From IMG/VR virus record IMGVR_UViG_3300031652_000001: a stretch of DNA of 64,000 nt. One strand, written 5' to 3'. Under the pieces are notes generated by a model. That model searched no databases, had not been told where the DNA came from, and saw nothing but the letters and a program-made list of their open reading frames with translations. The position numbers and the translations under genes were made by a program. Origin of the DNA: a virus. This document shows positions 1 through 64,000 of this stretch, in pieces (position 1 is the stretch's first letter; the number at the start of each line of letters is the position of its first letter).

Positions 1-143
1 ACAACCTCCCCACGTTCTACCATTTGACTCTCAGCAAATCTGTCCCCAATTTTACGGAGACAAGTCCGGCAATACACCAAACCATCGACCATAACCGAAC
101 AACCAATACTCCTACATTTATGAATGTTTTTACCATTCGACAT
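1..143 (-). CDS. small Cys-rich (Zn-finger-like) hypothetical protein, runs off the window edge
   Basis: Own translation MSNGKNIHKCRSIGCSVMVDGLVYCRTCLRK...; AAGGA upstream of ATG at 143; not in the ORF track. Confidence 0.6.
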   Translation of the reverse strand, partial: MSNGKNIHKCRSIGCSVMVDGLVYCRTCLRKIGDRFAESQMVERGEV

Positions 144-188
144 CTTTCATCCTTTTTTACTGGTCCATTTGGTCCAATTTATCCATTC

Positions 189-830
189 TCAAAAAAAGTC
201 GTCATTACGTTTCATCATCAATACGTGATGACTCAATTGCGATCTATGAGCTTCCAGCTTTTCTTCTTCTTCCGCAACTTTTCTTTTTACTAATTCAATA
301 TCCCGCTTGGCATCACATACCAATCGTCTGAGTCGAGAATCCTCACAATTTGACTCGGTAATATACGACTTGAACGATGGTATCGAAAAGACATTCACCG
401 ACCGAATATACTCAGGTTCAACACCGACGGTCTGACCCTCTCCATCTAACCGGGTAAGCAAAGTGGTGAAATCTCCCCTTTCCACCATCGGCCCGATGTA
501 CTCAAACGGATACGAACTATTGTGACTCACAGCAAAGAAAGTACTACCCAATGGATACCCGGTAGCCCGAAACTTTGGTTCCAAGTTGAGACGTACCCCG
601 CGATCAACACACTCCTTTTCTGTCAAAAAGAAAACCGAATCATCCAGTATCATGCCATTATTGAGCTTCACAAAAACTCTGTCTCGATGATAGCGCGTCG
701 CCTTCCCAGAAATCATCCACAGCTTCTCAACAATATCAGAACAGATAACCCAAAACCGAAATCTCTTCCGGAAGAACACACGCTCTCCAACGATATTGGG
801 CTCAATACCGACCTCTATCATTTTCCACAT
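189..830 (-). CDS. hypothetical protein with C-terminal coiled coil
   Basis: 213-aa ORF with AGAGG RBS; ends in acidic/aromatic NDDFF. Confidence 0.75.
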   Translation of the reverse strand: MWKMIEVGIEPNIVGERVFFRKRFRFWVICSDIVEKLWMISGKATRYHRDRVFVKLNNGMILDDSVFFLTEKECVDRGVRLNLEPKFRATGYPLGSTFFAVSHNSSYPFEYIGPMVERGDFTTLLTRLDGEGQTVGVEPEYIRSVNVFSIPSFKSYITESNCEDSRLRRLVCDAKRDIELVKRKVAEEEEKLEAHRSQLSHHVLMMKRNDDFF

Positions 831-844
831 CCTCTCTGCTCAAC

Positions 845-911
845 GATCACTCTTTAATCAATAATCACTCGATGATCATCTGATCAATAATCACTCGATG
901 ATCAAATGATC
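845..911. repeat. 22-bp direct repeat (857-878, 883-904) within a GATC/TGATCA cluster
   Basis: ATCAATAATCACTCGATGATCA twice with a 26-bp period; five GATC in 67 bp, intergenic. Confidence 0.85.
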
Positions 912-918
912 ATCTCTT

Positions 919-1167
919 TCAACCATCTTTTCGGTGGTCTCCCTTCCCATCACGATCACAATCTTTGGGATCCCACCAGTGACCACAATATCCCCCCTCA
1001 TCCACTTCGAACCAAAACAGATTGGCCTCACATCTTGCCGGTAGACTTTCCCTACCATTCTCCGTCATAGAAGCAAACGAACCACAATTTTTGCACCGTT
1101 TCTCTGAGTCCGTATACCCCATCACAAGCTTTACTTGTTCAATGGCCACATACGGCAACCTTTTCAT
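919..1167 (-). CDS. small Cys-rich metal-binding protein
   Basis: CKNC...RC...GYCGHW pattern; start moved to MKRLPY to avoid overlap. Confidence 0.6.
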   Translation of the reverse strand: MKRLPYVAIEQVKLVMGYTDSEKRCKNCGSFASMTENGRESLPARCEANLFWFEVDEGGYCGHWWDPKDCDRDGKGDHRKDG

Positions 1168-1174
1168 TTTCACA

Positions 1175-1654
1175 TTACACCTCACGTCCATCTTCGAAAA
1201 ACAATAAAGTCCTTTCGGCAATCTCCTGAGCTTCCTCCATTGTTCCAAACACCGAACTCGGATAGACCCCGTCCATGTCCTTCTTCATACAAACATAGAC
1301 CAATGTCCAATATTCCTCCCCTTTTTCAGATGGACCACAAACATCAGAATATATCTCGAACAAAATCTTACCACCGAAGACACCATCTCTGACCCTCCCT
1401 TCTATATCCATGGTCACCGGATCAAACTCCCACCTTATCCGGGGAGCGGCCTCAATGGACCTAATATTTAGTACCCATGAATTCCCCTTCTTTCCCACAC
1501 CCGTGTCTTTGGAATAACGACCACCTGCCTCGTCGAACCAAAACTTTGGAGTCTCTCGAAGATAAACAATTTTAGACTCTCCAAGGGGAGATCTTGGATA
1601 TTCTCTATACTCCTCAATGGTACCTTTGAATGGAAAAATTTGTTCTTGTGTCAT
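1175..1654 (-). CDS. hypothetical protein
   Basis: 159-aa ORF, AGGAG RBS, AT-rich upstream region. Confidence 0.75.
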   Translation of the reverse strand: MTQEQIFPFKGTIEEYREYPRSPLGESKIVYLRETPKFWFDEAGGRYSKDTGVGKKGNSWVLNIRSIEAAPRIRWEFDPVTMDIEGRVRDGVFGGKILFEIYSDVCGPSEKGEEYWTLVYVCMKKDMDGVYPSSVFGTMEEAQEIAERTLLFFEDGREV

Positions 1655-1842
1655 TGTATTTTTCTCCTATTTATAATTTATTACATAACTAGGATAATTG
1701 CCAGGATAATTACAAGAAGATTATAAATACTTGATCTAAAAAATCAGCGGGGTGGCCCTCACAGTCTTTGATGTGCAATTCTCCACTCTTGCTATGTCTT
1801 TTAATTACAAAAATACTTAACAACATCTTTATTCCAAGACCA

Positions 1843-2034
1843 TCAATTTTGAGATGAGATAGGCTCAAGGATAAAGAATGGATGGCTACCACACCACTCA
1901 TATTCTGAAGTGATTGGCCAATATCTTTTACCTCTCAAGTTGTTTGCTTTTGGACTCTCACAACGACACTCACCATTTCGTGGTTCCCCATGCTGGGAAA
2001 AGGTTATCTGACAACAGACTGACCTCCTGGAGTC
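1843..2034 (-). pseudogene. start-less Cys-rich reading frame (GECRCESP...WP.T..EWCG.H)
   Basis: Open frame with a motif typical of small phage Cys proteins, but no in-frame start; lies in the -1 frame of the upstream gene end. Confidence 0.4.
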
Positions 2035-2513
2035 TCATCATTTGCATGGAACTTGAACACCCAATCGTTAAAGACGTCTGGATGTACAAAGCTCTCTATG
2101 AGCTTCTCAACGACATTCATGACTACCCCACTGTAAGAAGCCTTCATGAGATGGACGATAGACACTATCCTTTGGTCGATACTCACTATCCAACCACTCA
2201 CCTCATCCATGTACTGCATGTCAACACAGACGGTTTTTTTTAGTTTGTCGTGGATAGCCAAAGCCTTCATCCAGCACTCGTCATAATGAGCCTCCATGAC
2301 TTGCTCGATGTTCTCGATAGTGTCCTTTGTATACCCACCACCGTCCTTCTTTTCCATTTTGTTATCCTTTATCCTTGCAGGGCACATTGGACCACCCGGT
2401 ATCATTCCCGCCCTACAGATACCATCCTGGAGCCTCTGGATGAATGCTCCATATCCTCCTTCAGATGAAGGTAGGATCATCGCCTTTATCTTCACTGGTT
2501 TCTTCATATTCAA
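2004..2513 (-). CDS. hypothetical protein
   Basis: 169-aa ORF (likely start at MKKPVK). Confidence 0.7.
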   Translation of the reverse strand: MNMKKPVKIKAMILPSSEGGYGAFIQRLQDGICRAGMIPGGPMCPARIKDNKMEKKDGGGYTKDTIENIEQVMEAHYDECWMKALAIHDKLKKTVCVDMQYMDEVSGWIVSIDQRIVSIVHLMKASYSGVVMNVVEKLIESFVHPDVFNDWVFKFHANDETPGGQSVVR

Positions 2514-2683
2514 CTGTCACTGTTTTGCATTATCCCAAGGGATTTTTTGTCCCGCGAAAAACGGTCTTAGTTTCGACGCCGCAACCACGCGGCATCGAGT
2601 TCACCATCCAACAACTATGCTCGTTTCCTCTCTCTCCCCATCTGATAGAGACACGACTTGTCTTTCGTGACAAAAAAACATAC

Positions 2684-3217
2684 CTAACTGATCGAAGTTC
2701 TCATCCGTATGTTCAGTAGTTTCCTATGGATATAGTAAAAAGCCCACCGGTTCCACCGCGCATCCGATAATGCATTGTGTTCCTCTTCCTTATCAGTGTT
2801 CGGAATCTCAATGCCCATATCAACGGAAAGCTGCTTCACATCCATCGTCATCATCGGCATCCCGGCGGGAAGGTCTATCATCCGCCCAAACAGCCAACAG
2901 AGAGCAACGTGGTCATATGACGAATAATATCCCCACAACTCCACAGGACTCTTTTTCGACGGCGCCAAAAAACGCTTGACCTCATCACGCATCCGCTTCT
3001 TGGATACCCACAGCTCACTGGTTTCTCCAGGAAGCTGCGAAACGACATTCTCCTTCACCCAATCGTTGGCCCTGGTGAGATCGGCATCCCGGTTACACAG
3101 ATACAGCTCAGGACCATCACTCTGCTGAGTAACAATCCCAACACTGATCACCTCGATACTTCCAGGTTCTTCCATAAACTCAAAATCATAGAAAAACTTC
3201 CTCTTTTTATTCTCCAT
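2684..3217 (-). CDS. 3'-5' exoribonuclease, DEDDh (Rv2179c-like)
   Basis: FFYDFEF, WGYYSSYDHV, HNALSDARW motifs all intact. Confidence 0.88.
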   Translation of the reverse strand: MENKKRKFFYDFEFMEEPGSIEVISVGIVTQQSDGPELYLCNRDADLTRANDWVKENVVSQLPGETSELWVSKKRMRDEVKRFLAPSKKSPVELWGYYSSYDHVALCWLFGRMIDLPAGMPMMTMDVKQLSVDMGIEIPNTDKEEEHNALSDARWNRWAFYYIHRKLLNIRMRTSIS

Positions 3218-3470
3218 TGATTTGTTCCTTCCCACGACAAAACCTCTTTACGACTTCCCGGCTCGTCGTTTCAATTGCCCCATTCTTTACAGCTAAAGCC
3301 CTCTTGGTCTTGCAGATGTCATAATGGAGAAGAGTCCCTTTCTGTATCCACTTTCTATCAACACCAATGGCATCAGCCATCTCATTAAGCTCCTCAACTG
3401 TATCCGCCACCATGTGACACATAACCATTCGACCAAGAACATACTTTGATTCGTCTACATAGACCGTCAT
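3207..3470 (-). CDS. DUF4031-family protein
   Basis: MTVYVD...MCHMVADTVEEL..MA..IG...W.Q....HYDI....RA.AV..GA. Confidence 0.85.
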   Translation of the reverse strand: MTVYVDESKYVLGRMVMCHMVADTVEELNEMADAIGVDRKWIQKGTLLHYDICKTKRALAVKNGAIETTSREVVKRFCRGKEQINGE

Positions 3471-4018
3471 GCTCTTCTCCTGAAAAGCCTCCGAAAGATC
3501 TGCTCATTGATGTTCCCGAGAGACCACCGTGCCCGCTCAGCTTCCTCTATCGCCGTAACATCCTCCGAAGCACTCTCCGGAACAGTAATCTCGGCATGAG
3601 CAGCATATTGCCTCACATACAATGTCATGTCCGGCAACAATGCCTTTCCTGGATGGTTCACGATAGTATCGAGGAGCGAGAACAAAACCACATGCTGATG
3701 AGCTGAATTGTAGTTCCAAAACTCGATTGGTGTCATATCCGGAATACAAAGAAAGTCCAGTATCATGACCGCCATCGACCTCTTCTCCCGCCAAAGCCGC
3801 CATTTCGGACCATGTCTATCTGGTAAAGTTGCCTTTACCTCATCACTAACATTCGAAAAATCAGCCTCTTTGTTGAAGAGATGAAGTTTACGTCCCTTCT
3901 TGTCCTTCGCATCCAAAATAGCGATGCTCACGACATCAAATTTCCCCTTGTTTACTGTGAAATCGACACCATAAAAAAACCGACGTCTTTCACCATCTTT
4001 GCCCTTTTCTTTTCCCAT
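3467..4018 (-). CDS. degenerate paralogue of the Rv2179c-like exonuclease
   Basis: Aligns along its length to 2684-3217 (RRFFY, VVSI, L.N.EAD, WNYNSAHQHV, ARW) but lacks the catalytic D/E/D/H/D. Confidence 0.7.
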   Translation of the reverse strand: MGKEKGKDGERRRFFYGVDFTVNKGKFDVVSIAILDAKDKKGRKLHLFNKEADFSNVSDEVKATLPDRHGPKWRLWREKRSMAVMILDFLCIPDMTPIEFWNYNSAHQHVVLFSLLDTIVNHPGKALLPDMTLYVRQYAAHAEITVPESASEDVTAIEEAERARWSLGNINEQIFRRLFRRRA

Positions 4019-4096
4019 AATGGAAATCCTTTCCTCTTTACCGTTTCAGCCCACCAAAAAGCCCCCTGCCAAAACCGCTTTTCCATCAAATCTTGC

Positions 4097-4405
4097 TCAT
4101 ATTTTACCTCGTAAAAAGGCCCTCCACGCCTTCATGAGTTTGGTGTCTCCACTACTTGTCTCTGTCCAGCCAACCTCACCATCCTCCATTATTGTATACA
4201 TAGCTTCCCTCTTTGGTTTGCCTCTCTGGAATTCGACAATGATATACCCGATACCAAGACCAACCCCTATCAAAGCATCGCACACTCCGTTTTCGGAAAC
4301 AAAATCCTCTACGAGCTTCCGAGCCTTCTCCCAGCCAATAATAGAATCGAGAATAGTCTCATCCTCCCAATTATACCGACAGACCAATATACCAGTAAAA
4401 CTCAT
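4097..4405 (-). CDS. hypothetical protein
   Basis: 102-aa ORF, ATGA-coupled to upstream gene. Confidence 0.65.
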   Translation of the reverse strand: MSFTGILVCRYNWEDETILDSIIGWEKARKLVEDFVSENGVCDALIGVGLGIGYIIVEFQRGKPKREAMYTIMEDGEVGWTETSSGDTKLMKAWRAFLRGKI

Positions 4406-4569
4406 TTGTCCCTTCTGTCCCTTCTCGCCTCCCTTATGTCATCTCTGGCAAATACACTCTCCATCTCATCACATGGATCATCACCGGCACCACATACGCT
4501 CCCCAAACCATGATATGGACAAGGTATCCGATATCCACATACCTCCCCGAGCTCTTCAACGCTTGGCAT
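4402..4569 (-). CDS. small Cys-rich protein
   Basis: MPSVEELGEVCGYRIPCPYHG...C....PC; start revised from 4611 because 4556-4720 occupies that space. Confidence 0.5.
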   Translation of the reverse strand: MPSVEELGEVCGYRIPCPYHGLGSVCGAGDDPCDEMESVFARDDIREARRDRRDK

Positions 4570-4720
4570 CTTGCACCGACATGACCGCTTCCTGTTCTTC
4601 TTCCTCCCCATCGGTAAACAACTCCTTCCACGTCAATGGCTGATTAGAAGCCGCATCCAATTCACCCCTGTCCTCATAAAACATAATGTAAACGAATTCA
4701 TCTCGCCGAGTAACGAACAT
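4556..4720 (-). CDS. small acidic hypothetical protein (54 aa)
   Basis: Own translation MFVTRRDEFVYIMFYEDRGELD...AKR; TGATG coupling to upstream stop. Confidence 0.55.
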   Translation of the reverse strand: MFVTRRDEFVYIMFYEDRGELDAASNQPLTWKELFTDGEEEEQEAVMSVQDAKR

Positions 4721-5190
4721 CAAATACTATCAACAAAGTTCTGTATCAGCTCATCAACCAGATTTCCCCACATCTGAATCTCACTATACCCATAGACGAA
4801 CACGCCCTCGTCAACAATATTGATACCTTCAATTTCTTCCGTATCATCGTCAATATCGCCATTATCCTTGATTAATTTGTATCGACCATCAGGCCATACC
4901 ATCACCGCCTGTCCCTCAACTATCTCAGCTTGTATTTCTGACAAAAGCTCAGATACCTCATCCCTGAAAAGATCAGTAAGGCGCCGATACGCATCACCAT
5001 CTGAACTTTCCCGCATCGACCTCTCTTGTTCTGATATGAAATCGGAAACACTTCCTTCCACAGGAAATGAATCGCCATAGACAGTAAGTTTCGGCTTTCC
5101 ATCATCATCGACCAAAAGACCAAACAATGTTGGAGACATCGAAATAATCTTCCGTTTTTCTTTTCTGAGCAAATAAATTGCAGGTCTCAT
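4720..5190 (-). CDS. hypothetical protein
   Basis: 156-aa acidic ORF, ATGA coupling. Confidence 0.7.
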   Translation of the reverse strand: MRPAIYLLRKEKRKIISMSPTLFGLLVDDDGKPKLTVYGDSFPVEGSVSDFISEQERSMRESSDGDAYRRLTDLFRDEVSELLSEIQAEIVEGQAVMVWPDGRYKLIKDNGDIDDDTEEIEGINIVDEGVFVYGYSEIQMWGNLVDELIQNFVDSI

Positions 5191-5786
5191 TCTTCACATC
5201 CTTTCTCAGCAAGTGGACTCACCATGCCAGCCCAACCATCAAACCATCTTTTTCCCTCCACAATGTGCAACGGCAAAAACGGGTCAACACAAAACTGATT
5301 CCCAACCTGAATAATCTTCAAAACACGATAATACGTTATCCCTTTGTACGGCTTCTCCTTCACCCTCCAGAAACCAGAACGATCTGGACGAATATCCTCA
5401 CTATCCTCTCCATCAACCCGACGTCCAGTATTCAACTCGACCTGGACACAACGGTCATCCCATAACTCAATCATGTATAGGTCTTTTTCGTAGGTGATCT
5501 CTATCTCACGCTTGAATACCGACATAATCCAGCGCTGAAGATGATACATCCTTTCAAAATACGACTCCTCCAGGGTATCCACCAAAGGATTAGCCCTGGC
5601 TGTAAAAATCTTCACCCTCTGGCCATCGTCCAACCATTTATTGACGCAGTCTATCATCCGGACTATTGGAGCCCCAAAATGAGATGCACCCTTCCAGCCT
5701 TCATCAACGACCAAAACACCATCCAGATCCACCCCAATCCATGGGGTTGGATCATCTTTTTTGTTTGAAAAACCCATCTCAACCAC
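5187..5786 (-). CDS. HAD-superfamily phosphatase-like protein
   Basis: WIGVDLDGVL, KIFTAR, ELWDDR motifs. Confidence 0.8.
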   Translation of the reverse strand: MVEMGFSNKKDDPTPWIGVDLDGVLVVDEGWKGASHFGAPIVRMIDCVNKWLDDGQRVKIFTARANPLVDTLEESYFERMYHLQRWIMSVFKREIEITYEKDLYMIELWDDRCVQVELNTGRRVDGEDSEDIRPDRSGFWRVKEKPYKGITYYRVLKIIQVGNQFCVDPFLPLHIVEGKRWFDGWAGMVSPLAEKGCEE

Positions 5787-6390
5787 CTATCGATTTCATA
5801 ATCTTTTCTTCAATGTTCCAAGGGACAAACCAGAGCCCCTGTTTACCCGAACAGGGTATTGGCTGAGGAAGAAACCGAATATCACGCATCATCCACTGAT
5901 ACTGATTTTCAGCAGCCCATTTTGATACAGGATCTCCAGAAGGATCAAAATATCCAAACCGAGGAAGAATCTCCACTGTGCCAACAATACATCCAGTGAA
6001 AATACTATTGAACATCAACTCACCAAGGAGAATACCGTTCTCCTTATCATGAACTTCATGTTCAAAATTCAAGCCTTTGATACTCCGCTTCGCTATCCAT
6101 TTTATGCCAATAACATCACCATTATAATTGGTGATAAACTCCTCAACGATACCAGACCTTCTCGCCATCTTGACAACATTCATGTAGGCACCAAAAACCC
6201 GCTTACTTGTGGGACTCAAATGCCCTGCAATCTTCTTCCCTGCATGGAGAGCTATCCGCTTCCCCCTTATCAGCGATGGTGGTGGGTATCCTCGGTTCTC
6301 GACATCTTTCCCGAGGTGTCGAATCGCCCAAAGCCATTCCGGCCAAAATGTTAGACCCCTCATCCTTTCCCTCATCCTTTGTCCCTTCAA
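5779..6390 (-). CDS. ASCH-domain protein
   Basis: GLTFWPEW..AI...GKDVENR...RIALHAGK...GKQGLW. Confidence 0.85.
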   Translation of the reverse strand: MKGQRMRERMRGLTFWPEWLWAIRHLGKDVENRGYPPPSLIRGKRIALHAGKKIAGHLSPTSKRVFGAYMNVVKMARRSGIVEEFITNYNGDVIGIKWIAKRSIKGLNFEHEVHDKENGILLGELMFNSIFTGCIVGTVEILPRFGYFDPSGDPVSKWAAENQYQWMMRDIRFLPQPIPCSGKQGLWFVPWNIEEKIMKSIGG

Positions 6391-6575
6391 AACGCTCTTA
6401 TTCTGGCCTGGATATCACCAAGCCATTGCCGTTGTTTTCTCGATAACTCCTTGCGTTGAGCACCTATCTGATTTCTGACTGAAGCAATAAATTTTTCGTC
6501 ATCATCTGACAGCTCAAGCTTGTTGTTCAAAACCGCAATATCTATCTTCTTCAAAGTATCTACATCGGCCCACAT
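6387..6575 (-). CDS. hypothetical protein
   Basis: 62 aa with LS....FI.S......LS.KQ..WL pattern common in phage proteins. Confidence 0.6.
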   Translation of the reverse strand: MWADVDTLKKIDIAVLNNKLELSDDDEKFIASVRNQIGAQRKELSRKQRQWLGDIQARIRAF

Positions 6576-6798
6576 TTTAACTCACCGTTTCACATATATT
6601 GTAATACATCCTTTGGAACCCAACCCAAAACCGGGCAGCTTTCGTTCCGAGGTGGGCAAGTTTCTGAGATGTTTTCAACATGTTTCTGATCATACCAAAA
6701 GATGTCCGAAAAGGGTAAAAGTATTTAAAGAATCAACACTTTAATTACGATTTTACCCAAAAATCAAAATGGAAAAGATTCACAACCGCTTTGGAAAA

Positions 6799-7059
6799 TT
6801 ATCGGACTCTTTTTTTTAGCGCCGTAGCAATGTCAGAAATTTCCTTCATGAAAGAATCAATTTCCCCTTCCGTAGGGGTACGATCCATCTCCTGAAGGAC
6901 CTTAACGACAAACAGATCTCTGGCAGCTGAAATGCCACTTTCGACCTGTTGCGCCACCACATCATTGGCGATTTTTCTGATCACAGCCTTTGTTAATTGC
7001 GTCCTTGTCCGTTTTGGAACACTACTTTTGGTCGTCATCTGACCCTCCTTCAACATCAT
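6799..7059 (-). CDS. hypothetical protein
   Basis: Start revised to MMLKEG (AAGGA RBS). Confidence 0.6.
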   Translation of the reverse strand: MMLKEGQMTTKSSVPKRTRTQLTKAVIRKIANDVVAQQVESGISAARDLFVVKVLQEMDRTPTEGEIDSFMKEISDIATALKKRVR

Positions 7060-7591
7060 CTTTTCTTCCTTTTTCTTGTTTCCTCTGCTCGATGAGGAGA
7101 GCCTTTTCGAGTTCCTGATCAGAAATAAGCTCAAACTCCATGAGGATGGCCAAGCCACGACCATCAACAAAATCACCCAGCCAAGAAGCTTTTACAACAC
7201 CGGCCTTAATCGGAATTTCGACCTCTTCCTCGCCAACCTTCCTGACCAGAGCAGCACGATCCGCCTCTTCAGCAATCGCTTCAGCGTACTTGATCTTCAT
7301 ATCTGACATTTCAGTCTCGAAGGCTTTCCTGTTTTCAGGCTTAACGACAACCTGGACCTGACCCGATGGCGCCACCTGAGCCTCACCATACTTGGCCTGG
7401 ATCCCTCTTCTCTTATCCTCATACTGCAAGAATTCCGGACTCGCCTTGACGGCGAAATCGTAATCATCGATTCTTGCCTTCATTTTTGTCAAAATCCTGG
7501 CTATGTGAATTCTGTGCATCGGGTTTCGTGTACCAGCAAGGTCAACAATTACACCGTTTACCTCTTTGAGCCGATTGTTTTTGATCTTCAA
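7022..7591 (-). CDS. hypothetical helical protein
   Basis: 189 aa, TTG start with GGAGGAG RBS. Confidence 0.75.
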   Translation of the reverse strand: MKIKNNRLKEVNGVIVDLAGTRNPMHRIHIARILTKMKARIDDYDFAVKASPEFLQYEDKRRGIQAKYGEAQVAPSGQVQVVVKPENRKAFETEMSDMKIKYAEAIAEEADRAALVRKVGEEEVEIPIKAGVVKASWLGDFVDGRGLAILMEFELISDQELEKALLIEQRKQEKGRKDDVEGGSDDDQK

Positions 7592-7602
7592 AATCTCCTC
7601 CT

Positions 7603-9756
7603 CTACTTTTCCTCAAGCCAAAACTTCACTTCTCCTCGCTTGAGGCCATCTGCCCGCCTCATAGGGGGCAATGAATTAATGAAGGTGCTTCCATAGCCCT
7701 TCGTTATTAAACGCCTATCCAGAACCAACAGAACCCCCCTGTCATTCACGCTTCGTATGAGGCGTCCAGCTCCCTGCCTGAGCTGAAGAACTGCCCTTGG
7801 CACCGATACCTGAAAAAACGACTCCAGAAAGCCCCCCTTGGCCTCCTGTATCGCATCCAGGACCGGATCACCTGGAGCAGGGAAAGGAATCTTGTCTATC
7901 ACAACACAACTGAGAGCTTCACCGGGAACATCAACCCCAGCCCAAAAACTCTCAACTCCTAGAAGCACTGACGAAATGTCCTCTTTGAACATCCGTATCA
8001 GCTCCCGCCTCGGATATTCACCCTGTACCAATACCTGATATTCGAGGTTCACTTCATCACTACGGAGGTACTCCGCAACCGTCTTCAAAACCTGATACGA
8101 GGTAAAAAGGCCAAGTGTCCGTCCCTTGGCCTGGTCGATAATGACCCTTATTATTTTGGCAACCTTATCGGGATAAGTGTCTCGCTCTTTCGGATCTGGA
8201 GCATTGGCACTTAAAATCAAAAGAGCTTGCTTACGAAAATTGAAGGGGGAATCAACAACAATATCCTTCGACTTTCTCATCCCCATTTCGTCCTTTACGT
8301 AATCACAATTACCGTCTATTGCCATAGTTGCCGACGTGGCAATCGTAGACATCGTATTACTGTAAAGCTCCTTCCATAGAATATCAGACACATCCATGAG
8401 TCGCTTACACATCCGCAGACTTCCAGACCGGCCAAATTTCTCGACAAAATAAACACCGTTGGGATCGTCCAATGTAGAAAGCTCTTTAAGTTGATCACCA
8501 ATCTCTCTGGCATTCTTAGAGAGCTTCTTACATTCCATTTCAGCTTCCTGATTCAGCTGATTTCCGATGTCTTTCAGACTCGCTGCCAGATCAATCATCT
8601 CCAGGCTGAAGGACATAAACGGTACTTTCCGGTCATCCTTGATTCTAACCGCACCCATACTCTTCCCGTGGATCTGTCGCATCACCTCCTCGAACCTACG
8701 AAGGGACACCGTCACATCTCCAATCCTTTTTTCAGCCAACGAATGTTCATCGGGTGTCATTCCAGCACGGGCCTGATGTATCCTTTTGTTGAATTGGACG
8801 ATTATACGATTGATTCGATATATGGAAATCGTCCACCCAAAGAACGCTCTCGCAATCTCTGGTACCTTGTGTGCCTCGTCACAAATCAAATAGGCAAACG
8901 GTGGGAGAACAATATCCCTGTCGGTCGCCATCCTCATCAGGACCGCAGCAAACAGGAGATGATAATTCGATACGATCACGTGCATATCCTGGAGAGCCCT
9001 TTTCGCCCTCTCGGCAAAACACTCTGCTTTCCATGGACATCCGGATCCGAAACAATCATCAGCCGTAACAGAGACCTTGTTCCAAGTCTCCATATCTGGC
9101 TCAAATCGCAGATCACTCTTATCTCCAGTCTCTGTCTCCTTCGACCATTTACACAGCTCGACAAGGTCATCCGGCATTGATGGATAGAGGTCTTCCAACT
9201 CTATATCACCAGGTTTTTTCGCCTCACCAAACCTTCCCTGAGCAAACTCCTCTTTGAGCTTCTCTCTGTTTCTGACACAGAAATAATTATTCCGTCCCTT
9301 TACGAGGGTATAATTGAACTTCGTCGGAAGGATTTCTTGAAGTAACGGAAGATCCTTGTAAAAGAGCTGCTCTTGCAAGGCAATATTGGCTGTACAAACA
9401 ACCACACGCCTTCCATGTGTCACCGCATTTTTAATCGCTGGAATAAGGTACCCAAGCGACTTGCCAAGGCCCGTCGGTGCCTCAGCAACCAGATGGTGAC
9501 CCCCTTCCATTGCGGCATCAACTTCACTCGCAAGCTCGACTTGAGACGGCCTAACCTGATAACCATCGAATTTATTAGAGAGCAAACCAGTCTCTCCAAA
9601 TACATCAATGATGTTCCAGTCTACTTTGCCAATCAGCGTCTGTTCACTGGAAGCTGTCTCGTCCCACCTGGTATCTTCTTCTTCTATTGCTTCGAACTCT
9701 TTCGAGGGGGTTTCCATTCCCGGAAAAATCATCTGGTCATCATCCGTTTTACTCAT
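7603..9756 (-). CDS. dinG: DinG/YoaA-family ATP-dependent DNA helicase with Fe-S cluster
   Basis: EAPTGLGKS, KGRNNYFC...C....C.....C, DEAH, TSAT, SFWAGVDVPG, QGAGRLIRS. Confidence 0.95.
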   Translation of the reverse strand: MSKTDDDQMIFPGMETPSKEFEAIEEEDTRWDETASSEQTLIGKVDWNIIDVFGETGLLSNKFDGYQVRPSQVELASEVDAAMEGGHHLVAEAPTGLGKSLGYLIPAIKNAVTHGRRVVVCTANIALQEQLFYKDLPLLQEILPTKFNYTLVKGRNNYFCVRNREKLKEEFAQGRFGEAKKPGDIELEDLYPSMPDDLVELCKWSKETETGDKSDLRFEPDMETWNKVSVTADDCFGSGCPWKAECFAERAKRALQDMHVIVSNYHLLFAAVLMRMATDRDIVLPPFAYLICDEAHKVPEIARAFFGWTISIYRINRIIVQFNKRIHQARAGMTPDEHSLAEKRIGDVTVSLRRFEEVMRQIHGKSMGAVRIKDDRKVPFMSFSLEMIDLAASLKDIGNQLNQEAEMECKKLSKNAREIGDQLKELSTLDDPNGVYFVEKFGRSGSLRMCKRLMDVSDILWKELYSNTMSTIATSATMAIDGNCDYVKDEMGMRKSKDIVVDSPFNFRKQALLILSANAPDPKERDTYPDKVAKIIRVIIDQAKGRTLGLFTSYQVLKTVAEYLRSDEVNLEYQVLVQGEYPRRELIRMFKEDISSVLLGVESFWAGVDVPGEALSCVVIDKIPFPAPGDPVLDAIQEAKGGFLESFFQVSVPRAVLQLRQGAGRLIRSVNDRGVLLVLDRRLITKGYGSTFINSLPPMRRADGLKRGEVKFWLEEK

Positions 9757-9785
9757 TTTTTATCCTTTCGGCCCTTAATACTTGT

Positions 9786-9803
9786 TATGAAATTGATTTC
9801 ATA
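9786..9803. promoter_or_regulatory. palindromic operator-like site upstream of dinG
   Basis: TATGAAAT-TG-ATTTCATA, perfect 8-bp arms, downstream of a minus-strand TTGACA. Confidence 0.5.
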
Positions 9804-9804
9804 T

Positions 9805-10344
9805 TTACTCCTCCGTGTCAAGCAAATCCTCTCCAAATGTTGGGGCAACCATTTCCAACAACTGACTACCCATACTTGGAGTACACCACATCATCTCATG
9901 CCTCATCCGTATATCCATCAAATCTGAAGCATCATCATGACCAATAATACATTTTCTGCAATAATATCCGTCCCTGAAAAAATCTACTGCCTCTGACGAG
10001 CATCCTACACGTTGACATTTTCCACCTATACAGAGACCTTCTAAATTATCGAATTTCGGATCGTTACAAATACGATCATTTATTAAGTCGACCCCTTCAT
10101 CAGACAGGACATATTTCTTCACCTTTGCCTTTCCAACACACCGCATGAGTCCACGCCTAGAAAGAGCCTTCAGATGAGATCGAACTCTACTGTCTGACTT
10201 TCCATGATGCCCCTTTATTTCCTCAACAGATACAGGGCCACCTTTCTCAACAATTGCATAGAGCATCGAAACCAGAAAATCTTTCTGGATATTAGTCAAC
10301 AATTTCTTTTTTGGTTTTATCTTCGGTATAGGATTGCGCCTCAT
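9805..10344 (-). CDS. winged-HTH plus Zn-finger DNA-binding protein
   Basis: LexA/ArsR-like SDSRVRSHLKALSRRGL; CQRVGC...YYCRKC. Confidence 0.7.
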   Translation of the reverse strand: MRRNPIPKIKPKKKLLTNIQKDFLVSMLYAIVEKGGPVSVEEIKGHHGKSDSRVRSHLKALSRRGLMRCVGKAKVKKYVLSDEGVDLINDRICNDPKFDNLEGLCIGGKCQRVGCSSEAVDFFRDGYYCRKCIIGHDDASDLMDIRMRHEMMWCTPSMGSQLLEMVAPTFGEDLLDTEE

Positions 10345-10371
10345 TATAACACCATGGCGCAAAAATAAGAT

Positions 10372-10917
10372 TTACCGGGTTTTGACCTCGACCCGGGTTG
10401 TCTGTTGAATATCGGCGCCGTTGATCGATTTGACATGCTCTTTGGTAAGTGCGGTCTTGATTGCTGTTTTGTTGGGGGGCCACTTCTGCCACGGTGGAAT
10501 CGGTTTGGGTTCCGTACGGTATTTTTTTGGAATCGCGTCAGCATCCGTTATCACCACCGAGGCCGGGTTCGTCCGTATTGCGAACTTGAAGGACTGAGAC
10601 CTCGCTTTACCATCCTCATACGGCTCCAGCTCCTCTTTCAGGAAGCCGGAAAGCTTCTCTTGGGCCTCTTTCACGCGCTCCATGGCGTTTTTCGCCGTTT
10701 CGGCCATCGCTTTGCATCGCGCAATGAAGACCTCACACTCATTATACAGTACCCCTGCTGCTTCTAGCCTGTCAACGGAATCATGAAGGGCCTTGATTTC
10801 GCGTTTCCGTTCCTCGACACGATCCTCCTCTTGGGAGAGTCGCTGAACAGCCAACTCCGCTTCGTTGACGATCTCGCCAAGATCGCCGAGGTTCACTGCT
10901 TCGTAAATTGTTCCCAT
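10372..10917 (-). CDS. Siphovirus Gp157-family protein
   Basis: Coiled coil followed by RTNPASVVI...IPKKY...PNKTAIKTAL...GA. Confidence 0.8.
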   Translation of the reverse strand: MGTIYEAVNLGDLGEIVNEAELAVQRLSQEEDRVEERKREIKALHDSVDRLEAAGVLYNECEVFIARCKAMAETAKNAMERVKEAQEKLSGFLKEELEPYEDGKARSQSFKFAIRTNPASVVITDADAIPKKYRTEPKPIPPWQKWPPNKTAIKTALTKEHVKSINGADIQQTTRVEVKTR

Positions 10918-10950
10918 CTTCTGTTTTCCTCCGAAAAAAAGTTTTCTTGT

Positions 10951-11008
10951 CTTCTGGTATCTCGCCAGGGCCTAAATAAGAGTATAGGCAAACAAAATTC
11001 GTTTGCAA
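10951..11008 (-). promoter_or_regulatory. promoter plus leader hairpin element, divergent copy A
   Basis: TTGCAA-N16-TATACT then AGGCC-CTGGC-GAGAT-ACCAG-AAG. Confidence 0.7.
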
Positions 11009-11045
11009 GCTTTTTGCGAACTTAATTTCAGACATAGTGATTTAT

Positions 11046-11846
11046 CTAGAATGAAGATAGTGGGACAAATTTACTTGCAAGATCGTCAAAAACCACAGGA
11101 ATATTGCGACTTAAGAACCCCAAAAGATTCGTCATTATACCCCGTATTTCGTCCTGAGCGTGCTTCGAACACCTCATCTTAAAAACATGCCTCCACTCCC
11201 TAAGATTATATGTTGTCACAACCTCCGTTTTTGCCGCCCCTGGAAGCAGCGTTCTGGCATCCTCTGGCTTTTTCTTCATTCCCACCAACCTAATATACCT
11301 CTCATAATCACTCGTCACACCTTCAGCCCAAATACGGAAAGCCTGTCCATCCGAGGGATCCACATACCGAACGACATCGTCACCGAGCATCGTCTTTCCA
11401 ACCAATAAAATATTGTCACCACGCCAATGAATATCAAAATAAGATATTTCACAATTGTTGAAACCGGTAATAAAAGACTCCCCCCAATCCTCCTCAATGT
11501 CCCACATCTCCATCGGAAGAATAGCCTTCAGAACACCATCAAATTTACCATCAGAATAATCACAGTATCTCTGGGATTCCTGAGTGTATGCCGCAATACG
11601 ATGTCGTACCAGCTGATGGCTACATGTCCTGTCACACACAATCAGGACTGTCACAACCCGGTGCTCCAGAACAGACTCATGTCCCCAATTCAGCAGCTTC
11701 GATACAAACTGCTCTGCATCTCCAGTCTCTGATAGATGACTTTTTTTACCAGCTCGCTCAATCATCCTCAGAGACCGGTCCAACTCATCTTTCGGTGTCC
11801 AGACCTCAAAGCTTGGCCTGATAATCCTTATTACGTTCTCCATCAT
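11046..11846 (-). CDS. thyX: FAD-dependent thymidylate synthase
   Basis: GHESVLEH, RHRIAAYTQESQRY, PEDARTLLP, NLREWRH, AQDEIR. Confidence 0.95.
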   Translation of the reverse strand: MMENVIRIIRPSFEVWTPKDELDRSLRMIERAGKKSHLSETGDAEQFVSKLLNWGHESVLEHRVVTVLIVCDRTCSHQLVRHRIAAYTQESQRYCDYSDGKFDGVLKAILPMEMWDIEEDWGESFITGFNNCEISYFDIHWRGDNILLVGKTMLGDDVVRYVDPSDGQAFRIWAEGVTSDYERYIRLVGMKKKPEDARTLLPGAAKTEVVTTYNLREWRHVFKMRCSKHAQDEIRGIMTNLLGFLSRNIPVVFDDLASKFVPLSSF

Positions 11847-12460
11847 TGTCCTCCATAGACTAAAACATGACCCCCTCTGGGATCAACAACGTTTCCAAAT
11901 TCTGCCATCCTCTCATAGTACGAAGTATCAAGAACCCCTGATGAGAAAACAGCAAAAACACTCGGAAACGGAGCCGCATCTTTCGCTGCACCATCAAAAT
12001 TGATGCGTCCCCTAACAAAACAAATCAACGACGATCTGCTGAATACCACCTGAAACCACTCAGCATCAGTCCGTGCCGGTATCAGTGATACCAACAACAA
12101 ATCATGAATCAGCGTCTGCTGAAAAGCCCTGTAAACCCAATCGTACAATCCAGGTATATCCTCATTTATATGGTATCCCCTTCGATAACACGTCTTCTTT
12201 TTGCACTTCGAATGAGGAACAATACACTTCTTCTCAGGCTTCCCATAGGGTGGATTCATCCATGCAACTGTCCTACTACCAATAGACCAATCAACCAAAA
12301 AAGCATTTTCTTTTTCGGATATGAACCGATCAACCTTAGTGTTATCAGCATTCGCACAAACATCCAAATTGAAACCAAAGATCTTATCAATAGGATCAAA
12401 AATCTTCTGTGGAGTCCCCCAATCAGAATCCTTTGAACTGTACATTATCTTGGATACCAT
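11843..12460 (-). CDS. phage DNA N6-adenine methyltransferase (Dam family) with Cys-rich insert
   Basis: WGTPQ, F.LDVCA, WMNPPYG, LIPARTD..WF, RGRINF, APFPS. Confidence 0.9.
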   Translation of the reverse strand: MVSKIMYSSKDSDWGTPQKIFDPIDKIFGFNLDVCANADNTKVDRFISEKENAFLVDWSIGSRTVAWMNPPYGKPEKKCIVPHSKCKKKTCYRRGYHINEDIPGLYDWVYRAFQQTLIHDLLLVSLIPARTDAEWFQVVFSRSSLICFVRGRINFDGAAKDAAPFPSVFAVFSSGVLDTSYYERMAEFGNVVDPRGGHVLVYGGQ

Positions 12461-12461
12461 C

Positions 12462-12800
12462 TCAGTCCATTGCTCCTATTTCTACTTCACGATTTGTCAT
12501 CAACAACCACCAATCAACAGTTTCGTCACCAAACCATCGCGTATCAATCCCAACGATTGCCCAATATCCATACAGCTCCTCGACATTGTTTTCTTTATTC
12601 CTATTGAATTGCTCCAAAACACGAACAACGTGTTTTCCCATATTTCTTCTGTTTTCTGGTGCAATAAACCACATGGACTCCATCTTGCGTTCTTTATCTG
12701 GATCTCTCTTAGGTAAGATCGCCTTCTGTGTTTTATACGACCAACATAAAGTAGCCGACTCAACAACCTTACCGTTTTTGCTTATTACCAAAACTACCAT
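12462..12800 (-). CDS. hypothetical protein (start uncertain)
   Basis: Fills the gap between neighbours. Confidence 0.5.
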   Translation of the reverse strand: MVVLVISKNGKVVESATLCWSYKTQKAILPKRDPDKERKMESMWFIAPENRRNMGKHVVRVLEQFNRNKENNVEELYGYWAIVGIDTRWFGDETVDWWLLMTNREVEIGAMD

Positions 12801-13218
12801 TTTTAAAAAGATACTGCTGACACTTCTCACAAACCCTAAAATATTTTGCCTGATCAATATTCAGCAAGGAAACAGGGAAAGACAACTCTCTGTTCTCAGA
12901 AATCCAATTGTAGATAGGATATAAATTATCACCCTGACAACAAACTTCAACCCTTGGTCTTTTTCTTGAATCAAATTTTCCAACTCTTGAAATGATATGA
13001 CGAACATTCCCAGCTCGAAAAGTACTGACCAACGAACGATTGATAGGTCCCCATCCAAGCATCACAGACTTTCCGATGAGGAAACTCTCAATCCAAGCTT
13101 CAAGCCCTTCCTTTAATCCAGAAGGATACCTGAATCGCTTCAAATCACCTACCTTGGAACGCGCCACATCAATTGGCATCTCTTTTTCAACAGGAAACCT
13201 TAAAATTACCCCTGACAT
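12769..13218 (-). CDS. hypothetical protein
   Basis: 149 aa, TGATG coupling, CEKC near C-terminus. Confidence 0.65.
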   Translation of the reverse strand: MSGVILRFPVEKEMPIDVARSKVGDLKRFRYPSGLKEGLEAWIESFLIGKSVMLGWGPINRSLVSTFRAGNVRHIISRVGKFDSRKRPRVEVCCQGDNLYPIYNWISENRELSFPVSLLNIDQAKYFRVCEKCQQYLFKNGSFGNKQKR

Positions 13219-13538
13219 CAGTACTCCGCATTATCCGTTAAATCTTTGTCCTCATCTGGTACCATCCTTCTCATATCAGTGTTTATGAGAGCCGCCCTTG
13301 GGATCCTTACATCCTCATCCATTAAGGACATAAAATCAGTCTGAAATAACTCAATAACCCCACAATCAATAGCGATCTTATAAAGCCACTTATCATTAGC
13401 TTTTCTACGGTTTACTATCCTCCCAATATCTCCTGGCGAAAACGAAATCCATTCATTCGGAATGATTCTTCCATTTTCTTTTTTAGCAACACGACCTTTG
13501 ATACTAATTGATACGTGGTCTCCCACACTAATCATCGA
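13218..13538 (-). CDS. hypothetical protein (SH3/KOW-like beta barrel possible)
   Basis: MISVGDHVSI...GDIGRIV; GAGG RBS. Confidence 0.6.
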   Translation of the reverse strand, partial: SMISVGDHVSISIKGRVAKKENGRIIPNEWISFSPGDIGRIVNRRKANDKWLYKIAIDCGVIELFQTDFMSLMDEDVRIPRAALINTDMRRMVPDEDKDLTDNAEY

Positions 13539-13545
13539 CTTCCTC

Positions 13546-14352
13546 TTAATTGAAATTCTCACCAATCCAAGAAACAATCATACCGGACAAAACATCATTT
13601 ATGTCCAGCCCTCTGTCTCTGCACAACCCTGTCAGTTTGTCGACAGCAGATTCAAGTTCATCAGTCATTGCAATATGAATGTGCCTCTTTCCTCCATAGG
13701 TAAAAACCATAAAACCATGTTTCAAACCACCTTGGTTCTCACCAAGGATCTCAGATAGAACAGACGCCAAACCATCTATCGTTTTTATCTTACTAGCTTT
13801 CTTTTTTAGCTCATTAGCCAAAGAAGATCCTTCTCGTCCTCCAATATTCGTATCTCTCAGAGCATCCTCAACACCCTTGGTGAGTTTCTTCCATGCATCA
13901 GTAGAGGTATATCCAAACAACGTTTGGAGCTGTTCATTACCATATACCTTCGCCATGCGTTCATAAAGGGAGACAAATTTTTCTCGATTCATCTTCCCCT
14001 GAATAACATTCAGCCGAACCATTAATAGGCCACGAAGATCCTCATCCATGTATTGCTCATCCGTCAGGATATTACATGGAATAGTCTCAAACCCCAAAAC
14101 CTTGGCCCCCCTCCAACGATGCTCACCACCAATTATCTGAAACCTATCCCCAGGCGCCGGAGCAATCTGTATCGCAGTAATTATCCCTGTCTCCTCCATC
14201 TCCTCGACAAGACGATCAAATGTATCATCATCCATCTCATTTGGATTATCTGGATTTGGCTCTATCAGGTCGATTGGAACATCAAAAGTTGGAAGCTCTT
14301 GCGAAATCTTCACACCCATTCTCTCAAACTTTTTTATCTCCGACTTTTTCAC
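13546..14352 (-). CDS. ParB/Sulfiredoxin N-terminal-domain protein
   Basis: IEPNPDNPNEM, IIGGEHRWRGAKVLG; GTG start after duplicated GGAGGAG. Confidence 0.85.
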   Translation of the reverse strand: MKKSEIKKFERMGVKISQELPTFDVPIDLIEPNPDNPNEMDDDTFDRLVEEMEETGIITAIQIAPAPGDRFQIIGGEHRWRGAKVLGFETIPCNILTDEQYMDEDLRGLLMVRLNVIQGKMNREKFVSLYERMAKVYGNEQLQTLFGYTSTDAWKKLTKGVEDALRDTNIGGREGSSLANELKKKASKIKTIDGLASVLSEILGENQGGLKHGFMVFTYGGKRHIHIAMTDELESAVDKLTGLCRDRGLDINDVLSGMIVSWIGENFN

Positions 14353-14356
14353 ACAA

Positions 14357-14388
14357 CTCCTCCGTATCTGAGCTCCTCCGTATCTGAG
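14357..14388. repeat. 16-bp tandem duplication containing the RBS
   Basis: CTCCTCCGTATCTGAG x2. Confidence 0.85.
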
Positions 14389-14432
14389 CTTAACAGCCAG
14401 GCAAAGAAGATACAAATTACAACCAAAACTAA

Positions 14433-15284
14433 CTATGGACGAATGATAAGTCTTTCTTTGTCCATCAGATAATCCCAGAACATACGAGCAATAGATTCAG
14501 CCTCTTGAGGTGGCTTATCATCTGGAGTTGGCCAATTAAAATCCAGGAAATCTCTGATGCATGCAGCACGCTGCTCAAGCTGCCTCTCTTCGAGTGGACG
14601 AATATCCTGTTGCTTACCTTTCTTGGCCTTCTTCTTGCGAGTGTAAGAACGTCTAGCGCTCCTTGTGGTGACCTTGCTTTTGCCATTCTTAGCAGAAACA
14701 TCCTTGGCCTCAGAAAGAGCCTCGCTCTGTTCCTCCTTCGGGAGAGAGGTAAGCGTCCTGGCAGCCGCCATACCAATCTCACCCTTATCCATTGCCTCAA
14801 CGAGATCAGGATGGGCTTTCAGAAGAGCAAGATGCTGACTCACCCAAGCCTGACTCTTGGAAACACGAACAGCCAATTCTGACTGCTTCGTAATACCAAG
14901 AGTTGTTCGCATCTTATCGAGAGCCCTCGCAATATCAATCGGAGGCAAGTCTTTTCGATGAACATTCTCAATAAGTGCAATCACCTGTTCCTGGTCAGTT
15001 TTGCCTTTTACACTCTTGGTATCAACTTGTCGCATCCCAAGATATTGACAAGCCTTAAACCTTCGGTTTCCAGCAATCAGCCGATACCTATTACCCCCAC
15101 CGAGATCCTTCACAGTGATCGGATTTATGAGTCCATCCAATCTTATGGACTCCGCAAGCGCCATCACTTCCTCAGCATATTCCGTCGGAAATCCGGAAAG
15201 AGGTGTCCCAATGAAATCATCTACCCCATCAACTTGTCGTGGGTTTTCCATGACAGTGATCTTTGACATTGCAACCAACGTCAT
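14433..15284 (-). CDS. parB: ParB/Spo0J-family partition protein with HTH
   Basis: NPR, LAESIRLDGLINPI, LIAGNRRFKA, LIENVHRKDL, QSELA.RVSKSQAWVSQHLALL. Confidence 0.9.
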   Translation of the reverse strand: MTLVAMSKITVMENPRQVDGVDDFIGTPLSGFPTEYAEEVMALAESIRLDGLINPITVKDLGGGNRYRLIAGNRRFKACQYLGMRQVDTKSVKGKTDQEQVIALIENVHRKDLPPIDIARALDKMRTTLGITKQSELAVRVSKSQAWVSQHLALLKAHPDLVEAMDKGEIGMAAARTLTSLPKEEQSEALSEAKDVSAKNGKSKVTTRSARRSYTRKKKAKKGKQQDIRPLEERQLEQRAACIRDFLDFNWPTPDDKPPQEAESIARMFWDYLMDKERLIIRP

Positions 15285-15311
15285 CCTTATACCTCCTGGA
15301 GATCTTCTCTC

Positions 15312-16199
15312 CTATTTTTTGGCCTCCCCTAAAGACCCTTCCGTTGTCTCGTTAGAAGTAGCCGATACTTTTTCGAGAAGCTTCTTCCCCAACAGGACTT
15401 TCTTCGTATCGGGATCAATGACGATCAGCTCGACACCATACGTTGCCGCAATTCTCCGCAGCATCTTATTCCTGTTCTTCTCCTTGCCCTCATCCTTCGA
15501 CATATTGTCAGAAACAAAGGTCTGACAGATCAAAGAAAGAAGATGACCACGCTTCTTTGAATCAGCAATTCCACCGGCAATCTCAAAAGCCTGGTCAACA
15601 ATTTCCTGCTGACCTTCCGCCAACTTCGTGGTGAAAGTCTTCATACTCTGAACATTGTCGGGATCGCCACCGTTCTTCCTGACAAGAGCCTTTTTCGTCT
15701 CAGCCTCCAGCTCAGAACTTGATAGTTTTCTTGCCAGCTCGAACCATTCCTTATAGTCCTTCGGTGTGCAAATATCGACAAGACACCTTGCCTTCGTCCA
15801 GCCCAGCTCCTTCACTGCCTCAATCATCTCCTCGCGTTCCTGATCATCTGCAATTTTCTCACCAAGCTTTTTGGTGAAGAAAACATACATCGCGCAAAGA
15901 TACTGAGCCGTTCTGACGTTCAGATGAACTTCACCAGAAACGTACTTCTCCCAGGATGGATACCCCCACTGAACATAAAGCGTTTTGTCATTCACCTTGT
16001 TCAGCTCTCCAGCCAATTCCCACCTCGACCTATCGATGGATGACTGAAGTTCTACAATCTTCTTTCTGAGTTTCCCATGGACCTTATCCTTCTCTATTGG
16101 GATAATCTGTACTCCAAGATCAGGACCACCATCAACAACCGTCAGATTGCCCTTCCTGTCCTTATTCTTCCTCTTATCACTGTTGTCTTTGTCCGGCAT
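15312..16199 (-). CDS. putative DNA-binding protein (DUF3102-like helical domain)
   Basis: WELAGEL...LY..WGY.SWEKYV..E.....RTAQYL; start at MPDKD with AAGGAG RBS. Confidence 0.65.
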   Translation of the reverse strand: MPDKDNSDKRKNKDRKGNLTVVDGGPDLGVQIIPIEKDKVHGKLRKKIVELQSSIDRSRWELAGELNKVNDKTLYVQWGYPSWEKYVSGEVHLNVRTAQYLCAMYVFFTKKLGEKIADDQEREEMIEAVKELGWTKARCLVDICTPKDYKEWFELARKLSSSELEAETKKALVRKNGGDPDNVQSMKTFTTKLAEGQQEIVDQAFEIAGGIADSKKRGHLLSLICQTFVSDNMSKDEGKEKNRNKMLRRIAATYGVELIVIDPDTKKVLLGKKLLEKVSATSNETTEGSLGEAKK

Positions 16200-16560
16200 T
16201 TCTTGCTCCTTCAGACTGTCGAATGACAATGTCCTGACACCGTACCTCTATCAGAACATCATCCTTCCCTTTCCTATTCATTAGCTCACCACCGATAACA
16301 ACGAAATCGCCGATACCGAGGTTACGTTTACGACAAACTATGACGTTACCGCCATACACATTGATCCGCAGATACAGCGTCGGCTTATAAGCCTGATTCA
16401 CTGCGATTCTGAAACTACATGCCTCATCGCCATTTCTGGTTCTGCTGTAGATTACATCTGTTATCACATCTCCAGACCCGTCCCACGAGTTGGTTCCTCT
16501 GCTCACGTCTTCACTCCCATCTACCCCGGACAATCTTGACAACTCATCCTCCAAAATCAA
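16177..16560 (-). CDS. ssb: bacterial-type single-stranded DNA-binding protein (OB fold, no acidic tail)
   Basis: N....G.V...TRNG...CSFRIAVN...INVYG...GDFVVIGGEL. Confidence 0.7.
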   Translation of the reverse strand: MILEDELSRLSGVDGSEDVSRGTNSWDGSGDVITDVIYSRTRNGDEACSFRIAVNQAYKPTLYLRINVYGGNVIVCRKRNLGIGDFVVIGGELMNRKGKDDVLIEVRCQDIVIRQSEGARNAGQRQQ

Positions 16561-17111
16561 CTCAAGAAAACACTCTCAATCTCATTGACCTCACAATAAA
16601 GCGCATATCCCGTCACAAAAGCATCCATCTCATCCAGATTGTCAAAGTTAAATCCAAACGTCTTTAGAATAACCTTGACCTGTTCCTTTGCTCCTCCTCG
16701 CTTCAAAGGACCAACCACCATTTTCCTGGCAGAATTCGGCTGTATGACCACTGGAGCAGTCCTACACGACAACATAATCTGAGATTTAACAATACCCCCA
16801 AGCTCAGCGAGTTTTGTTACCGATGCAGATGCCTCATGTTTATTTTTTCCGGCAAACGAATACGCATACCCCTCGATAGACACATTTCTTGCTTCATGCC
16901 CCTTCAAAAACCCAACTATCCTGTTCGCAATATCAAGAGACCGCCTGATCTCTTCAAAGGCTTTGACCTGTGCCTTCCCATACGTAGGAGCTGTTTTTAC
17001 AGTACCAAAAGAAGACAGAAATAAAGTATCGAAATGACCATTCCATCCCGGTGGGACATAACACATCCCCGTATTCCTAAGGGACAAATCTAGCCCGGCA
17101 GCACCATCCAC
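16557..17111 (-). CDS. ruvC: RuvC-like Holliday junction resolvase
   Basis: GLDLSLRNTG, IEGYAY, LAELGGIVK, P...RK, DEMDA. Confidence 0.85.
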   Translation of the reverse strand: MDGAAGLDLSLRNTGMCYVPPGWNGHFDTLFLSSFGTVKTAPTYGKAQVKAFEEIRRSLDIANRIVGFLKGHEARNVSIEGYAYSFAGKNKHEASASVTKLAELGGIVKSQIMLSCRTAPVVIQPNSARKMVVGPLKRGGAKEQVKVILKTFGFNFDNLDEMDAFVTGYALYCEVNEIESVFLS

Positions 17112-17123
17112 TTTTCACCATCC

Positions 17124-17462
17124 TCAGAGGATTTTCGCGTCAATCTGGTCCTCTGACACAAGTTTCATCTTACACACATGAGAATACTGATATTCAAATT
17201 CTTTCCCCATGTACACACTTATCACAACACGGTCTCCAGGAGACACTGATATAACCTTCTTACCAACACCCAAAACCGTAGCAAACCTGAAATTGAAATT
17301 CTTTGCATTTTTAGCAAGCAGAATTACGCCAGCCTCCGTTGTCGTCTCCTGAACAATCTCGTCAAAAATAAGCATCACCCCCCTCGGTAGTGCCGGTCGA
17401 ACAGAACCAAAATCCTCTCTTATCTTCGCCATAATATCAGGTCTGTATTTGAAACAATCCAT
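17124..17462 (-). CDS. groES: GroES-like co-chaperonin
   Basis: ETTTEAGVILL mobile loop, ATVLGVG, VSPGDRV, EDQIDAKI. Confidence 0.8.
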   Translation of the reverse strand: MDCFKYRPDIMAKIREDFGSVRPALPRGVMLIFDEIVQETTTEAGVILLAKNAKNFNFRFATVLGVGKKVISVSPGDRVVISVYMGKEFEYQYSHVCKMKLVSEDQIDAKIL

Positions 17463-17474
17463 CAGTTCTCCATC

Positions 17475-18371
17475 CTAACCAAAACAAATGTCAGCGAGCT
17501 GACAGTCCTTAGCCCGAGGGCAAACTCTACTGGCACACACTCTCTCAGGGAGAGATCCCCCAGCTAGTCCATCTTGCAATTTTTCCATCGGCTGTGCAAC
17601 AAGTTTCATAAATAGATCACGGTCATACTCCACTTCGAAATCCCTTAAAAAAGAGGGAGAGTCACCCCATGGTGACTTGTTCAAATACCAGAGAGCACCA
17701 TGCTTGTCCTCTGACATATGCATGTACGATAGAACTTGCACCTTATGTAGTGACTCCACAGACCTTCTAGAAGGGAAACTATTTGCAGATTGACTCTTTA
17801 AGTCACCGAGAACTCTAGGCTTTCCAAGTACAACATTCCATCCATCAGGGTGACCATGAATAAAGTGTCGTTCATCAGCAATATACCACTCCTTGAACGT
17901 TCCATAAACATCTTCTTTATCATCAAACGTTACAAAAGGTGCACCACAACCACCACATTTTACAGGCATTTTCGACAAAACACCTGGAGTTTTTCCTAAA
18001 ACTGGAGGCTCAGACCAACCAGCCTCATCAGTGTCCCAACCACAATGAAGACACTTCCAGGCCCCTTGCCACTCACCCATCGGACCAAAATATAAGTCCC
18101 TATAAAGATTATGAAAAACATCTCCTATATCGAAGGTGATTTGTAGACCAGGTGGAATATGCTCTTCTCTCAAAAAATCATATCTACTGGCAAGCACTTC
18201 CTCTCGAATACAAACATACCCCAGGCTACTCGCCCTGAAGCTGTCACCAGCCTTCATGGGCTCCTTTTTTCGGATAGCCCTAAATCTTTTATTGTACTCA
18301 AAAAGACGTCTACTCGGCTTCAGAAACTTCCTCTCCTGAAGCTTCTCCCTGATCCTCGATAGTTTCATCAT
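17475..18371 (-). CDS. Cas4-like PD-(D/E)XK exonuclease with Fe-S Cys set and Zn-ribbon insert
   Basis: RASSLGYVC, G...H, GHPDG, DLKS, QVLSYM, C-terminal Cys cluster; CLHC/CGGC insert. Confidence 0.8.
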   Translation of the reverse strand: MMKLSRIREKLQERKFLKPSRRLFEYNKRFRAIRKKEPMKAGDSFRASSLGYVCIREEVLASRYDFLREEHIPPGLQITFDIGDVFHNLYRDLYFGPMGEWQGAWKCLHCGWDTDEAGWSEPPVLGKTPGVLSKMPVKCGGCGAPFVTFDDKEDVYGTFKEWYIADERHFIHGHPDGWNVVLGKPRVLGDLKSQSANSFPSRRSVESLHKVQVLSYMHMSEDKHGALWYLNKSPWGDSPSFLRDFEVEYDRDLFMKLVAQPMEKLQDGLAGGSLPERVCASRVCPRAKDCQLADICFG

Positions 18372-18903
18372 TGCCCTCTATACCATCTACACCATCTTCA
18401 TCTTCCACATCATCTTCTACCATCGACACAACCGGCTCCTCCTCGGACAGAGGATAACGGGTTTTGAGCCACCTTGCGATATAATCTGGAATGCTTTTCA
18501 TGGTCGGAATCAAAACACTCTTGGTTACGCCAGATGGATCAAACCGAACATGCTGAAACTTCCGTATAAATGCTTCTATTGGGACACCATACTGAAGCCC
18601 AACAGAAATTGCTATAGCAAGAGCATCATACACTCTCCACATCCCACCGGCCTTGCCGATCTTCAAAAAAATCTCACCAGGTCTGCCATCCTCATACAGA
18701 CCAACGGTGACATACCCCTTCAGATCAACCTTTCTCTGGATATAAAGTGGTTCACCAGATGAATTGGTCTGCCCAGTGGCCACATAATCCTCCTCTCCAA
18801 AAGGAAGTACAAATTTATGAGTAATAGCTTCTCTCTCATCCGGAAGCCGTATCCTGTCAGGCTCAACAGGAGACACCCTGGAGCCATTCACTTCCCTATC
18901 CAT
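18310..18903 (-). CDS. stand-alone TSCPD domain (class II ribonucleotide reductase C-terminal domain)
   Basis: ITHKF, GYVTVGLYEDGRPGEIF, AISVGLQYGVP, RFDPSG, SIPDYIARWL. Confidence 0.85.
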   Translation of the reverse strand: MDREVNGSRVSPVEPDRIRLPDEREAITHKFVLPFGEEDYVATGQTNSSGEPLYIQRKVDLKGYVTVGLYEDGRPGEIFLKIGKAGGMWRVYDALAIAISVGLQYGVPIEAFIRKFQHVRFDPSGVTKSVLIPTMKSIPDYIARWLKTRYPLSEEEPVVSMVEDDVEDEDGVDGIEGNDETIEDQGEASGEEVSEAE

Positions 18904-19889
18904 GGCAACACCTTCCCATAGTACTTCTCAATGGCTGGCTTAATCCTCATAATCCTCGGAGGGTTTTTTCCACCACTCTTGATATACTGCTTCGAACCAA
19001 AACCCCAATCGGCAATTCTGGTCAAACAAAGCTCCTCCCATACTCTGTACGTAACCGCCTCAGGATCCTTCACATTGATAAAACCAACAGAAGGATCGAA
19101 ATCAACCAGACCTTCCTTTTTGCACCTGAGCATCGCTTTCGAAAACAACTTATATGATCCGCCTGGAAGGTTCTGCCATAACGAAAAAAAGATTGCAGGA
19201 GTAGGAGTTCCCCACAACTCATCAGGAAGTAATCCTCGTATCGTACCACCAACTTTCCCCAGTGGCGGTCGCTGATAACCTAAAGATTTCTTGAATTCAA
19301 GTTTGGCATAATCCTGCTGGATCTCCTGAACCTCAGGCTGCTGTCCCATGACAGCAAACAACCGACAAAGATCCAATGCCTGTTTTTTTCCACCACCCTC
19401 TTCACCGAGACATATCCTAACAATACGATTCTTTTGAGCTGCTATCGATGGATTCATTTTTTGGTATTTTCCATCACTCTCTGCCCAGAAAAAACCCTCT
19501 TTGATCCTGAAACCAAAATCCTCAAAAACCTGTGTACCACCAACAGTACAAAGATTTTCAAAAACCGTTGTATCGATACCCTCAACAAAATCGTAAACTG
19601 GTATCGATTTCATGAACTCAAGAAAACGCTGAAGTCTCCCAGACGTGAACGTCCATTGAAAAACACCAAACGTTACACCTGTATTGTCATACATAACAAC
19701 CGTATCATAACGTCCTTCACACTCTGCCACGACTCCAAGTATCTGAGTCCAAACCCCCCACGGCAATAGTGGATCATACTCAAATAAAAAGCCTTTTCCC
19801 TTCTCCTTCTTTCCTCTGTATAGAGGACCACCCATGTCTTTGTATCTTACCCATGATGGGCGCAAACTATTCATCTGATCTAACATCAC
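18888..19889 (-). CDS. putative lysozyme-fold peptidoglycan hydrolase
   Basis: ECEGRYDTVVMYDNTGVTFGVFQWT..SG.L resembles muramidase E...D...G..Q motifs. Confidence 0.55.
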   Translation of the reverse strand: MMLDQMNSLRPSWVRYKDMGGPLYRGKKEKGKGFLFEYDPLLPWGVWTQILGVVAECEGRYDTVVMYDNTGVTFGVFQWTFTSGRLQRFLEFMKSIPVYDFVEGIDTTVFENLCTVGGTQVFEDFGFRIKEGFFWAESDGKYQKMNPSIAAQKNRIVRICLGEEGGGKKQALDLCRLFAVMGQQPEVQEIQQDYAKLEFKKSLGYQRPPLGKVGGTIRGLLPDELWGTPTPAIFFSLWQNLPGGSYKLFSKAMLRCKKEGLVDFDPSVGFINVKDPEAVTYRVWEELCLTRIADWGFGSKQYIKSGGKNPPRIMRIKPAIEKYYGKVLPWIGK

Positions 19890-20533
19890 TCCTCCAAGTC
19901 TATATCCGTCAAAACCTCATATAAATCGACAAAAGCAACTGAATAATCCAGAATATTCTCTTGCTTGATTGAATCAACACGAATTATCAACATCTCATAC
20001 TCATTGATAATTTCTTCAGCATCAATTCTTTTCAGAAGGAATGGACCAGTAATCCTATCCGTTATCCACTTCCTGGTATCCTTCAAGACAGTACCATGCC
20101 TCCAGATATTAACGGCAAGAACAGCTGCATAAGCTCTAGCAAGTAATTGACATCTCTGTTTCCTTCTCGAAAACAAAAAAAACGAAAACAAAAAAAACAG
20201 TAAAAAAAACTTACTGAACCAAATAGCCAAAACAGAGATGAACGAAAAAACAGAAAAATAAACAGGAAACCAGTAGAAAAGCCAATGAACAAACGGCCGC
20301 TCATTCTTATCAAGACAAAAAACATATGCCCATGCCAACATTTTCAAAGCCCGAATATGATCACGAGCAAAAGCTTTCTGGTTTGGCATCCAAATAGTAT
20401 TCCCTTTCACCCTGACTCGCATCTCATCACTATCTGAAAATTTGACTTTCGTCTTCGGAAGCTTTCCTTGTATCCTCCTTAACAAAGAGTAAACAAGATT
20501 CGCATCATTCGTATATTCATAACTCAACATCAC
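19886..20533 (-). CDS. membrane protein, possibly a degenerate zinc metallopeptidase
   Basis: Phe-rich TM segments; TIW.P...LAWAYVF where HExxH would be expected. Confidence 0.55.
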   Translation of the reverse strand: MMLSYEYTNDANLVYSLLRRIQGKLPKTKVKFSDSDEMRVRVKGNTIWMPNQKAFARDHIRALKMLAWAYVFCLDKNERPFVHWLFYWFPVYFSVFSFISVLAIWFSKFFLLFFLFSFFLFSRRKQRCQLLARAYAAVLAVNIWRHGTVLKDTRKWITDRITGPFLLKRIDAEEIINEYEMLIIRVDSIKQENILDYSVAFVDLYEVLTDIDLEE

Positions 20534-20829
20534 TTCTTACCTTTTCCAGAACCCCTCGTCCCCCCTTTTGTCCCCCCTCTTGTCCTGTCAACCTTCCCCA
20601 TGGCCTTCATCATCGTAAGAGCTTTATTGGCACACGTCTCACAAATATGTTCATAGGAAAGGACCTTGGCATCATCACCAGTCCCAAGCTGCATCCGAAA
20701 AGATCCAAATTTCTTAGAACCTTTTTTTGCCCTCAATGTTTCTCCATCAGAAACATGCTCAATCGAAAACAAAGCATTGCACCTGTCACAACGATCCTCG
20801 ACGACAGTTATAGTAGCCTCTTTTTTCAT
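20530..20829 (-). CDS. small Zn-ribbon protein
   Basis: CDRC...CETC, basic Gly-rich tail. Confidence 0.7.
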   Translation of the reverse strand: MKKEATITVVEDRCDRCNALFSIEHVSDGETLRAKKGSKKFGSFRMQLGTGDDAKVLSYEHICETCANKALTMMKAMGKVDRTRGGTKGGTRGSGKGKK

Positions 20830-21419
20830 CGCCCAGCCTTTTTCCTCTTCATAAGCCCACGTTTCACAAGCTCACGAGCCAATACTTCTCTCGTATAATC
20901 AAACGTAATGTTTCCGTCACGCTCTCTGATTATCGGACCAAATTTATCAAACTGATCATATCTTGTCGCAATTCTAGCCGTACTGTATAGACGATTCAAA
21001 ACAATATTTACAGAAGTCCACTTTTTTGGACTACCATCATATGAATCAGCAATTTCCCTCTCAAACAAACGATGAAAAAAAACATGATACCCAACAATAG
21101 ACGGACGCTTTACACCTACACCCTTCAAGGTTCGAAACATTCCAACTATCCTGAGATCAAGATCAAATAAAATATCTTTATTTGTTTCCTCTAATGGCCA
21201 AAAACGAAGTTCAACCTGTCTATCAACTGGCTTGCCATCAATTTCGTAAACCCTCCAAAGAAGACGATTCTCAAAGGAAGCACTATTTACCTGATCCCAT
21301 CTACGATCACCCCATACCCTTACAGAATCAACTTCTCTGAGCACATTAAGTTTTTCATCATTGGATAATGCCAATACCTGCTCAATGCCAACATCCTCTA
21401 TGTACTTATTTATCATCAT
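20826..21419 (-). CDS. hypothetical protein
   Basis: 197 aa, coupled overlaps on both sides. Confidence 0.7.
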   Translation of the reverse strand: MMINKYIEDVGIEQVLALSNDEKLNVLREVDSVRVWGDRRWDQVNSASFENRLLWRVYEIDGKPVDRQVELRFWPLEETNKDILFDLDLRIVGMFRTLKGVGVKRPSIVGYHVFFHRLFEREIADSYDGSPKKWTSVNIVLNRLYSTARIATRYDQFDKFGPIIRERDGNITFDYTREVLARELVKRGLMKRKKAGR

Positions 21420-21640
21420 TTCGAAACACGCACGATGGTATCAGCAACAAATTTACCAAAGACTGCCTTCCCATAACTAGACAAATGGAGACCATCACCA
21501 GAATCATATTTCCATCTCAGAAAACCATTATTACCCGGTAATGCAGTGTCAACAGAAAATACGAAATCAGATTCACCAACGCATAAAACAGAAAACAATC
21601 TCGTAATCCCAAAAAGAAAAATGAACAATGAATCAAACAT
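21416..21640 (-). pseudogene. internally deleted SGNH/GDSL hydrolase remnant
   Basis: Hydrophobic N-terminus joined directly to YDSGDGLHLSSYG (block V); blocks I-III absent. Confidence 0.5.
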
Positions 21641-22259
21641 TAAGCTTCTCATATTCTGATTTCGGGATAATAACCCATGTATCAGACATCCTGACACCAT
21701 GAGGTATATTTGCGAAAGTAATGTACATCATAGGCGTCTTATCTTGGACAGACGCTTCCGCTGTTATCTTCGAAAGAAGATCAATACTCAGCCCAAATGT
21801 CTTTCGCTCCGTTCTTTTTGCCTCGACTTGCCAGTGATCACTTGATGCATCACTCTTAATCCCAGGAATGGCACCTGAGCCAATGTGACGCCGTCCCCCT
21901 ATCATCGATGCCACTTCTTCTTCCTGGACCGTGACAGCCGTTCTTGTTCGTCTGGTAAGATCTTTATTGCCGAATGAAAAAGGTTTCATCGTTTCTTTTT
22001 TATCAAAACCAACACGAGAAATATCCCACTCTAAAAGATACCGAATTTCTATGGTTCCATCGATAATCTGACTAAATCTGCTTGAATTCAAAAGTGGAAG
22101 TTCAACATCATCCTTCAAATCAATCTTAGCCTGAACAGATGACAGTAAGACGACAAGACGTTTTACACCATTCACAATATGGATTTTCAAAGAATCACAA
22201 CCCGGATCACTCCGCAGTACCCTTCCTATTAATCCAGCTATAGTCCTCGGTTTAGTCAT
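21633..22259 (-). CDS. PD-(D/E)XK Hjc-like resolvase/nuclease with N-terminal extension
   Basis: QEEEVA..IGGRR..GSGA....KSD......VEAKRT. Confidence 0.8.
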   Translation of the reverse strand: MTKPRTIAGLIGRVLRSDPGCDSLKIHIVNGVKRLVVLLSSVQAKIDLKDDVELPLLNSSRFSQIIDGTIEIRYLLEWDISRVGFDKKETMKPFSFGNKDLTRRTRTAVTVQEEEVASMIGGRRHIGSGAIPGIKSDASSDHWQVEAKRTERKTFGLSIDLLSKITAEASVQDKTPMMYITFANIPHGVRMSDTWVIIPKSEYEKLNV

Positions 22260-23457
22260 ATTCTTCATCCAGGTGAAGCTTCTTTAGAAGCATCTCACTC
22301 TTCAATGCATCGTATCGATGAGGGTTTTCACCAAGGTACCTAATCAAGTGATTGATCCCTCGAAACTTTTTTCCATCAAACTCGTATGTCTGACTATTTG
22401 GGTGATCAACCATTCCCATTCCGACCGCTTTTGCAATTACAGTGTCATGCTCCTGAAGGTCACCAATCTTGAATATATCAGTATCCGACATCCATTGCTT
22501 GTATGATCCCTTCCCGCCAGAGGTACCGACCTTGTTCTTTCTGACAACCCAACGAAACTCACCAAGTATTGGTTCATCGTTCTCATCCAAAGTCACTTTT
22601 CCAGGATTGAATTCCAGTTCAATTGTCCCAGCAAAAAGTTGACCTTTACCTCCTGGAAGAGTTTTATTGCTACCAAACTGCACACCAATTTTTTCACGAA
22701 ACTGATTGATAGCCCAGATTGTCATCCCAACATCCGCCTGGAAACCAAGGTTCATCAGACTAATTATTTTTCTGATGAATTTATTATTCATCCTCGCTGC
22801 AACACCTGGTTGACTTTCCTGCATCCCACCCGTTAATTCGTCTGACGGCGTCATAGCTGCCAACGAATCAATAACCATCAAATCAATGAGTCCAGTCTGA
22901 GCAAATCCAGTTATAATGTCGTAGCCTTGCTCTCCAAAAGACGGCCTCATAAGAATAACCTTCTCAGCCCATACTCCAAGCGTCTTGGCCCATGACGGCA
23001 ACCAGACACCTTCTGAATCACACCACAATGCAACAATGTCTTTCGGTTTTCCACACGAACAATTTTTTATAACTTGAGTTTTTATCTCTTTTATTTCACC
23101 GGTACGCGCATCAGGAAGCTTTACCACTCCATCTCCGAACTCAGCTGGCTTATAACAATTTCCACAAAGGCGTTGCATGTTTGCAAGCCCCCGAAGAAGC
23201 ATCGTAGTTTTTCCACCCTTGGCATCCCCATAAACAAGCGTCATCCTACAAATAGGATACCCACCGTTCATTGCAACATCCAACGCATAAAGACCCGTTG
23301 ACACCCTCGGAACAATTAATCGCTCATCGTCACGAGCATTGGCAAGTGGACTCAAACCTTTATACGTCTTTTTCATATTTTTTATTTGATCTCCAAGTAG
23401 CCTGGCTCTTGTCGTGGCAGCATCTTCTTGTGGACCATCTGTTTTTTTTGGCATCAC
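22252..23457 (-). CDS. recA: RecA/UvsX-like recombinase with Cys4 insertion
   Basis: STG..ALD.A..GG, YGDAKGGKTT, IDSLAAM, INQFREKIGVQFG, PGG, KNKV. Confidence 0.92.
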   Translation of the reverse strand: MMPKKTDGPQEDAATTRARLLGDQIKNMKKTYKGLSPLANARDDERLIVPRVSTGLYALDVAMNGGYPICRMTLVYGDAKGGKTTMLLRGLANMQRLCGNCYKPAEFGDGVVKLPDARTGEIKEIKTQVIKNCSCGKPKDIVALWCDSEGVWLPSWAKTLGVWAEKVILMRPSFGEQGYDIITGFAQTGLIDLMVIDSLAAMTPSDELTGGMQESQPGVAARMNNKFIRKIISLMNLGFQADVGMTIWAINQFREKIGVQFGSNKTLPGGKGQLFAGTIELEFNPGKVTLDENDEPILGEFRWVVRKNKVGTSGGKGSYKQWMSDTDIFKIGDLQEHDTVIAKAVGMGMVDHPNSQTYEFDGKKFRGINHLIRYLGENPHRYDALKSEMLLKKLHLDEEYD

Positions 23458-23463
23458 AGCCTC

Positions 23464-24282
23464 CTAAAACAATATATCATCATCATCTTCAATAGGTGGT
23501 TCATAGATTACATTATCATCGATAGATGGTTCAGAATCATCCACAGAATCACCAACCACTTCTTCTTTTTCTTCGTCCGCTTCTACATCTTTATCCAAAA
23601 CCCCTTCTTTGGCCTTGAACACTTTTTTGATAGGCTCAAATTTCTCAGAACCAGACTCAGCTATTTCCTCAAGTACTCTTGGATTTGCTTTTACACCCAA
23701 AAGATCATCGAGTGCTTCATCGATCCTATCTGATACAAACCTTGAAGCAAACAATGACATCCCTTTGGCTTCCTCGGGATAACAAGGAAACTCAACCCAT
23801 GAATCAACACGAGCACTCTCCCAATTACCAAGATTCACAGTCAAACCAGCACTTGAACCAACCTTGGCAACTGGACCATTAAACCGACATACATCAATAA
23901 TCTCTGCCGTATCAATAGGTGGCCCCCACAAACCATCTACTTTAAACATCCTAGTCAATCGATGAATAGTCGAATGAACCCTGTGCTGACTATTTTCACC
24001 ATCTATAACTCTGAAATTACCAATCTTGCCTTCATATAATTGACTAGAAAAATCTTCCCATGCTTCCTTTAGACCGTATTTAACCACCTCTCTGATACGC
24101 ACTGGAGCCATATTAGCGACCTTTGCCCACTTCTCATACTTGCTACCAAGATCACCAGAAACTCCTCTCCTCTTTCCATAAAACCATCTTGAAGCAAAAC
24201 CAATAAGATTCTCTTTCTGATTTTGTTTAGAAAACCATTCGTGAAAACCAGGACACTCCATGGATGTTGCCGACTCGAACAT
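23464..24282 (-). CDS. hypothetical protein with acidic SSB-Ct-like tail
   Basis: TVNLGNWESARVD motif; ends EDDDDILF. Confidence 0.75.
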   Translation of the reverse strand: MFESATSMECPGFHEWFSKQNQKENLIGFASRWFYGKRRGVSGDLGSKYEKWAKVANMAPVRIREVVKYGLKEAWEDFSSQLYEGKIGNFRVIDGENSQHRVHSTIHRLTRMFKVDGLWGPPIDTAEIIDVCRFNGPVAKVGSSAGLTVNLGNWESARVDSWVEFPCYPEEAKGMSLFASRFVSDRIDEALDDLLGVKANPRVLEEIAESGSEKFEPIKKVFKAKEGVLDKDVEADEEKEEVVGDSVDDSEPSIDDNVIYEPPIEDDDDILF

Positions 24283-25691
24283 TACTCACCATCCTTCGGA
24301 ACATACATTCCCTCTTTCACATAAAACTCTTTTCGACTGTTCCATCGTCTTGCAAATTCAGAAACACCGGCATCAATAAAATCCGTTATGACAGGTGGTT
24401 CTTTGTCAGCATATACCCGCATTATCCGTCCAGCCGCCTGTTCTGGATCAGAAACTGGACTCACAAAAAACGCAGTATCAAGAGCTTCTATATCGAGGGC
24501 TTCAGCTGTCATTTTATATGTTGACCAAATCACATCCGCCATCTCAGACTCGTCAAGATCCTCATCTTTCATACCACCAACATAATAAGCAGACGTTATC
24601 AAAACCTCTTTGCCATCTACTGTTTTTGTTGGTTTATGCTCCGTAAACATCTCATCCAAAGTTTCAAGATGTTTACGACGCTCACTAAGGACTATAATTT
24701 TCCTGCCCCTTTTTGCCGCCATCAACAACTCTGATACGATCAATTCATTACGATCCTTATCAGCAACAAGCCGTCTCACCTGACTCTCAGGACTTGCCAA
24801 TTCCGGATTATAGCTTCTGGAAGAACGAAGAACAAAACGTGTAAAGACTCGACGCAACCGAGGCGTTACACGTTTTGTCTTCGAAACATGTATAATTTCT
24901 CCGATATGCCAAAAGAAAACACTCTCAGCACGATCTTTTCGTCTTGGAGTTGCTGTAACTCCGAGACGATAGGAAGCATTGAATTTTGGTACAACACATC
25001 CCCAGGTTGGGGCACCAATTCTGTGAACCTCATCGGTAATGACAAGGCCAAAGGAACTCCAAAAATCAGCAGGAAGATCGTCCATGTGTTCAGAAAGAGT
25101 GTGTATCATCGCTACCGAAATATCGTAATTGGGACCATACTCAATTTTTGACGCTTGGATTATTCCAACTTTTGCATCAGGAACATATCCAGGCTTTATG
25201 ATCCTGCCTTCTTTATCTTTCGTTCCCTTTATCCTTTTTATCCATTGCTTCAAAAGAAAGGACTTGTTCACGATAACAATCGTGCTCCTTCCAATCCTCG
25301 TAAACAGATTCAATGACATAACAGTTTTACCCCAACCCGGGGCAGCCTGAACAACACCTCCCATCCCACCACTTACCTTGTTCATCATCACAGAATTCAC
25401 AGCTTTTGCTTGGTCAGGACGAAGCTCTCCATTGAACTCTAAAGATAATTCTCTACCCATAGACACATCAACGGTGATGTTATGGTTCAACTGTCTTCGC
25501 TCAAGAAAATAACTCCGAGGAATACCTATACGTTCTTCCTCCTCACTGTAAAGAGCAATCGGATCTGGATCCTCTTGCTTTCGATACGTTCTCCTCGGTT
25601 TTATCGTCAGCTTCTCTTTTATCTTCTCAATCTGACTTGCAGTGAGCTGACTCTTTTTCATCCAAGCATAATTTGAAATTGTGATGTCCAT
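24282..25691 (-). CDS. superfamily 2 DNA helicase (DExH, UvsW/XPB-like)
   Basis: LRPDQ, AAPGWGKT, DEVH, TAT, QAAGRIMR. Confidence 0.9.
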   Translation of the reverse strand: MDITISNYAWMKKSQLTASQIEKIKEKLTIKPRRTYRKQEDPDPIALYSEEEERIGIPRSYFLERRQLNHNITVDVSMGRELSLEFNGELRPDQAKAVNSVMMNKVSGGMGGVVQAAPGWGKTVMSLNLFTRIGRSTIVIVNKSFLLKQWIKRIKGTKDKEGRIIKPGYVPDAKVGIIQASKIEYGPNYDISVAMIHTLSEHMDDLPADFWSSFGLVITDEVHRIGAPTWGCVVPKFNASYRLGVTATPRRKDRAESVFFWHIGEIIHVSKTKRVTPRLRRVFTRFVLRSSRSYNPELASPESQVRRLVADKDRNELIVSELLMAAKRGRKIIVLSERRKHLETLDEMFTEHKPTKTVDGKEVLITSAYYVGGMKDEDLDESEMADVIWSTYKMTAEALDIEALDTAFFVSPVSDPEQAAGRIMRVYADKEPPVITDFIDAGVSEFARRWNSRKEFYVKEGMYVPKDGE

Positions 25692-25746
25692 CGATGTCCA
25701 TCCTATTCCCTATTCTTCATCACTAGAAAAATGGTGGTGTTAGAGG

Positions 25747-26472
25747 CTAATAGATGACGTCGTCGTCTCCACCTTCTTTAGGAGGCTGATAGTCGCCACC
25801 TCCACCTCCGGAGTACTTCTCATCACCATCACCGCTGTAAGCTCCTGAGGCCAACGCCTGAAGCTCAGAAGCCGTCTTCGGAGCAAAGATCTTCTTGTAA
25901 TCGAAGGGCTCCGGAGGATGTTTTTTACCATCCTCTCTGGACTTCCACCAAAGCTTCTCATCCTTCTCGACATCGATCCCTGTCTTCAGTACGTCCCATA
26001 CGTCGCCGAGCCGTGGAGCCTTATCTGAGGTCCTCTGGATCTCGATCAATGCACCAACCAATGTTGTGTGCTTGGTTCGATAGGCCAAAAACCGATCCAG
26101 GACGGTTTCCGGCATTGCAAACAAGTTACGAGAATACTTGCCCGCCGTTTCACCTTTCTTGTTTTTGTACCCCGTGCAGTCGATGATCGAAATGAATGCA
26201 GAGAACTGACGATTGTTCCCAGACATACAGATCGGACAAACACCATCATCACTGAATCCCTTTGGACACGAAAAGAAATTACCCCACTTGCCGTTGATCT
26301 TCATGTGGTGTTCCCAAATTGAGAACGGTTGATCATCGAGAATAATGATCTTTTTTGACTCTTTTTCGTTGAGCCAAAGTCTCATCGGAGACCTTTGCCT
26401 GCTCGCGACTTCCTTCTTTACCTTTTCGACGTCTTCTTCTGTAACGCCATGTTTGAACCAATTTTCGCTCAT
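25747..26472 (-). CDS. phage gp32-like single-stranded DNA-binding protein
   Basis: WEHH...C...CPIC Zn site, OB-like core, Gly/acidic tail ending GGDDDVIY; position next to primase. Confidence 0.75.
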   Translation of the reverse strand: MSENWFKHGVTEEDVEKVKKEVASRQRSPMRLWLNEKESKKIIILDDQPFSIWEHHMKINGKWGNFFSCPKGFSDDGVCPICMSGNNRQFSAFISIIDCTGYKNKKGETAGKYSRNLFAMPETVLDRFLAYRTKHTTLVGALIEIQRTSDKAPRLGDVWDVLKTGIDVEKDEKLWWKSREDGKKHPPEPFDYKKIFAPKTASELQALASGAYSGDGDEKYSGGGGGDYQPPKEGGDDDVIY

Positions 26473-26579
26473 TTCATCCTCCTGGTGTGATGTGCCATTG
26501 CACAAAAATATACTGACCATAATGGTCAAAACGTAGCCCCAACTACCGGAGCATTAATTATTTCATATATCCGCCATCG

Positions 26580-27602
26580 TTAATGTGTCAACTTAATAAT
26601 CCTTGCGTCGCTTAATGCGACATTTATTACTTCAATCGATGCATCACCAGGATCATACCCTGGTTCAAGAGTCGCGTCATAAACTGGTATTCTCCCTCGA
26701 ATTTCCTGAGCTATCCCTTTCGTCATCCGATCACCAGCCTTGTCACCATCAGCCATGACAATTAACCGTCCATTTCTTGGAGTAAGTTCGACCAATTTAT
26801 TTGCCTGTTGCTCACTAGGATAGGACCCAAGAACACCAACAGCAAAAAATCCATACTGATACATCTTCAAAACATCCATTGGACCTTCAACAACAATCAA
26901 GTCTTTTTTACGATTCTCCTCTTTATCTTTTTCACCCCAAAAAATATGTTCTCCATATAAAAAAAACTTTTTCGTAGGACCAATGAAGTCACTATCATTC
27001 CTGCCTTTTGGCTTAAAAGGAATCATCACATCATTCGGTACATCCAAAATATAATTTGAATATTTTGAACGGTTACCGGATCCCGTTATGTCCCTGCCTA
27101 TGATCACTGCAAGTCTTCCCTTGTAATCTCTTGTCGTGAAGATGGCCCTATCATATCTTCTATCAACACCAAGCTCCCATTTCTTTGCTGTATCAATCGT
27201 TATCCCACGTCTCTTCAGATAACCAGACAAAACACCAACAAATGGTTTAAGCCGCTCATCCTTAAAAAACACCGGCTTACTCTGATCAGCATTACTGAAT
27301 CGACGCTTCTTCGTTTGATAGTGCCACGTTCTTCGTTTTATTTTTTTTGGTTTATAATCAGGAACAAGATCAGTGTTACCAGTCTGTATTGCCAAACCTT
27401 CCATAGCGCCCCTGGCGCCACACGAAAAACAATTATAGGGACTCTTATCTTCAGAATTTATCCTGACACCAAAAGAAGGTCTGCGATCCCCACGTTTATG
27501 ATTTTCTCCAAACGGACAACTGCACGAAATTTCATCTCCTACTTTCCGTATTCTTTCACATCCAAGACGTTCAAGTAGAGTAAATATTTTGTCGGCATCC
27601 AT
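26580..27602 (-). CDS. dnaG: DNA primase (CHC2 Zn finger plus TOPRIM)
   Basis: CPF..H..D..PSF...CFSC; VVEGPMD; ADGDKAG; DPGD. Confidence 0.9.
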   Translation of the reverse strand: MDADKIFTLLERLGCERIRKVGDEISCSCPFGENHKRGDRRPSFGVRINSEDKSPYNCFSCGARGAMEGLAIQTGNTDLVPDYKPKKIKRRTWHYQTKKRRFSNADQSKPVFFKDERLKPFVGVLSGYLKRRGITIDTAKKWELGVDRRYDRAIFTTRDYKGRLAVIIGRDITGSGNRSKYSNYILDVPNDVMIPFKPKGRNDSDFIGPTKKFFLYGEHIFWGEKDKEENRKKDLIVVEGPMDVLKMYQYGFFAVGVLGSYPSEQQANKLVELTPRNGRLIVMADGDKAGDRMTKGIAQEIRGRIPVYDATLEPGYDPGDASIEVINVALSDARIIKLTH

Positions 27603-30139
27603 CAGAAAATCTCATCGCTATAATCCCCACCATCGACTGTCGCACCCGGTATACCATCATAATTATCAGTGTATTTCTTATCAACATCATCAGACGTGGC
27701 GTCCTGACGGAAATCCATCGTGTCAAAATCCCACTTCACAAAAAACTCGTTTCCCTTGCCCTCTCTCAACTTCAGTGGACGATACCCCATCACCAAGTCC
27801 TCTTTCATATCGTCCGTTTGGAACTGCCCATACATAACATCAGCATTCCAACCTATGACGTCAGAGATACCGATGTTCTCAGCAGAAATACCTGTTCTGG
27901 TATTACTAGAAACTTCACGATTGAATTGTGTCGTGGCAATAACCGGTACTTGTAATCTCTTAGCCATACGTTTTAGATCATCTGCGGTATTCGATACTCT
28001 TGTATGCCGGTCATGTCCTTTGTTTTTTACCAAGTAAATCCCATCGACAAAAACAATATCAGGACGTGTTTGCTCTACAGCTGAAATTATAACATTGATG
28101 TCGGCGTCAAAATCATCACCAACCACGTTCAAACCTTTGTCTCCAGAAATCATCTCGATAGCAGACTGAGCACGCTCCTCCATATTTGTAACCAAACGAC
28201 CACGACGGAAATCTCTATATGGTAATTTCAGATGTATCGAATAAAACCTCATCGCGAGATTCAACCGATTCATCTCAGTTCCAACAAACAAGACCTTGTG
28301 ACCATCGACCCATGCTTGTCTCGCAAGTAATAAAAGAGTGAATGTATTATGGGCCACCAGACCATCAGCAATAAAACAGTGTGTCCCTGGAACAGTTAGG
28401 TCATACACCTCCCTGGTGCCAACTGGCTCAACAGAGATCACTTCATCCCAATGGGGAAGACACAGATCCAAAAGGTCCATTCTGCCATATACATCAGCGA
28501 TGGCTCCCAGCATCCGCTTGCTGATAGTGTCGTATTGAAACACGTTTCTACGACTAAACCATGACTTCCACCCAAGCCTTCTACCTACTTCCGATATTTT
28601 CACACACGACTCATTAAAAATGCTCTCCAGCTTCTCTCTTAACCAATCAGTCATGGGCACAGCATCAACATTCCTGTTCACCCCAGTCCTCATCCTGCTT
28701 AACCGGTCCCGCTTTTCACCAAACATCTCAATCGAACTCTGAAAGTTAAAAATACAAGACGAATGAACAAGCAATTCCCACGAATCAAATCCGCCGTTCA
28801 CCTTTTTCCTGACACGACCTGTTACTCCAAAACGAAGCAATAACCTCTTCAGCTGTCGAACCATTACTTCAGATCCAAGTCCAACAGAAAGCCTATTTCT
28901 TGACTCAACCGAACCGTCACAAGACCAAAACATCCCAATAAATTTTGACAAGAGCCTATTACTAAGAGAAAAAACAAAATCAGGAATTACCTTATCGATA
29001 GACTTCTCATATCCAACTCCAACACTATCAAGCAAATCCCTTACCGGATTACAAAGACTATGCGTGCGCTCATGTTCATCCTCTAATGTTATCGCCCACG
29101 TCGATTCATTCATGCCCTTATGCTTATGCAAAATACACCCATGCCGCCCAACTGATCGTCTTACCGCAGCCAAAATATCTGGATCCGCGTTAGAAAACTT
29201 AGGAGGATTCGTTGTCAGACCACCCTCTGCTAAAAGTGCAGCAACCAATATAACATCATCCTCATTTATCTCGTCATTGATCTTCTTGGGCTCAGGCATC
29301 CACTTTACAGACTCCACAAAATCTCCTGGCCTAAGCTCTTCCGCCTTCGACCACCCACCAACAACTGAAAATGGATGCTCTGGTGTTGCCACCACTTCAT
29401 ACCCACTTCGAGTAATGACCCTCAAACACTCCTTCCTGCCAGTACATAAATGCGCACTAGGAGTCACATCCTCTACCACCCCATACCGCCCCCTCGTCAA
29501 AACACGCCCCCTCGCTTTGACAATATCTTCAATAGTTCGATACACCCCTGTGTCTGGATCTGGAATCAACGTCCCCTTCTCGACACATTTACCCACGCCC
29601 ATACGTGCAGCAAAAACGACAAAATCCCCCGGCCACCAACCGAGAGTCGCATCGTTCATCTCAGCCCAAGGTGTCAGAATACCTCTCTCTCCGTTTTTCA
29701 ACCGATTATAAAACGCCATCACATCAGGACCAAGAGCAAGCAAGCTCCCGATTTTCTGTCCAGCAACGTCCGATTTATAAATATCGACAAGGTATTCATT
29801 CACAAGGGGTAAAAGAGCTTCCATGTTTGAACGATCATCGAGGATGTCGCCCATCTTCTCATGCATGGCAACAGAACGTTCCCATAATGACCTATTCTTT
29901 ATTTCCGAAATAAGACTCTTTATACCGTCAGCACTCTCAGGAAGAGAAATACCTATTTTTGCATAAGTCAGATCCTCACTCGGAACCTCACCGTTTTCTG
30001 AATAATGATTACAAACAAAATCCCAGCATTTTACCCCGTCACCCTTGAGCATCTCACCAGTAATGCCATAATGTCTGGCCTGGTTGAACGCACCTTCTTG
30101 CGATAAAATTGCCTTCATGAAAGCAAGATCAAGATCCAT
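27602..30139 (-). CDS. dnaB: DnaB-like replicative helicase containing an intein
   Basis: AARMGVGK/T Walker A, GTEM, FVDGIYL, TQFNRE, WNAD, KLREG. Confidence 0.93.
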   Translation of the reverse strand: MDLDLAFMKAILSQEGAFNQARHYGITGEMLKGDGVKCWDFVCNHYSENGEVPSEDLTYAKIGISLPESADGIKSLISEIKNRSLWERSVAMHEKMGDILDDRSNMEALLPLVNEYLVDIYKSDVAGQKIGSLLALGPDVMAFYNRLKNGERGILTPWAEMNDATLGWWPGDFVVFAARMGVGKCVEKGTLIPDPDTGVYRTIEDIVKARGRVLTRGRYGVVEDVTPSAHLCTGRKECLRVITRSGYEVVATPEHPFSVVGGWSKAEELRPGDFVESVKWMPEPKKINDEINEDDVILVAALLAEGGLTTNPPKFSNADPDILAAVRRSVGRHGCILHKHKGMNESTWAITLEDEHERTHSLCNPVRDLLDSVGVGYEKSIDKVIPDFVFSLSNRLLSKFIGMFWSCDGSVESRNRLSVGLGSEVMVRQLKRLLLRFGVTGRVRKKVNGGFDSWELLVHSSCIFNFQSSIEMFGEKRDRLSRMRTGVNRNVDAVPMTDWLREKLESIFNESCVKISEVGRRLGWKSWFSRRNVFQYDTISKRMLGAIADVYGRMDLLDLCLPHWDEVISVEPVGTREVYDLTVPGTHCFIADGLVAHNTFTLLLLARQAWVDGHKVLFVGTEMNRLNLAMRFYSIHLKLPYRDFRRGRLVTNMEERAQSAIEMISGDKGLNVVGDDFDADINVIISAVEQTRPDIVFVDGIYLVKNKGHDRHTRVSNTADDLKRMAKRLQVPVIATTQFNREVSSNTRTGISAENIGISDVIGWNADVMYGQFQTDDMKEDLVMGYRPLKLREGKGNEFFVKWDFDTMDFRQDATSDDVDKKYTDNYDGIPGATVDGGDYSDEIF
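28346..29587 (-). mobile_element. 414-aa intein with LAGLIDADG homing endonuclease in the DnaB P-loop
   Basis: GK|CVEKGT start, TPEHPF block B, LLAEGG and WSCDGS, VYDLTV..THCFIADGLVAHN|T end. Confidence 0.95.
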
Positions 30140-30162
30140 TCCCCATTCTCCAAAACAGGCAG

Positions 30163-30837
30163 TTAATTCCCTTCAAAAAAGTTCTTTACTGCCTCGTTTG
30201 TTCTTTTTACACAGGATGCTGTCAACATTGGAGACTTCTCCCGGATACTCTCACGAAAAGCCTTACCATAGAGCTTCTCTATCATATCAATAGTCAAATT
30301 CGAGGTAATAATCGTCGATTTACTCGACGATGCTCTCTCCTTCATAAGAGCAACAAACATCGCCGCAGAAGCATCCTTCTCACTCATAATATTGACAGCC
30401 TCTTTGCCTAAATCATCAATCACAAGGAGATCTACCTCGGCAGAACGTCTCTCAACAGTCAGAGTATCATCATACATTACACCCCTAAAAACGTCACGAA
30501 GGTACTCTGGAGCCGTCAAATACAAACCAGTACCTCCAAGCCTCCTCGCTTGTTTAAGGCAAAGAATAGCTATACTGGTTTTACCAGAACCATATTCACC
30601 ATTGATGACCATACCAATACCCTGACTCAACGCACCTGCGATATTGACAAGATATTTCGTAACAATATCCCTGGTCTCATCAGGACCAACACCTTCCAAG
30701 GTCACACGCCAATAATCCTCAGGAATGTTCATCCTCCTGAGCATACCGGCCGTCAACTTACGAGGAGGACCGGACCTGAGAAGACTATAGGAAGGTAAGA
30801 CCTCCCTTCCTTTCTGTCTCTGTTGCTCGTGTTTCAT
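30163..30837 (-). CDS. DnaC/IstB-like AAA+ helicase loader
   Basis: GEYGSGKT, DLLVIDDLGKE, TIITSNL; lies between initiator and DnaB. Confidence 0.88.
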   Translation of the reverse strand: MKHEQQRQKGREVLPSYSLLRSGPPRKLTAGMLRRMNIPEDYWRVTLEGVGPDETRDIVTKYLVNIAGALSQGIGMVINGEYGSGKTSIAILCLKQARRLGGTGLYLTAPEYLRDVFRGVMYDDTLTVERRSAEVDLLVIDDLGKEAVNIMSEKDASAAMFVALMKERASSSKSTIITSNLTIDMIEKLYGKAFRESIREKSPMLTASCVKRTNEAVKNFFEGN

Positions 30838-31966
30838 CCCAATCCCTCATCTTCCTGGCTTGCTCTCTTCCTCCTGGTCCACCCGCCTTCTTACCACTCC
30901 ACAGCTCAGGAAACCATGTATATCCATAACCTGCAACTAATTGCACAGAAGGGTAGTTTTTTATACCGAATTTTTCAACAAAATCATCCCATTTCCTTAT
31001 TGTCTCAATAAAAGCCCAAAATACCTTTCCTCTTGGAACTCCATCATCCTCAAAATTCTGAACAGCATGTTTCACAATGCCGTATTGCTTACCTGTCCAT
31101 GGTGGGGAAACTCCGGGTACCTTCGGAAAAGCTTCTCTAACAACAAGCCGCCACTCCTCCTCAAGATCCTTGTAGGTATACTCATCACATTTATCAAAAA
31201 GATTTTCAATCGATTCATCTGGGAAATCTGGCTTCTTTCCTTTTTTCTTTTTCGGAGGACCATTATTTAAATCCTTCCGTCGCTGAATTCTCCGCTCTGT
31301 TGCTTTTTTTGACTTCTCCTGTTTCTCTTTGCTAGCTGCAAGAGCATCCTCGAAAGTCCTATTTTTCCTAGTAATGACAGGAACCTCTTGAGCAGGAGGC
31401 AAACCAGAAGAAGCCGGAAGAGTCATATCTACATCTGCATATTCATATTCATTAGAACCATCTTCGACACCATCATCTAGATCAGGACCATTATCAACAT
31501 CCGGATTTTCATCACTGAACTCACCAGAAAAAAAATCTCTTCCTCGAACAATCCATTCAACAATCTTGTCTTCACCAGCAGTCAAAAAAGCATCCAGTGC
31601 TTCATCCTTGATGACATTACAATTTTTACCATGACCATATACTTCACGAAATCTCCCAAGATCATAAGTGTTGGTTTTTGTCGGCCTCCTGATTCGAACA
31701 ATCAGTCCCTTCTTTTCAAGAGCATCCATATTTCTCTGAACCGTCCGCTCAGTGGATCTAGTTGCCCTCGCCAAACGCTCGACTCCTGGCCAACACATAG
31801 ACTTGTTACGAGAAAAACGAAGAAGGATGCAGTAGAGAATTTTTTGGCTTGCCGTCAATTCCGGATCAAACAGGACAAGCAACGACAATTGGACAAAACC
31901 AACACCTGACAATTCATCTGAATTGCCTATTACCCCCATATTAGGGGTAGATTGCATAGTGCTCAT
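30785..31966 (-). CDS. phage replication initiator (N-terminal winged HTH)
   Basis: LT...KILY..L.......CWPG..RLA....ERTVQR....LEKKGLI...TNTY; first gene of the initiator-loader-helicase-primase block. Confidence 0.8.
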   Translation of the reverse strand: MSTMQSTPNMGVIGNSDELSGVGFVQLSLLVLFDPELTASQKILYCILLRFSRNKSMCWPGVERLARATRSTERTVQRNMDALEKKGLIVRIRRPTKTNTYDLGRFREVYGHGKNCNVIKDEALDAFLTAGEDKIVEWIVRGRDFFSGEFSDENPDVDNGPDLDDGVEDGSNEYEYADVDMTLPASSGLPPAQEVPVITRKNRTFEDALAASKEKQEKSKKATERRIQRRKDLNNGPPKKKKGKKPDFPDESIENLFDKCDEYTYKDLEEEWRLVVREAFPKVPGVSPPWTGKQYGIVKHAVQNFEDDGVPRGKVFWAFIETIRKWDDFVEKFGIKNYPSVQLVAGYGYTWFPELWSGKKAGGPGGREQARKMRDWDETRATETERKGGLTFL

Positions 31967-32002
31967 ATTTTCTCTCCAAAAACCAAAACAGGACAATGAA
32001 AA

Positions 32003-32032
32003 GTATTACCATATCGCCTTCATATCGGTCAA
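32003..32032 (-). promoter_or_regulatory. sigma70-like promoter for the replication operon
   Basis: TTGACC...TGG-TAATAC with a GATATG direct repeat in the spacer. Confidence 0.45.
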
Positions 32033-32078
32033 GCGTTTTGCAGTACAGCAATTATATTTTTAATGATTAAGGAAATAA

Positions 32079-32954
32079 TTAAAGGATGTGTTGTGAACTT
32101 ATTTTCGCCAATAGTTTTTTTGAACGATTACTGTCTATCGAAACAAGATGTTTATTAACCCTTTTCCAGTACCTCTCACTCCACGCCCGTTCGCCGGTGT
32201 GATGATGAACAAAATAGGCATCCTCGGTATCCAATAAGACACGCCGTCCTCGCTTCCGAATATAGTGGCGATGTGATCTACACTTCTTCTTGTACAGGGC
32301 AAGATCTTCAACCAACATCTGGATACTCACCTCTGCATGCATCAACGTTTTCAGCGAGACGCCAACAGACTCACCATCCGGCATAACCACTTTCCGAGAT
32401 CTCGTTTGAGACCCTGGCCATCGAAACTGACTTGCTCCCAAATCCCAACCATAAATCCCTCTGAAATTCGAATTTATTTTCGACATATTCCTATCAAGAC
32501 AATCAAGATCTACAGACTTACCTCTCTTCCTACATGCCCTGTAAGCGTACTTGTTCGCACTACTCCATTCCCGAAGTTTTCTTTCTATAGCAACCTTCGT
32601 TACCTTCTCTCCGGACCGACCAAAAATTTCACCGATCTCCTTCCGACCTATCGCACATTCATTATTTGACGATTCTCGATAAAGAATCGCAACAACATGA
32701 TCTGGATTGATGTCTTCAGTATATCGCCTACGAACATCAAGAATTGAAGACGCTATATACCCAGCATACTCTTCTGCTCTATTTTGAGCCTTTTTACCCC
32801 TCAAGTTCCTACCGCATTCACTCCAGACGATATACGATTTTCCAGGACCTTGTTGGGTATGTAAACCAAGTATTGCATCAGACACTCCATCTGTATCAAC
32901 CGAACTGTCGGCCGATGAAATAAGAAAAAAAGAAAAGAGTAAAAAGAATCTCAT
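32079..32954 (-). CDS. secreted lytic transglycosylase (SLT-like)
   Basis: Signal peptide MRFFLLFSFFLISSA; VAILYRESS catalytic Glu; DLGASQ. Confidence 0.65.
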   Translation of the reverse strand: MRFFLLFSFFLISSADSSVDTDGVSDAILGLHTQQGPGKSYIVWSECGRNLRGKKAQNRAEEYAGYIASSILDVRRRYTEDINPDHVVAILYRESSNNECAIGRKEIGEIFGRSGEKVTKVAIERKLREWSSANKYAYRACRKRGKSVDLDCLDRNMSKINSNFRGIYGWDLGASQFRWPGSQTRSRKVVMPDGESVGVSLKTLMHAEVSIQMLVEDLALYKKKCRSHRHYIRKRGRRVLLDTEDAYFVHHHTGERAWSERYWKRVNKHLVSIDSNRSKKLLAKISSQHIL

Positions 32955-32958
32955 TTAC

Positions 32959-33300
32959 TCAACCTCCGTTTCTACCCCGTTTTAATCTGGCTTCAGCCTT
33001 CGATATGGCCTCTTGTTGCTCATCAAAAATAGTCGTTGCCCTCGATTGGGCCTGAGTCAAACACGTAAGACAATAATAAATTATCAGCTTTCGTCCTCCT
33101 TTTTTTCCAGGAGTGAAATTTAAAACAACTGATTCCATCCTACCCAATTCATGCAATCTCTTGCAGCGTCCAGCACATCGAATAAGGGTCTTGCGCCTGG
33201 CAGAAGCGCAATCAGGACATATACCCTTCCTGTCTGGACCCCACGTATTGAGATCTTTTCCACAGAGCCTACACGGCCTGCGGCGATCTTTCTTGTCCAT
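32959..33300 (-). CDS. double Zn-finger protein
   Basis: CRLC, CPDC, CAGRC, CLTC. Confidence 0.7.
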   Translation of the reverse strand: MDKKDRRRPCRLCGKDLNTWGPDRKGICPDCASARRKTLIRCAGRCKRLHELGRMESVVLNFTPGKKGGRKLIIYYCLTCLTQAQSRATTIFDEQQEAISKAEARLKRGRNGG

Positions 33301-33480
33301 CTAATCCGTCAGTAGTATCCGACCACCCTTGCGGTCCTCAAAATCTGCCACCCGCCGTTCCAGTACTTGCTCGCTACATGTTTCACACACATAGTTCGCC
33401 ACGCCATCTTGTGTGAGAAAACCCTTCGTAACTTGCACCATCTTTCCACATTTTGTACATCTAACTTGTTCATAATCCAT
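33301..33480 (-). CDS. small Zn-finger protein (59 aa)
   Basis: Own translation MDYEQVRCTKCGK...VCETC...; below the track cutoff, fills the gap exactly. Confidence 0.7.
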   Translation of the reverse strand: MDYEQVRCTKCGKMVQVTKGFLTQDGVANYVCETCSEQVLERRVADFEDRKGGRILLTD

Positions 33481-33727
33481 CTTTATTCTCCTTGTCGGGT
33501 TTAGCCAAAGTATCTACTTTTACCCAACCATCCTTACTATTTTTTGATAAAATTTTCCTAATTTCGCCATCTGTCAAATAAATCAACGGAACACCAGGTG
33601 TATCCAAAGACACCAAAATACCATCATCAGGAGCATAAACACCAAAACACCCACCCTTTACTGACCTATTGAGCCTCTCCCCCTTCTCCACCCTCTTTAC
33701 TATTGTCGCTATGTATTGATCCGACAT
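33470..33727 (-). CDS. hypothetical protein
   Basis: GGAGG RBS before MSDQY. Confidence 0.65.
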   Translation of the reverse strand: MSDQYIATIVKRVEKGERLNRSVKGGCFGVYAPDDGILVSLDTPGVPLIYLTDGEIRKILSKNSKDGWVKVDTLAKPDKENKDGL

Positions 33728-34112
33728 ATTTTTCCTCCATACCTGCAACAATAACTGTCGCTCTCGAAAGTAACCCCTTCATGAACTGAATACCAGCTTT
33801 CGCAATGACAGTTGATGGTTCATTAGACCTCGCACCCGACAATTTTTCAAGCTCCCCTTCAAGGAATTTGACTCTCTCTTTCGCCTTTTTGCAACCAAGC
33901 TTTTTCATCCCGGCCTTTTCGAGAATCCTCTTCACTATAACCGGCCAATGGTATGAGCACGTATTACAGCTCTCGTCAGAACCAAAATAGGGACATGGTT
34001 TTCCGCCCTTCAAAACCTTAAATAACGGACAACCTTCCACTAAAAAAGAAGTCAGTTTCAGTGTTAGATTTCCATCTTCATCAATGTTTTTTTCAGTTTC
34101 TTTTTCCTTCAT
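33666..34112 (-). CDS. hypothetical Cys-containing protein
   Basis: CP...CP...CNTC followed by a coiled coil. Confidence 0.65.
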   Translation of the reverse strand: MKEKETEKNIDEDGNLTLKLTSFLVEGCPLFKVLKGGKPCPYFGSDESCNTCSYHWPVIVKRILEKAGMKKLGCKKAKERVKFLEGELEKLSGARSNEPSTVIAKAGIQFMKGLLSRATVIVAGMEEKYVGSIHSDNSKEGGEGGEAQ

Positions 34113-34707
34113 CGTAGACCACCTTTATCGTTACCTCAGTCACATAAACCTCGGTATCCAAAGTATCCCCTATATCAGAAATTATCCTCTCTGCCTCCTC
34201 ATCTGAAACGAACTCGATGAGATCCGCACCCTGCATAAGTTCATTCCATTTGTCAGATGAAAACGAACCACCAACAGTCGACCGACCAATTCTGAACGTA
34301 TCAACATAACCAAGCGATATGGCTCCCCATACTGTCTTATTTCGAAAAAACTCCTCAGCTCTTCTCGATAAAAAACCAACACTACACTGATCACCACCAG
34401 AATAACAAAGAAGCTCGACATGATCATCGCTTGCACGAATTGAAAATCTTCTATCACCTGTCCCTTTATAAAAATCAAAAACATCCCTGTCCGCAGATGA
34501 CACTCTGAGAACCAAAATATTTTCATCCCCAACCCGTTTCAAGGAAACACCAGAAACATCATCTCCTTCAAATTCAACTTGCCTCGGCACTCCAGAGAAA
34601 ACAATTTCACCAGATACAATCAAACCTTTCGAAAATCTACTCCTTGTCTTCTCCTGTCTGGTCTTCTTCTTGCTCGGCTTTCTCACCATCCCATCCTTCT
34701 TCGACAA
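34093..34707 (-). CDS. hypothetical protein
   Basis: 204-aa ORF tiled with neighbours. Confidence 0.65.
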   Translation of the reverse strand: MSKKDGMVRKPSKKKTRQEKTRSRFSKGLIVSGEIVFSGVPRQVEFEGDDVSGVSLKRVGDENILVLRVSSADRDVFDFYKGTGDRRFSIRASDDHVELLCYSGGDQCSVGFLSRRAEEFFRNKTVWGAISLGYVDTFRIGRSTVGGSFSSDKWNELMQGADLIEFVSDEEAERIISDIGDTLDTEVYVTEVTIKVVYDEGKRN

Positions 34708-35593
34708 GCCTCTTTGTCATGATCCTTGCCGACATGATCAGATCGGCAACATCCTCAGGACCGCCCGTTTCGCCCATTGCACTCCAGTTGAAAATGAACT
34801 CCGTAGCCATCCGCTTAATTGAGAGATTCGCATCCAATTTCTTTAACCAATTCGAATACAGAACGTACATATCCGTCTCAGAATAACGACCCTCATCCCC
34901 AGACATCCCAGTGACATCAAGCCAACTCGATATGCTTTGTTCTCGGAGACTGTCTGGTTTTGAACTCGGACATCCAACACATTTCGTATCGGTAAGTGTT
35001 GAATATTTCCAACCACAAATTTTACCGGCTACATCAAGCTCAGAAACCCTCATTATCGGATCTGATTTGCACTGTGTAAACCGATCATCTCCGAGCATAC
35101 AGGACCTATCACCACCCTTCGAAACATAGAATGGACACGCCCTCGGAGCATCTTCATCCTTGGTCATCGGAACAGGACGGACAAAACAAACCGGAACACC
35201 TGTTTTCTCATCGTATATTTTGAACAAAATCTCCTTTCGGTACAAATCCATGGTTGTCTTTACACCAAAGGCTTCAGCAATATCAGAATTCCTTAGTATC
35301 CTAAAAATATCACCAGGCTCAACACTGATAGGACGGTCGATACAACAGTTTCCGACACCATCACAATCCGCATATTCGATTACGTCATCAACAGAAAGAC
35401 CTTTCCCTGCCTCTACACCTTGATCTGTTACAGACGGAACATCAAGTTGGCCCTTCTTCGGTTTCGGCATATTCCGTCTACGCTTCAAATAGAAATTCAT
35501 CGTCTCTATGATCTGGCGCCGTTTTTCTTTCCTTCTCTGTTCCTTCTGCTCCTTCTTCTTCTTACTATTGGACATCTTTTTTTTCTTGTTCAT
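34637..35593 (-). CDS. YkgJ-family Cys-cluster (Fe-S/Zn) protein
   Basis: CDGVGNCC, CPFY, C......R..QC..DP; Lys-rich N-terminus. Confidence 0.7.
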   Translation of the reverse strand: MNKKKKMSNSKKKKEQKEQRRKEKRRQIIETMNFYLKRRRNMPKPKKGQLDVPSVTDQGVEAGKGLSVDDVIEYADCDGVGNCCIDRPISVEPGDIFRILRNSDIAEAFGVKTTMDLYRKEILFKIYDEKTGVPVCFVRPVPMTKDEDAPRACPFYVSKGGDRSCMLGDDRFTQCKSDPIMRVSELDVAGKICGWKYSTLTDTKCVGCPSSKPDSLREQSISSWLDVTGMSGDEGRYSETDMYVLYSNWLKKLDANLSIKRMATEFIFNWSAMGETGGPEDVADLIMSARIMTKRLVEEGWDGEKAEQEEDQTGEDKE

Positions 35594-35609
35594 CCTATCC
35601 TCCGGAACA

Positions 35610-35882
35610 CTATCTACAAGATTTCATCTTCCCAAGCTCTTTGAGTATACCCTCCAGAGCGCGAGCCTGGCGCCCCTCTGCCTTCTCTATGCCCTCTATC
35701 GCCCTAATCACCTTAAGGCGGTCAGTATCCGACTGTGATGGCGACTGAGCCCCTTCAGCATCGCCACCAGAAAACAGATAAAGAACAACCAACACGAGAG
35801 CAACAATAAGCCAGTACCACACCGGAGGTCTGACTTTACTCCAACTATTCGACCGCATCATCTTCTCAGAATATGGAAGCAT
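35610..35882 (-). CDS. single-pass membrane protein
   Basis: WYWLIVALVLVVLYLF TM followed by a coiled coil. Confidence 0.65.
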   Translation of the reverse strand: MLPYSEKMMRSNSWSKVRPPVWYWLIVALVLVVLYLFSGGDAEGAQSPSQSDTDRLKVIRAIEGIEKAEGRQARALEGILKELGKMKSCR

Positions 35883-35883
35883 C

Positions 35884-36354
35884 TCACTCCATCCTTTGGC
35901 AAAGGAACGGATGGTTAAAACCACTCCTCCACAAAATCATCCCAAGCCCACCTTTTTTACACACATTATCAAAAGCCGGTATTAAACCCCTCTGAACAGC
36001 AACCGGCCGACAAAAAGAAAAAACACTATCAACCTGACCAATTATCTGGTCAATAGCATCACTCCTCAGAGACCACGGCTTCCCCTTGAATGACACTTTT
36101 CCAAATTTTATAACATCTATTAAGAATACTTTTTTACCCTTTATCGAACCAATAATACTGGCTCTAACCTGAGAAACGATCTTTCTGTTCGGAACATCAA
36201 TCTCGACACCACTCAGAGTCTCCCATGATGTACCAGTTTCCGTCATAGATATGACACATAACTGGTTTCCCTCTATCAAATATCCAACACTGTTGGCACG
36301 CTCAAACGATGGAAGGTTCCTTCGCGATATTGTCCTGAAATAATATTTTGGCAT
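35884..36354 (-). CDS. hypothetical protein
   Basis: 156 aa, GGAGA RBS within a predicted stem. Confidence 0.7.
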   Translation of the reverse strand: MPKYYFRTISRRNLPSFERANSVGYLIEGNQLCVISMTETGTSWETLSGVEIDVPNRKIVSQVRASIIGSIKGKKVFLIDVIKFGKVSFKGKPWSLRSDAIDQIIGQVDSVFSFCRPVAVQRGLIPAFDNVCKKGGLGMILWRSGFNHPFLCQRME

Positions 36355-36358
36355 TATA

Positions 36359-36484
36359 ATTCTCCAAAAAAATAAAGATTCCGCCCCCTAACCGCCTCGG
36401 TCGAGGCGGCCAGGAGACGATTTTTGGAGAAATGGGGGGGTGTCCTGTTGAAAACATAATGCAATATTCTGGATAAGAATGCAA
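36359..36484 (-). ncRNA. putative structured leader or small RNA with its own promoter
   Basis: TTGCAT-N17-CATTAT; C-rich 5' end; 17-bp stem (36382-36419) with four G-U pairs; outer TTCTCCAAAAA/TTTTTGGAGAA stem. Confidence 0.6.
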
Positions 36485-36513
36485 CAAATTTCACCCCTAA
36501 TTCAAAAAAAATT

Positions 36514-37263
36514 TCAGATTTCCACGTTTTTCTCCTGGTCATCATCCTCACCATCCTCATCATCCGTGTCCTCTACTACATCAGAGTAAGAATTCATCAC
36601 TATTGTCATAATCCTACAAGCATCATCCGCCGTCAACTCAGTCGTTGCACCACCTATCTGTTTTGACAGCGAAGCAAATTCCATATACGCAACAGCCATC
36701 GCAATAATGATCCCCTCCTCCGATGAGGACTCACCAATACAAAGTTGTAATCCAAATGTTGTGCCAACACTGGCAATGAATCCACCAGAACACTTCTCAA
36801 CTGCCTTCAGGTGAATAAAGAGACGATGATTATCATCTGTAGACCGACTAATATCCATGAAATCATTCGAAACGAAAAAACACCGGTGAACCCTGTCGTT
36901 CTGAACATATCCCCGCCACAATACCCTCCTGGTGGTCCCAACCGTTGTCTTCTCCTCTACCTTCCAGAAGAATGGTCGAACACCCCATCGACCACGCTCA
37001 ACGAGGTCGACAACAGCTTCTGCCATGCTTACCCTAACCCTTCCATTGCTGACATAATCGACAACAGCCTGTATTTCACCAAGCCGTGATCTCATATCGC
37101 CTTCATCCTGTGCACCACGTATATATGTTTCAGCGGCGACGTTTATCTTATCCAAAACAACCTGTCGCCTTGTCATCCTTAAACGCCGCTTCTGAATTTC
37201 CTCATCCCGGAACTTCTTTTTTGCCTCCGAGATAATCCCCTCAATAATTGATCCGTTTGACAT
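36514..37263 (-). CDS. hypothetical protein
   Basis: 249 aa, acidic tail, downstream of promoter element B. Confidence 0.75.
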   Translation of the reverse strand: MSNGSIIEGIISEAKKKFRDEEIQKRRLRMTRRQVVLDKINVAAETYIRGAQDEGDMRSRLGEIQAVVDYVSNGRVRVSMAEAVVDLVERGRWGVRPFFWKVEEKTTVGTTRRVLWRGYVQNDRVHRCFFVSNDFMDISRSTDDNHRLFIHLKAVEKCSGGFIASVGTTFGLQLCIGESSSEEGIIIAMAVAYMEFASLSKQIGGATTELTADDACRIMTIVMNSYSDVVEDTDDEDGEDDDQEKNVEI

Positions 37264-37325
37264 TTTTCCATCCCTCTAAACCAGTGTGAAAACAATTTCA
37301 GTTTTACCAGGTAAACATTCTCCAT

Positions 37326-37383
37326 CTTCAGGCAACTTGCCTGGCATCTATATATATTGTACTTATCCAGTATATAAAGTCAA
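37326..37383 (-). promoter_or_regulatory. promoter plus leader hairpin element, copy B
   Basis: TTGACT-N16-TACAAT then AGATGC-CAGGC-AAGTT-GCCTG-AAG. Confidence 0.85.
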
Positions 37384-37407
37384 TAAACCCGGGGCTTCTT
37401 TCCGGAT

Positions 37408-37692
37408 CTCTTTCTCTTTTAAAATTTCGATTTTTTAGATCTTCTAATTTTAGAAAATTTTTAAAAATTTTTAACTCACACTTGGTAGAAAAAACGGAAG
37501 TTTTTTTCGGTTTTTCTGATAGAGGGGGACGTCGAAGCGCGAAGCGCGAGACAACCCTGATTCTGCTCAGCTGCATATACTTAACTCTAGATCTACTTTG
37601 GGTGACATTTATGTCGCCCTTAACCCGACATTTTTGTCACCCTTAACCCGACATTTTTGTCGGGGTCTAACCCGACATTTTTGCCGGGGTTA
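37408..37692. other. putative replication origin (AT-rich segment plus iterons)
   Basis: AT-rich 37408-37516 near four palindromic repeats. Confidence 0.6.
37600..37692. repeat. four palindromic iteron-like units GACA-TTTW-TGYC
   Basis: Cores start at 37604, 37627, 37650, 37674 (periods 23/23/24). Confidence 0.9.
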
Positions 37693-38403
37693 GCGATACC
37701 CACCTCCAGCCGGTATTTTATCGAAAAAAGTTTCCTCAATTATTTCATAACACCTTGTTTCAACAGCGTTTATATCCATGCATCCATCAACGATGACATT
37801 GTTCTCAGGCCATGGGTTATAAGAACCCCACCCTTTGTACAGCTTGCAGACCTCTGTTTGCATCAAAGTATTTTCATAAATCTCCGGAGAATCAGTTTTT
37901 GAAATACGCCTACTCTCAACTTCATCCACTGAAACATCAAGGATGATAGTTAGGTCTGGAAACAACAACCCCTCCGACCTGTCCATCCATACCCGCATAT
38001 CCCTAAGATAGGACATTTTATCCGGAAGAGTTTTTTCACCGAACTTCATAGGGTCATTTAAAAAATCCTTTGCTCCCTGATAAATCAATGTTGAAGCATA
38101 ATACCGATCACAAATAACCCATTTACCAGTAGAAAGAGGCCACTCTATTTCGCTGATGACATGATCTTTCCTGTCAGCACGAAACAAAAGCTTCATAGCC
38201 TCATTACAAGGGGGTGGAACCTCACTCTTTAACACCGAGCGAATGAATGTCCCAATAGGTCCAGTGCTCGGTTCACATGTCCAAATAACATTTCCTTCCC
38301 CAAGTTTTTTGGACAATTTATCGAAAAGAAGCTTCGATTGTGTTGTCGTTCCTGCACCATCAGCACCATCAAAAACGATGAACCTTCCTCGTTCAGTCAT
38401 CAC
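37690..38403 (-). CDS. tmk: thymidylate kinase
   Basis: FIVFDGADGAGTTTQ, EPS, LLFRADR..H, ICDRY..S..YQG, PDLTIILDV. Confidence 0.92.
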   Translation of the reverse strand: MMTERGRFIVFDGADGAGTTTQSKLLFDKLSKKLGEGNVIWTCEPSTGPIGTFIRSVLKSEVPPPCNEAMKLLFRADRKDHVISEIEWPLSTGKWVICDRYYASTLIYQGAKDFLNDPMKFGEKTLPDKMSYLRDMRVWMDRSEGLLFPDLTIILDVSVDEVESRRISKTDSPEIYENTLMQTEVCKLYKGWGSYNPWPENNVIVDGCMDINAVETRCYEIIEETFFDKIPAGGGYR

Positions 38404-38812
38404 AACGACCTTTCAGATATTTGTATTTTTTACCATCAGTGTAAACAGAGCCCCATAGGTACCCCCACCAAAAGAACAAAGCATCTCCGATACCGGCCAC
38501 AACCGGAAAGAGAAAAAGCCAATGCCAATGACTAACCAGTAATAGAATTGCGTTCACAACCAACCATGTGGTTGCACAAATTAAACCAGCAAACATCGGT
38601 GCTATGTGAACCCCAGAAAAACTTAACTCACCATTAGTATCATATCTACAGTAGGCAAAATACCACCTGCCGTCCACATTGCACGGATACGGCTTGAATG
38701 CCAGTGGCTTCCATCCTCGCTTCACATAGGCAACCAACAAATGACTACCTTCATGCACAGAGTTCTGAATGAGCCATGTTGCAACAGCAACCAAAAATGA
38801 AATCATGACCAT
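38393..38812 (-). CDS. small membrane zinc metallopeptidase-like protein (M50-like)
   Basis: VHEGSH in a hydrophobic segment, IAP, GD, three TMs. Confidence 0.65.
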   Translation of the reverse strand: MVMISFLVAVATWLIQNSVHEGSHLLVAYVKRGWKPLAFKPYPCNVDGRWYFAYCRYDTNGELSFSGVHIAPMFAGLICATTWLVVNAILLLVSHWHWLFLFPVVAGIGDALFFWWGYLWGSVYTDGKKYKYLKGRCDD

Positions 38813-39339
38813 CTCGAATATCTCCTTTTTTCAAGATAGGATAATCCCTCAATTCCTCTATGGGAAACCCACTGATTTACAGCTTGATTGCTCCCCCAAG
38901 AATCATCCGGAAGTTCACGATTCAAATATGAGACAATGTGTTTAAATTTGAAAATATTTTCACTATCAGCATAAATCACAGATAGCGATAGGTCATTTCT
39001 GAGCACAGCTTCAGTGAATCCAGATAGAAGTTTTCCATATCGAAGATACTCTTGAAACATCGGAACCAAAATATCGATGACATCGTTTTTGATGGCCTTA
39101 ACATATCTGGTTACCCAACCAGATCCACAACACCAGTCACAAGAACTTGGACTGTCACAACCACATGAAACAACCATCGATTTACGAGGCCCAATGACAA
39201 AGTATGAACCAGGAATACCTTCTTCCTCCACCCTGCTTTTCCAAAGAAGAGAAGCAAGCTGCATCACACGACTATAACTGTGTTCCTCACAAAGAACACT
39301 TACAGCCCTGACAAGAATATCGTCTTTGGAATCAACCAT
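38803..39339 (-). CDS. hypothetical protein
   Basis: CGC...CDWCCGSG and SGF..AVL.NDL...AD..N...WGS...V..W phage domain. Confidence 0.7.
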   Translation of the reverse strand: MVDSKDDILVRAVSVLCEEHSYSRVMQLASLLWKSRVEEEGIPGSYFVIGPRKSMVVSCGCDSPSSCDWCCGSGWVTRYVKAIKNDVIDILVPMFQEYLRYGKLLSGFTEAVLRNDLSLSVIYADSENIFKFKHIVSYLNRELPDDSWGSNQAVNQWVSHRGIEGLSYLEKRRYSRWS

Positions 39340-39340
39340 C

Positions 39341-39817
39341 TCAAGCCTCTATCTGTGTTCCATAAACAGGAACAACATCTCCATCGAGACGAATATTGAA
39401 ACCGTACAATGTGAGCATCTTATAGACAAAATCTGCACACAGATCCAAAGCCCCAATATGACGCATAATCTCACCACAGAAGGCAAGGTCTCCTTCACCA
39501 ATATTTCCATCGTGGGATGTCATATCCAAAACCAAGACAACCCACACATCAGCATTAAAAAACTCGCCAATAAAACAATGTTTTCCGACGATATCGACAC
39601 GACCTTTTTCCCGCAAAAATACCTCAGCCGTTCCTTTGAAATCCATACCAACACGTTGACCAATAATCTGATCCCTGCGGATTTCGTTACAGGTCAACGT
39701 AGAATGAATCACAACAAGATTTTTCATGGACACCTGAGAAAGTATGCCAGGTCGGATTTCTTCGGGAAAAATCATATCACCTCGGTATTGTCTAAATGTA
39801 CTCCAAGGAGAGCACAT
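39341..39817 (-). CDS. hypothetical protein
   Basis: AGGAG RBS, tiles with neighbours. Confidence 0.6.
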   Translation of the reverse strand: MCSPWSTFRQYRGDMIFPEEIRPGILSQVSMKNLVVIHSTLTCNEIRRDQIIGQRVGMDFKGTAEVFLREKGRVDIVGKHCFIGEFFNADVWVVLVLDMTSHDGNIGEGDLAFCGEIMRHIGALDLCADFVYKMLTLYGFNIRLDGDVVPVYGTQIEA

Positions 39818-39861
39818 ATTTTCTCTCCTCTAGGACGGTCTCCATAATGACTTCTTTATAA

Positions 39862-40278
39862 CTACCGGTCCTCTACAGCTTTACCGGCAACAATTTTCAC
39901 ACGAGTTATATAAAACACGGCCTCGTCATTGTCATCATGATACCTCCATTTGATAGGATCATCATGTCCATTTTTACTCAGCTTCATACCTTTGAATACC
40001 TCCGGAAGTTCACTTTTTTTCATCCTCGTTGCCCCAGGAATAGTCATGATCCAACGATCATGACTACGCCAGAAATTACCATCTTCATTTTCAATGATGA
40101 AAAGCTCATTAGCTATGCTTTCCTCAAGTGTTCTCACATCATCGAGTAAGGAATCAATATGCTTCCATTTCCTGGACAACTCCTTTTCGAGCCTTCTCCT
40201 TGTAATCTCCATCTCAAACACTTCAGCTTTGTTTTTATCAAGGACAATCTTCAATTGTTTCAGCTCATGATGACTCAT
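39862..40278 (-). CDS. hypothetical protein with coiled coil
   Basis: Start revised to MSHHEL (GGAG RBS). Confidence 0.65.
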   Translation of the reverse strand: MSHHELKQLKIVLDKNKAEVFEMEITRRRLEKELSRKWKHIDSLLDDVRTLEESIANELFIIENEDGNFWRSHDRWIMTIPGATRMKKSELPEVFKGMKLSKNGHDDPIKWRYHDDNDEAVFYITRVKIVAGKAVEDR

Positions 40279-40555
40279 CTTTTTTTCTCCCAGAAGTGTG
40301 AACCACCATCTCTTCTTCGGAATCAGATATGGCAAGACACAGAATGTCGACAAATAATGATTGAACATCACCAATCGGCTCGTTTACGGCATAATTGTCA
40401 ACTGATTCGGACCAAGCATTAGGAAGGACATCTCTCAAAAAATCGATAATATCTTGACGACCAAAACCAGATGCCTCGACCAATTTATGAATTTGGGCAA
40501 TTTTCTTTGCCCCCTTCTCATAAGCAATTCTTGCTTTATCAAGTTTTTCGTTCAT
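40265..40555 (-). CDS. hypothetical protein
   Basis: 96 aa, GGAG RBS. Confidence 0.65.
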   Translation of the reverse strand: MNEKLDKARIAYEKGAKKIAQIHKLVEASGFGRQDIIDFLRDVLPNAWSESVDNYAVNEPIGDVQSLFVDILCLAISDSEEEMVVHTSGRKKDESS

Positions 40556-40558
40556 TGA

Positions 40559-41104
40559 TTATTTCTCCACTTTTTTATCAATCACAAATTGACCCTTTGG
40601 ACCTTCAGCTAGCAACCCGTGATAGTGGGTTAGCAACAAATCCCAAACAGCACGTTTTTGAGCTATCGGGATCATATTAGCCTTCTTATATTCACCCGGA
40701 ATCGCCTCCCATCTTCTACCAGGTATATTACGCCATGCCCTATTGGTCTCAGGGCTGTATGGAGTACGAACCACAAGACGTCCATCCATCTCCGTGATAA
40801 AAACCTCGGGTTTTAGCTTGCAGCGCTTCTCAATCCTATCAGCGAGCCTCACAAAACCAAGCTCCCTGAGCCTCATCAACGGTTCAAAGATTTCTACGCC
40901 TTTCTGAATAACGGCTATCTGATAGACAAGCTTGTTTGCTTCCTGACGTAATCCCTCAGGAACGTCAACAGAGCCCAGAAGCCTGGCACGACAATCAGGC
41001 CCCACCCCTGTCTCGACAGAAACAGCGTCCACCAGGGGGCGCCCACAGGCCGCACAGCGTGTTGCTACCATCTTCGCCTGAGGAGAATTCTCATATCCGG
41101 ACAT
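40559..41104 (-). CDS. DUF6011 Zn-finger plus HARP-like domain protein
   Basis: RCAACGRPL....S...GVGPDC; TPYS......RNIPGRRW. Confidence 0.75.
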   Translation of the reverse strand: MSGYENSPQAKMVATRCAACGRPLVDAVSVETGVGPDCRARLLGSVDVPEGLRQEANKLVYQIAVIQKGVEIFEPLMRLRELGFVRLADRIEKRCKLKPEVFITEMDGRLVVRTPYSPETNRAWRNIPGRRWEAIPGEYKKANMIPIAQKRAVWDLLLTHYHGLLAEGPKGQFVIDKKVEK

Positions 41105-41547
41105 TACCGACCACCTTTCTTCATAGTGGAGACGTAGTCAGCAAGGGAATTCAAGAACATCTCGTGTTCTTTCTCCGGAACATCCGCCAAGAGGGAATCG
41201 ACCATTTTTTTGAATTTCTCGACCTGCTTGCTACCAACAGCAAGAACGATACTGTTGAAACCAGTGTTCTCGGTCATGAAATACTCGGGATAGCTTCCAC
41301 CAAAAGCCTTCTTGACCCTCTGAAAACACGTCGGACAAACAGCAAACCAACCAAGGCTGTCATCATTAACCTCAGCCTCAACCTCATCGGTGACGTGAGA
41401 GCCGTATTCAACAATATGGATACGGTGTAATGGAATAGTGGCTTTGCCGCAAAGATGGCACGGTTCTTGACCATCAAGACATCCCTGATTTTCGTTACGG
41501 GTAATGACTTTTTGTGACTTCATCAGTGTTGAGATTTCAATCCGCAT
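41104..41547 (-). CDS. Zn-finger hypothetical protein, first gene after element C
   Basis: PCHLCGK...AVCPTC; AAGGAG RBS. Confidence 0.75.
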   Translation of the reverse strand: MRIEISTLMKSQKVITRNENQGCLDGQEPCHLCGKATIPLHRIHIVEYGSHVTDEVEAEVNDDSLGWFAVCPTCFQRVKKAFGGSYPEYFMTENTGFNSIVLAVGSKQVEKFKKMVDSLLADVPEKEHEMFLNSLADYVSTMKKGGR

Positions 41548-41557
41548 TTTTCATCTC

Positions 41558-41644
41558 CTTCGGACATCTCGTCCGGCATCTACGAACAAACTTACTCATT
41601 CTAAATGCGAAGTCAAGTTCATGTTTTCATGTTTTGGTGTTTTT
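41558..41644 (-). promoter_or_regulatory. promoter plus leader hairpin element, copy C
   Basis: AAAACACCAAAACATG(AAAACATG)AAC-TTGACT-N16-TAAGTT then AGATGC-CGGAC-GAGAT-GTCCG-AAG. Confidence 0.85.
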
Positions 41645-41672
41645 TAGAGAAAAGATAAAAGCCCCACCACAC

Positions 41673-42134
41673 TTACGTTTTTCTTTTCTTTGCCCATCTC
41701 GAAGGTAAGGCCCCACCATCGGACAACCAATCACTGAGGGATAAAATCAGATCGGCGAATTCCACCTCAACACTGGTGTTTACCTCATCACGTCTATTGA
41801 GAACCATATCGGCCAGATTCAACATCCTGCCAAGTTTTTGATTCGGGTTGATCTCCTCCCTCTCTATCGTCGGCTTTCCGACTTTCTTTACAGGAACAGG
41901 TTTTGAATCTGTTGCCTTGGCAACCGGTCTGGGTTCTGGAATAGATTTTGCTATGTTTATAGGCCAAGCATCCTCATTCCCGCATCGACCACCGGCTTTG
42001 CAGAAATCACATTTTTTATTCGGAAGAGAAGGATCTATCGAAGATAGATCACACTTCCCAACCGAAAACAACCGACATTTCATGACGCCATCAATTTTGA
42101 CACAAGCTGTCGTTATGTGTTTTTTCTTTGCCAT
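41673..42134 (-). CDS. Cys-rich hypothetical protein
   Basis: 153 aa, AGGAG RBS. Confidence 0.7.
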   Translation of the reverse strand: MAKKKHITTACVKIDGVMKCRLFSVGKCDLSSIDPSLPNKKCDFCKAGGRCGNEDAWPINIAKSIPEPRPVAKATDSKPVPVKKVGKPTIEREEINPNQKLGRMLNLADMVLNRRDEVNTSVEVEFADLILSLSDWLSDGGALPSRWAKKRKT

Positions 42135-42164
42135 TTTTTACTCCTGACGATTTTTTCTGAAACG

Positions 42165-42494
42165 TTACCTCTTTTTCTTCTTTGACAGGGATTCGAGATG
42201 CGCTTGGGCGATCCTGCCTGCTTCTTCATCACTTTCTGCATCAAAATATTCCTGAGGCATCGTCATGAATTCTTCTTTGGTGAGCGCTCTTTTTTCAGGA
42301 AGCAACTCAACCTTGTCAACCTTGTACCGAGCAATAAAACGATTGCAATCCGGATTGTAACAACGGACTTCCATCGTTGTTTCATCCATCATGATCATTC
42401 TCAAAGGAGCTGTCGGGTGACATCTTCCATGAATATGAGCCGGAAAATCTCCGCACAACTCACAACCTACTGTTTTAGCTTTATTTTTTGCCAT
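42165..42494 (-). CDS. Cys/His-rich hypothetical protein
   Basis: CELC..HGRCH..C....C. Confidence 0.7.
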   Translation of the reverse strand: MAKNKAKTVGCELCGDFPAHIHGRCHPTAPLRMIMMDETTMEVRCYNPDCNRFIARYKVDKVELLPEKRALTKEEFMTMPQEYFDAESDEEAGRIAQAHLESLSKKKKR

Positions 42495-42506
42495 TTTTTT
42501 ACTCCA

Positions 42507-42821
42507 TTACTTGTTTTCTTGAAAACTATCTCGAAGCTCACGCATCCTCTTTCGGACACAACTCCGCTGACACCTGTCCGCTGCACAAGTTGGCGCCGTT
42601 TCGAACGGAAGGCTATCGCAAAGCTGATCTGCAACATACCTAACCTCATCATTGTTCGTCTTGTATGAAATCCAACAACCAGCAATATACTGGTCGAACA
42701 CACATCTTACAGCTGTTTTTGATTCAGACCGACGACCGTATTTATCAACAAAATGAACAGCTTCACTTTTGTCTGAAAAAAGAAAATCAACAAAATTCTG
42801 AATTTTTTGTTCCATGAACAT
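42507..42821 (-). CDS. hypothetical protein, first gene after element D
   Basis: 104 aa. Confidence 0.6.
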   Translation of the reverse strand: MFMEQKIQNFVDFLFSDKSEAVHFVDKYGRRSESKTAVRCVFDQYIAGCWISYKTNNDEVRYVADQLCDSLPFETAPTCAADRCQRSCVRKRMRELRDSFQENK

Positions 42822-42829
42822 ACCTTTTT

Positions 42830-42908
42830 CTTCGGGCTTCTAGCCCGGCATCTGAATAAAAAGGTATCATCTTCGTAGGTGAAGTCAAGTTCATGTTTTG
42901 GTGTTTTT
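42830..42908 (-). promoter_or_regulatory. promoter plus leader hairpin element, copy D
   Basis: AAAACACCAAAACATGAAC-TTGACT-N16-TACCTT then AGATGC-CGGGC-TAGAA-GCCCG-AAG. Confidence 0.85.
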
Positions 42909-42934
42909 GATTTTTTAGGTAAAAACAGGAAAGA

Positions 42935-43969
42935 TCAATCCATCGCAAGCCAGGAATGAGAATCGATACCTGCCTTTGACATTGCTGCCAAAAGTTCCCG
43001 ATAGGACATCTTCTCGATAACCTTTCGGTTCTGAATAACCCATGCCCTAAACTTTTTCACTGCCGTCTTCCAGCCCCTCTGTGGTGGTATTGTTCTGGGC
43101 TCGTTCATTTTGTCGCGCTTGTCCGCTATCAAAAAATCCTTGTACCCGGCTTCAATCCGAACCTGAGGAGTATCAATCACGATCTCCTGGTCACCAGGAG
43201 GAGCGACATCTACACCCCTCAGCTCCCGTTCTTGAATCTTTGGACCAACCCCCTGTGGATTCTTCTTAAACTGATCCACAACGCCCCTGGCCATCGCCAG
43301 GGCCTGCTTATAGGTCTTGGCTCGATGTATCTGACTCGCAAATTGACTAATCAACCTCAAAGTATTTGGATCCTTAATATAATCGAGATCATACAAAGCA
43401 AATTCATTGACATTTTTGCCGCGCTTCCCTGCATTTGTCATGTCAGTAATATGAAAAGAACTTGCAAATCGGTGAACTCTAATGACCGACGTCTCAAGAG
43501 TTTTCCCTATTGGCATCTCTTCTGCAAGAACTTTACTTTCAGCCAAATAATCCCTCTGTCTCAATGACACGCTTTCACGGTATGGTTTAGAACCTGCTTT
43601 ACCAGTAATACTCGGAAGCTTTCCCGTTGAAAGGTAAGTATCGATGGCCTTTACCACAAATTTCATCGGCGAAAAATCAGGTGTAAACGACCGCATCAAA
43701 ACAGCCTTATACAGCTTCAGATCATTCGGATCCTCACTGTTCATCTTGACACCCATCTTCTTCTCAGCATCCTGAGCAGCACCAAGAAGGAGTCCAAGTG
43801 CATTTGGATTATAATATCGTTTCTTTTTGGACCGAATGTCGTACTGGATAATTTTGCTCCCAAGTACCATATCAAATAACTTCGGCGTCGCCTTCTTACC
43901 ACTTGGTAAAGTCACTTCTGAAAGAACCCCAGTAGAAAACCCACCAACATAGCTCCTGTTCCTCAACAT
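42935..43969 (-). CDS. putative internal virion (cargo) polyprotein with two LRxRxY signals
   Basis: MLRNRSY...VLSE and internal LRQRDYLAE..VLAEE; second module paralogous to the N-domain of 43995-45185. Confidence 0.7.
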   Translation of the reverse strand: MLRNRSYVGGFSTGVLSEVTLPSGKKATPKLFDMVLGSKIIQYDIRSKKKRYYNPNALGLLLGAAQDAEKKMGVKMNSEDPNDLKLYKAVLMRSFTPDFSPMKFVVKAIDTYLSTGKLPSITGKAGSKPYRESVSLRQRDYLAESKVLAEEMPIGKTLETSVIRVHRFASSFHITDMTNAGKRGKNVNEFALYDLDYIKDPNTLRLISQFASQIHRAKTYKQALAMARGVVDQFKKNPQGVGPKIQERELRGVDVAPPGDQEIVIDTPQVRIEAGYKDFLIADKRDKMNEPRTIPPQRGWKTAVKKFRAWVIQNRKVIEKMSYRELLAAMSKAGIDSHSWLAMD

Positions 43970-43994
43970 CTCACACTCCTTCCTCAAAGAGACG

Positions 43995-45185
43995 TCAGAG
44001 AGACGTCAGAAGACCAGTCTCTTTCTCAAAAATACTACGAAGTCTGTCGACATAAATATCGTCATACTCCGCTTTCACCTTGTTGCTATATCCCCTTTTC
44101 GCTCCCATCGTAATCCGTCCAAAGGTAACCTTGTAAGTGTCCATTGGTGTCAACTTTATCTTCACATAGTTGATGCCACCTTTGGCCTTCGGAAGCTTAA
44201 ACGAAAGAGAATCCCTATCACCGGCAATATTTTTCGCCCCCGTCATTGCAATAAACCTGTTTCCCCCAAGTTGCCTCATTATTTCCTTCGGAATCGATAA
44301 GTCCGTTTTTGGCTTATCCTCTTTTTCCTTCTTTGGCTTCGGAATGCCCTTGCTCGGAGTGAAGGCCCCAACATCAACCATCGAACTCAAAAAAACTGAA
44401 GCCCTATTCCCAATATCGATAGCGAAATTGGGACCATAATCCTTGGATTTTACCCCCAGCTCCTGCAACACCTGAAAAAGAACTGGATCACTCAAAGCAT
44501 CAGGTTTGTAACCAGATATCTGAAGAGCCTTCAACGCCGTCGGCGCTTTCACTGTACTCCCTGTTATTTTACCTTTGACGACAAGAACATATTCTTTCAT
44601 CTTAGGAAACCTCAGAACATTATCCTTCCTCGGATTAGGAACAGACTTAGGAGTCTTCGTAGAAGGAGCAATACCGGGCACTGTGGCTGATTTCTTCGTT
44701 GGCCTTGCCCCTTCGTTGCCCGCATTATAAGAAGGCTTCACACGCCCTCTGGTTGACGCCTTCAATGTCCCCATGGTCTTCGTCCTGGCCATCTCATTAT
44801 GAGATGACAAATCAGCTCCAGACGGAGGGACATGAACACCTTTCATCGTGATCTCTTCAAGCCATGGAATCTTTCTGTCATGGTTCTGAATAGAAAGCTT
44901 CTCAGCCGATTCCAACGCATCATACCCCACGGACAGGGCCTGTGCATATGTCCTCGCTCGCTTCATCCAGTTAATGGCTTTCTGGATAGGAGTAATCGAT
45001 TTCGACATCTCATCAAAATATATGACGAACCGATTTACCGTTGCTCCTTTTTGACCAGCAGTTCTCAACTCTGTTACTGACACATAGTTGTTTCCTCTAT
45101 GTATACGAAGAACACCGGTATCCAAAATAGCACCGGGTTTCACCGCTTCTGCCAAGTACGCTCGCCTCCTCAATGTCTTCGTCAT
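43995..45185 (-). CDS. putative internal virion multidomain protein
   Basis: Start revised to MTKTLRRRAYLAE (AGGAGG RBS); C-terminal QLGGNRFIAMTGAK...ETGL domain. Confidence 0.75.
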   Translation of the reverse strand: MTKTLRRRAYLAEAVKPGAILDTGVLRIHRGNNYVSVTELRTAGQKGATVNRFVIYFDEMSKSITPIQKAINWMKRARTYAQALSVGYDALESAEKLSIQNHDRKIPWLEEITMKGVHVPPSGADLSSHNEMARTKTMGTLKASTRGRVKPSYNAGNEGARPTKKSATVPGIAPSTKTPKSVPNPRKDNVLRFPKMKEYVLVVKGKITGSTVKAPTALKALQISGYKPDALSDPVLFQVLQELGVKSKDYGPNFAIDIGNRASVFLSSMVDVGAFTPSKGIPKPKKEKEDKPKTDLSIPKEIMRQLGGNRFIAMTGAKNIAGDRDSLSFKLPKAKGGINYVKIKLTPMDTYKVTFGRITMGAKRGYSNKVKAEYDDIYVDRLRSIFEKETGLLTSL

Positions 45186-45195
45186 TGGTAGCCTC

Positions 45196-45344
45196 CTACT
45201 GTACCTTCTTTGCCCTGGCAATTGTCGCCGCCGGTATTGTGTCAAAAACCTTCTGACCCATGAAATTATGACTCACAACATATTCCACTTTGACTACCTT
45301 ACCCTTTGAATAAGTAGTCGTGTAAATGTCTTCAATGGTTTCAT
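45196..45344 (-). pseudogene. small gene with an apparent 1-nt frameshift near the start
   Basis: AGGAG+ATG gives only 16 aa; the -1 frame reads TIEDIYTTTYSKGKVVKVEY...KVQ* up to the next RBS; span is 149 nt. Confidence 0.4.
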
Positions 45345-45353
45345 GTTTTTCTC

Positions 45354-45899
45354 CTATGAAACCGACCTTGCAAAACTCTTTGCGGCCTCTTTTGACTGTT
45401 CCACTGTTTTTATTTTTCTACCCCGGAACTTGTTATCAACCAAATCGGCAGAATCAGGAACTACTTTCCCGACAGGAAAACAACAGTAGGCTCTATGACT
45501 CCAACCACAATATCCCCGCTCTCTATTTGAATATCCTATTGACTTAAATTTGTGAGTAGATTTGGCTTTCAATGGCTTTTCTATTCCAAGCTTGCGATAA
45601 AATTTTTGCCATCTACTTTCTTCTTTCTGCCGTCTTTTTCTGCCCCTACCTTCGCTTAAAACCTCAGCAGACATAAAAAGACCAATGATGGACTCCATCA
45701 TCCCCATGGACCGCAATATGTTATCAGCTGTAACAAATGTCGCTATGGAAGACAGCTTTCTCTCCTGATTACCAACACGGAGAAACCACATCTTCCCTTC
45801 CTTTGACAACGTCGCAATACCGAACTTGGTCTCCTTTCGATATCGAGGCGGTTCCTTCGATGGCCAACTCCTAGATGTTTTCTCCCACTCAGTATTCAT
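45354..45899 (-). CDS. hypothetical two-domain basic protein with VLSE linker
   Basis: C-domain SIGYS...GWSHRA...AKSFARSVS. Confidence 0.7.
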   Translation of the reverse strand: MNTEWEKTSRSWPSKEPPRYRKETKFGIATLSKEGKMWFLRVGNQERKLSSIATFVTADNILRSMGMMESIIGLFMSAEVLSEGRGRKRRQKEESRWQKFYRKLGIEKPLKAKSTHKFKSIGYSNRERGYCGWSHRAYCCFPVGKVVPDSADLVDNKFRGRKIKTVEQSKEAAKSFARSVS

Positions 45900-46150
45900 T
45901 TTCTATCCTTGAAGCAATCGCATTTGAATCGCTTCACAACGACACCTGGCCGTATTAGTTTACCTGGTATTAAGCCCTTGCAGACAGGACACATGTACAT
46001 CCCCTTACCAACATACGAAAACCGTTTCCCGTTCAGGATAATATCCCGTCGTCTTCGAAATATTGAAATCACAACAAGAGAAACAAACAGAAAGAAAAAC
46101 AGAGAACATGCCAAGATACAGATTACATTTCCCAAACCAAACCAATCCAT
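45896..46150 (-). CDS. small membrane-anchored Zn-ribbon protein
   Basis: N-terminal TM, RRRR, CPVC...CDC. Confidence 0.65.
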   Translation of the reverse strand: MDWFGLGNVICILACSLFFFLFVSLVVISIFRRRRDIILNGKRFSYVGKGMYMCPVCKGLIPGKLIRPGVVVKRFKCDCFKDRK

Positions 46151-46168
46151 TTCTTAAAGTGTTTTTCA

Positions 46169-46534
46169 TCAGTACTTCGAAAAATATGATTTGCCTTTGA
46201 ACTTATTTATGAATGCTTTGATCTCTCGAACATCCTCAAGAGCAAGCATATCATTTTCAGACAAACCAGCTTTTTTTGCACTGTCAGAAACAACTTTCAT
46301 TGCAGCTTCAAAAGCAAGAATTCCTCGCCTAAATTTATTTGTAAAGGCCCTCCTAATTTCCATTGAGAATTTCGTCCAAAGAAGACTCTTTTCCGATTCA
46401 TCAATACTGGTATATGATCTCCTCCTTAACGAATTCTCTGTTTTCGAACTACAATTCTTTTCAGTCTTGTTACGGGACCGTTTTCTTTTCTGTTTACGGT
46501 CTCCTTCTTTGATTTTAATCCCGTGCCACTGCAT
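46169..46534 (-). CDS. basic protein with LRRRSY..IDE signal
   Basis: Start revised to MQWHG (GAGGAGG RBS). Confidence 0.65.
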   Translation of the reverse strand: MQWHGIKIKEGDRKQKRKRSRNKTEKNCSSKTENSLRRRSYTSIDESEKSLLWTKFSMEIRRAFTNKFRRGILAFEAAMKVVSDSAKKAGLSENDMLALEDVREIKAFINKFKGKSYFSKY

Positions 46535-46544
46535 AATAACCTCC

Positions 46545-46925
46545 TCAAGACACCGTAAAAACCAGGTCATACTTGTCCAATGGATCTTCTACAGATCCAG
46601 CACCGGCAGCAACAATATTTCCGTACAAGACCTGTTTCTTTCCCTTGTTGTCCGAAAATGGAAATTCAAGCTTCCATGTCTTTTTCTCAGGTTGCCCGCT
46701 TTTGTTCTTCGTATAGAAGTTCTCAGTTGACTTCCAGTTAATACCTTTCTTGTTCATTTCATCGTAAAACCACTTTATAGGTCTCCAATACTGATCTGAA
46801 AAGAACCCGTTGAATCTGGTGCCAACGATCCCGAACAAAACCTTCTTCGCCGCCTGTTTCGTTTTTCCATCAAGCGATGAACCACCTTTTCCCTCGCCAA
46901 GATATGACCTCTTCCTTAAAGTCAC
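46545..46925 (-). CDS. putative internal virion protein with LRKRSYLGE signal
   Basis: GTG start with AGGAGG RBS. Confidence 0.7.
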   Translation of the reverse strand: MTLRKRSYLGEGKGGSSLDGKTKQAAKKVLFGIVGTRFNGFFSDQYWRPIKWFYDEMNKKGINWKSTENFYTKNKSGQPEKKTWKLEFPFSDNKGKKQVLYGNIVAAGAGSVEDPLDKYDLVFTVS

Positions 46926-46934
46926 AGCGTCCTC

Positions 46935-47423
46935 CTATTCGTTGTCAATGGCTGCCCATATGCTTCCGGCAGCAACAGTACCAGCAACACCAAGGACAAC
47001 TCCTGTAATTATACCAATACTAAGTTTATGCGTTTGCCACCATGAATCCCTGATTTTCTGTAGAGCCTCTTCCTTCTGATCTATTGTCTTGTCGGCACTC
47101 ATCAGCTCCCGCTCCTGGATCTGGATGATGGTAAGCAGAGCTTTCTTGTTGCTCAGTGCCAACTGGTAGACCTCGTCATAGGAGATCCGAAGCTCGACAG
47201 CTGCACCAGCTTTGGTCTCATCCAGAAGTACCCCATTAAACGGTGCTGGATCACCCTCTGACAAACCAGCTGCATCTCCTGAGCTTGGAGCCAAGTATTC
47301 TGGCATCACTGATACCTCCTCAGCTTTCTCGGTAATAGGGAGCCGTTCAGGAGTGCTTGGAGGAGGGGTGTTCTTTGTACATCCAATAACGAACAATGAA
47401 AAAATCAAAATAAAACGCAACAT
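46935..47423 (-). CDS. lipoprotein with C-terminal TM (unimolecular spanin-like)
   Basis: Lipobox VIG-C at residue 15, Pro-rich linker, coiled coil, C-terminal GIITGVVLGVAG TM. Confidence 0.65.
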   Translation of the reverse strand: MLRFILIFSLFVIGCTKNTPPPSTPERLPITEKAEEVSVMPEYLAPSSGDAAGLSEGDPAPFNGVLLDETKAGAAVELRISYDEVYQLALSNKKALLTIIQIQERELMSADKTIDQKEEALQKIRDSWWQTHKLSIGIITGVVLGVAGTVAAGSIWAAIDNE

Positions 47424-47431
47424 CTCTCACC

Positions 47432-47833
47432 TTAAATATCCACCTTTGTTATTGTATATCCAACATGGAAACAACTTGGTGGAATAGCCTGCTTCCTGCC
47501 GATGGATGATGTCTCGACCACTAAATCAAACCAGTAATCACCCTCTGACCAACCATTTGTATCATCCGGAACAAAATACACTTCAAGGTCACCATTCGTG
47601 GCATCCGTAATCAAAATCTCAGTGTCACCTCCACCGGCAGCCGTATTCCGTTTCAAGATGAGAGCATCAGCATCTGAGTCTGACGTCTCATCTTTCACCG
47701 ATAGCCAAAGGAGAGCACCTGTTAGATCGAGTGGTGTTGAAGGCACTGGAACATCTATCGTCAATGTAATTTTGGCCGTGTAATCCCTGCCAGGAAAAAC
47801 CGAAATACCACTAGAGCATGCGCAATCAACCAT
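47432..47833 (-). CDS. BppU/Ig-like virion accessory protein
   Basis: PLDLTGA.LW..VK...ITDATNG.LEVYF.PDDT...G.Y.FDL. Confidence 0.6.
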   Translation of the reverse strand: MVDCACSSGISVFPGRDYTAKITLTIDVPVPSTPLDLTGALLWLSVKDETSDSDADALILKRNTAAGGGDTEILITDATNGDLEVYFVPDDTNGWSEGDYWFDLVVETSSIGRKQAIPPSCFHVGYTITKVDI

Positions 47834-47834
47834 T

Positions 47835-48017
47835 TTAATCCTCCTCGACCTCGCTGCTTATCGTAGTGGCACTGACTTCAGAAAAAAGATTCTCAATGAC
47901 TTCTATCGCAGCAGATATGTTTCCAGAAGAATTCTCAATAACAGCAGAAACAGGTTCAGAAACAGATACAGCAGCAGCCACATTAATACCATCTTCTATA
48001 TTGACAGTTATGTCCAT
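47835..48017 (-). CDS. small acidic beta-rich protein
   Basis: 60 aa, tiles with neighbours. Confidence 0.55.
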   Translation of the reverse strand: MDITVNIEDGINVAAAVSVSEPVSAVIENSSGNISAAIEVIENLFSEVSATTISSEVEED

Positions 48018-48024
48018 AAACTAC

Positions 48025-48639
48025 TCACTTCTTATCCCGTCTCTTGTTCCGAGTAACAGGTTTGGAATTACTCTTCATCTGGGTGTCTATCGACTGAAGA
48101 TTAAAAAGAATATGTCGGTATCGTTTATCCCCAGTCTCATTATTTTTTTCAATAGTGTTTTTAAGACTTTTACTGTCCTCCTGTAAGGTAACAACATCTT
48201 GCTTCATATCAATCACCTGGCTCTTGGTGACCACCGTCTCGGTCTTGATGTTGAATATGAAAGCTGCACCGGTGAATAATGCCAAAATGACAGAAATTAT
48301 GGCACCTATTTTCAACCCTCTGTTTCCGTAAAGCACTTTCCTGATGTCCCTGACATCATCCGTTATTGACGCAATACTGTCCCGCTGGGAACAGATGTGT
48401 GGTGAATTAGCCATCCTAATTGCCTCCTCTGCTTTCGATATCGCTTCTTTTGCCCTTATGGAAATCCGTTGCGTACCTTCATTGATTGTACGCTTCTCGA
48501 CATCAGCAATCTTTATATTGTTGTCTATTGCGGCCTGCATTCGCCTTTCAAGCTCCTTAATCTCCCTTCTGATTTCCTCCTCGAACATTGATTTGAGTTC
48601 ATCAATTAGCTCCCTCTTCTCTGACCGAGTCATTACCAT
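48025..48639 (-). CDS. coiled-coil membrane protein
   Basis: Central TM IGAIISVILALFTGAAFIF flanked by coiled coils. Confidence 0.7.
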   Translation of the reverse strand: MVMTRSEKRELIDELKSMFEEEIRREIKELERRMQAAIDNNIKIADVEKRTINEGTQRISIRAKEAISKAEEAIRMANSPHICSQRDSIASITDDVRDIRKVLYGNRGLKIGAIISVILALFTGAAFIFNIKTETVVTKSQVIDMKQDVVTLQEDSKSLKNTIEKNNETGDKRYRHILFNLQSIDTQMKSNSKPVTRNKRRDKK

Positions 48640-48686
48640 TTCCGCCTACTTTTTCCCCCATGTCCCCTCCTTAATAGGGCCGATCA

Positions 48687-49064
48687 TCAATCCTTTGTGA
48701 TCGGCCCAGATCCTTCAGCCTTTGTCGTCACCACACCTGTTTTTGTATTATACGATGTCGATGGGTCATTAAAATTGACACCATATCGCTCAGAAAACTC
48801 TGCAAGCAAAGCCCTTTTACTTTCATTTATTCCAAGTAGTTTTTTCTCAATCAAAGCAATATCTGATTGAAGCTTTTGCAAAGACAGGGTGGTCTGAGCC
48901 TCGATACGCTCAGAATCAACCCGCTTTGCCTTTATCCCCTCAACAAGCCTTGCCATCTTCTCATTCATAAGCTCAATCCTGAGCTTGTCTGTTTCTGACA
49001 AAGTGGTGGGGGTAGAAACAACTTTACACGTTACATCTTCATTTTTCGTTTCATCGCTGTTCAT
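48687..49064 (-). CDS. coiled-coil hypothetical protein
   Basis: 125 aa. Confidence 0.7.
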   Translation of the reverse strand: MNSDETKNEDVTCKVVSTPTTLSETDKLRIELMNEKMARLVEGIKAKRVDSERIEAQTTLSLQKLQSDIALIEKKLLGINESKRALLAEFSERYGVNFNDPSTSYNTKTGVVTTKAEGSGPITKD

Positions 49065-49187
49065 ATCAAGATCCTTTCCAAGCCAATCGGCCTTTGAAAC
49101 AACTTTAACCTATCTATCATTTGGAGTTCAAACTTCCACCACTATTGTCAAACAAATAAGTGGTTTTATTAGAATTGAAAGGATATC

Positions 49188-49520
49188 TTACAGATTGTTT
49201 TTCAAAAGACTGGCAAGCTTTTTCCGTCTGGTAACCCCATCGGGTTCTTTCCGGATCTCCTCAAGCTCTTTCTTCTTCGCCGTAGATTTCTCCTTAATGA
49301 TTGCCTGCTCAACCTTGACATCCGTGAGCGCCTCAATGGCTCGCTGCTTTGCAACTTGGACGTAAGAGACAGACTTCTTGGAAGCGGTATCCTCAATAGC
49401 TTCCTGCTCCTTCTCATCACGCTTTATGAAGCCAACAACAGTTACCGCACCAAGAACAAGCAAGATCAACCACCAAAACATCTTGAGTACATTCCATATC
49501 CAAAGCCCTACCGATTTCAT
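49188..49520 (-). CDS. N-anchored coiled-coil membrane protein (i-spanin-like)
   Basis: N-terminal TM followed by charged helix; directly after the holin-like gene. Confidence 0.55.
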   Translation of the reverse strand: MKSVGLWIWNVLKMFWWLILLVLGAVTVVGFIKRDEKEQEAIEDTASKKSVSYVQVAKQRAIEALTDVKVEQAIIKEKSTAKKKELEEIRKEPDGVTRRKKLASLLKNNL

Positions 49521-49532
49521 CTTTTTCTCCAA

Positions 49533-49886
49533 TCAGTTCTCATCCGATATGTTTGCTTTCGCAGCATTTCTCGAAGCCTTACTCCCCATCAACATCTTGA
49601 TCCGATCACCAAACATCTGTCTGACAATCCCATACGTTGTCGCCGAAAGAGAACCAGCCACAAGTCCAATAATGGCATTTTGAGCCGTCTCCTTCATCGG
49701 TGACAGCTGAGGAATCATCGCCAGACCAACACCGAGAAATACCGGCAATATCCTCAAAATGGCTTTCCACAACTTCGTGTTCTCAATTTTATCGGGAAGA
49801 ATCTGGCGTATCACCCAGATTATTGTCCCAACACCCAACAAAATTAGGACGGTGTTTTGATTAATAATTGCATCTACAACACTCAT
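49533..49886 (-). CDS. putative holin
   Basis: 117 aa, three hydrophobic segments, basic C-terminus. Confidence 0.65.
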   Translation of the reverse strand: MSVVDAIINQNTVLILLGVGTIIWVIRQILPDKIENTKLWKAILRILPVFLGVGLAMIPQLSPMKETAQNAIIGLVAGSLSATTYGIVRQMFGDRIKMLMGSKASRNAAKANISDEN

Positions 49887-50065
49887 GAGTCATCTCCTTC
49901 TACTTCCTTAGCAAACTCATCAAGGAGCTTGGTAAGCTTATCAGCCAATACCTTAGAGGCTGACATTCCTCTTTTGGCTGCAATCTTAGTCAACAATATG
50001 AACAATTTCCTTGGAACAGCCATAGGAACGATCACATAGTTGGCCTGGTCCTTTTCGCTTATCAT
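49883..50065 (-). CDS. ribbon-helix-helix-like small DNA-binding protein
   Basis: V...VPRKL...L..IAAKRGMSAS..L. Confidence 0.6.
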   Translation of the reverse strand: MISEKDQANYVIVPMAVPRKLFILLTKIAAKRGMSASKVLADKLTKLLDEFAKEVEGDDS

Positions 50066-50745
50066 TTTCTCGTATATCTATCGGCCATACTCCGAAAGTC
50101 TTTTGCACTATACGGATATATGCCGCCACCTATTTGCATGGTCTCAGAAAATGACAATGGTAGATTAGCGTACCTCGTGTTCCCAGTCTGAAACCAATTC
50201 ATCCGGCTCACAGCAACCTCATCAAGATGGACGTAAATGCCGTTTCCACCACTCTCAAAACCATACTGAGATTGACCAAACGTCTCACCAGCAGCCCAGT
50301 TGACACCAAGGGATACCTTTGGTGCAAACAACCACAAGACAGGTGGAGCAACCGAAACAACACTATCACCTATGGTGCTATAAGAAAGAGTCCCAAGCAT
50401 TCTCAACCAAGCTATGGCGCCCTCAATGTCAACGTTGAACTTATCTTCATCAACATCCTTGCCTATCTCACCATCTATATCTCTAGAAAAAGTTACCGAA
50501 AAACTGATCGTGTGATCACCTCCGCTTGTCCACTGTTTCAACGGTAATGGAGATCCAGGTATTTCTATGCTTTGCCAATTAGAAGACTGACTCGTATCAA
50601 TCGTCTCAGGCCAATACTGAAGAGTTTTCTTTCCACCATATGCTTGGTTTTCTTTACCATTACTATCAAGCGGCATTATCACAAATTCAGCCGGTTTTTG
50701 ATACGTAATAAACGGACCTTCCATGCCCGAAAACGGACCAGCCAT
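50062..50745 (-). CDS. contractile-tail tube-initiator/baseplate-hub-like protein
   Basis: QYWPETI......NW..IEIPG..LP..QW.SG...TISF. Confidence 0.65.
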   Translation of the reverse strand: MAGPFSGMEGPFITYQKPAEFVIMPLDSNGKENQAYGGKKTLQYWPETIDTSQSSNWQSIEIPGSPLPLKQWTSGGDHTISFSVTFSRDIDGEIGKDVDEDKFNVDIEGAIAWLRMLGTLSYSTIGDSVVSVAPPVLWLFAPKVSLGVNWAAGETFGQSQYGFESGGNGIYVHLDEVAVSRMNWFQTGNTRYANLPLSFSETMQIGGGIYPYSAKDFRSMADRYTRK

Positions 50746-50748
50746 GAC

Positions 50749-52947
50749 TCAATACACCTTTCTGTCATCCACCTCAAAAACAGAGTACTGGAAGACTTCA
50801 TCACTTCCAGTACCGTTCTGGATCCTGAATCCACTACTATAATAAACATTTGCCTGACTACCGCCACTTGTTGCTCCCCAGAACCCAGCATTTCCCCATA
50901 CCAACGAAACCGCAGTCCCAACGAAAGCATACAATGCAAACTCACCAGCAACCGTGGCCCGAATCATAAACAGACCAAAATGCTGAGCTAAAGAAACCAG
51001 AATTGAATTTCCATTCGCGAGATCAAGTTCAAAACCTAGAGTGAACAAACCACCCATTCTATCGTTTGATCCTTCATATCTCCACATCCCACCCATCGTC
51101 TGCCATTCATCCTGATCCCATGGTTCAGCTTCAGCAGAAGTATCATGATAATAAACACCAAATACCTTAACGTCATCCCTCGGGTTCATTGCTATACCCA
51201 TAGCATCGAAGGAATTAGTTTTCACATCAAACCCACTGGAGGAATAAAAAGCATTTGTCGTTATCCAAGCACGATCATAATCTGGAGAACTCAACTGAAG
51301 ACCAGCATCATAAGGCTGACCGAAATCAATACCACAACCTACTAGACATCTCACAGCACTACGGACTCTGACTTCATCAAATAAATCCATGATGCCATTG
51401 TCGTTAAAATATTCAACAGAACCATTACCCCATCTCATAATCACATCAAATGGATCAGAATCCGATCTTGTTACGGCGGCAATTGAATATGGTGAAACAA
51501 GTGTTGTTGCCGCGACAGAATTCTCCAACGTAGCAATGAAAAACTTTCCTTGATAAATACCATAAACACAAATATCCCCACCAGTATTTGTTTTTATGTT
51601 TCCGTCAACAGAATCAATATAGGCACTTCCTTGAATAACAACATATCCATTCTGATTCACGTATTTTGATGTGGTTTGAGCTGTGACTCCAGAATCAGCA
51701 GCCAAACCACCATTTCGATACACTAAAGTGTATGTTGTCGATAAAGTCCTAAGATCTATCTGTGTCTCATTGACAGCACTGAGAAGCGTCTCTAGCGCCT
51801 CCTGTATCGATGACGAATTCGGTATCGTCCACCGATCATAGGGCTCAGCTCCAGTCGTTCCAGCTGCCTTTGCATACGACCTCTCAGCATGTACAAAAGC
51901 ATCCAATGTTGAATGAGGAATACTATCCAGAGTCGTTGGGATGTCCTCGATAGATACCTGCTTTGTATAAAGCAAATACACCGACGAATCGGGAACGGTC
52001 CCACCACTCGAAGACAACTGAACATACGGGTTCTCATAAAACCCATCAGCATCAGCATGCGTAGATGGAATAAGTGCTGCCGAATCATCATTGGTTCTAA
52101 GATTTGAAACATAAACTAACGAATTATCTGTAAGAACCCTTCTATCATCCCCGTATATCGATGAAGTTGACAAAACAAGGAACAGACCTCTGACTGAAGA
52201 AGTATAGGAACCATTACCAACAAAGACTTTTCCAGTAATCTGGAAACGTTCACCACTTGGAGTAAACTGTTCTTTTACCCGAACAGACATAAATCCATCC
52301 GTATATTCCTCTGTCATGAATCTATTCGTAGCACTGGGGGGAGTGGTACCCGGATAACCAGTAAATGCATCCTTCTCATCAGATGTCGGAATGGCATACG
52401 CTTGAACATTCGAGAGATACCCATATCTACGGTCAGTACTCAGAACCGATCCCTCTGTAGTGCGAAGTGGATATGGAACAGGTTTTGCTGAATCAAGAGC
52501 CTCAAAAGTAGCTTGGTCCAAACCAGTATCGGTGGCATGAATCGTTATTTTGAAAAACACCAAATCATCCTTACCGACAAGCTTGCTTGCAGATGGGACG
52601 ACATCTGTAAAAAAATATTCTCCAGTTGTTGGATTTCCGCTTGAATAATCAATCCTTATACCAACATACCATTCTTGTGTAGTGGCAGCCGGAAACAACG
52701 ATGAACAATCAATTGTGGCAACGTCCGGATCTCTTACCAATAAACCAAAACCATTTATCGTATCCCTGACAACAAACGTCCCACCATTCACTCTGAGTGT
52801 CACTGTATCAGAGTAGTCAACATCGCCACCATCATGTAAACCAGGTGGGAAAATTGCTGTCTTCCTGTTCAAACCTTCGCTGACATATGTCTCATCCCAA
52901 CGAATCTTAATCTTCTCTTGCGCCACTGATGTGGTCAGCTCTGCCAT
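50749..52947 (-). CDS. tail fibre / virion structural protein
   Basis: 732 aa, S/T/G-rich, follows the tail-collar gene. Confidence 0.7.
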   Translation of the reverse strand: MAELTTSVAQEKIKIRWDETYVSEGLNRKTAIFPPGLHDGGDVDYSDTVTLRVNGGTFVVRDTINGFGLLVRDPDVATIDCSSLFPAATTQEWYVGIRIDYSSGNPTTGEYFFTDVVPSASKLVGKDDLVFFKITIHATDTGLDQATFEALDSAKPVPYPLRTTEGSVLSTDRRYGYLSNVQAYAIPTSDEKDAFTGYPGTTPPSATNRFMTEEYTDGFMSVRVKEQFTPSGERFQITGKVFVGNGSYTSSVRGLFLVLSTSSIYGDDRRVLTDNSLVYVSNLRTNDDSAALIPSTHADADGFYENPYVQLSSSGGTVPDSSVYLLYTKQVSIEDIPTTLDSIPHSTLDAFVHAERSYAKAAGTTGAEPYDRWTIPNSSSIQEALETLLSAVNETQIDLRTLSTTYTLVYRNGGLAADSGVTAQTTSKYVNQNGYVVIQGSAYIDSVDGNIKTNTGGDICVYGIYQGKFFIATLENSVAATTLVSPYSIAAVTRSDSDPFDVIMRWGNGSVEYFNDNGIMDLFDEVRVRSAVRCLVGCGIDFGQPYDAGLQLSSPDYDRAWITTNAFYSSSGFDVKTNSFDAMGIAMNPRDDVKVFGVYYHDTSAEAEPWDQDEWQTMGGMWRYEGSNDRMGGLFTLGFELDLANGNSILVSLAQHFGLFMIRATVAGEFALYAFVGTAVSLVWGNAGFWGATSGGSQANVYYSSGFRIQNGTGSDEVFQYSVFEVDDRKVY

Positions 52948-52959
52948 GATGACATCTCC

Positions 52960-53958
52960 TCAGAATATGAAGTCGAAAGTATGCACTACTTCCAGTGGTG
53001 CAACTTTTCTCTGTTTGTCAAAAGTGAAATATCCAAGCATCACATCATTGTCATCGAATATCCCACCTTCAAAATAGTATGGAGTCCCACCATACGTTGC
53101 TCCTCGTCCATCATCGATGCCCTCCACAGCCTGTAGTTTTATCGTACATCGGACTGTCGCGTAGCCTACACCCCTGAATTCGACTTTCGTATCTGCATCG
53201 GCACCAAATGACTTCGTAAAAGTAAACAGCTCTGGATTTCCATCAGCAGCCAAAGGTGAGCTTTCAGACTCAAGCTCCGTATAGGCCAACCCAGCAGATG
53301 CATCCTTTTTCAAGTCATGATATTTGAACCTCACACGAACAATGTTTCCAAGAGTAACAGGACTCATGAACGTTACTGACAAATTTCCATTCTTGTAGTT
53401 TACAGATCCAGTTCCATTGCCTGTCAATGTTCCAGAACCAGTTGTATCGGTCATCGTTTGAACAACGACAAGACCAGGCGTCACTTCTTCTACAACAAGA
53501 GGATAATGCTTTGCATCATCTATTGGGCCTATCGCCACAGGAAGCCTGCTGACATATAGAAGACCATCTGGAGTCGAATCTGTGAAATCCTCATTCATGA
53601 CAATAAAAGTATTTCCACCTAACTCCGTTGCTCCACCTGTAGCAACCGTATAGTTGCCATTATTACCAGAAGAATTTTCAACCTTCACAAGAGCACCATC
53701 TGGAAAAAAATCGGCATGTTCACCAGAAATTTCAAACTCATTCGCAACCACATCTACACCAATGACAGAAAAGTCCCCTCCACTCACCGTGTGTGTATAT
53801 GTGCTTTCAGTTCCAGTAGCCGACTCCTCAATTACTTCCATAACCTCAGATGATAAAACAAAACCACCTTCTCCGATTTTGAAATACGAAATCCTATCCA
53901 TAACCATCTGAGCAATCGCATCCAAACCTGCCGTAGTCCGTACCGCCGTTCCACTCAT
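52960..53958 (-). CDS. tail-collar/fibre base protein (P2 gpH N-terminal-like) with inserted domains
   Basis: TTAGL..IA....ISYFKIGEGG ... EGGIFD....ML.Y.TF....K. Confidence 0.7.
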   Translation of the reverse strand: MSGTAVRTTAGLDAIAQMVMDRISYFKIGEGGFVLSSEVMEVIEESATGTESTYTHTVSGGDFSVIGVDVVANEFEISGEHADFFPDGALVKVENSSGNNGNYTVATGGATELGGNTFIVMNEDFTDSTPDGLLYVSRLPVAIGPIDDAKHYPLVVEEVTPGLVVVQTMTDTTGSGTLTGNGTGSVNYKNGNLSVTFMSPVTLGNIVRVRFKYHDLKKDASAGLAYTELESESSPLAADGNPELFTFTKSFGADADTKVEFRGVGYATVRCTIKLQAVEGIDDGRGATYGGTPYYFEGGIFDDNDVMLGYFTFDKQRKVAPLEVVHTFDFIF

Positions 53959-53968
53959 TTTATCCTCC

Positions 53969-54517
53969 TCACCATGAAGTATCATCCAATTTCACATGCA
54001 ATCCACTCTCATCAGTACTTGCTTCGTCAGCAGGAACAATATCAAAGTGGTAAACGATATTTACTAAGTAATATTCCTCTATGACTTCTCTCAAAATCTC
54101 ATCATGAATCGGCAATATGTCCCGTTCTATCTTCAAGAAAAGCCTTTCCCAAGCATCAGTAAGAGTAAATTGATCAGAACCAGAAATCTGCCCTGGAGTT
54201 ACACTCAACTTCACAAAATAGGTTGGGCATTTACCACAATTAACTCCACAACCACCCTCAACAGGATCATAATCAGCTGTTATTTCTGTGCCAATTACTG
54301 GACTCGGACCATAGAAATCAAAAGCTATCCACCCATTTTCATAATCAACAATCCCTATCCCAGTACCTGATAGATCCCCGAGACCATCATCTGTCAATAT
54401 TTTATCGTTTACACCATCCCTACACAAGATGACCAAAGATCCAGGAATTATCGGATAACAACCAAGTTGAATCAGATAAACATCTTCACCAGTAGCAAAT
54501 TCCCAATCAAACGCCAT
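53969..54517 (-). CDS. baseplate protein, probable C-terminal half of a gpI-like wedge protein
   Basis: PIIPGS...TDDG.G.L.G.G.G.VDY..G module; L...IERDILPIH resembles gpI C-terminus. Confidence 0.55.
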   Translation of the reverse strand: MAFDWEFATGEDVYLIQLGCYPIIPGSLVILCRDGVNDKILTDDGLGDLSGTGIGIVDYENGWIAFDFYGPSPVIGTEITADYDPVEGGCGVNCGKCPTYFVKLSVTPGQISGSDQFTLTDAWERLFLKIERDILPIHDEILREVIEEYYLVNIVYHFDIVPADEASTDESGLHVKLDDTSW

Positions 54518-54526
54518 CTATATCTC

Positions 54527-56728
54527 CTAGTCCCAAAGCACTGGTGCCTCTTTCGTTACTTCATTCCCAAACTCATCAGTAGCCGTAACCCGAACGACCA
54601 CTGTTATATTTTCATCCCAAGGAGAATCCTTTTCAACTTTTATGATCGTTCTCTGAGGGTCTGCTTGGTGAAAATCCACATATGAATCAGAACCGTTGTA
54701 TGGAGCAACAAAGGATCCATTTACATATGCATCAACAAAAGCATCACCATCTTCACTTATCTGTATAGTTACATCCTGAATTCTGCTCGAAAAACAATAT
54801 ATTTCAGTGGTCGCTGCAATGAACAAAATCGAAACACCTGTTTGAGTATCATCAGGAGTCGAATCAATAAATCTTGGCTCTATCTCTGAAGCTATTCCTC
54901 CAAACTGGTTTCTTCCGAATGTATTTTGACCAAAACCAATATCATCTCCGAAGAACTCAACCGGAACAGGTGGTTCTTCTATCGTTATCTGATATCCATT
55001 CGAAAGGTTTCCGCCTGAATTCGTAACAAACACCCACCCATTACCATAAAAAGCACCTTCGTTGTCCATGGTAAAAACAGCTTCACTATCAGAAATGGTT
55101 GTAGGCACCTGAACATATTTGTTTGCTGTCGCATATACTGAATCATCACATACCTCAATAGTCAGATCAGTTGTTCCAAAAAAGGTACCTGTTATGGTTG
55201 CCTGTTCAGAATTACCAAGACTGGATGGAGACACATCAGTAATGGTCGGATCGGCATCAAGCGTTATCGCAAACCCAGCACTTATTTGTCCAAGAGGTGT
55301 CGTAACAAAAACATAACATGTCCCACTCGACAAGGTCCCTCGATTCACTGTGATTTCGAGCTGACCATTCAGTTGTGACGTAACCGTTTGAGTCGCCAAG
55401 TTGGCCAAACTATGATCAGCATTGTCACCAATCTCAACAATCGAACCAGACTCCATAAAATCAAAACCATCAACCAAAACACCAGTCTGACCATTATAAA
55501 GAGTCGTTGGCGCTACTGAAGAAATTGCCGGTGCCTTCCATCCAACAGCAACTACCAAATTATCGTAATAAGTCGTTGAATATGAACCACCAAAAGGGTC
55601 TGGAGCAGCAAACGCAGCATACAATGCCCCTCGGTAATGCCTTGTTCCAGATGGATTATCAACCTGTGAAACTACACCATCTGTATCGGCACAAGTTCCT
55701 ATATAGACAGTATCTCCATTAGAAACCTCAATATTTGATACATCAGAAAAAGCCCACTCGTCAGCAATGCAAGAAATCCCTGTGTTATCTGCCCATATCA
55801 ATTCAGCAGTGTCTGGAACAGCACCCTTATAGAGATTCTTCTTCATTAAACCTGACACCATAGAATGGGCACCAACTTTAGTAATGACCATATCGTCACT
55901 CAGGACATAATCCTCTATTACGTGCTGATTTGCAGCTGTTGTCGTTCGAGTCTCTGTGTCCTGAGTTCCAAACAATATCGATTCCATACTGAAAGAAACC
56001 GATAGACCAGTATCGTTCACAAGACCAAGATTGGTCTCCACAAAAATATAGTACGAACCAGACGTGAAAGTACCTTCATCAACTGTGAATCTTATTTCAT
56101 CATCTGTCTGACTATCTTTCGGCTGAGATCTCTTATTCGCAGTTAAAAAATCTGGACCATCACAGAGCCACACAGTGGCACCAGAACCCATAAAATTAGT
56201 CCCACCCAGTGAGACCTTCTCTTGACCTCTATAAAGCGTTGACGAGGCAATGGTGGTTACTGTCGGAGCTATCCAACCAAGTGCTGCTCCAGCAATCCGA
56301 TATGTTGTATCACTACTGTAACCAGATATTGTACTTGGAGCAGAAAATGAAGCATACGACTGAGGACCATTAAAATATCTGGTAGCGCCACCAGCAGCTT
56401 TTAAACCAGCTGCACCATCTACACTCGGAAAAACACCAATACAGTATTCACCACCAGCTGAAACAGCAATTGGACTTGGAAGATTTATTTCATTCCATCC
56501 GACAGAAACAGCTATTGTCCCAGTGTCATCCGCCCAAAGCAAATCACCAGGAACACCACCAGACGCCTCATAGACTTGAAGCTTAATAAATCCATCGACA
56601 AGAACATGGATTTTTATTTTCGTTATAAATCCATCATAAACAGAAACGTCTGGATCAACTTCATGGTAAGAGGATGATCCGTTTGATGTCGAAATCGTTG
56701 TGTCGTCACCCAAAAAAACTATTTCCAT
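54527..56728 (-). CDS. virion decoration/adhesin with duplicated beta-sandwich, three IPT/TIG and Ig-like domains
   Basis: Three repeats P.I..V.P..L......G..F; GFGQNTFGRNQFGG motif. Confidence 0.75.
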   Translation of the reverse strand: MEIVFLGDDTTISTSNGSSSYHEVDPDVSVYDGFITKIKIHVLVDGFIKLQVYEASGGVPGDLLWADDTGTIAVSVGWNEINLPSPIAVSAGGEYCIGVFPSVDGAAGLKAAGGATRYFNGPQSYASFSAPSTISGYSSDTTYRIAGAALGWIAPTVTTIASSTLYRGQEKVSLGGTNFMGSGATVWLCDGPDFLTANKRSQPKDSQTDDEIRFTVDEGTFTSGSYYIFVETNLGLVNDTGLSVSFSMESILFGTQDTETRTTTAANQHVIEDYVLSDDMVITKVGAHSMVSGLMKKNLYKGAVPDTAELIWADNTGISCIADEWAFSDVSNIEVSNGDTVYIGTCADTDGVVSQVDNPSGTRHYRGALYAAFAAPDPFGGSYSTTYYDNLVVAVGWKAPAISSVAPTTLYNGQTGVLVDGFDFMESGSIVEIGDNADHSLANLATQTVTSQLNGQLEITVNRGTLSSGTCYVFVTTPLGQISAGFAITLDADPTITDVSPSSLGNSEQATITGTFFGTTDLTIEVCDDSVYATANKYVQVPTTISDSEAVFTMDNEGAFYGNGWVFVTNSGGNLSNGYQITIEEPPVPVEFFGDDIGFGQNTFGRNQFGGIASEIEPRFIDSTPDDTQTGVSILFIAATTEIYCFSSRIQDVTIQISEDGDAFVDAYVNGSFVAPYNGSDSYVDFHQADPQRTIIKVEKDSPWDENITVVVRVTATDEFGNEVTKEAPVLWD

Positions 56729-56871
56729 CGCCTTCCTCCATCATCCAGTATAAAAACCACAAAAACTTTTTTGGACTCACCAAAAAGAAGAACATGAGAC
56801 CAACTGATACTGGTAACACTCGCTCCAGTATCAGTTGGATAATTCGAAAAAGAAATAGATGGAACAGACAT
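56719..56871 (-). pseudogene. truncated 50-aa structural-gene remnant containing a perfect inverted repeat
   Basis: MSVPSISF...TSISWSHV...KVFVVF; GAGG RBS; 14-bp IR at 56800-56813/56825-56838. Confidence 0.45.
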
Positions 56872-56878
56872 AAAACCT

Positions 56879-59671
56879 CTATACAGCAAAAACGTCACTT
56901 ATTGATGCATAGTATGCACTACCACTGTAGTAAACAGTGACAATCTTCCTTTCATATGCAAGTATAGAAAACGGTGGCCCTGCATTATCCCAATACCATG
57001 TCGCCGGAAAATAAACCGAGACAGAACTAGTTGCATAAAACCTGATCTGAAATTTTCCTGGATATAAAGGAGCCGTTACTGTCCAAGAGTTGATGCTCGT
57101 ACTTGTCCCACAATAGAAAAAGTTGTTGTCATTGAAGTCGATTGCACAATCATTCGAAACAACACTTAAAGCTGTTTCAGCTGTTGAACCAAAAAAAGCC
57201 GATCCTTCATTAACAAGGATTGGACCACCTTCAAATTGAAGGTGGCCACTCCCAATATTTATCTCAGCATATGTTGTATCCCTGTGAATTTGTATCCACT
57301 GGGTATTATCTGTATCAGGATCTGTCTGACTAAACAAATAAATCGATGGAGAAGACATCGTATCAAGTCGGTCATGATCCTTCGCGTAATTTGCATCAGT
57401 AGTGAGAATCAAGTTGTAATTTATAGAACTTGAAAAAGCCCAATGGAAACCATCATCCGTATATGAACTCATCGTTGATGTAGTTCCACTTGAATATATA
57501 AAATTTAAATATTCAGTAAGGGAACTAGAAACCTTTATCGTAAGCGTACCGTCTATCTCGACATCAGCCTCAAATAAAGACGCCGTTTCAGCCCACAGAC
57601 CAGTATCCTCAAGACGAAGATGATCTCCAGTTTGAACTTTTATGTTCAAATCAGAGTAACTATCTATATACATTCGAGCATAAATATCGTTATCGACACT
57701 CGGATCTGAATTTCCAAAAATGTACAAAGCTGGAGAATTGTACGACGTACTTATTCCATGAGTCTGACCAACATAATCGTATTTCACAAAAGCAAAAACG
57801 TTCCGATGTTGAGCAGCAAGGTGCAATCCATCATCCAAGCTCTTGTCAAATTGAGCAATCTGTGTCGTACCATTATACAGCTTATATGCATCTGAAATTA
57901 CCTGAGTCCCTACTTCAAGAGAACCATCTATATAGACATCACCTTGAGCCGAAGCGAAATCAGGAGTCGCAATTGTTCCAAGTTTTATATATCCAGAACC
58001 AGTATTTATAACAGCAGCTGGAATCGTAGAGTCATACATAAAGTACATATATTGTGTATTATCAGTATCAACACTGGTCGATCCATATACGAAAACATGA
58101 ACTGTATCGTCCGCAATACCTTGATCATGATCCCTTGGGTAATTACCCAAGGTCGTGAACATTATGTGATTATTACCACTGCTCGCATCAACACCTGGAG
58201 AAATATGGATACCATCATCATACTCAAAACCAACTTTTAAAGCCTCATTAGTATTGTTACGACCAACAAACCATGGAACATCTCCAGCAATAGAAACGCT
58301 AAGGGCTCCACTAGAACTCGCATCATCACAATCTATGTTCAAACCATACCCACCCGTTGAGCTTGGAACAGTAAGAACAATCGTACCATTTATCGTATTT
58401 CCATTATCATGAGCCGACTGCAAAGATTGATTTCCAGCAGTATAAATCGCACCCAATAATGAAACACCATCTCCAAATCTTGTTACATAATTCGACCATT
58501 CTGTGCTCGAAGAGGCAAACCTAAAAGGATTCGTATAAGTAGAAGAACCCTTATATTGATCAGTGAAGAGAAGAGTACTATCTCCACCAATTGTCGTGGT
58601 ACTGCTCGAACTACCAGAAGCGCCAACCGAAACCGTTGCCGCATACGAAGAATTCGCAGATGCAGAAATAGTGAGATCAGCCGCAGCACCAGCCGACTGA
58701 GATAAAACGTTCACCGTAGATGTAAAGACACCTGTCGTTTCGGCACTCATATTCAGAGTCGGCGTACCGGCCCCTGAAGCCTTCAACGTAACATCTGATG
58801 TACCACCAGCCGTTCCAGCTGTGTCGGCCTGTAGAACCAGTGCAGTTGCCCCTCCAGGGGCTTTTGCCGATACCTCAGCACCAACCGTTTGAGTTGCATC
58901 ACCAGAAGACCGCAAATACAGATCTGCTCCTGTACAGCTCCCAGTGGCCTGAGAAAGAACTGCTACAGAAATTGGAGTAGCAGTAGCCGACCTCGCATTT
59001 TTTAACGAAAAGGAATCATGACTTGCCTCAAGAACAGGAGAACCAGAGTCATAGTAAGACCTATACATCTCTGTTCCAGCTGCCGAGAATCCCAATATCC
59101 CATCACCAGCAAGATACATTCCAGTGTCTTGATCAGCATAAAAACTGTAGCTCGGATCAGCTGCACTCTTTGATCCAATTTTCACACCAGAAATAAAATT
59201 CACAGGATACAGAAAAACTCCCGGATCATCATATCCCCAGCTGTACCCTCCATCAAACAATGAGAGAACCCCATTGATTTTTTCCTCGTATCCACGAGCC
59301 CCATTATATGGACTTTGAGAATTATCCTGGTTTGTCTCATTCAGTGCAGGGAGACTTGCTCCACTGTTTGCGAGTGGAATCCCGAGATACAAAGTTTTTT
59401 TCTGCTCATCTATTCCACCGGCATTAACCGTGAGACGAACAAGATATCCATAGCTGGTCGACAACGTGAATTCACACGTATGACTCGTTGGATTTATCAC
59501 CGTAATTGTCTCACCTGGAGGAGCGCTTATAATCTCCCAAAGATATGACGACTCCGATTTGTTTTGGGCTTCGCACTCCACAACGCCAGCCGAAAGATCC
59601 CTTCTGGCACGATCCCAATAGCTATACCCAACACCAGCTGGTTGATTTATTCTGAATGAAGCTAGAGCCAT
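56879..59671 (-). CDS. long tail fibre protein with three ~125-aa internal repeats
   Basis: 930 aa; PSYSF..D.DTGMY....LGFSAAG; DDG[ILF]H...D.DN repeats. Confidence 0.8.
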   Translation of the reverse strand: MALASFRINQPAGVGYSYWDRARRDLSAGVVECEAQNKSESSYLWEIISAPPGETITVINPTSHTCEFTLSTSYGYLVRLTVNAGGIDEQKKTLYLGIPLANSGASLPALNETNQDNSQSPYNGARGYEEKINGVLSLFDGGYSWGYDDPGVFLYPVNFISGVKIGSKSAADPSYSFYADQDTGMYLAGDGILGFSAAGTEMYRSYYDSGSPVLEASHDSFSLKNARSATATPISVAVLSQATGSCTGADLYLRSSGDATQTVGAEVSAKAPGGATALVLQADTAGTAGGTSDVTLKASGAGTPTLNMSAETTGVFTSTVNVLSQSAGAAADLTISASANSSYAATVSVGASGSSSSTTTIGGDSTLLFTDQYKGSSTYTNPFRFASSSTEWSNYVTRFGDGVSLLGAIYTAGNQSLQSAHDNGNTINGTIVLTVPSSTGGYGLNIDCDDASSSGALSVSIAGDVPWFVGRNNTNEALKVGFEYDDGIHISPGVDASSGNNHIMFTTLGNYPRDHDQGIADDTVHVFVYGSTSVDTDNTQYMYFMYDSTIPAAVINTGSGYIKLGTIATPDFASAQGDVYIDGSLEVGTQVISDAYKLYNGTTQIAQFDKSLDDGLHLAAQHRNVFAFVKYDYVGQTHGISTSYNSPALYIFGNSDPSVDNDIYARMYIDSYSDLNIKVQTGDHLRLEDTGLWAETASLFEADVEIDGTLTIKVSSSLTEYLNFIYSSGTTSTMSSYTDDGFHWAFSSSINYNLILTTDANYAKDHDRLDTMSSPSIYLFSQTDPDTDNTQWIQIHRDTTYAEINIGSGHLQFEGGPILVNEGSAFFGSTAETALSVVSNDCAIDFNDNNFFYCGTSTSINSWTVTAPLYPGKFQIRFYATSSVSVYFPATWYWDNAGPPFSILAYERKIVTVYYSGSAYYASISDVFAV

Positions 59672-59681
59672 GTCATCCTCT

Positions 59682-60158
59682 CTACGTTATGGTACCTATG
59701 ACTTCACCACTCACATGTGGTCCAGTTGTTGTAAAGCTCGTTCCCGAATACCATATCTCAGAAACTTCAACGTTGAAGCCATGAATGGCACATAAAACCT
59801 TATAGGCATTCTCTGTTCCTTTTATGAGACGCCACCTTCCGGCAATCTCTATCTTTGTCCGTTGAAACTCCTCTGGCTCATCTAAATCGGGAACAATGCC
59901 GAAATTCCCCGCTATATACCTGAGTAAATCTGTTCTTGCCGTCCTTGGATCAAGAACATAATCATGAGACCTGTATATCAAATACCTGAGCTGATTGAAC
60001 GATGGCACAAGACATCGAACAAACTTCTCATACCATCCACCATTATCAAGATCTTCTTTCTTCTTATTCTCGGGAAGCTCCTCCCATAAAACCTGATATG
60101 CCCAATCAATCTGGCCAAAAGGTTCATCTCCAAACGGTCCACTTCCAAAGCCGCTCAT
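59682..60158 (-). CDS. baseplate wedge protein, P2 gpI-like (N-terminal part)
   Basis: LDPRTA..DLL.YIA.NFG......E..QR..I........KGT..AY..L....GF.VEV.E. Confidence 0.7.
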   Translation of the reverse strand: MSGFGSGPFGDEPFGQIDWAYQVLWEELPENKKKEDLDNGGWYEKFVRCLVPSFNQLRYLIYRSHDYVLDPRTARTDLLRYIAGNFGIVPDLDEPEEFQRTKIEIAGRWRLIKGTENAYKVLCAIHGFNVEVSEIWYSGTSFTTTGPHVSGEVIGTIT

Positions 60159-60162
60159 TACA

Positions 60163-60582
60163 TCACCCTACGAGATTCCTGAAAACAACATTTGTTCCTC
60201 TTCTCAATGCAAGGAATACTTTGTTGTAATTATCACCAATTGAATCACCAACACTTATTGTGAGAATCTTTGACCCTTCTACTGGCCTTGCAACTTCTAC
60301 GTAAGCAATCTTTCCATCTTCAAACCCTGTCAAAGTGTTCGCAGAAATAGTCATATCTCCACCAGACAATGTCGATAAAAGGTGAAAGTCTTCTGTCCAT
60401 TCCAATGTATCAGCACCACTGTTCAAAGTTATTGTTCCACCACCTGTCAGGACTAAACATGGATTTTCTATTCCAATAAAAACATCAGCATCAATCCTGT
60501 TTATCATAGCCTTGAAAATAGAATACCAATTTGGTTGGTTTTCAGGTGGATACTCATATCCCATTTTGCTTGTTCTTGGCAT
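60163..60582 (-). CDS. virion structural protein, paralogue 2
   Basis: RT....YP......WYS.FK.M...D.D; tandem with 60596-61024. Confidence 0.7.
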   Translation of the reverse strand: MPRTSKMGYEYPPENQPNWYSIFKAMINRIDADVFIGIENPCLVLTGGGTITLNSGADTLEWTEDFHLLSTLSGGDMTISANTLTGFEDGKIAYVEVARPVEGSKILTISVGDSIGDNYNKVFLALRRGTNVVFRNLVG

Positions 60583-60595
60583 TTAACTATCTCCA

Positions 60596-61024
60596 CTATA
60601 AAACAACAACATTGTAAAAACTCGGATGCATAATCAATTCGTTTCCGAATCTTTTCGACACGAAACACCTATTTCTTATTGTTGATAAAGTGCTTTCTAC
60701 AAATAATGTAGATGTAAGCAAATCATCCATCGGTCTCGACATTTCAAGAAAAATAACAGAACCATCCTCTACTCCAGAAACAGAACCCGGATCTATCATC
60801 GTTCTAAAACCAGTTATTAAAGAATAAATCCCTATTTCCTCAGACCATGTAACCGTGTTCTGATTGAGAATCATTTCACCACCGTAAATAATGGTGTTTG
60901 TGAATTCAATTACAGAAAGAATATCAGAATCCATATCCGACATCATGTCCTTGAATAGTGAATACCATCCCTTCTGTTTTCCATCAGGATATGGCCACTT
61001 CAATCTTGTTGTTCGCTGCATCAA
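60596..61024 (-). CDS. virion structural protein, paralogue 1
   Basis: Full-length similarity to 60163-60582. Confidence 0.7.
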   Translation of the reverse strand: MMQRTTRLKWPYPDGKQKGWYSLFKDMMSDMDSDILSVIEFTNTIIYGGEMILNQNTVTWSEEIGIYSLITGFRTMIDPGSVSGVEDGSVIFLEMSRPMDDLLTSTLFVESTLSTIRNRCFVSKRFGNELIMHPSFYNVVVL

Positions 61025-61031
61025 TTACACT

Positions 61032-63746
61032 CTATCCCATCTGAGTGATCGTCACATCCCATTTGGTTATCACTTCATACTGACTGATATACAAATTCCC
61101 ATCCTCATCAACAGAGGGTGGGGTGCCCGTGTTCAAGGTATCATCATAGGCAACTTCTGTAATCTCCGTGTTATGGGATTTCACCCCATCAACACCAGTG
61201 ACAACATCATAGTATTCACTCCTCTTTAGGGCCTCCCCATAGTCCCGACCTTTGAACATCTCATTGACTGCAAGAAGAACCTGATCTGAAACTGTCTGGA
61301 AGACAAACAGATCTTCTATCTCCAGCTCTATCGCCAGCTTTACCTTTACAAGGTAATATTCACCACCAACTACACTGTTCTGAACAGTAATAATTTTCCG
61401 TTCATCAAGATATGTCTTGAGATCTGTTTTAAGTGCTCTTGTAGGAGCTGTATAAAAACCATTCTCATCCAAGGTTAGACAAGAAATTCTGACAATATTT
61501 GCTTTACATGAACTTGAAATAACTTCGTCAAGATATTCTTCAAGCGCATCAAGATCATTCTGTATTTGAGCCGGTATAGATCTCGCCAGACTGGCTTGAG
61601 TCCTGGAGTTCAAAGTCAACGCTTCAATATTATCACAAAGCGTGTCTATGGCACTTACCAGCCCATTAGAGGTAGACACCTGAGAATCAATAGCCGTTCC
61701 ATATCCACTGAAGAGAGCTGTTTCAGTATCGGCAGAGTCTATTTCCGCATCAGCTGTATCCAAAACACCCTGAATACTCTCATTAATGTATTGATACATC
61801 GCAAGTATCGGAACACCATACTTCCCAGATACTCCCTCTGGTGGAGTAGTAGTGAAACTCAAAGATACAGAGCCACTGGTCCAATTCACACTTCCGACTA
61901 TACCTGTGGCAACAATATTTCCAGCACTGTCGCTATAGCCAGATGTCGAGCGAGCAAACACTTCAACAATTAAAGATGTGCCATATATCCTCGAACCGCT
62001 GTACTCTATTTGAGTACTTCCAAGATACTTTTGGATCTGCCTGAGTTGTCCACCTATCCTGATTAGTTTACCAACATCAGTAGATGTGAAACTGCTTGTC
62101 ATGGTCGCTGATAGGCGCCCTGGAGTTGTATCACAGTCCCCATCTGTAGCTGACTTTTCAACGGTCTGACTTCCAACAACGAAAGAAAAAGAACCTGGCT
62201 TGATCGGTTTCATCGCTAAGGTTTTTGAAAACAACATCGTTGTTCCATCACCATATCCGATGACTTCCTGATATGGCAAAAATTCAAGTTGTGTTTTCGC
62301 TAAATCCGTCTGAACTTTTGCCGCCGTATGATAGCCCTGAACTGACGACACCGAACCATCTATCAAAGCTGTCTGATTCGAAATTTCAGCGTTTGCAGAA
62401 ACGATCTGTGAAGTACTATTCCGAATTGTACCAGATGCCGAAGCCAACCCAGTTATAGCATCAATCGAAAACTGATCAGACGAGATCTGGTCAATGTATG
62501 TTTCAAGCTGAGTTTTATCAGCAAGAATATCAGTCAATAAAGACTGGAGCTCAAGATCATCAGCAACTCCTCTTATAATAAATGCATTTGCCTTCGCTAT
62601 CGCACCAGAAGAAGAACTGAAAACACTCGCCAAAGCGTTGTAATCGCCCTTTGTAACGAGACGATCTGCCGCAAGAAAAAAGCGAGGCGCATTCGCTTTT
62701 ATACTATCCACCGATTCACTATCAGAACCACCACGTGCTGGATCAGTATTCGTAACAGAAACAGGTATCTTCTGATAGTTCACAACAATAGGTGTCAAAC
62801 TCTGATTGATTGAACCAGAAATGGCAAGACCAGCCGCCTTTCCTTTCGTGGCTGTATATTGAACCCGTATCTCAGAACCATCAGGAGGAATTTTACCAAT
62901 CACTCCATCACCAAATCGAAGCTGGGGGGGACTCGTCAAATAATAAAGCTCATAGGCTTCCTCGGAACCGTATGGAAGAAAATCCTCTTCTCCCCACTCA
63001 ACAAGATCAACCGTCACAATAGTCTTGTCCTTTGCAACAAACTCACCTGATGGAACTCTTGAAAGATTGAAAGTTTGATTCGGATTTCCATCAGACGTAA
63101 AAACTTCTGTATACGTCTGACCTTGATATATCCCAACAATCTTCGACGTGTCTCCCGCCGGAATCGTCTGTTCTGACCCAAGCTCATATATTTGCCCATT
63201 CGGCCCCTGAAACTGATGATGTATATGAAGAGGGACATCAAAACTATATGGTCCCTCAGTCAAAGTTATCGCGGCATCCGTTGATGCCGCAACAGAAGGC
63301 TGAGGTTTATAACCAAGGTACCTAGCCAACCGAGCAACATTCGATGCAACCCTTGCAAGCTGCATGTAGTGATCATCTACCTCCCTGTCCAGATACCAGC
63401 TCATCGAATCAAGAGACGCACAGATGTATTCAGCTATCATCATAGCTGCATCACTAGACAAGAAATCATTGAAAGAGGTACCCCACCTCTCCTTTATGTA
63501 AGCAATCACCTCATCTAAAAAACTTTGATAATCCTTTGCAGAATACCTCGATTTTGTGAGAGTTATCTCATGCCTCATCGACTCCCTTATCGATGCCCCT
63601 GCCTCTATTTTTTCCCAGTTTGGATAAGAAACATCTGTAGTAGGCAAAGTCTGGATATAGACTCCGTCGAGACCGGTATCGTAATACCGATCCCATTGAG
63701 CTGGACTCGCTGGAGGTGCCGAATATTCAGGAACTGCCAAAATCAT
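61032..63746 (-). CDS. baseplate wedge protein (baseplate J / T4 gp6-like) with long insertion
   Basis: AKDYQS, LA..LGYKP, FGDGVIGKIP, GG.D.ES...IK.NAP, RLVT.GDY. Confidence 0.9.
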   Translation of the reverse strand: MILAVPEYSAPPASPAQWDRYYDTGLDGVYIQTLPTTDVSYPNWEKIEAGASIRESMRHEITLTKSRYSAKDYQSFLDEVIAYIKERWGTSFNDFLSSDAAMMIAEYICASLDSMSWYLDREVDDHYMQLARVASNVARLARYLGYKPQPSVAASTDAAITLTEGPYSFDVPLHIHHQFQGPNGQIYELGSEQTIPAGDTSKIVGIYQGQTYTEVFTSDGNPNQTFNLSRVPSGEFVAKDKTIVTVDLVEWGEEDFLPYGSEEAYELYYLTSPPQLRFGDGVIGKIPPDGSEIRVQYTATKGKAAGLAISGSINQSLTPIVVNYQKIPVSVTNTDPARGGSDSESVDSIKANAPRFFLAADRLVTKGDYNALASVFSSSSGAIAKANAFIIRGVADDLELQSLLTDILADKTQLETYIDQISSDQFSIDAITGLASASGTIRNSTSQIVSANAEISNQTALIDGSVSSVQGYHTAAKVQTDLAKTQLEFLPYQEVIGYGDGTTMLFSKTLAMKPIKPGSFSFVVGSQTVEKSATDGDCDTTPGRLSATMTSSFTSTDVGKLIRIGGQLRQIQKYLGSTQIEYSGSRIYGTSLIVEVFARSTSGYSDSAGNIVATGIVGSVNWTSGSVSLSFTTTPPEGVSGKYGVPILAMYQYINESIQGVLDTADAEIDSADTETALFSGYGTAIDSQVSTSNGLVSAIDTLCDNIEALTLNSRTQASLARSIPAQIQNDLDALEEYLDEVISSSCKANIVRISCLTLDENGFYTAPTRALKTDLKTYLDERKIITVQNSVVGGEYYLVKVKLAIELEIEDLFVFQTVSDQVLLAVNEMFKGRDYGEALKRSEYYDVVTGVDGVKSHNTEITEVAYDDTLNTGTPPSVDEDGNLYISQYEVITKWDVTITQMG

Positions 63747-63749
63747 CTT

Positions 63750-64000
63750 TTAACCCTCCGTCGGTACAGACACCGAAGTATCCTTTCTTACACCCAAATA
63801 AGAATATGCGACTTGAATGTCGACAGGATCATTATCGCTTTCAGCTTCTATGACGTCAACGTTTAGTACGTTTATGACCGGAAGGTGAGCATTCAAAGCA
63901 ATAGTAATTTCACGTCTCGCAAGAGCAACAAGTAATAATCCCTGATTCTCAAAAACAAGACGAATCACTTCACTTCCATGATTGGTGTTCATCTTCCGTT
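63750..64000 (-). CDS. baseplate gp25/GPW-like protein (5' end probably outside the window)
   Basis: M...HGS....LVFE.......ARREI..AL....P.I.V..V; directly upstream of baseplate J. Confidence 0.75.
   Translation of the reverse strand, partial: RKMNTNHGSEVIRLVFENQGLLLVALARREITIALNAHLPVINVLNVDVIEAESDNDPVDIQVAYSYLGVRKDTSVSVPTEG

Follow-up and report, generated by a model that had tools for sequence, protein, structure and literature searches.

Four early or DNA-metabolism gene blocks of a large uncultured phage are each headed by a copy of one reusable unit, in which a promoter is followed at a fixed distance by a small hairpin. We found these units in a stretch of 64,000 nucleotides (IMG/VR virus record IMGVR_UViG_3300031652_000001; hereafter, the window), and the phage looks like a myovirus, judging from its baseplate. 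Promoter and transcribed hairpin very probably form a single module that has been under selection, and the hairpin is most likely a 5'-end structure of early transcripts that serves as a stabiliser or as the docking site of a factor. Hardly anything is known of how large uncultured phages control their early genes; in the present unit, a compact stretch of about 60 nt clearly under selection, a host-type promoter is coupled with a defined RNA structure at the 5' end.

The coordinates and sequences of cassettes B, C, and D (Table 1) are exactly those given in an earlier note on this DNA, and the upstream block that the note had reported as common to C and D (AAAACACCAAAACATGAAC) is present in both. 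In all four copies the spacing from the -10 box to the hairpin is fixed (6-7 nt, then a 5-6-nt flank), whereas the distance from the hairpin to the start codon varies from about 14 to 63 nt (36-63 nt in A and B). The hairpin thus appears to be bound to the 5' end of the transcript and not to translation initiation. In cassette C, the AAG merges directly into the AAGGAG ribosome site of the 147-aa gene; in cassette D, the ribosome site lies a few bases 3' of the hairpin. None of the four hairpins is followed by a T-run, and AAG and purines are found there instead. As the hairpins are also short (-8 to -10 kcal/mol), they would be poor intrinsic terminators by sequence. The folding energies of the isolated hairpins were -7.6 to -10.1 kcal/mol (z -2.6 to -3.4). 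Iteron-like repeats were seen directly upstream of cassette B.

Table 1. Positions of the four cassettes, their parts, and the first genes behind them (window numbering)
Feature	Coordinates	Strand	Elements	Remarks
Cassette D	42830..42907	(-)	A-rich upstream block 42907-42889	102-aa gene at its 3' side; 45.4 bits, E 7e-9
D promoter	42888-42883; 42866-42861	(-)	-35 TTGACT; 16-nt spacer; -10 TACCTT	then 7 nt
D leader	42853-42848; 42847-42833; 42832-42830	(-)	AGATGC; CGGGC/TAGAA/GCCCG; AAG
Cassette C	41558..41643	(-)	A-rich upstream block	41.9 bits
C promoter	41616-41611; 41594-41589	(-)	-35 TTGACT; 16-nt spacer; -10 TAAGTT	then 7 nt
C leader	41581-41576; 41575-41561; 41560-41558	(-)	AGATGC; CGGAC/GAGAT/GTCCG; AAG
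Cassette B	37326..37383	(-)		63 nt upstream of 249-aa gene; 40.7 bits
B promoter	37383-37378; 37361-37356	(-)	-35 TTGACT; 16-nt spacer; -10 TACAAT	then 6 nt
B leader	37349-37344; 37343-37329; 37328-37326	(-)	AGATGC; CAGGC/AAGTT/GCCTG; AAG
Cassette A (divergent)	10951..11008	(-)		upstream of Sipho_Gp157-like gene and helicase block; 34.9 bits, E 2.5e-6
A promoter	11008-11003; 10986-10981	(-)	-35 TTGCAA; 16-nt spacer; -10 TATACT	then 7 nt
A leader	10973-10969; 10968-10954; 10953-10951	(-)	AGGCC; CTGGC/GAGAT/ACCAG; AAG
First gene behind D	42507..42815	(-)		102-aa Cys-rich protein without family match; second ATG = start codon
First gene behind C	41104..41547	(-)		147-aa zinc-ribbon-like protein; only in this clade; missing from L005/L006
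First gene behind B	36514..37263	(-)		249-aa acidic protein without family match
First gene behind A	10372..10917	(-)		181-aa protein, Pfam family Sipho_Gp157

Sites of the form TTGACT-N16-TAnnnT occur between genes only three times in the window, and these are the sites of B, C, and D. Perfect 5-bp hairpins with an NAGNN loop also number three on both strands of the window, a count that is not above that in shuffled sequences (mean 1.7). All three carry the same 6-mer on their 5' side and the same 3-mer on their 3' side, and they stand at a fixed distance from the intergenic promoter-like sites. A covariance-model scan, as the earlier note had proposed, recovered the four sites (45-35 bits, E 7e-9 to 2.5e-6); the next match in the window reached only 12.7 bits (E 0.57). 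The divergent copy A is a genuine fourth member of the set, as had been claimed. No match to Rfam at the gathering score was obtained in the window, and only two chance-level hits were found elsewhere in 37200-43000.

All long open reading frames are on the minus strand, so the 64 kb are co-oriented, and the cassettes stand, as first described, at the heads of co-oriented gene blocks. Several small Cys-rich proteins are encoded right behind them, and so is a 318-aa protein with a very basic N-terminus (34637-35593), which is only a lead. The helicase of the phage bears the closest resemblance to helicases from phages that infect Gram-positive bacteria.

The stem changes by compensating pairs, as had been proposed, at positions 2 and 4, which covary while pairing is maintained; positions 1, 3, and 5 are invariant (C-G, G-C, and C-G). 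The letters of the 5-nt loop had been read correctly, but its ends (positions 1 and 5) pair in eight of eight sequences as A-U, G-U, or U-A, and they also covary (loops AAGUU, GAGAU/AAGAU, and UAGAA/UAGGA). Judged from these letters, a 6-bp stem with an A-G-N triloop would fit equally well as a 5-bp stem with a 5-nt loop. Pairing was found in 47 of 48 cells, both sides had changed in three of the six pairs, none of 500 shuffles reached the observed covariation score, and pairing fell to 21-40% when the partner was slid; the basis of this covariation is only four paralogues from one clade, that is, few independent events. Some of the compensatory changes could also have arisen by template switching in small palindromes, with no selection on RNA involved. 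In C, A, and the D variants, the G-U pairs are compatible with the sense strand only, as they would be C-A mismatches on the other strand. The structure is therefore read best on the transcribed strand, and the extruded DNA hairpin that the earlier note had mentioned is disfavoured.

Among about eight close relatives, 4 of 95 columns of the hairpin block vary, compared with 44 of 251 for the spacer, discriminator, and upstream DNA (Fisher p = 8e-4); the block is thus four times less variable than the upstream DNA and the promoter spacer. Both promoter boxes and the 16-nt spacer length are invariant in the relatives. The AGATGC, the loop A-G, and the AAG are invariant in B, C, D, and all the close relatives, while the promoter spacers have completely diverged. 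Across the four paralogues, whose spacers lack mutual similarity, 13 positions are invariant (the A-G start, stem positions 1, 3, and 5, the loop A-G, and the AAG). The C-A mismatch noted earlier in copy A is present here, but it is a private G-to-A change, since three relatives have the perfect stem CTGGC-GAGAT-GCCAG. In copy D of three relatives, the change to GTCCG gives a G-U pair, and in copy C of L005 and L006, the loop is AAGAT and the G-U pair at its ends becomes A-U. In L301, a less closely related phage whose neighbouring gene is 70% identical at the protein level, the orthologue of copy A retains the -35 and -10 boxes, the AGGCC, and the whole stem, whereas the loop GAGAT is replaced by a GNRA tetraloop (GGAA) and the AAG by ATG. 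The stem thus seems to outweigh the loop letters, as for a structural element. Outside this phage clade, we found no copies of the cassette. That the four units are paralogous, with C and D clearly related through their upstream block, could mean that the hairpin has no function of its own and was carried along by promoter duplication; the low orthologue variation in the block relative to its surroundings and the retention of the stem in L301 make this quite improbable.

Hairpins can also be promoters themselves: N4 early promoters have a 5-7-bp stem, a 3-nt loop, and conserved flanks, and they are few in number. A 6-bp hairpin with a 3-nt loop that serves a phage-borne RNA polymerase, with transcription starting at the AAG, about 11 nt away from the centre of the loop, would account for the small number of copies, the conserved flanks, and the fixed distance between AAG and loop. 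Such a promoter is, however, extremely improbable here. N4 early promoters lack the well-placed -35/-10 pair that each copy has, with its 16-nt spacer, and that is invariant in the relatives; the G-U asymmetry favours the sense and not the template strand; the phage has a baseplate and so looks like a myovirus; and no gene for such a polymerase was seen in the window. We rejected this candidate because host boxes are conserved in all copies and the G-U pairs speak for the sense strand.

A DNA-level element may take two forms: an operator for a phage regulator, in which the inverted repeat spans +7 to +21, or a recombination linker that moves genes together with their promoter, the stem-loop acting as a weak attenuator of transcription from upstream. 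The linker is modelled on the PeSL (promoter-early stem-loop) units of the T4-type phages RB49 and phi1, in which a GC-rich stem-loop is combined with a sigma70-type early promoter and A/T-rich DNA; these units neighbour orphan genes and bring about shuffling (Arbiol et al. 2010, PMC2839356). The PeSL stem-loop, a terminator or attenuator, varies in position and is mostly found between or over the promoter boxes; PeSLs occur in dozens of copies, and recombination between copies has been demonstrated (PMC2839356). Our cassettes resemble them: a sigma70-type promoter (TTGACT, or TTGCAA in A; 16-nt spacer; TAnnnT) was found in the four intergenic copies, C and D have A-rich DNA upstream and share their upstream block, and the cassettes head orphan genes, with nearby gene content differing among relatives (the 147-aa gene is lost in L005 and L006, and a 109-aa gene in L004). 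However, the deletion junctions of both genes fall inside genes, away from the cassettes, so that no recombination between cassettes was seen among about eight close relatives; there are four copies and not dozens, and without a T-run the hairpin would be a poor intrinsic terminator. As for an operator, the invariant stem positions 1, 3, and 5 are like half-sites, yet operator positions that are not contacted need no complementarity, and positions 2 and 4 and the loop ends keep it; moreover, the G-T pairs are found on one strand only. We consider a DNA-level element improbable in either form.

As to function, we tentatively prefer a stabiliser at the 5' end of early transcripts, although the chances of this role are somewhat below even. 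Each unit would be a promoter for the main sigma factor of the host, with transcription probably starting at the A of AGATGC or AGGCC. The leader would then present 5-6 unpaired bases (AGAUGC or AGGCC), the GC-rich hairpin, and the AAG. Presumably acting as RNA at the start of messages for early or DNA-metabolism genes, the hairpin would prevent 5'-end-dependent decay and insulate the ribosome site that follows it from the surroundings, and the conserved first bases may help in promoter escape and in the choice of start site. Stem-loops close to the 5' end are known to stabilise the E. coli ompA message and the B. subtilis aprE leader. The protective hairpins of E. coli tolerate only a few unpaired 5' bases, and the 5-6 predicted here from promoter geometry are more than that, which counts against a stabiliser. 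A purely structural role also would not explain the invariant AGATGC, loop A-G, and AAG. If the hairpin only protects the 5' end, the unit would be a handy natural promoter-plus-leader part.

Alternatively, a phage or host RNA-binding protein may recognise the hairpin and flanks on the nascent early transcript and then either ride the RNA polymerase, as in nut-like processive antitermination, or control translation or timed destruction of the early messages. The 13 positions shared by paralogues with dissimilar spacers, the near invariance of the block in orthologues, and the co-orientation of the entire window would suit such a docking site; a bound protein could occlude the ribosome site, which contains the AAG in C and is close by in D, and the small Cys-rich proteins and the basic-N-terminus protein behind the cassettes are conceivable partners. 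We nevertheless regard a docking site as rather unlikely. L301 changes both loop and AAG but keeps the stem, which disfavours a recognition that depends strictly on loop and flanks; the start codons lie at varying distances (14 to 63 nt); and none of the proteins neighbouring the cassettes matched an RNA-binding family or an N-like arginine-rich antiterminator. A simple scan for minus-strand intrinsic terminators between genes in 30000-47000 found few convincing ones, and nothing convincing in the operons there on which an antiterminator could act. In lambda-type nut sites, boxA stands a few bases 5' of the hairpin. When up to 1 or 3 mismatches were allowed, boxA matches (to CGCUCUUA or to the rrn-type motif) were no more frequent than expected by chance, and none was near 10950, 37330, 41560, or 42830 on the minus strand. 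The loop, with its ends paired in all eight sequences, is not the GNRA-like pentaloop of lambda boxB, which starts with G, ends with A, and has one base flipped out. The membership in the boxB/nut class that the earlier note had suggested thus did not hold, and we rejected a lambda-type nut site; antitermination is possible as a minority reading. It is unlikely, but would be of particular interest, that hairpin and fixed flanks form an address tag on chosen host-polymerase transcripts, read by a small uncharacterised phage protein to confer termination resistance or timed translation or destruction. Such a control would resemble nut or RegB in kind but have no sequence relation to any known system, and a hairpin read by a phage protein would be a new RNA-protein switch.

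The cassettes can be compared with several known systems. Like the ompA and aprE stabilisers, they have a small stable hairpin near the message 5' end, followed by a ribosome site and tied to the transcript start; those stabilisers work mostly regardless of sequence and only a few bases away from the 5' end, whereas our stems follow 5-6 unpaired bases, and their flanks and the loop A-G are kept throughout the clade. With lambda nut they share a 5-bp stem and 5-nt loop transcribed shortly after early promoters in a co-oriented genome, but they have no boxA, A-G occupies loop positions 2-3, we recognised no arginine-rich protein like N, the hairpin begins about 6-7 nt after the predicted start and not tens to hundreds of nucleotides away, and a relative tolerates a different loop. 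The translational operators of T4 and RB69 (gp43 hairpin, regA, and gene 32 sites) are likewise small hairpins beside the ribosome site of early or replication genes, as in C and D. These operators are single-copy and placed relative to the start codon, whereas our hairpins are fixed to the promoter and, in A and B, stand at a distance of 36-63 nt from the start codon. Of the described kinds, PeSL comes closest. The cassettes differ from it in the constant place of the hairpin (always about +6/+7 to +21), the fixed flanks, the absence of a T-run, the presence of only four copies in 64 kb, and indels in relatives that do not end at cassettes. Both are, however, dispersed intergenic cassettes in which an A/T-rich stretch and a strong host sigma70-type early promoter are combined with a GC-rich stem-loop (in PeSL often GGGC...GCCC-like), along with a ribosome site and start codon; both occur with orphan genes in plastic regions, and one PeSL subclass also has its stem-loop downstream of the -10 box.

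Comparison of the window with its relatives indicates that four minus-strand sites are copies of a real, selected, clade-specific cassette that joins a promoter to a leader hairpin. The coordinates of the four copies (A to D) and of the neighbouring features are listed in the table.

Coordinates of the cassettes and neighbouring features. Positions are those of the window unless a relative's contig (L001 to L006) is named.
Feature	Coordinates	Strand	Content
Cassette D	42830-42907	minus	heads 102-aa Cys-rich protein (42507-42815), 109-aa protein, HNH gene
Cassette C	41558-41643	minus	heads 147-aa zinc-ribbon-like orphan (41104-41547), then DUF6011 through thymidylate kinase
Cassette B	37326-37383	minus	heads 249-aa protein (36514-37263), on into replication genes
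Cassette A	10951-11008	minus	heads Gp157-like gene (10372-10917), winged-helix protein, helicase
Genes directly behind D and C	41104-42815	minus	small Cys-rich proteins, CxxC pairs, zinc-ribbon-like, no family match
147-aa orphan, deleted in L005/L006	41118-41515; L005/L006 about 6109-6118		behind C
109-aa gene, missing in L004	42144-42480; L004 about 6285-6309		behind D
Eight-base duplication	41625-41632		A-rich block upstream of C
TGAAGA duplication	L001, about 14646-14651		directly after hairpin B
181-aa protein	45354-45899	minus	Tad6 match; neighbours are basic proteins; lies just upstream of cassette D
DnaB-type helicase, 845 aa	27602-30139	minus	contains intein
318-aa protein	34637-35593	minus	about 50-residue extremely basic N-terminus (K and R runs), no family match
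Promoter-like site	~32030		TTGACC-N18-TAATAC
Leader of another kind	36381-36500	minus	weaker promoter-like site, C-run, 18-pair GC-rich hairpin, then ribosome site of 156-aa gene
Iteron-like array	37577-37689	minus	four tandem units of about 23-24 nt, between thymidylate kinase gene and cassette B, adjoining AT-rich tract
82-aa ORF	37328-37576	minus	spans promoter B, ends within hairpin

In B, C, and D, the architecture was as the earlier note had described: TTGACT, 16 nt, TAnnnT, 6-7 nt, and AGATGC, followed by a perfect 5-bp stem with an N-A-G-N-N loop and AAG. These are the only perfect hairpins of the 5-bp/NAGNN class on either strand of the window. A count of three is not above that in shuffled sequences (mean 1.7); the three hairpins share identical 6-mer and 3-mer flanks, and each follows one of the only three intergenic TTGACT-N16-TAnnnT sites in the window. 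C and D also have in common, as claimed, an A-rich upstream block adjoining the -35 box. Small tandem duplications occur at the cassette edges: in the lineage of the window, eight bases (AAAACATG) are duplicated in this block upstream of C, a duplication absent in L001 and L003; these two relatives carry a six-base duplication (TGAAGA) after hairpin B.

Copy A has TTGCAA-N16-TATACT, AGGCC in place of AGATGC, and a stem with one C-A mismatch. Its divergence and mismatch had been recognized previously, but the mismatch is not general: three relatives read CTGGC-GAGAT-GCCAG, and thus copy A is, by this comparison, a true member with a private mutation. A covariance model, a check proposed in the earlier note, was built from eight distinct cassette versions and gave all four sites scores of 45-35 bits (E 7e-9 to 2.5e-6 in the window scan), well separated from the next match (12.7 bits, E 0.57). 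Because of this gap, the copy number in the 64-kb window, the scanned part of a 162-kb contig, is four. With the filters off, the model gave no fifth copy in the window, and a relaxed hairpin scan of the window returned chance sites only.

Exact-protein look-ups assigned the window to a metagenome contig of 162 kb that has about eight close relatives; a near match was absent from the phage collection and IMG/VR. All long ORFs are on the minus strand, and the GC skew is strongly negative throughout. We recognized genes for a baseplate wedge protein, a DnaB helicase with an intein, a primase, a RecA-like protein, two further helicases, ParB-like proteins, Dam, ThyX, thymidylate kinase, a Sipho_Gp157-like protein, a Tad6 homologue, and an HNH endonuclease. 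According to precomputed Pfam hits of the relatives, the intein has a LAGLIDADG endonuclease domain and the 181-aa protein matches Tad6 (PF25188). The closest counterparts of the helicase, at ~32% identity, are in large phages of Listeria and Bacillus. The source is therefore a large uncultured tailed phage, and its host, by inference, is probably Gram-positive.

Each cassette was aligned separately with the orthologous regions of about eight relatives (89-99% identity). Variable columns were absent from the -35 box (0/24), the 5' flank (0/23), the 5' arm (0/20), and the AAG (0/12), and were few in the loop and the 3' arm (2/20 each); the spacer had 12/64, the discriminator 5/27, and the 40 nt upstream 27/160. 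The hairpin block, from 5' flank to AAG, therefore varies at 4 of 95 columns versus 44 of 251 for the last three segments taken together (Fisher p = 8e-4). Of the two variable 3'-arm columns, one reflects a G-U pair in D and the other the mismatch private to A. In one intermediate relative (L301), whose Gp157-like gene is 70% identical in protein, the sequence upstream of that gene is TTGCAA, another 16-nt spacer, TATACT, 7 nt, AGGCC, CTGGC-GGAA-GCCAG, and ATG. Compared with copy A, it retains both promoter boxes, the 5' flank, and the entire stem, and has a GNRA tetraloop as its loop and ATG for AAG; the remaining leader is unrelated.

Under the 5-bp model, 39 of 40 cells are paired. The proposed compensating changes occur at stem positions 2 (G-C, A-U, and U-A) and 4 (G-C, A-U, and G-U), but positions 1, 3, and 5 do not vary. 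The folding program also pairs the first loop base with the last, and these form A-U, G-U, or U-A in all eight sequences; with this sixth pair counted, 47 of 48 cells are paired and double changes occur at three pairs. The observed covariation score was reached by none of 500 shuffles, and sliding the partner lowered the pairing to 21-40%. A 6-bp stem closed by an A-G-N triloop (N = U, A, or G) thus describes the element at least as well as the pentaloop of the earlier note.

The G-U pairs occur at position 4 in the D variants and at the loop-closing pair in C and A. On the opposite strand the same pairs would be C-A mismatches, which favours a structure residing on the sense strand, i.e., in the transcript; the sole case in the opposite direction is the private mutation in copy A. 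Gene content directly behind the cassettes differs among close relatives, and both deletion junctions fall within genes and not at a cassette. The location of these junctions, the strand specificity of the G-U pairs, and the compensation at non-conserved positions weaken a role at the DNA level, as an operator or a PeSL-like recombination linker, which we regard as improbable.

The -35/-10 pairs make good host-type promoters, and the relatives carry them unchanged. As these host promoter boxes are conserved, an N4-type hairpin promoter is very unlikely. At standard promoter spacing, the predicted transcription start is the A of AGATGC or AGGCC, which would place the hairpin at about +6/+7 to +21 of the transcript. 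The units head co-oriented gene blocks, as promoter-plus-hairpin modules. Other promoter-like sites in the same region, for example one at ~32030 and one in a long leader (36380-36500), have no such hairpin, and the cassette therefore marks a subset of promoters. The distance from hairpin to start codon ranges from about 14 nt (C) to 63 nt (B), and in C the AAG belongs to AAGGAG; the hairpin keeps a constant distance to the promoter and not to the ribosome site. The units of the tandem array upstream of cassette B, each a small palindrome of the GACAAAAATGTCGGG type, look like iterons of a replication origin.

A coding reading of AGATGC was rejected: the frames that start at its ATG have 3, 18, and 23 codons and share no peptide, and in copy D the frame stops at the loop TAG. 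The 82-aa ORF, a gene call in some relatives, is probably not a gene, because L001 and L003 carry a 1-nt deletion and have no gene call there.

We propose that the transcribed hairpin would act on the 5' end of its messages, and our tentative preference is for a 5' stabilizer and insulator. The start-tied position, the compensated pairing, the tolerance of loop and 3'-flank changes in L301, and the lack of boxA and of a GNRA-like pentaloop are consistent with this role. Two observations argue against it: the stem is preceded by 5-6 unpaired bases, and within the clade AGATGC, the loop A-G, and the AAG are strictly conserved. Such conserved letters point to readout of the sequence itself, which makes docking of a phage or host factor, with a possible part in antitermination or in translation or decay control, the chief rival. 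We consider this somewhat less likely; a partner protein was not found, look-alikes of the proteins encoded first behind C and D gave no clue, and the neighbouring small Cys-rich proteins and the basic N-terminus of the 318-aa protein, which may bind nucleic acid, are only leads. Neither CsrA-type GGA loops nor a sigma-dependent pause element in AGATGC matches the letters of all copies, and both readings were rejected.

A scan with the promoter-plus-flank pattern matched 56 metagenome and nine viral stretches, among which the stem was found only in the close relative L017, the others pairing at chance level. Searching viral and prokaryote genomes with the hairpin pattern yielded 221 matches, with complementarity at chance level (17% versus 14% expected) and a promoter in none. 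A stricter pattern and a copy-A pattern had no match in viral contigs, the model had none in two distant relatives that share the helicase (Listeria phage LIS04 and a faecal contig), and Rfam lacks a family for the element. As far as the scanned metagenome, viral, and prokaryote collections go, the cassette is specific to the present phage clade.

The earlier note had likened the element to boxB/nut. Membership in the lambda kind fails on the two defining features examined, a GNRA-like pentaloop and boxA, neither of which is present in these cassettes. By anatomy, the closest described kind is the PeSL cassette, known from the T4-type phages RB49 and phi1, which consists of an A/T-rich stretch, a sigma70-type early promoter, and a GC-rich stem-loop, adjoining orphan genes (PMC2839356). 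The present cassette differs in that cassette-to-cassette recombination is not seen among the relatives, its hairpin lacks terminator features, and its copy number is low; moreover, its hairpin has conserved flanks and occupies a fixed position after the transcription start.

Follow-up and report, generated by a model that had tools for sequence, protein, structure and literature searches.

A candidate T4-type capsid-targeting and processing tag on a cluster of basic proteins in an uncultured salt-marsh phage

Extent and Context of the Motif Cluster

A short peptide, [ST]-L-R-x-R-x-Y followed by [LI]-x-E, recurs in four adjacent basic proteins of an uncultured salt-marsh phage of ~162 kb. The likeliest of the readings considered, to which we give about an even chance on the sequence evidence, is a diverged T4-type tag, specific to its lineage, for the capsid targeting and processing of injected cargo. 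The tag itself is real and portable; it falls in segments other than the confidently modelled domains, and the same cargo families exchange it for other leaders from one phage lineage to the next. The analyzed stretch (the window) comprises 64,000 nucleotides (64 kb) of the record IMGVR_UViG_3300031652_000001 and excludes the head genes of this phage. In the searches run, no GenBank phage closely resembled this phage.

In its full form the tag reads [ST]-L-R-x-R-x-Y-(0-9 residues)-[LI]-x-E. A six-frame search of the window for LR.R.Y returned seven matches, two in non-coding frames and five in real ORFs, the latter all on the minus strand inside a 4-kb cluster (42935-46925) and each where an earlier note on this DNA had placed it. 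That note had also proposed a comparison with background, in which the five copies stood against 0.19 expected by composition in the 20,773-aa window proteome and 0.017 in the six cluster genes; the pattern was set post hoc, and the margin over expectation is large. None of 2000 per-protein shuffles gave five matches (maximum three). The [LI]-x-E described as following the motif was present within 12 residues in 5/5 copies, for which a background of 0.14 per site (15-residue window) gives about 5e-5. The features of the cluster and its flanks are as follows.

46935..47423, minus strand: u-spanin-like lysis gene directly upstream of gene A, with a V-I-G-C lipobox and a C-terminal membrane helix, read from the sequence
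46545..46925, minus strand: gene A, 126 aa, pI 9.75, its body termed family A
46893-46922, minus strand: leader of gene A, residues 2-11, TLRKRSYLGE
46169..46534, minus strand: gene B, 121 aa, pI 10.2
46397-46432, minus strand: internal leader of gene B, residues 35-46, SLRRRSYTSIDE
45896..46150, minus strand: gene C', 84 aa, overlapping the gene C start by 4 nt
45354..45899, minus strand: gene C, 181 aa
45651-45707, minus strand: second-class leader-like segment of gene C, residues 65-83, ending VLSE (AEVLSE at residues 78-83)
45357-45608, minus strand: Tad6-like domain of gene C, residues 98-181, Pfam PF25188
45186..45353, minus strand: 168-nt gap before gene D, with a partial early-cassette upstream element, AAAACATGAA, then TTGAAG
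43995..45185, minus strand: gene D, 396 aa
45147-45176, minus strand: leader of gene D, residues 4-13, TLRRRAYLAE
43998-44294, minus strand: C-terminal domain of gene D, residues 298-396, phrog_9437
42935..43969, minus strand: gene E, 344 aa
43916-43966, minus strand: N-terminal leader of gene E, residues 2-18, LRNRSY...VLSE, with a long spacer
43517-43567, minus strand: internal leader of gene E, residues 135-151, SLRQRDYLAE...LAEE
42822..42934, minus strand: first early-type promoter-plus-hairpin cassette, directly after the gene E stop and forming the downstream cluster edge

All six cluster proteins were basic, as the earlier note had it, with pI values of 9.75-10.2 compared to a window median of 8.2. 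The description of the peptide as an N-terminal leader held for three copies (A, D, and E), which lie within five residues of starts supported by ribosome-binding sites (for gene A a GTG with AGGAGG six bases upstream), and did not hold for the two internal copies in B and E. Gene B consists of a very basic 34-residue N-terminal stretch without a tag at its N-terminus, the internal leader, and a helical 75-residue body. In gene C, an N-terminal part is followed by the leader-like segment, including the AEVLSE reported previously, and the Tad6-like domain, while gene C' codes for one predicted membrane helix and a Cys-x-x-Cys ... Cys-x-Cys motif, with no leader found in its sequence. The gene D leader precedes the first ~110 residues of family X (residues 14-123), a basic linker, a middle domain, and the phrog_9437 domain, which 57 GenBank phage records, those of KVP40, nt-1, and phiM12 among them, encode by itself as a protein of ~100 aa. 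Gene E has a lineage-specific domain between its two leaders and a full family-X body at residues 150-344. The family A C-terminus is a conserved GAGSV-x-DPL-x-x-YD. Tag segments are probably disordered, having low confidence in the AF2 models ahead of confidently folded domains: gene A residues 1-14 had pLDDT <50 before a folded alpha/beta domain at residues 20-126, and gene E residues 121-142 had pLDDT <50 with residues 150-344 above 85.

The cluster lies between the late operon end and the early promoters, as had been proposed. The lysis gene, which had no family match in domain-profile searches, has a stop codon overlapping the gene A ribosome-binding site; A-B-C'-C are packed directly behind it, upstream of the first early promoter, and the early-type cassette starts right after the gene E stop. 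Consecutive overlapping 8-mers that take in the -35 TTGACT and the hairpin start are common to this cassette and the gap at 41548-41672. No hairpin was found in the gap before gene D, which is possibly a weak promoter for D-E. A T4-type late promoter (TATAAATA) was not enriched in the window, and this was counted against the capsid-tag reading.

Protein-Level Constraint and Leader Swapping

The tag is under protein-level and not DNA-level constraint. Alignment of the five DNA sites revealed conservation only at bases specifying L, R, R, and Y, with unconserved flanks and with alternative codons at the other positions (TTA/TTG, AGG/AGA/CGA, and TAT/TAC). Relatives with 83-92% identity kept L, R, R, and Y and varied at the x positions; one that is 83% identical to B (P0214) kept the leader with a sole change at the x of I-x-E, compared to seven substitutions in the 33 residues ahead of it. 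The bodies behind the tag are of four unrelated kinds, only D and E-internal being paralogous (30% identity over 129 residues, E 1e-14, the alignment beginning exactly at the leader). In another protein, P0042, a domain was inserted after the tag such that LRxRxY remains at the new N-terminus and I-V-E with a Gly/Ser linker remains at the junction with body A.

Family A comprised 671 clusters at 50% identity, with no homologues found in GenBank phages, and fold searches of PDB and BFVD returned nothing significant for family X. Within family A, relatives at 50-92% identity keep LRxRxY, whereas distant homologues of body A (671 clusters) and body X (39 proteins) lack the tag and begin with other leaders, characteristic of the lineage of each phage. 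Three or more leader classes are found on families A and X alike, the MNWYK/MSWYK class heads a family-A protein in one locus (L012), and a third family, GKFKNKR, likewise swaps leaders. Among 49 IMG/VR loci with family A, sharing of N-terminal 10-mers was 2.3% within a locus compared to 0.35% between loci, at least three ORFs shared a leader in 24 of the loci, and 292 of 299 leader-sharing ORF pairs had unrelated bodies. No description of cross-lineage leader swapping on shared cargo families was found in a full-text literature search. The earlier note had interpreted the peptide as a new targeting signal; a portable, cargo-independent tag ending in the T4 gp21 cleavage motif agrees with that interpretation, although "new" was an overstatement: T4-CTS-like leaders form a continuum across many uncultured phages, and this leader belongs to it.

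A Parallel Phage Record and Alternative Explanations

The closest leader class was identified in a 161.6-kb phage record (G003) that encodes a Peptidase_S77 (gp21) protease (96.9 bits) and has the T4 order of head genes (portal, protease, scaffold, and capsid). ORFs starting with [RK]-[FL]-K-x-[YF]-[LI]-x-E numbered 27 out of 260, compared to none with this pattern at residues 17-32, and the tag had the consensus M-[RK]-[FL]-K-x-Y-L-x-E with MKTFEKYLNE as a variant. Tagged ORFs had a median pI of 9.33 compared to 6.77 for the remainder, and one lies between the protease and the scaffold, within the head-gene block. By its sequence, the G003 tag bridges the leader in the window and the T4 MKTYQEFIAE, though the record serves as an analogy and not as a relative because it shares only family A with this phage. 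Counted against the capsid-tag reading were the presence of the G003 tag on 10% of ORFs, which is many cargoes for one capsid, and a PF03420 match in no more than 4 of the 15 records that contain family A. The internal position of two of the five tags, the lack of a tag at the gene B N-terminus, and the Leu, at a different spacing, in place of the second T4 CTS aromatic were weighed against it as well.

In a second explanation, the tag would serve for address or recognition by some partner that is not the prohead (an enzyme modifying the conserved Arg/Tyr, a chaperone, or another structure), and [LI]-x-E would be incidental to an amphipathic peptide. In its favor, the 27 tagged G003 ORFs include a CCA-adding enzyme, some leader classes (MKIIKT...) stand before acidic bodies, and two complete huge-phage records, whose leaders are of other classes, yielded no PF03420 match. 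It is nevertheless unlikely, as no modifying enzyme was named by Pfam, PHROGs, or NCBIfam in the 18 ORFs scanned (40559-50745), [LI]-x-E is present in every copy and again at the P0042 domain junction, and the closest leader class co-occurs with a gp21-type protease and also inside the head-gene block. The same 18 ORFs contained no detected enzyme family for a co-encoded maturase (RiPP-like or radical-SAM).

B and E carry internal copies where their domains join, and a similar VLSE stands ahead of the gene C Tad6-like domain. This raises the alternative of a protease-processing linker only, with fused precursors cleaved at [LI]-x-E in the cytoplasm and the separate early effectors set free there, not packaged. 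The partial early-promoter element ahead of D-E also points in this direction and was counted against the capsid-tag reading. Such a linker is improbable given that a cut at the three copies at the extreme N-terminus would free just a 10-18 residue peptide, that T4-type enzymes are directed by L/I-x-E alone (PMC9026906) such that the conserved L-R-x-R-x-Y is unneeded for the cut, and that the domain insertion in P0042 carried LRxRxY to the new N-terminus and left the cut site at the junction. Binding of nucleic acid (the early-cassette leader hairpins or phage DNA) by an Arg-rich basic peptide, as for the lambdoid N arginine-rich motifs, would suit two or three Arg within a short peptide and the hairpin-bearing early cassettes that start directly downstream. 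Known arginine-rich motifs contain far more Arg than the two conserved in the tag, the tags have predicted disorder and stand before an acidic cut-site motif, and the same cargo families have non-basic helical leaders in other phages, making this explanation very improbable. A motif without a function of its own, left over from shared descent or alike by chance, would suit the paralogy of D and E-internal from the motif onward. This alternative was already disfavored and is scarcely credible beside the 0.017 copies expected in the cluster, the three other unrelated bodies, the conservation of the motif between diverged flanks, and the different leaders in its place on homologues.

Tad6-Like Domain and Proposed Role of the Tagged Cargo

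Residues 98-181 of gene C matched Pfam PF25188 (Tad6) with an E value of 5.8e-14 and 52.8 bits compared to a cut-off of 27, covering profile positions 47-145 of 145 and leaving the first 46 positions (the N-terminal third) unmatched. Tad6 is described in PMC13728456 as a type I Thoeris inhibitor that binds ThsB. The 84 C-terminal residues of gene C thus resemble Tad6 above the curated cut-off, and differ from it in being fused behind ~97 other residues that include the leader-like segment. This domain suggests a counter-defence role for the cargo and, given its occurrence in one neighbouring gene, the tag may mark proteins that are injected with the DNA.

The course of events from docking and cleavage through packaging and ejection to cargo function is one that we infer. 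Late in infection, the tag would dock the basic proteins A, B, D, and E onto the prohead scaffolding core, and the gene C product may dock likewise via a second tag class. A gp21-family glutamate-specific prohead protease would then cut after [LI]-x-E, taking off the N-terminal tags and, at the internal ones, dividing the fusions B and E. The mature basic proteins would remain with the packaged DNA, enter the next cell alongside it, and act there ahead of any phage gene expression.

A broader model, put forward tentatively and with more doubt than confidence, is that many uncultured large phages package 5-10% of their proteome for injection by means of lineage-coded N-terminal address tags, which direct it to the capsid and co-evolve with the scaffold and protease of the lineage. 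Cargo modules (families A, X, GKFKNKR, and phrog_37844) would move between lineages while swapping tags, and the cargo would include counter-defence domains such as Tad6-like inhibitors and RNA-repair enzymes such as the CCA-adding enzyme. If true, the injected proteome of an uncultured phage would be readable from its genome, with LRxRxY-[LI]xE as one dialect of the code. Should the capsid-tag reading itself hold, the T4 capsid targeting sequence, a feature of a few T-even proteins, would become a general rule that can be read from sequence across uncultured phages. This would give a direct route to listing candidate injected counter-defence proteins, including a ready-made Tad6-like Thoeris inhibitor, would make the large uncharacterized cargo families A and X priorities for functional tests, and would supply new tags with which foreign proteins could be packaged in phage heads. 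Tag swapping would also constitute a natural experiment on the evolution of the targeting and cleavage halves.

Comparison with Known Systems

A Tat (twin-arginine) signal peptide was considered and rejected, as it requires an R-R-x-F-L-K-type motif and a hydrophobic stretch of 12-20 residues, whereas polar or charged residues follow the motif here (a Gly/Lys/Ser-rich run in A and Glu/Lys-rich runs in E) and two copies are internal.

The capsid targeting sequence (CTS) of T4 internal proteins and its removal by the gp21 prohead protease were reportedly described by Mullaney and Black in 1996. This removal applies to IPI, IPII, and IPIII (PMC9026906, PMC3012670), with residues 4 and 7 of the CTS serving targeting, residues 8 and 10 serving processing, and gp21 cutting after L/I-x-E (PMC9026906). 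The T4 IPII and IPIII N-termini are MKTYQEFIAE, and IPI has MKTFKEF with a longer spacer ending in ITE. As in T4, the tag is a 10-19-residue stretch, here a putative propeptide, on otherwise unrelated small basic proteins, an aromatic directly precedes the terminal [LI]-x-E (F-I-A-E in T4 and Y-L-A-E here), one member has a longer spacer (IPI and the E N-terminus, respectively), and the genes adjoin a lysis gene, ipII/ipIII being next to gene e. The T-even internal proteins are diverse anti-restriction proteins with only the CTS in common (PMC3012670, PMC12373910), and the counter-defence proteins among T4 cargo are paralleled by the Tad6-like domain of neighbouring gene C. The targeting half differs, being L-R-x-R-x here and K-T-Y-Q-E in T4; compared to IPIII positions 4 and 7, aromatics three residues apart, the Tyr before L-x-E matches F7 while the upstream aromatic is replaced by a Leu five residues away. 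The G003 leader F-K-x-Y-L-x-E keeps the T4 aromatic spacing. Also unlike T4, the putative cargo is larger (up to 396 aa) and modular, with internal tag copies in fused multi-domain proteins.

The T-even hypervariable ip loci contain different ORFs with only the CTS in common (Repoila et al., 1994, as cited in PMC12373910). The present cluster is similar in its tandem unrelated genes, common leader, and plastic genome region, and differs in that the same cargo families recur across many uncultured phage lineages with a leader class differing by lineage. In phiKZ, 201phi2-1, and SPN3US, propeptides of inner-body or ejection proteins are cut after S/A/G-x-E by gp175/gp245 (PMC5694885, PMC9026906). 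Those phages combine a glutamate-specific prohead protease with many packaged proteins, multiple cut sites, and paralogous cargo families, features that are putative here; their propeptides are mostly >100 residues without a short shared consensus, in contrast to the strongly conserved tag of ~10 residues in the salt-marsh phage.

Occurrence of the LRxRxY tag

The five copies of L-R-x-R-x-Y that an earlier note had placed in four neighbouring genes at 42935-46925 on the minus strand were found at exactly those positions. The core pattern LR.R.Y gave seven matches in the six frames of the window, and the five in real ORFs all fell within this cluster. The expectation was 0.19 for the 20,773-residue window proteome and 0.017 for the six cluster genes, and none of the shuffles gave as many as five. 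The tag is real and non-random, and the background frequency that the note had named as a refuting outcome does not account for it. An [LI]-x-E triplet followed within 12 residues of all five copies (background 0.14 per site). As also claimed, the tags of A, D, and E lay at most five residues from starts with good Shine-Dalgarno sequences, and a leader-like stretch ending in V-L-S-E preceded the second domain of C. All six cluster proteins were basic (pI 9.75-10.2; window median 8.2), and internal tag copies occurred in B and in E.

Genes and elements of the cluster and its surroundings (the lysis-block and spanin-like assignments come from reading the sequence alone)
49188-49886, minus strand: two small membrane proteins of the lysis block
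46935-47423, minus strand: spanin-like gene with a lipobox and a C-terminal membrane helix
46545-46925, minus strand: gene A, tagged
46169-46534, minus strand: gene B, tagged
45896-46150, minus strand: gene C', 84 residues, one membrane helix and Cys-x-x-Cys ... Cys-x-Cys, lacking the leader; its stop overlaps the start of the Tad6-like gene C
45354-45899, minus strand: gene C, Tad6-like
45186-45353, minus strand: 168-nt gap ahead of D with AAAACATGAA followed by TTGAAG and no hairpin; an incomplete repeat of the upstream element of the early cassette
43995-45185, minus strand: gene D, tagged
42935-43969, minus strand: gene E, tagged twice
40559-41104, minus strand: DUF6011 zinc-ribbon protein (E 1.1e-12), in a group of small, Cys-rich early genes that follow the cluster downstream

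Genomic context

The minus strand bears every long ORF of the window, with a strong GC skew, and the order from high to low coordinates is baseplate and fibre genes (including a T4 gp6-type wedge, phrog_219), the lysis block, the cluster, small zinc-ribbon genes, and replication genes coding for a DnaB-like helicase, a RecA/UvsX-like recombinase, and an initiator. Pfam searches of ten flanking genes detected nothing beyond DUF6011. The ribosome-binding site of A and the stop codon of the spanin-like gene overlap, 10 nt separate A from B and 18 nt separate B from C', which overlaps C by 4 nt, and the first complete early cassette begins directly past E; therefore, A to C are probably expressed late. 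The T4-type late promoter TATAAATA was not enriched (4 versus 1.7 expected) and did not occur near the cluster. The element in the gap ahead of D looks like a degenerate form of the cassettes at 42822-42934 and 41548-41672, limited to their upstream and -35 portions.

The cluster DNA had no similarity to GenBank phages, the best GenBank phage identity of the window recombinase was only ~30%, and searches of IMG/VR gave no close relatives of E, A, or the baseplate wedge. The window comes from a contig of 162,093 bp, and a relative with 92% identity sits on one of 162,213 bp; a scan of one metagenome returned nothing but a 2.2-kb fragment.

The tag as a portable module

Homologous sequence follows the tag only in D (N-terminal copy) and E (internal copy), with 30% identity over 129 residues (E 1e-14), and the bodies of A, B, and the E N-terminal domain are unrelated to one another and to this D/E-internal domain. 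Aligned as DNA, the five sites are conserved only at the bases specifying L, R, R, and Y, with alternative codons at other positions and unconserved flanks. This pattern speaks against a repeated DNA element, against a translational operator, and against an internal ribosome-binding site. The last was also rejected for the purine-rich L-R-x-R codons, as no consistent in-frame start follows them and the codons themselves differ between copies, and a Tat signal was rejected as a hydrophobic region is absent after the tag. Relatives of 83-92% identity retain L, R, R, and Y with altered x positions and flanks, and AlphaFold placed the A tag (residues 1-14) and the E internal tag (121-142) in low-confidence segments before confidently folded domains. 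Taken together, alignments and models indicate that the tag is a module rather than part of a fold. P0042, a protein with 71% identity to A, carries an inserted domain of ~90 residues behind the tag: L-R-x-R-x-Y-L-x-E stands at the new N-terminus, and I-V-E plus a Gly/Ser linker is still present at the junction with the A body. Separate targeting and cleavage functions would predict such an arrangement, which was seen in this single case.

Candidate cargo proteins

Residues 98-181 of C match the Pfam family Tad6, for which binding to the type I Thoeris protein ThsB has been reported (PMC13728456), and the C-terminus of D corresponds to phrog_9437, a small stand-alone protein in 57 phage records. 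None of the fold searches with E (PDB by Foldseek, BFVD, and a wide VIA search) reached significance, the best Z being 5.1 over 64 residues, and A matched NTF2-like entries only, and these weakly (E 0.02 or worse). The ESM Atlas gave no usable match to the X domain (the C-terminal body of E), and NCBIfam had no match in the cluster. The T-even internal proteins are diverse anti-restriction proteins with the capsid targeting sequence (CTS) as their only shared part (PMC3012670, PMC12373910), making counter-defence cargo the natural expectation by analogy.

Leader exchange on shared cargo families

The C-terminal 195 residues of E define family X, mostly stand-alone proteins of 190-230 residues, and LRxRxY was absent from all 38 more distant members. 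One homologue (P0036) has the family-X body fused to the C-terminal side of a 2'-5' RNA ligase / 2H phosphoesterase domain (PF02834, PF13563), whose fold also occurs in phage enzymes degrading cyclic nucleotides. Family A, defined by the body of gene A with its C-terminal GAGSV-x-DPL-x-x-YD motif, comprises 671 metagenomic clusters at 50% identity, frequently as the C-terminal domain within proteins of 120-600 residues; tblastn of three members against 50,697 GenBank phage records gave no match. The tag is kept in members 50-92% identical to A (P0040, P0041, P0042, and P0044) and in P0113, and more distant members carry other N-terminal peptides. At least three leader classes are common to families A and X, and a third family (G-K-F-K-N-K-R) was likewise found with two different leaders.

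Leader classes shared by families A and X
Class 1: R-V-A-x-R-[YHF]
Class 2: amphipathic I-A-+-E-L-V-+-I-A-+ helix
Class 3: L-A-x3-P-E-L-R-x-H-L-V-P-L-L

Among 49 IMG/VR family-A loci, N-terminal 10-mers were shared by 2.3% of pairs within a locus versus 0.35% between loci (6.7 times), 24 loci had at least three ORFs with a common leader, and 292 of the 299 leader-sharing pairs had unrelated bodies. In L002:163-11626 of a 139.6-kb record, ~17 consecutive small ORFs with unrelated bodies bear one amphipathic leader (I-A-R-E-L-V-A-V-A-K-D-L type). Comparable arrays headed by leaders of other types are present in L004, L009, L019, L022, and L035-L037, and in a 461-kb complete record lacking a match to the Peptidase_S77 family (PF03420) a family-A protein and its neighbour (L012:9920-10750) begin M-[SN]-W-Y-K-Q-S-Q. 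The same families with different leaders and the sharing of leaders within loci show that a lineage-specific, cargo-independent short N-terminal peptide is a general feature of these phages, of which the window tag is one version. This swapping of tags across lineages on shared cargo families is the most interesting aspect of the system.

Possible role of the tag and comparison with T4

PF03420, the family of the T4 prohead protease gp21, was identified in four of 15 family-A records (G003, G005, G006, and G012), all four with leaders rich in hydrophobic-x-E, and was not found in two complete records of huge phages whose leaders belong to other classes. The 161.6-kb phage record G003 has a Peptidase_S77 protease (96.9 bits) in the T4-like head-gene order portal, protease, scaffold, major head protein; it shares nothing with the window phage beyond family A and was rejected as a relative. 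Its leader [RK]-[FL]-K-x-[YF]-[LI]-x-E begins 27 of 260 ORFs with no occurrence at residues 17-32, and the tagged proteins have a median pI of 9.33 versus 6.77 for the rest. One of the tagged ORFs is located between the protease and scaffold genes, and one variant of the leader reads MKTFEKYLNE. The small gene between protease and scaffold (L059:6140-6604) is phrog_37844, as is a leader-bearing 299-residue protein in L002:8976-9875, which ties a leader-tagged protein family to a head-module position. The G003 major head protein (L059:3601-4824) has an N-terminal leader-like peptide ending in V-L-N-E-G, and its protease (L059:6877-7500) begins with L-I-T-E and L-V-E motifs, similar to the L-I-E near the N-terminus of gp21 itself.

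The window tag has about an even chance of being a divergent form of the T4-type tag for capsid targeting and processing, placed on cargo that is modular and partly fused; in that case the tagged proteins would be packaged, cleaved, and ejected. Roughly a one-in-five prospect, the tag may instead address another partner, as could be hinted at by a 478-residue CCA-adding tRNA nucleotidyltransferase of G003 (L061:1491-2927; G003 141491-142927; PolyA_pol head, RNA-binding, and HD domains) with the leader M-R-F-K-R-Y-L-A-E; this would be either an unexpected packaged enzyme or a sign that the tag does not serve the capsid only. A cytoplasmic processing linker is unlikely and a nucleic-acid-binding peptide distinctly more so. 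A tag devoid of function is the least credible, given five copies against the near-zero expectation for the cluster genes.

In the T4 CTS, positions 4 and 7 serve targeting and 8 and 10 processing, with gp21 cutting after L/I-x-E (PMC9026906); in the T4 record, IPII and IPIII start MKTYQEFIAE and IPI starts MKTFKEF with a longer spacer ending in ITE. The G003 leader reproduces this pattern shifted by one residue, whereas the window leader keeps the Y-L-x-E half and has the first half replaced by L-R-x-R-x; the long-spacer tag of E, ending in V-L-S-E, parallels IPI. Capsid targeting, as proposed in the earlier note, is retained as the best explanation, but its novelty is not: the tag appears to be a diverged T4 type, one among many leaders, and a further variant of T4-type tags already known rather than a wholly new kind.
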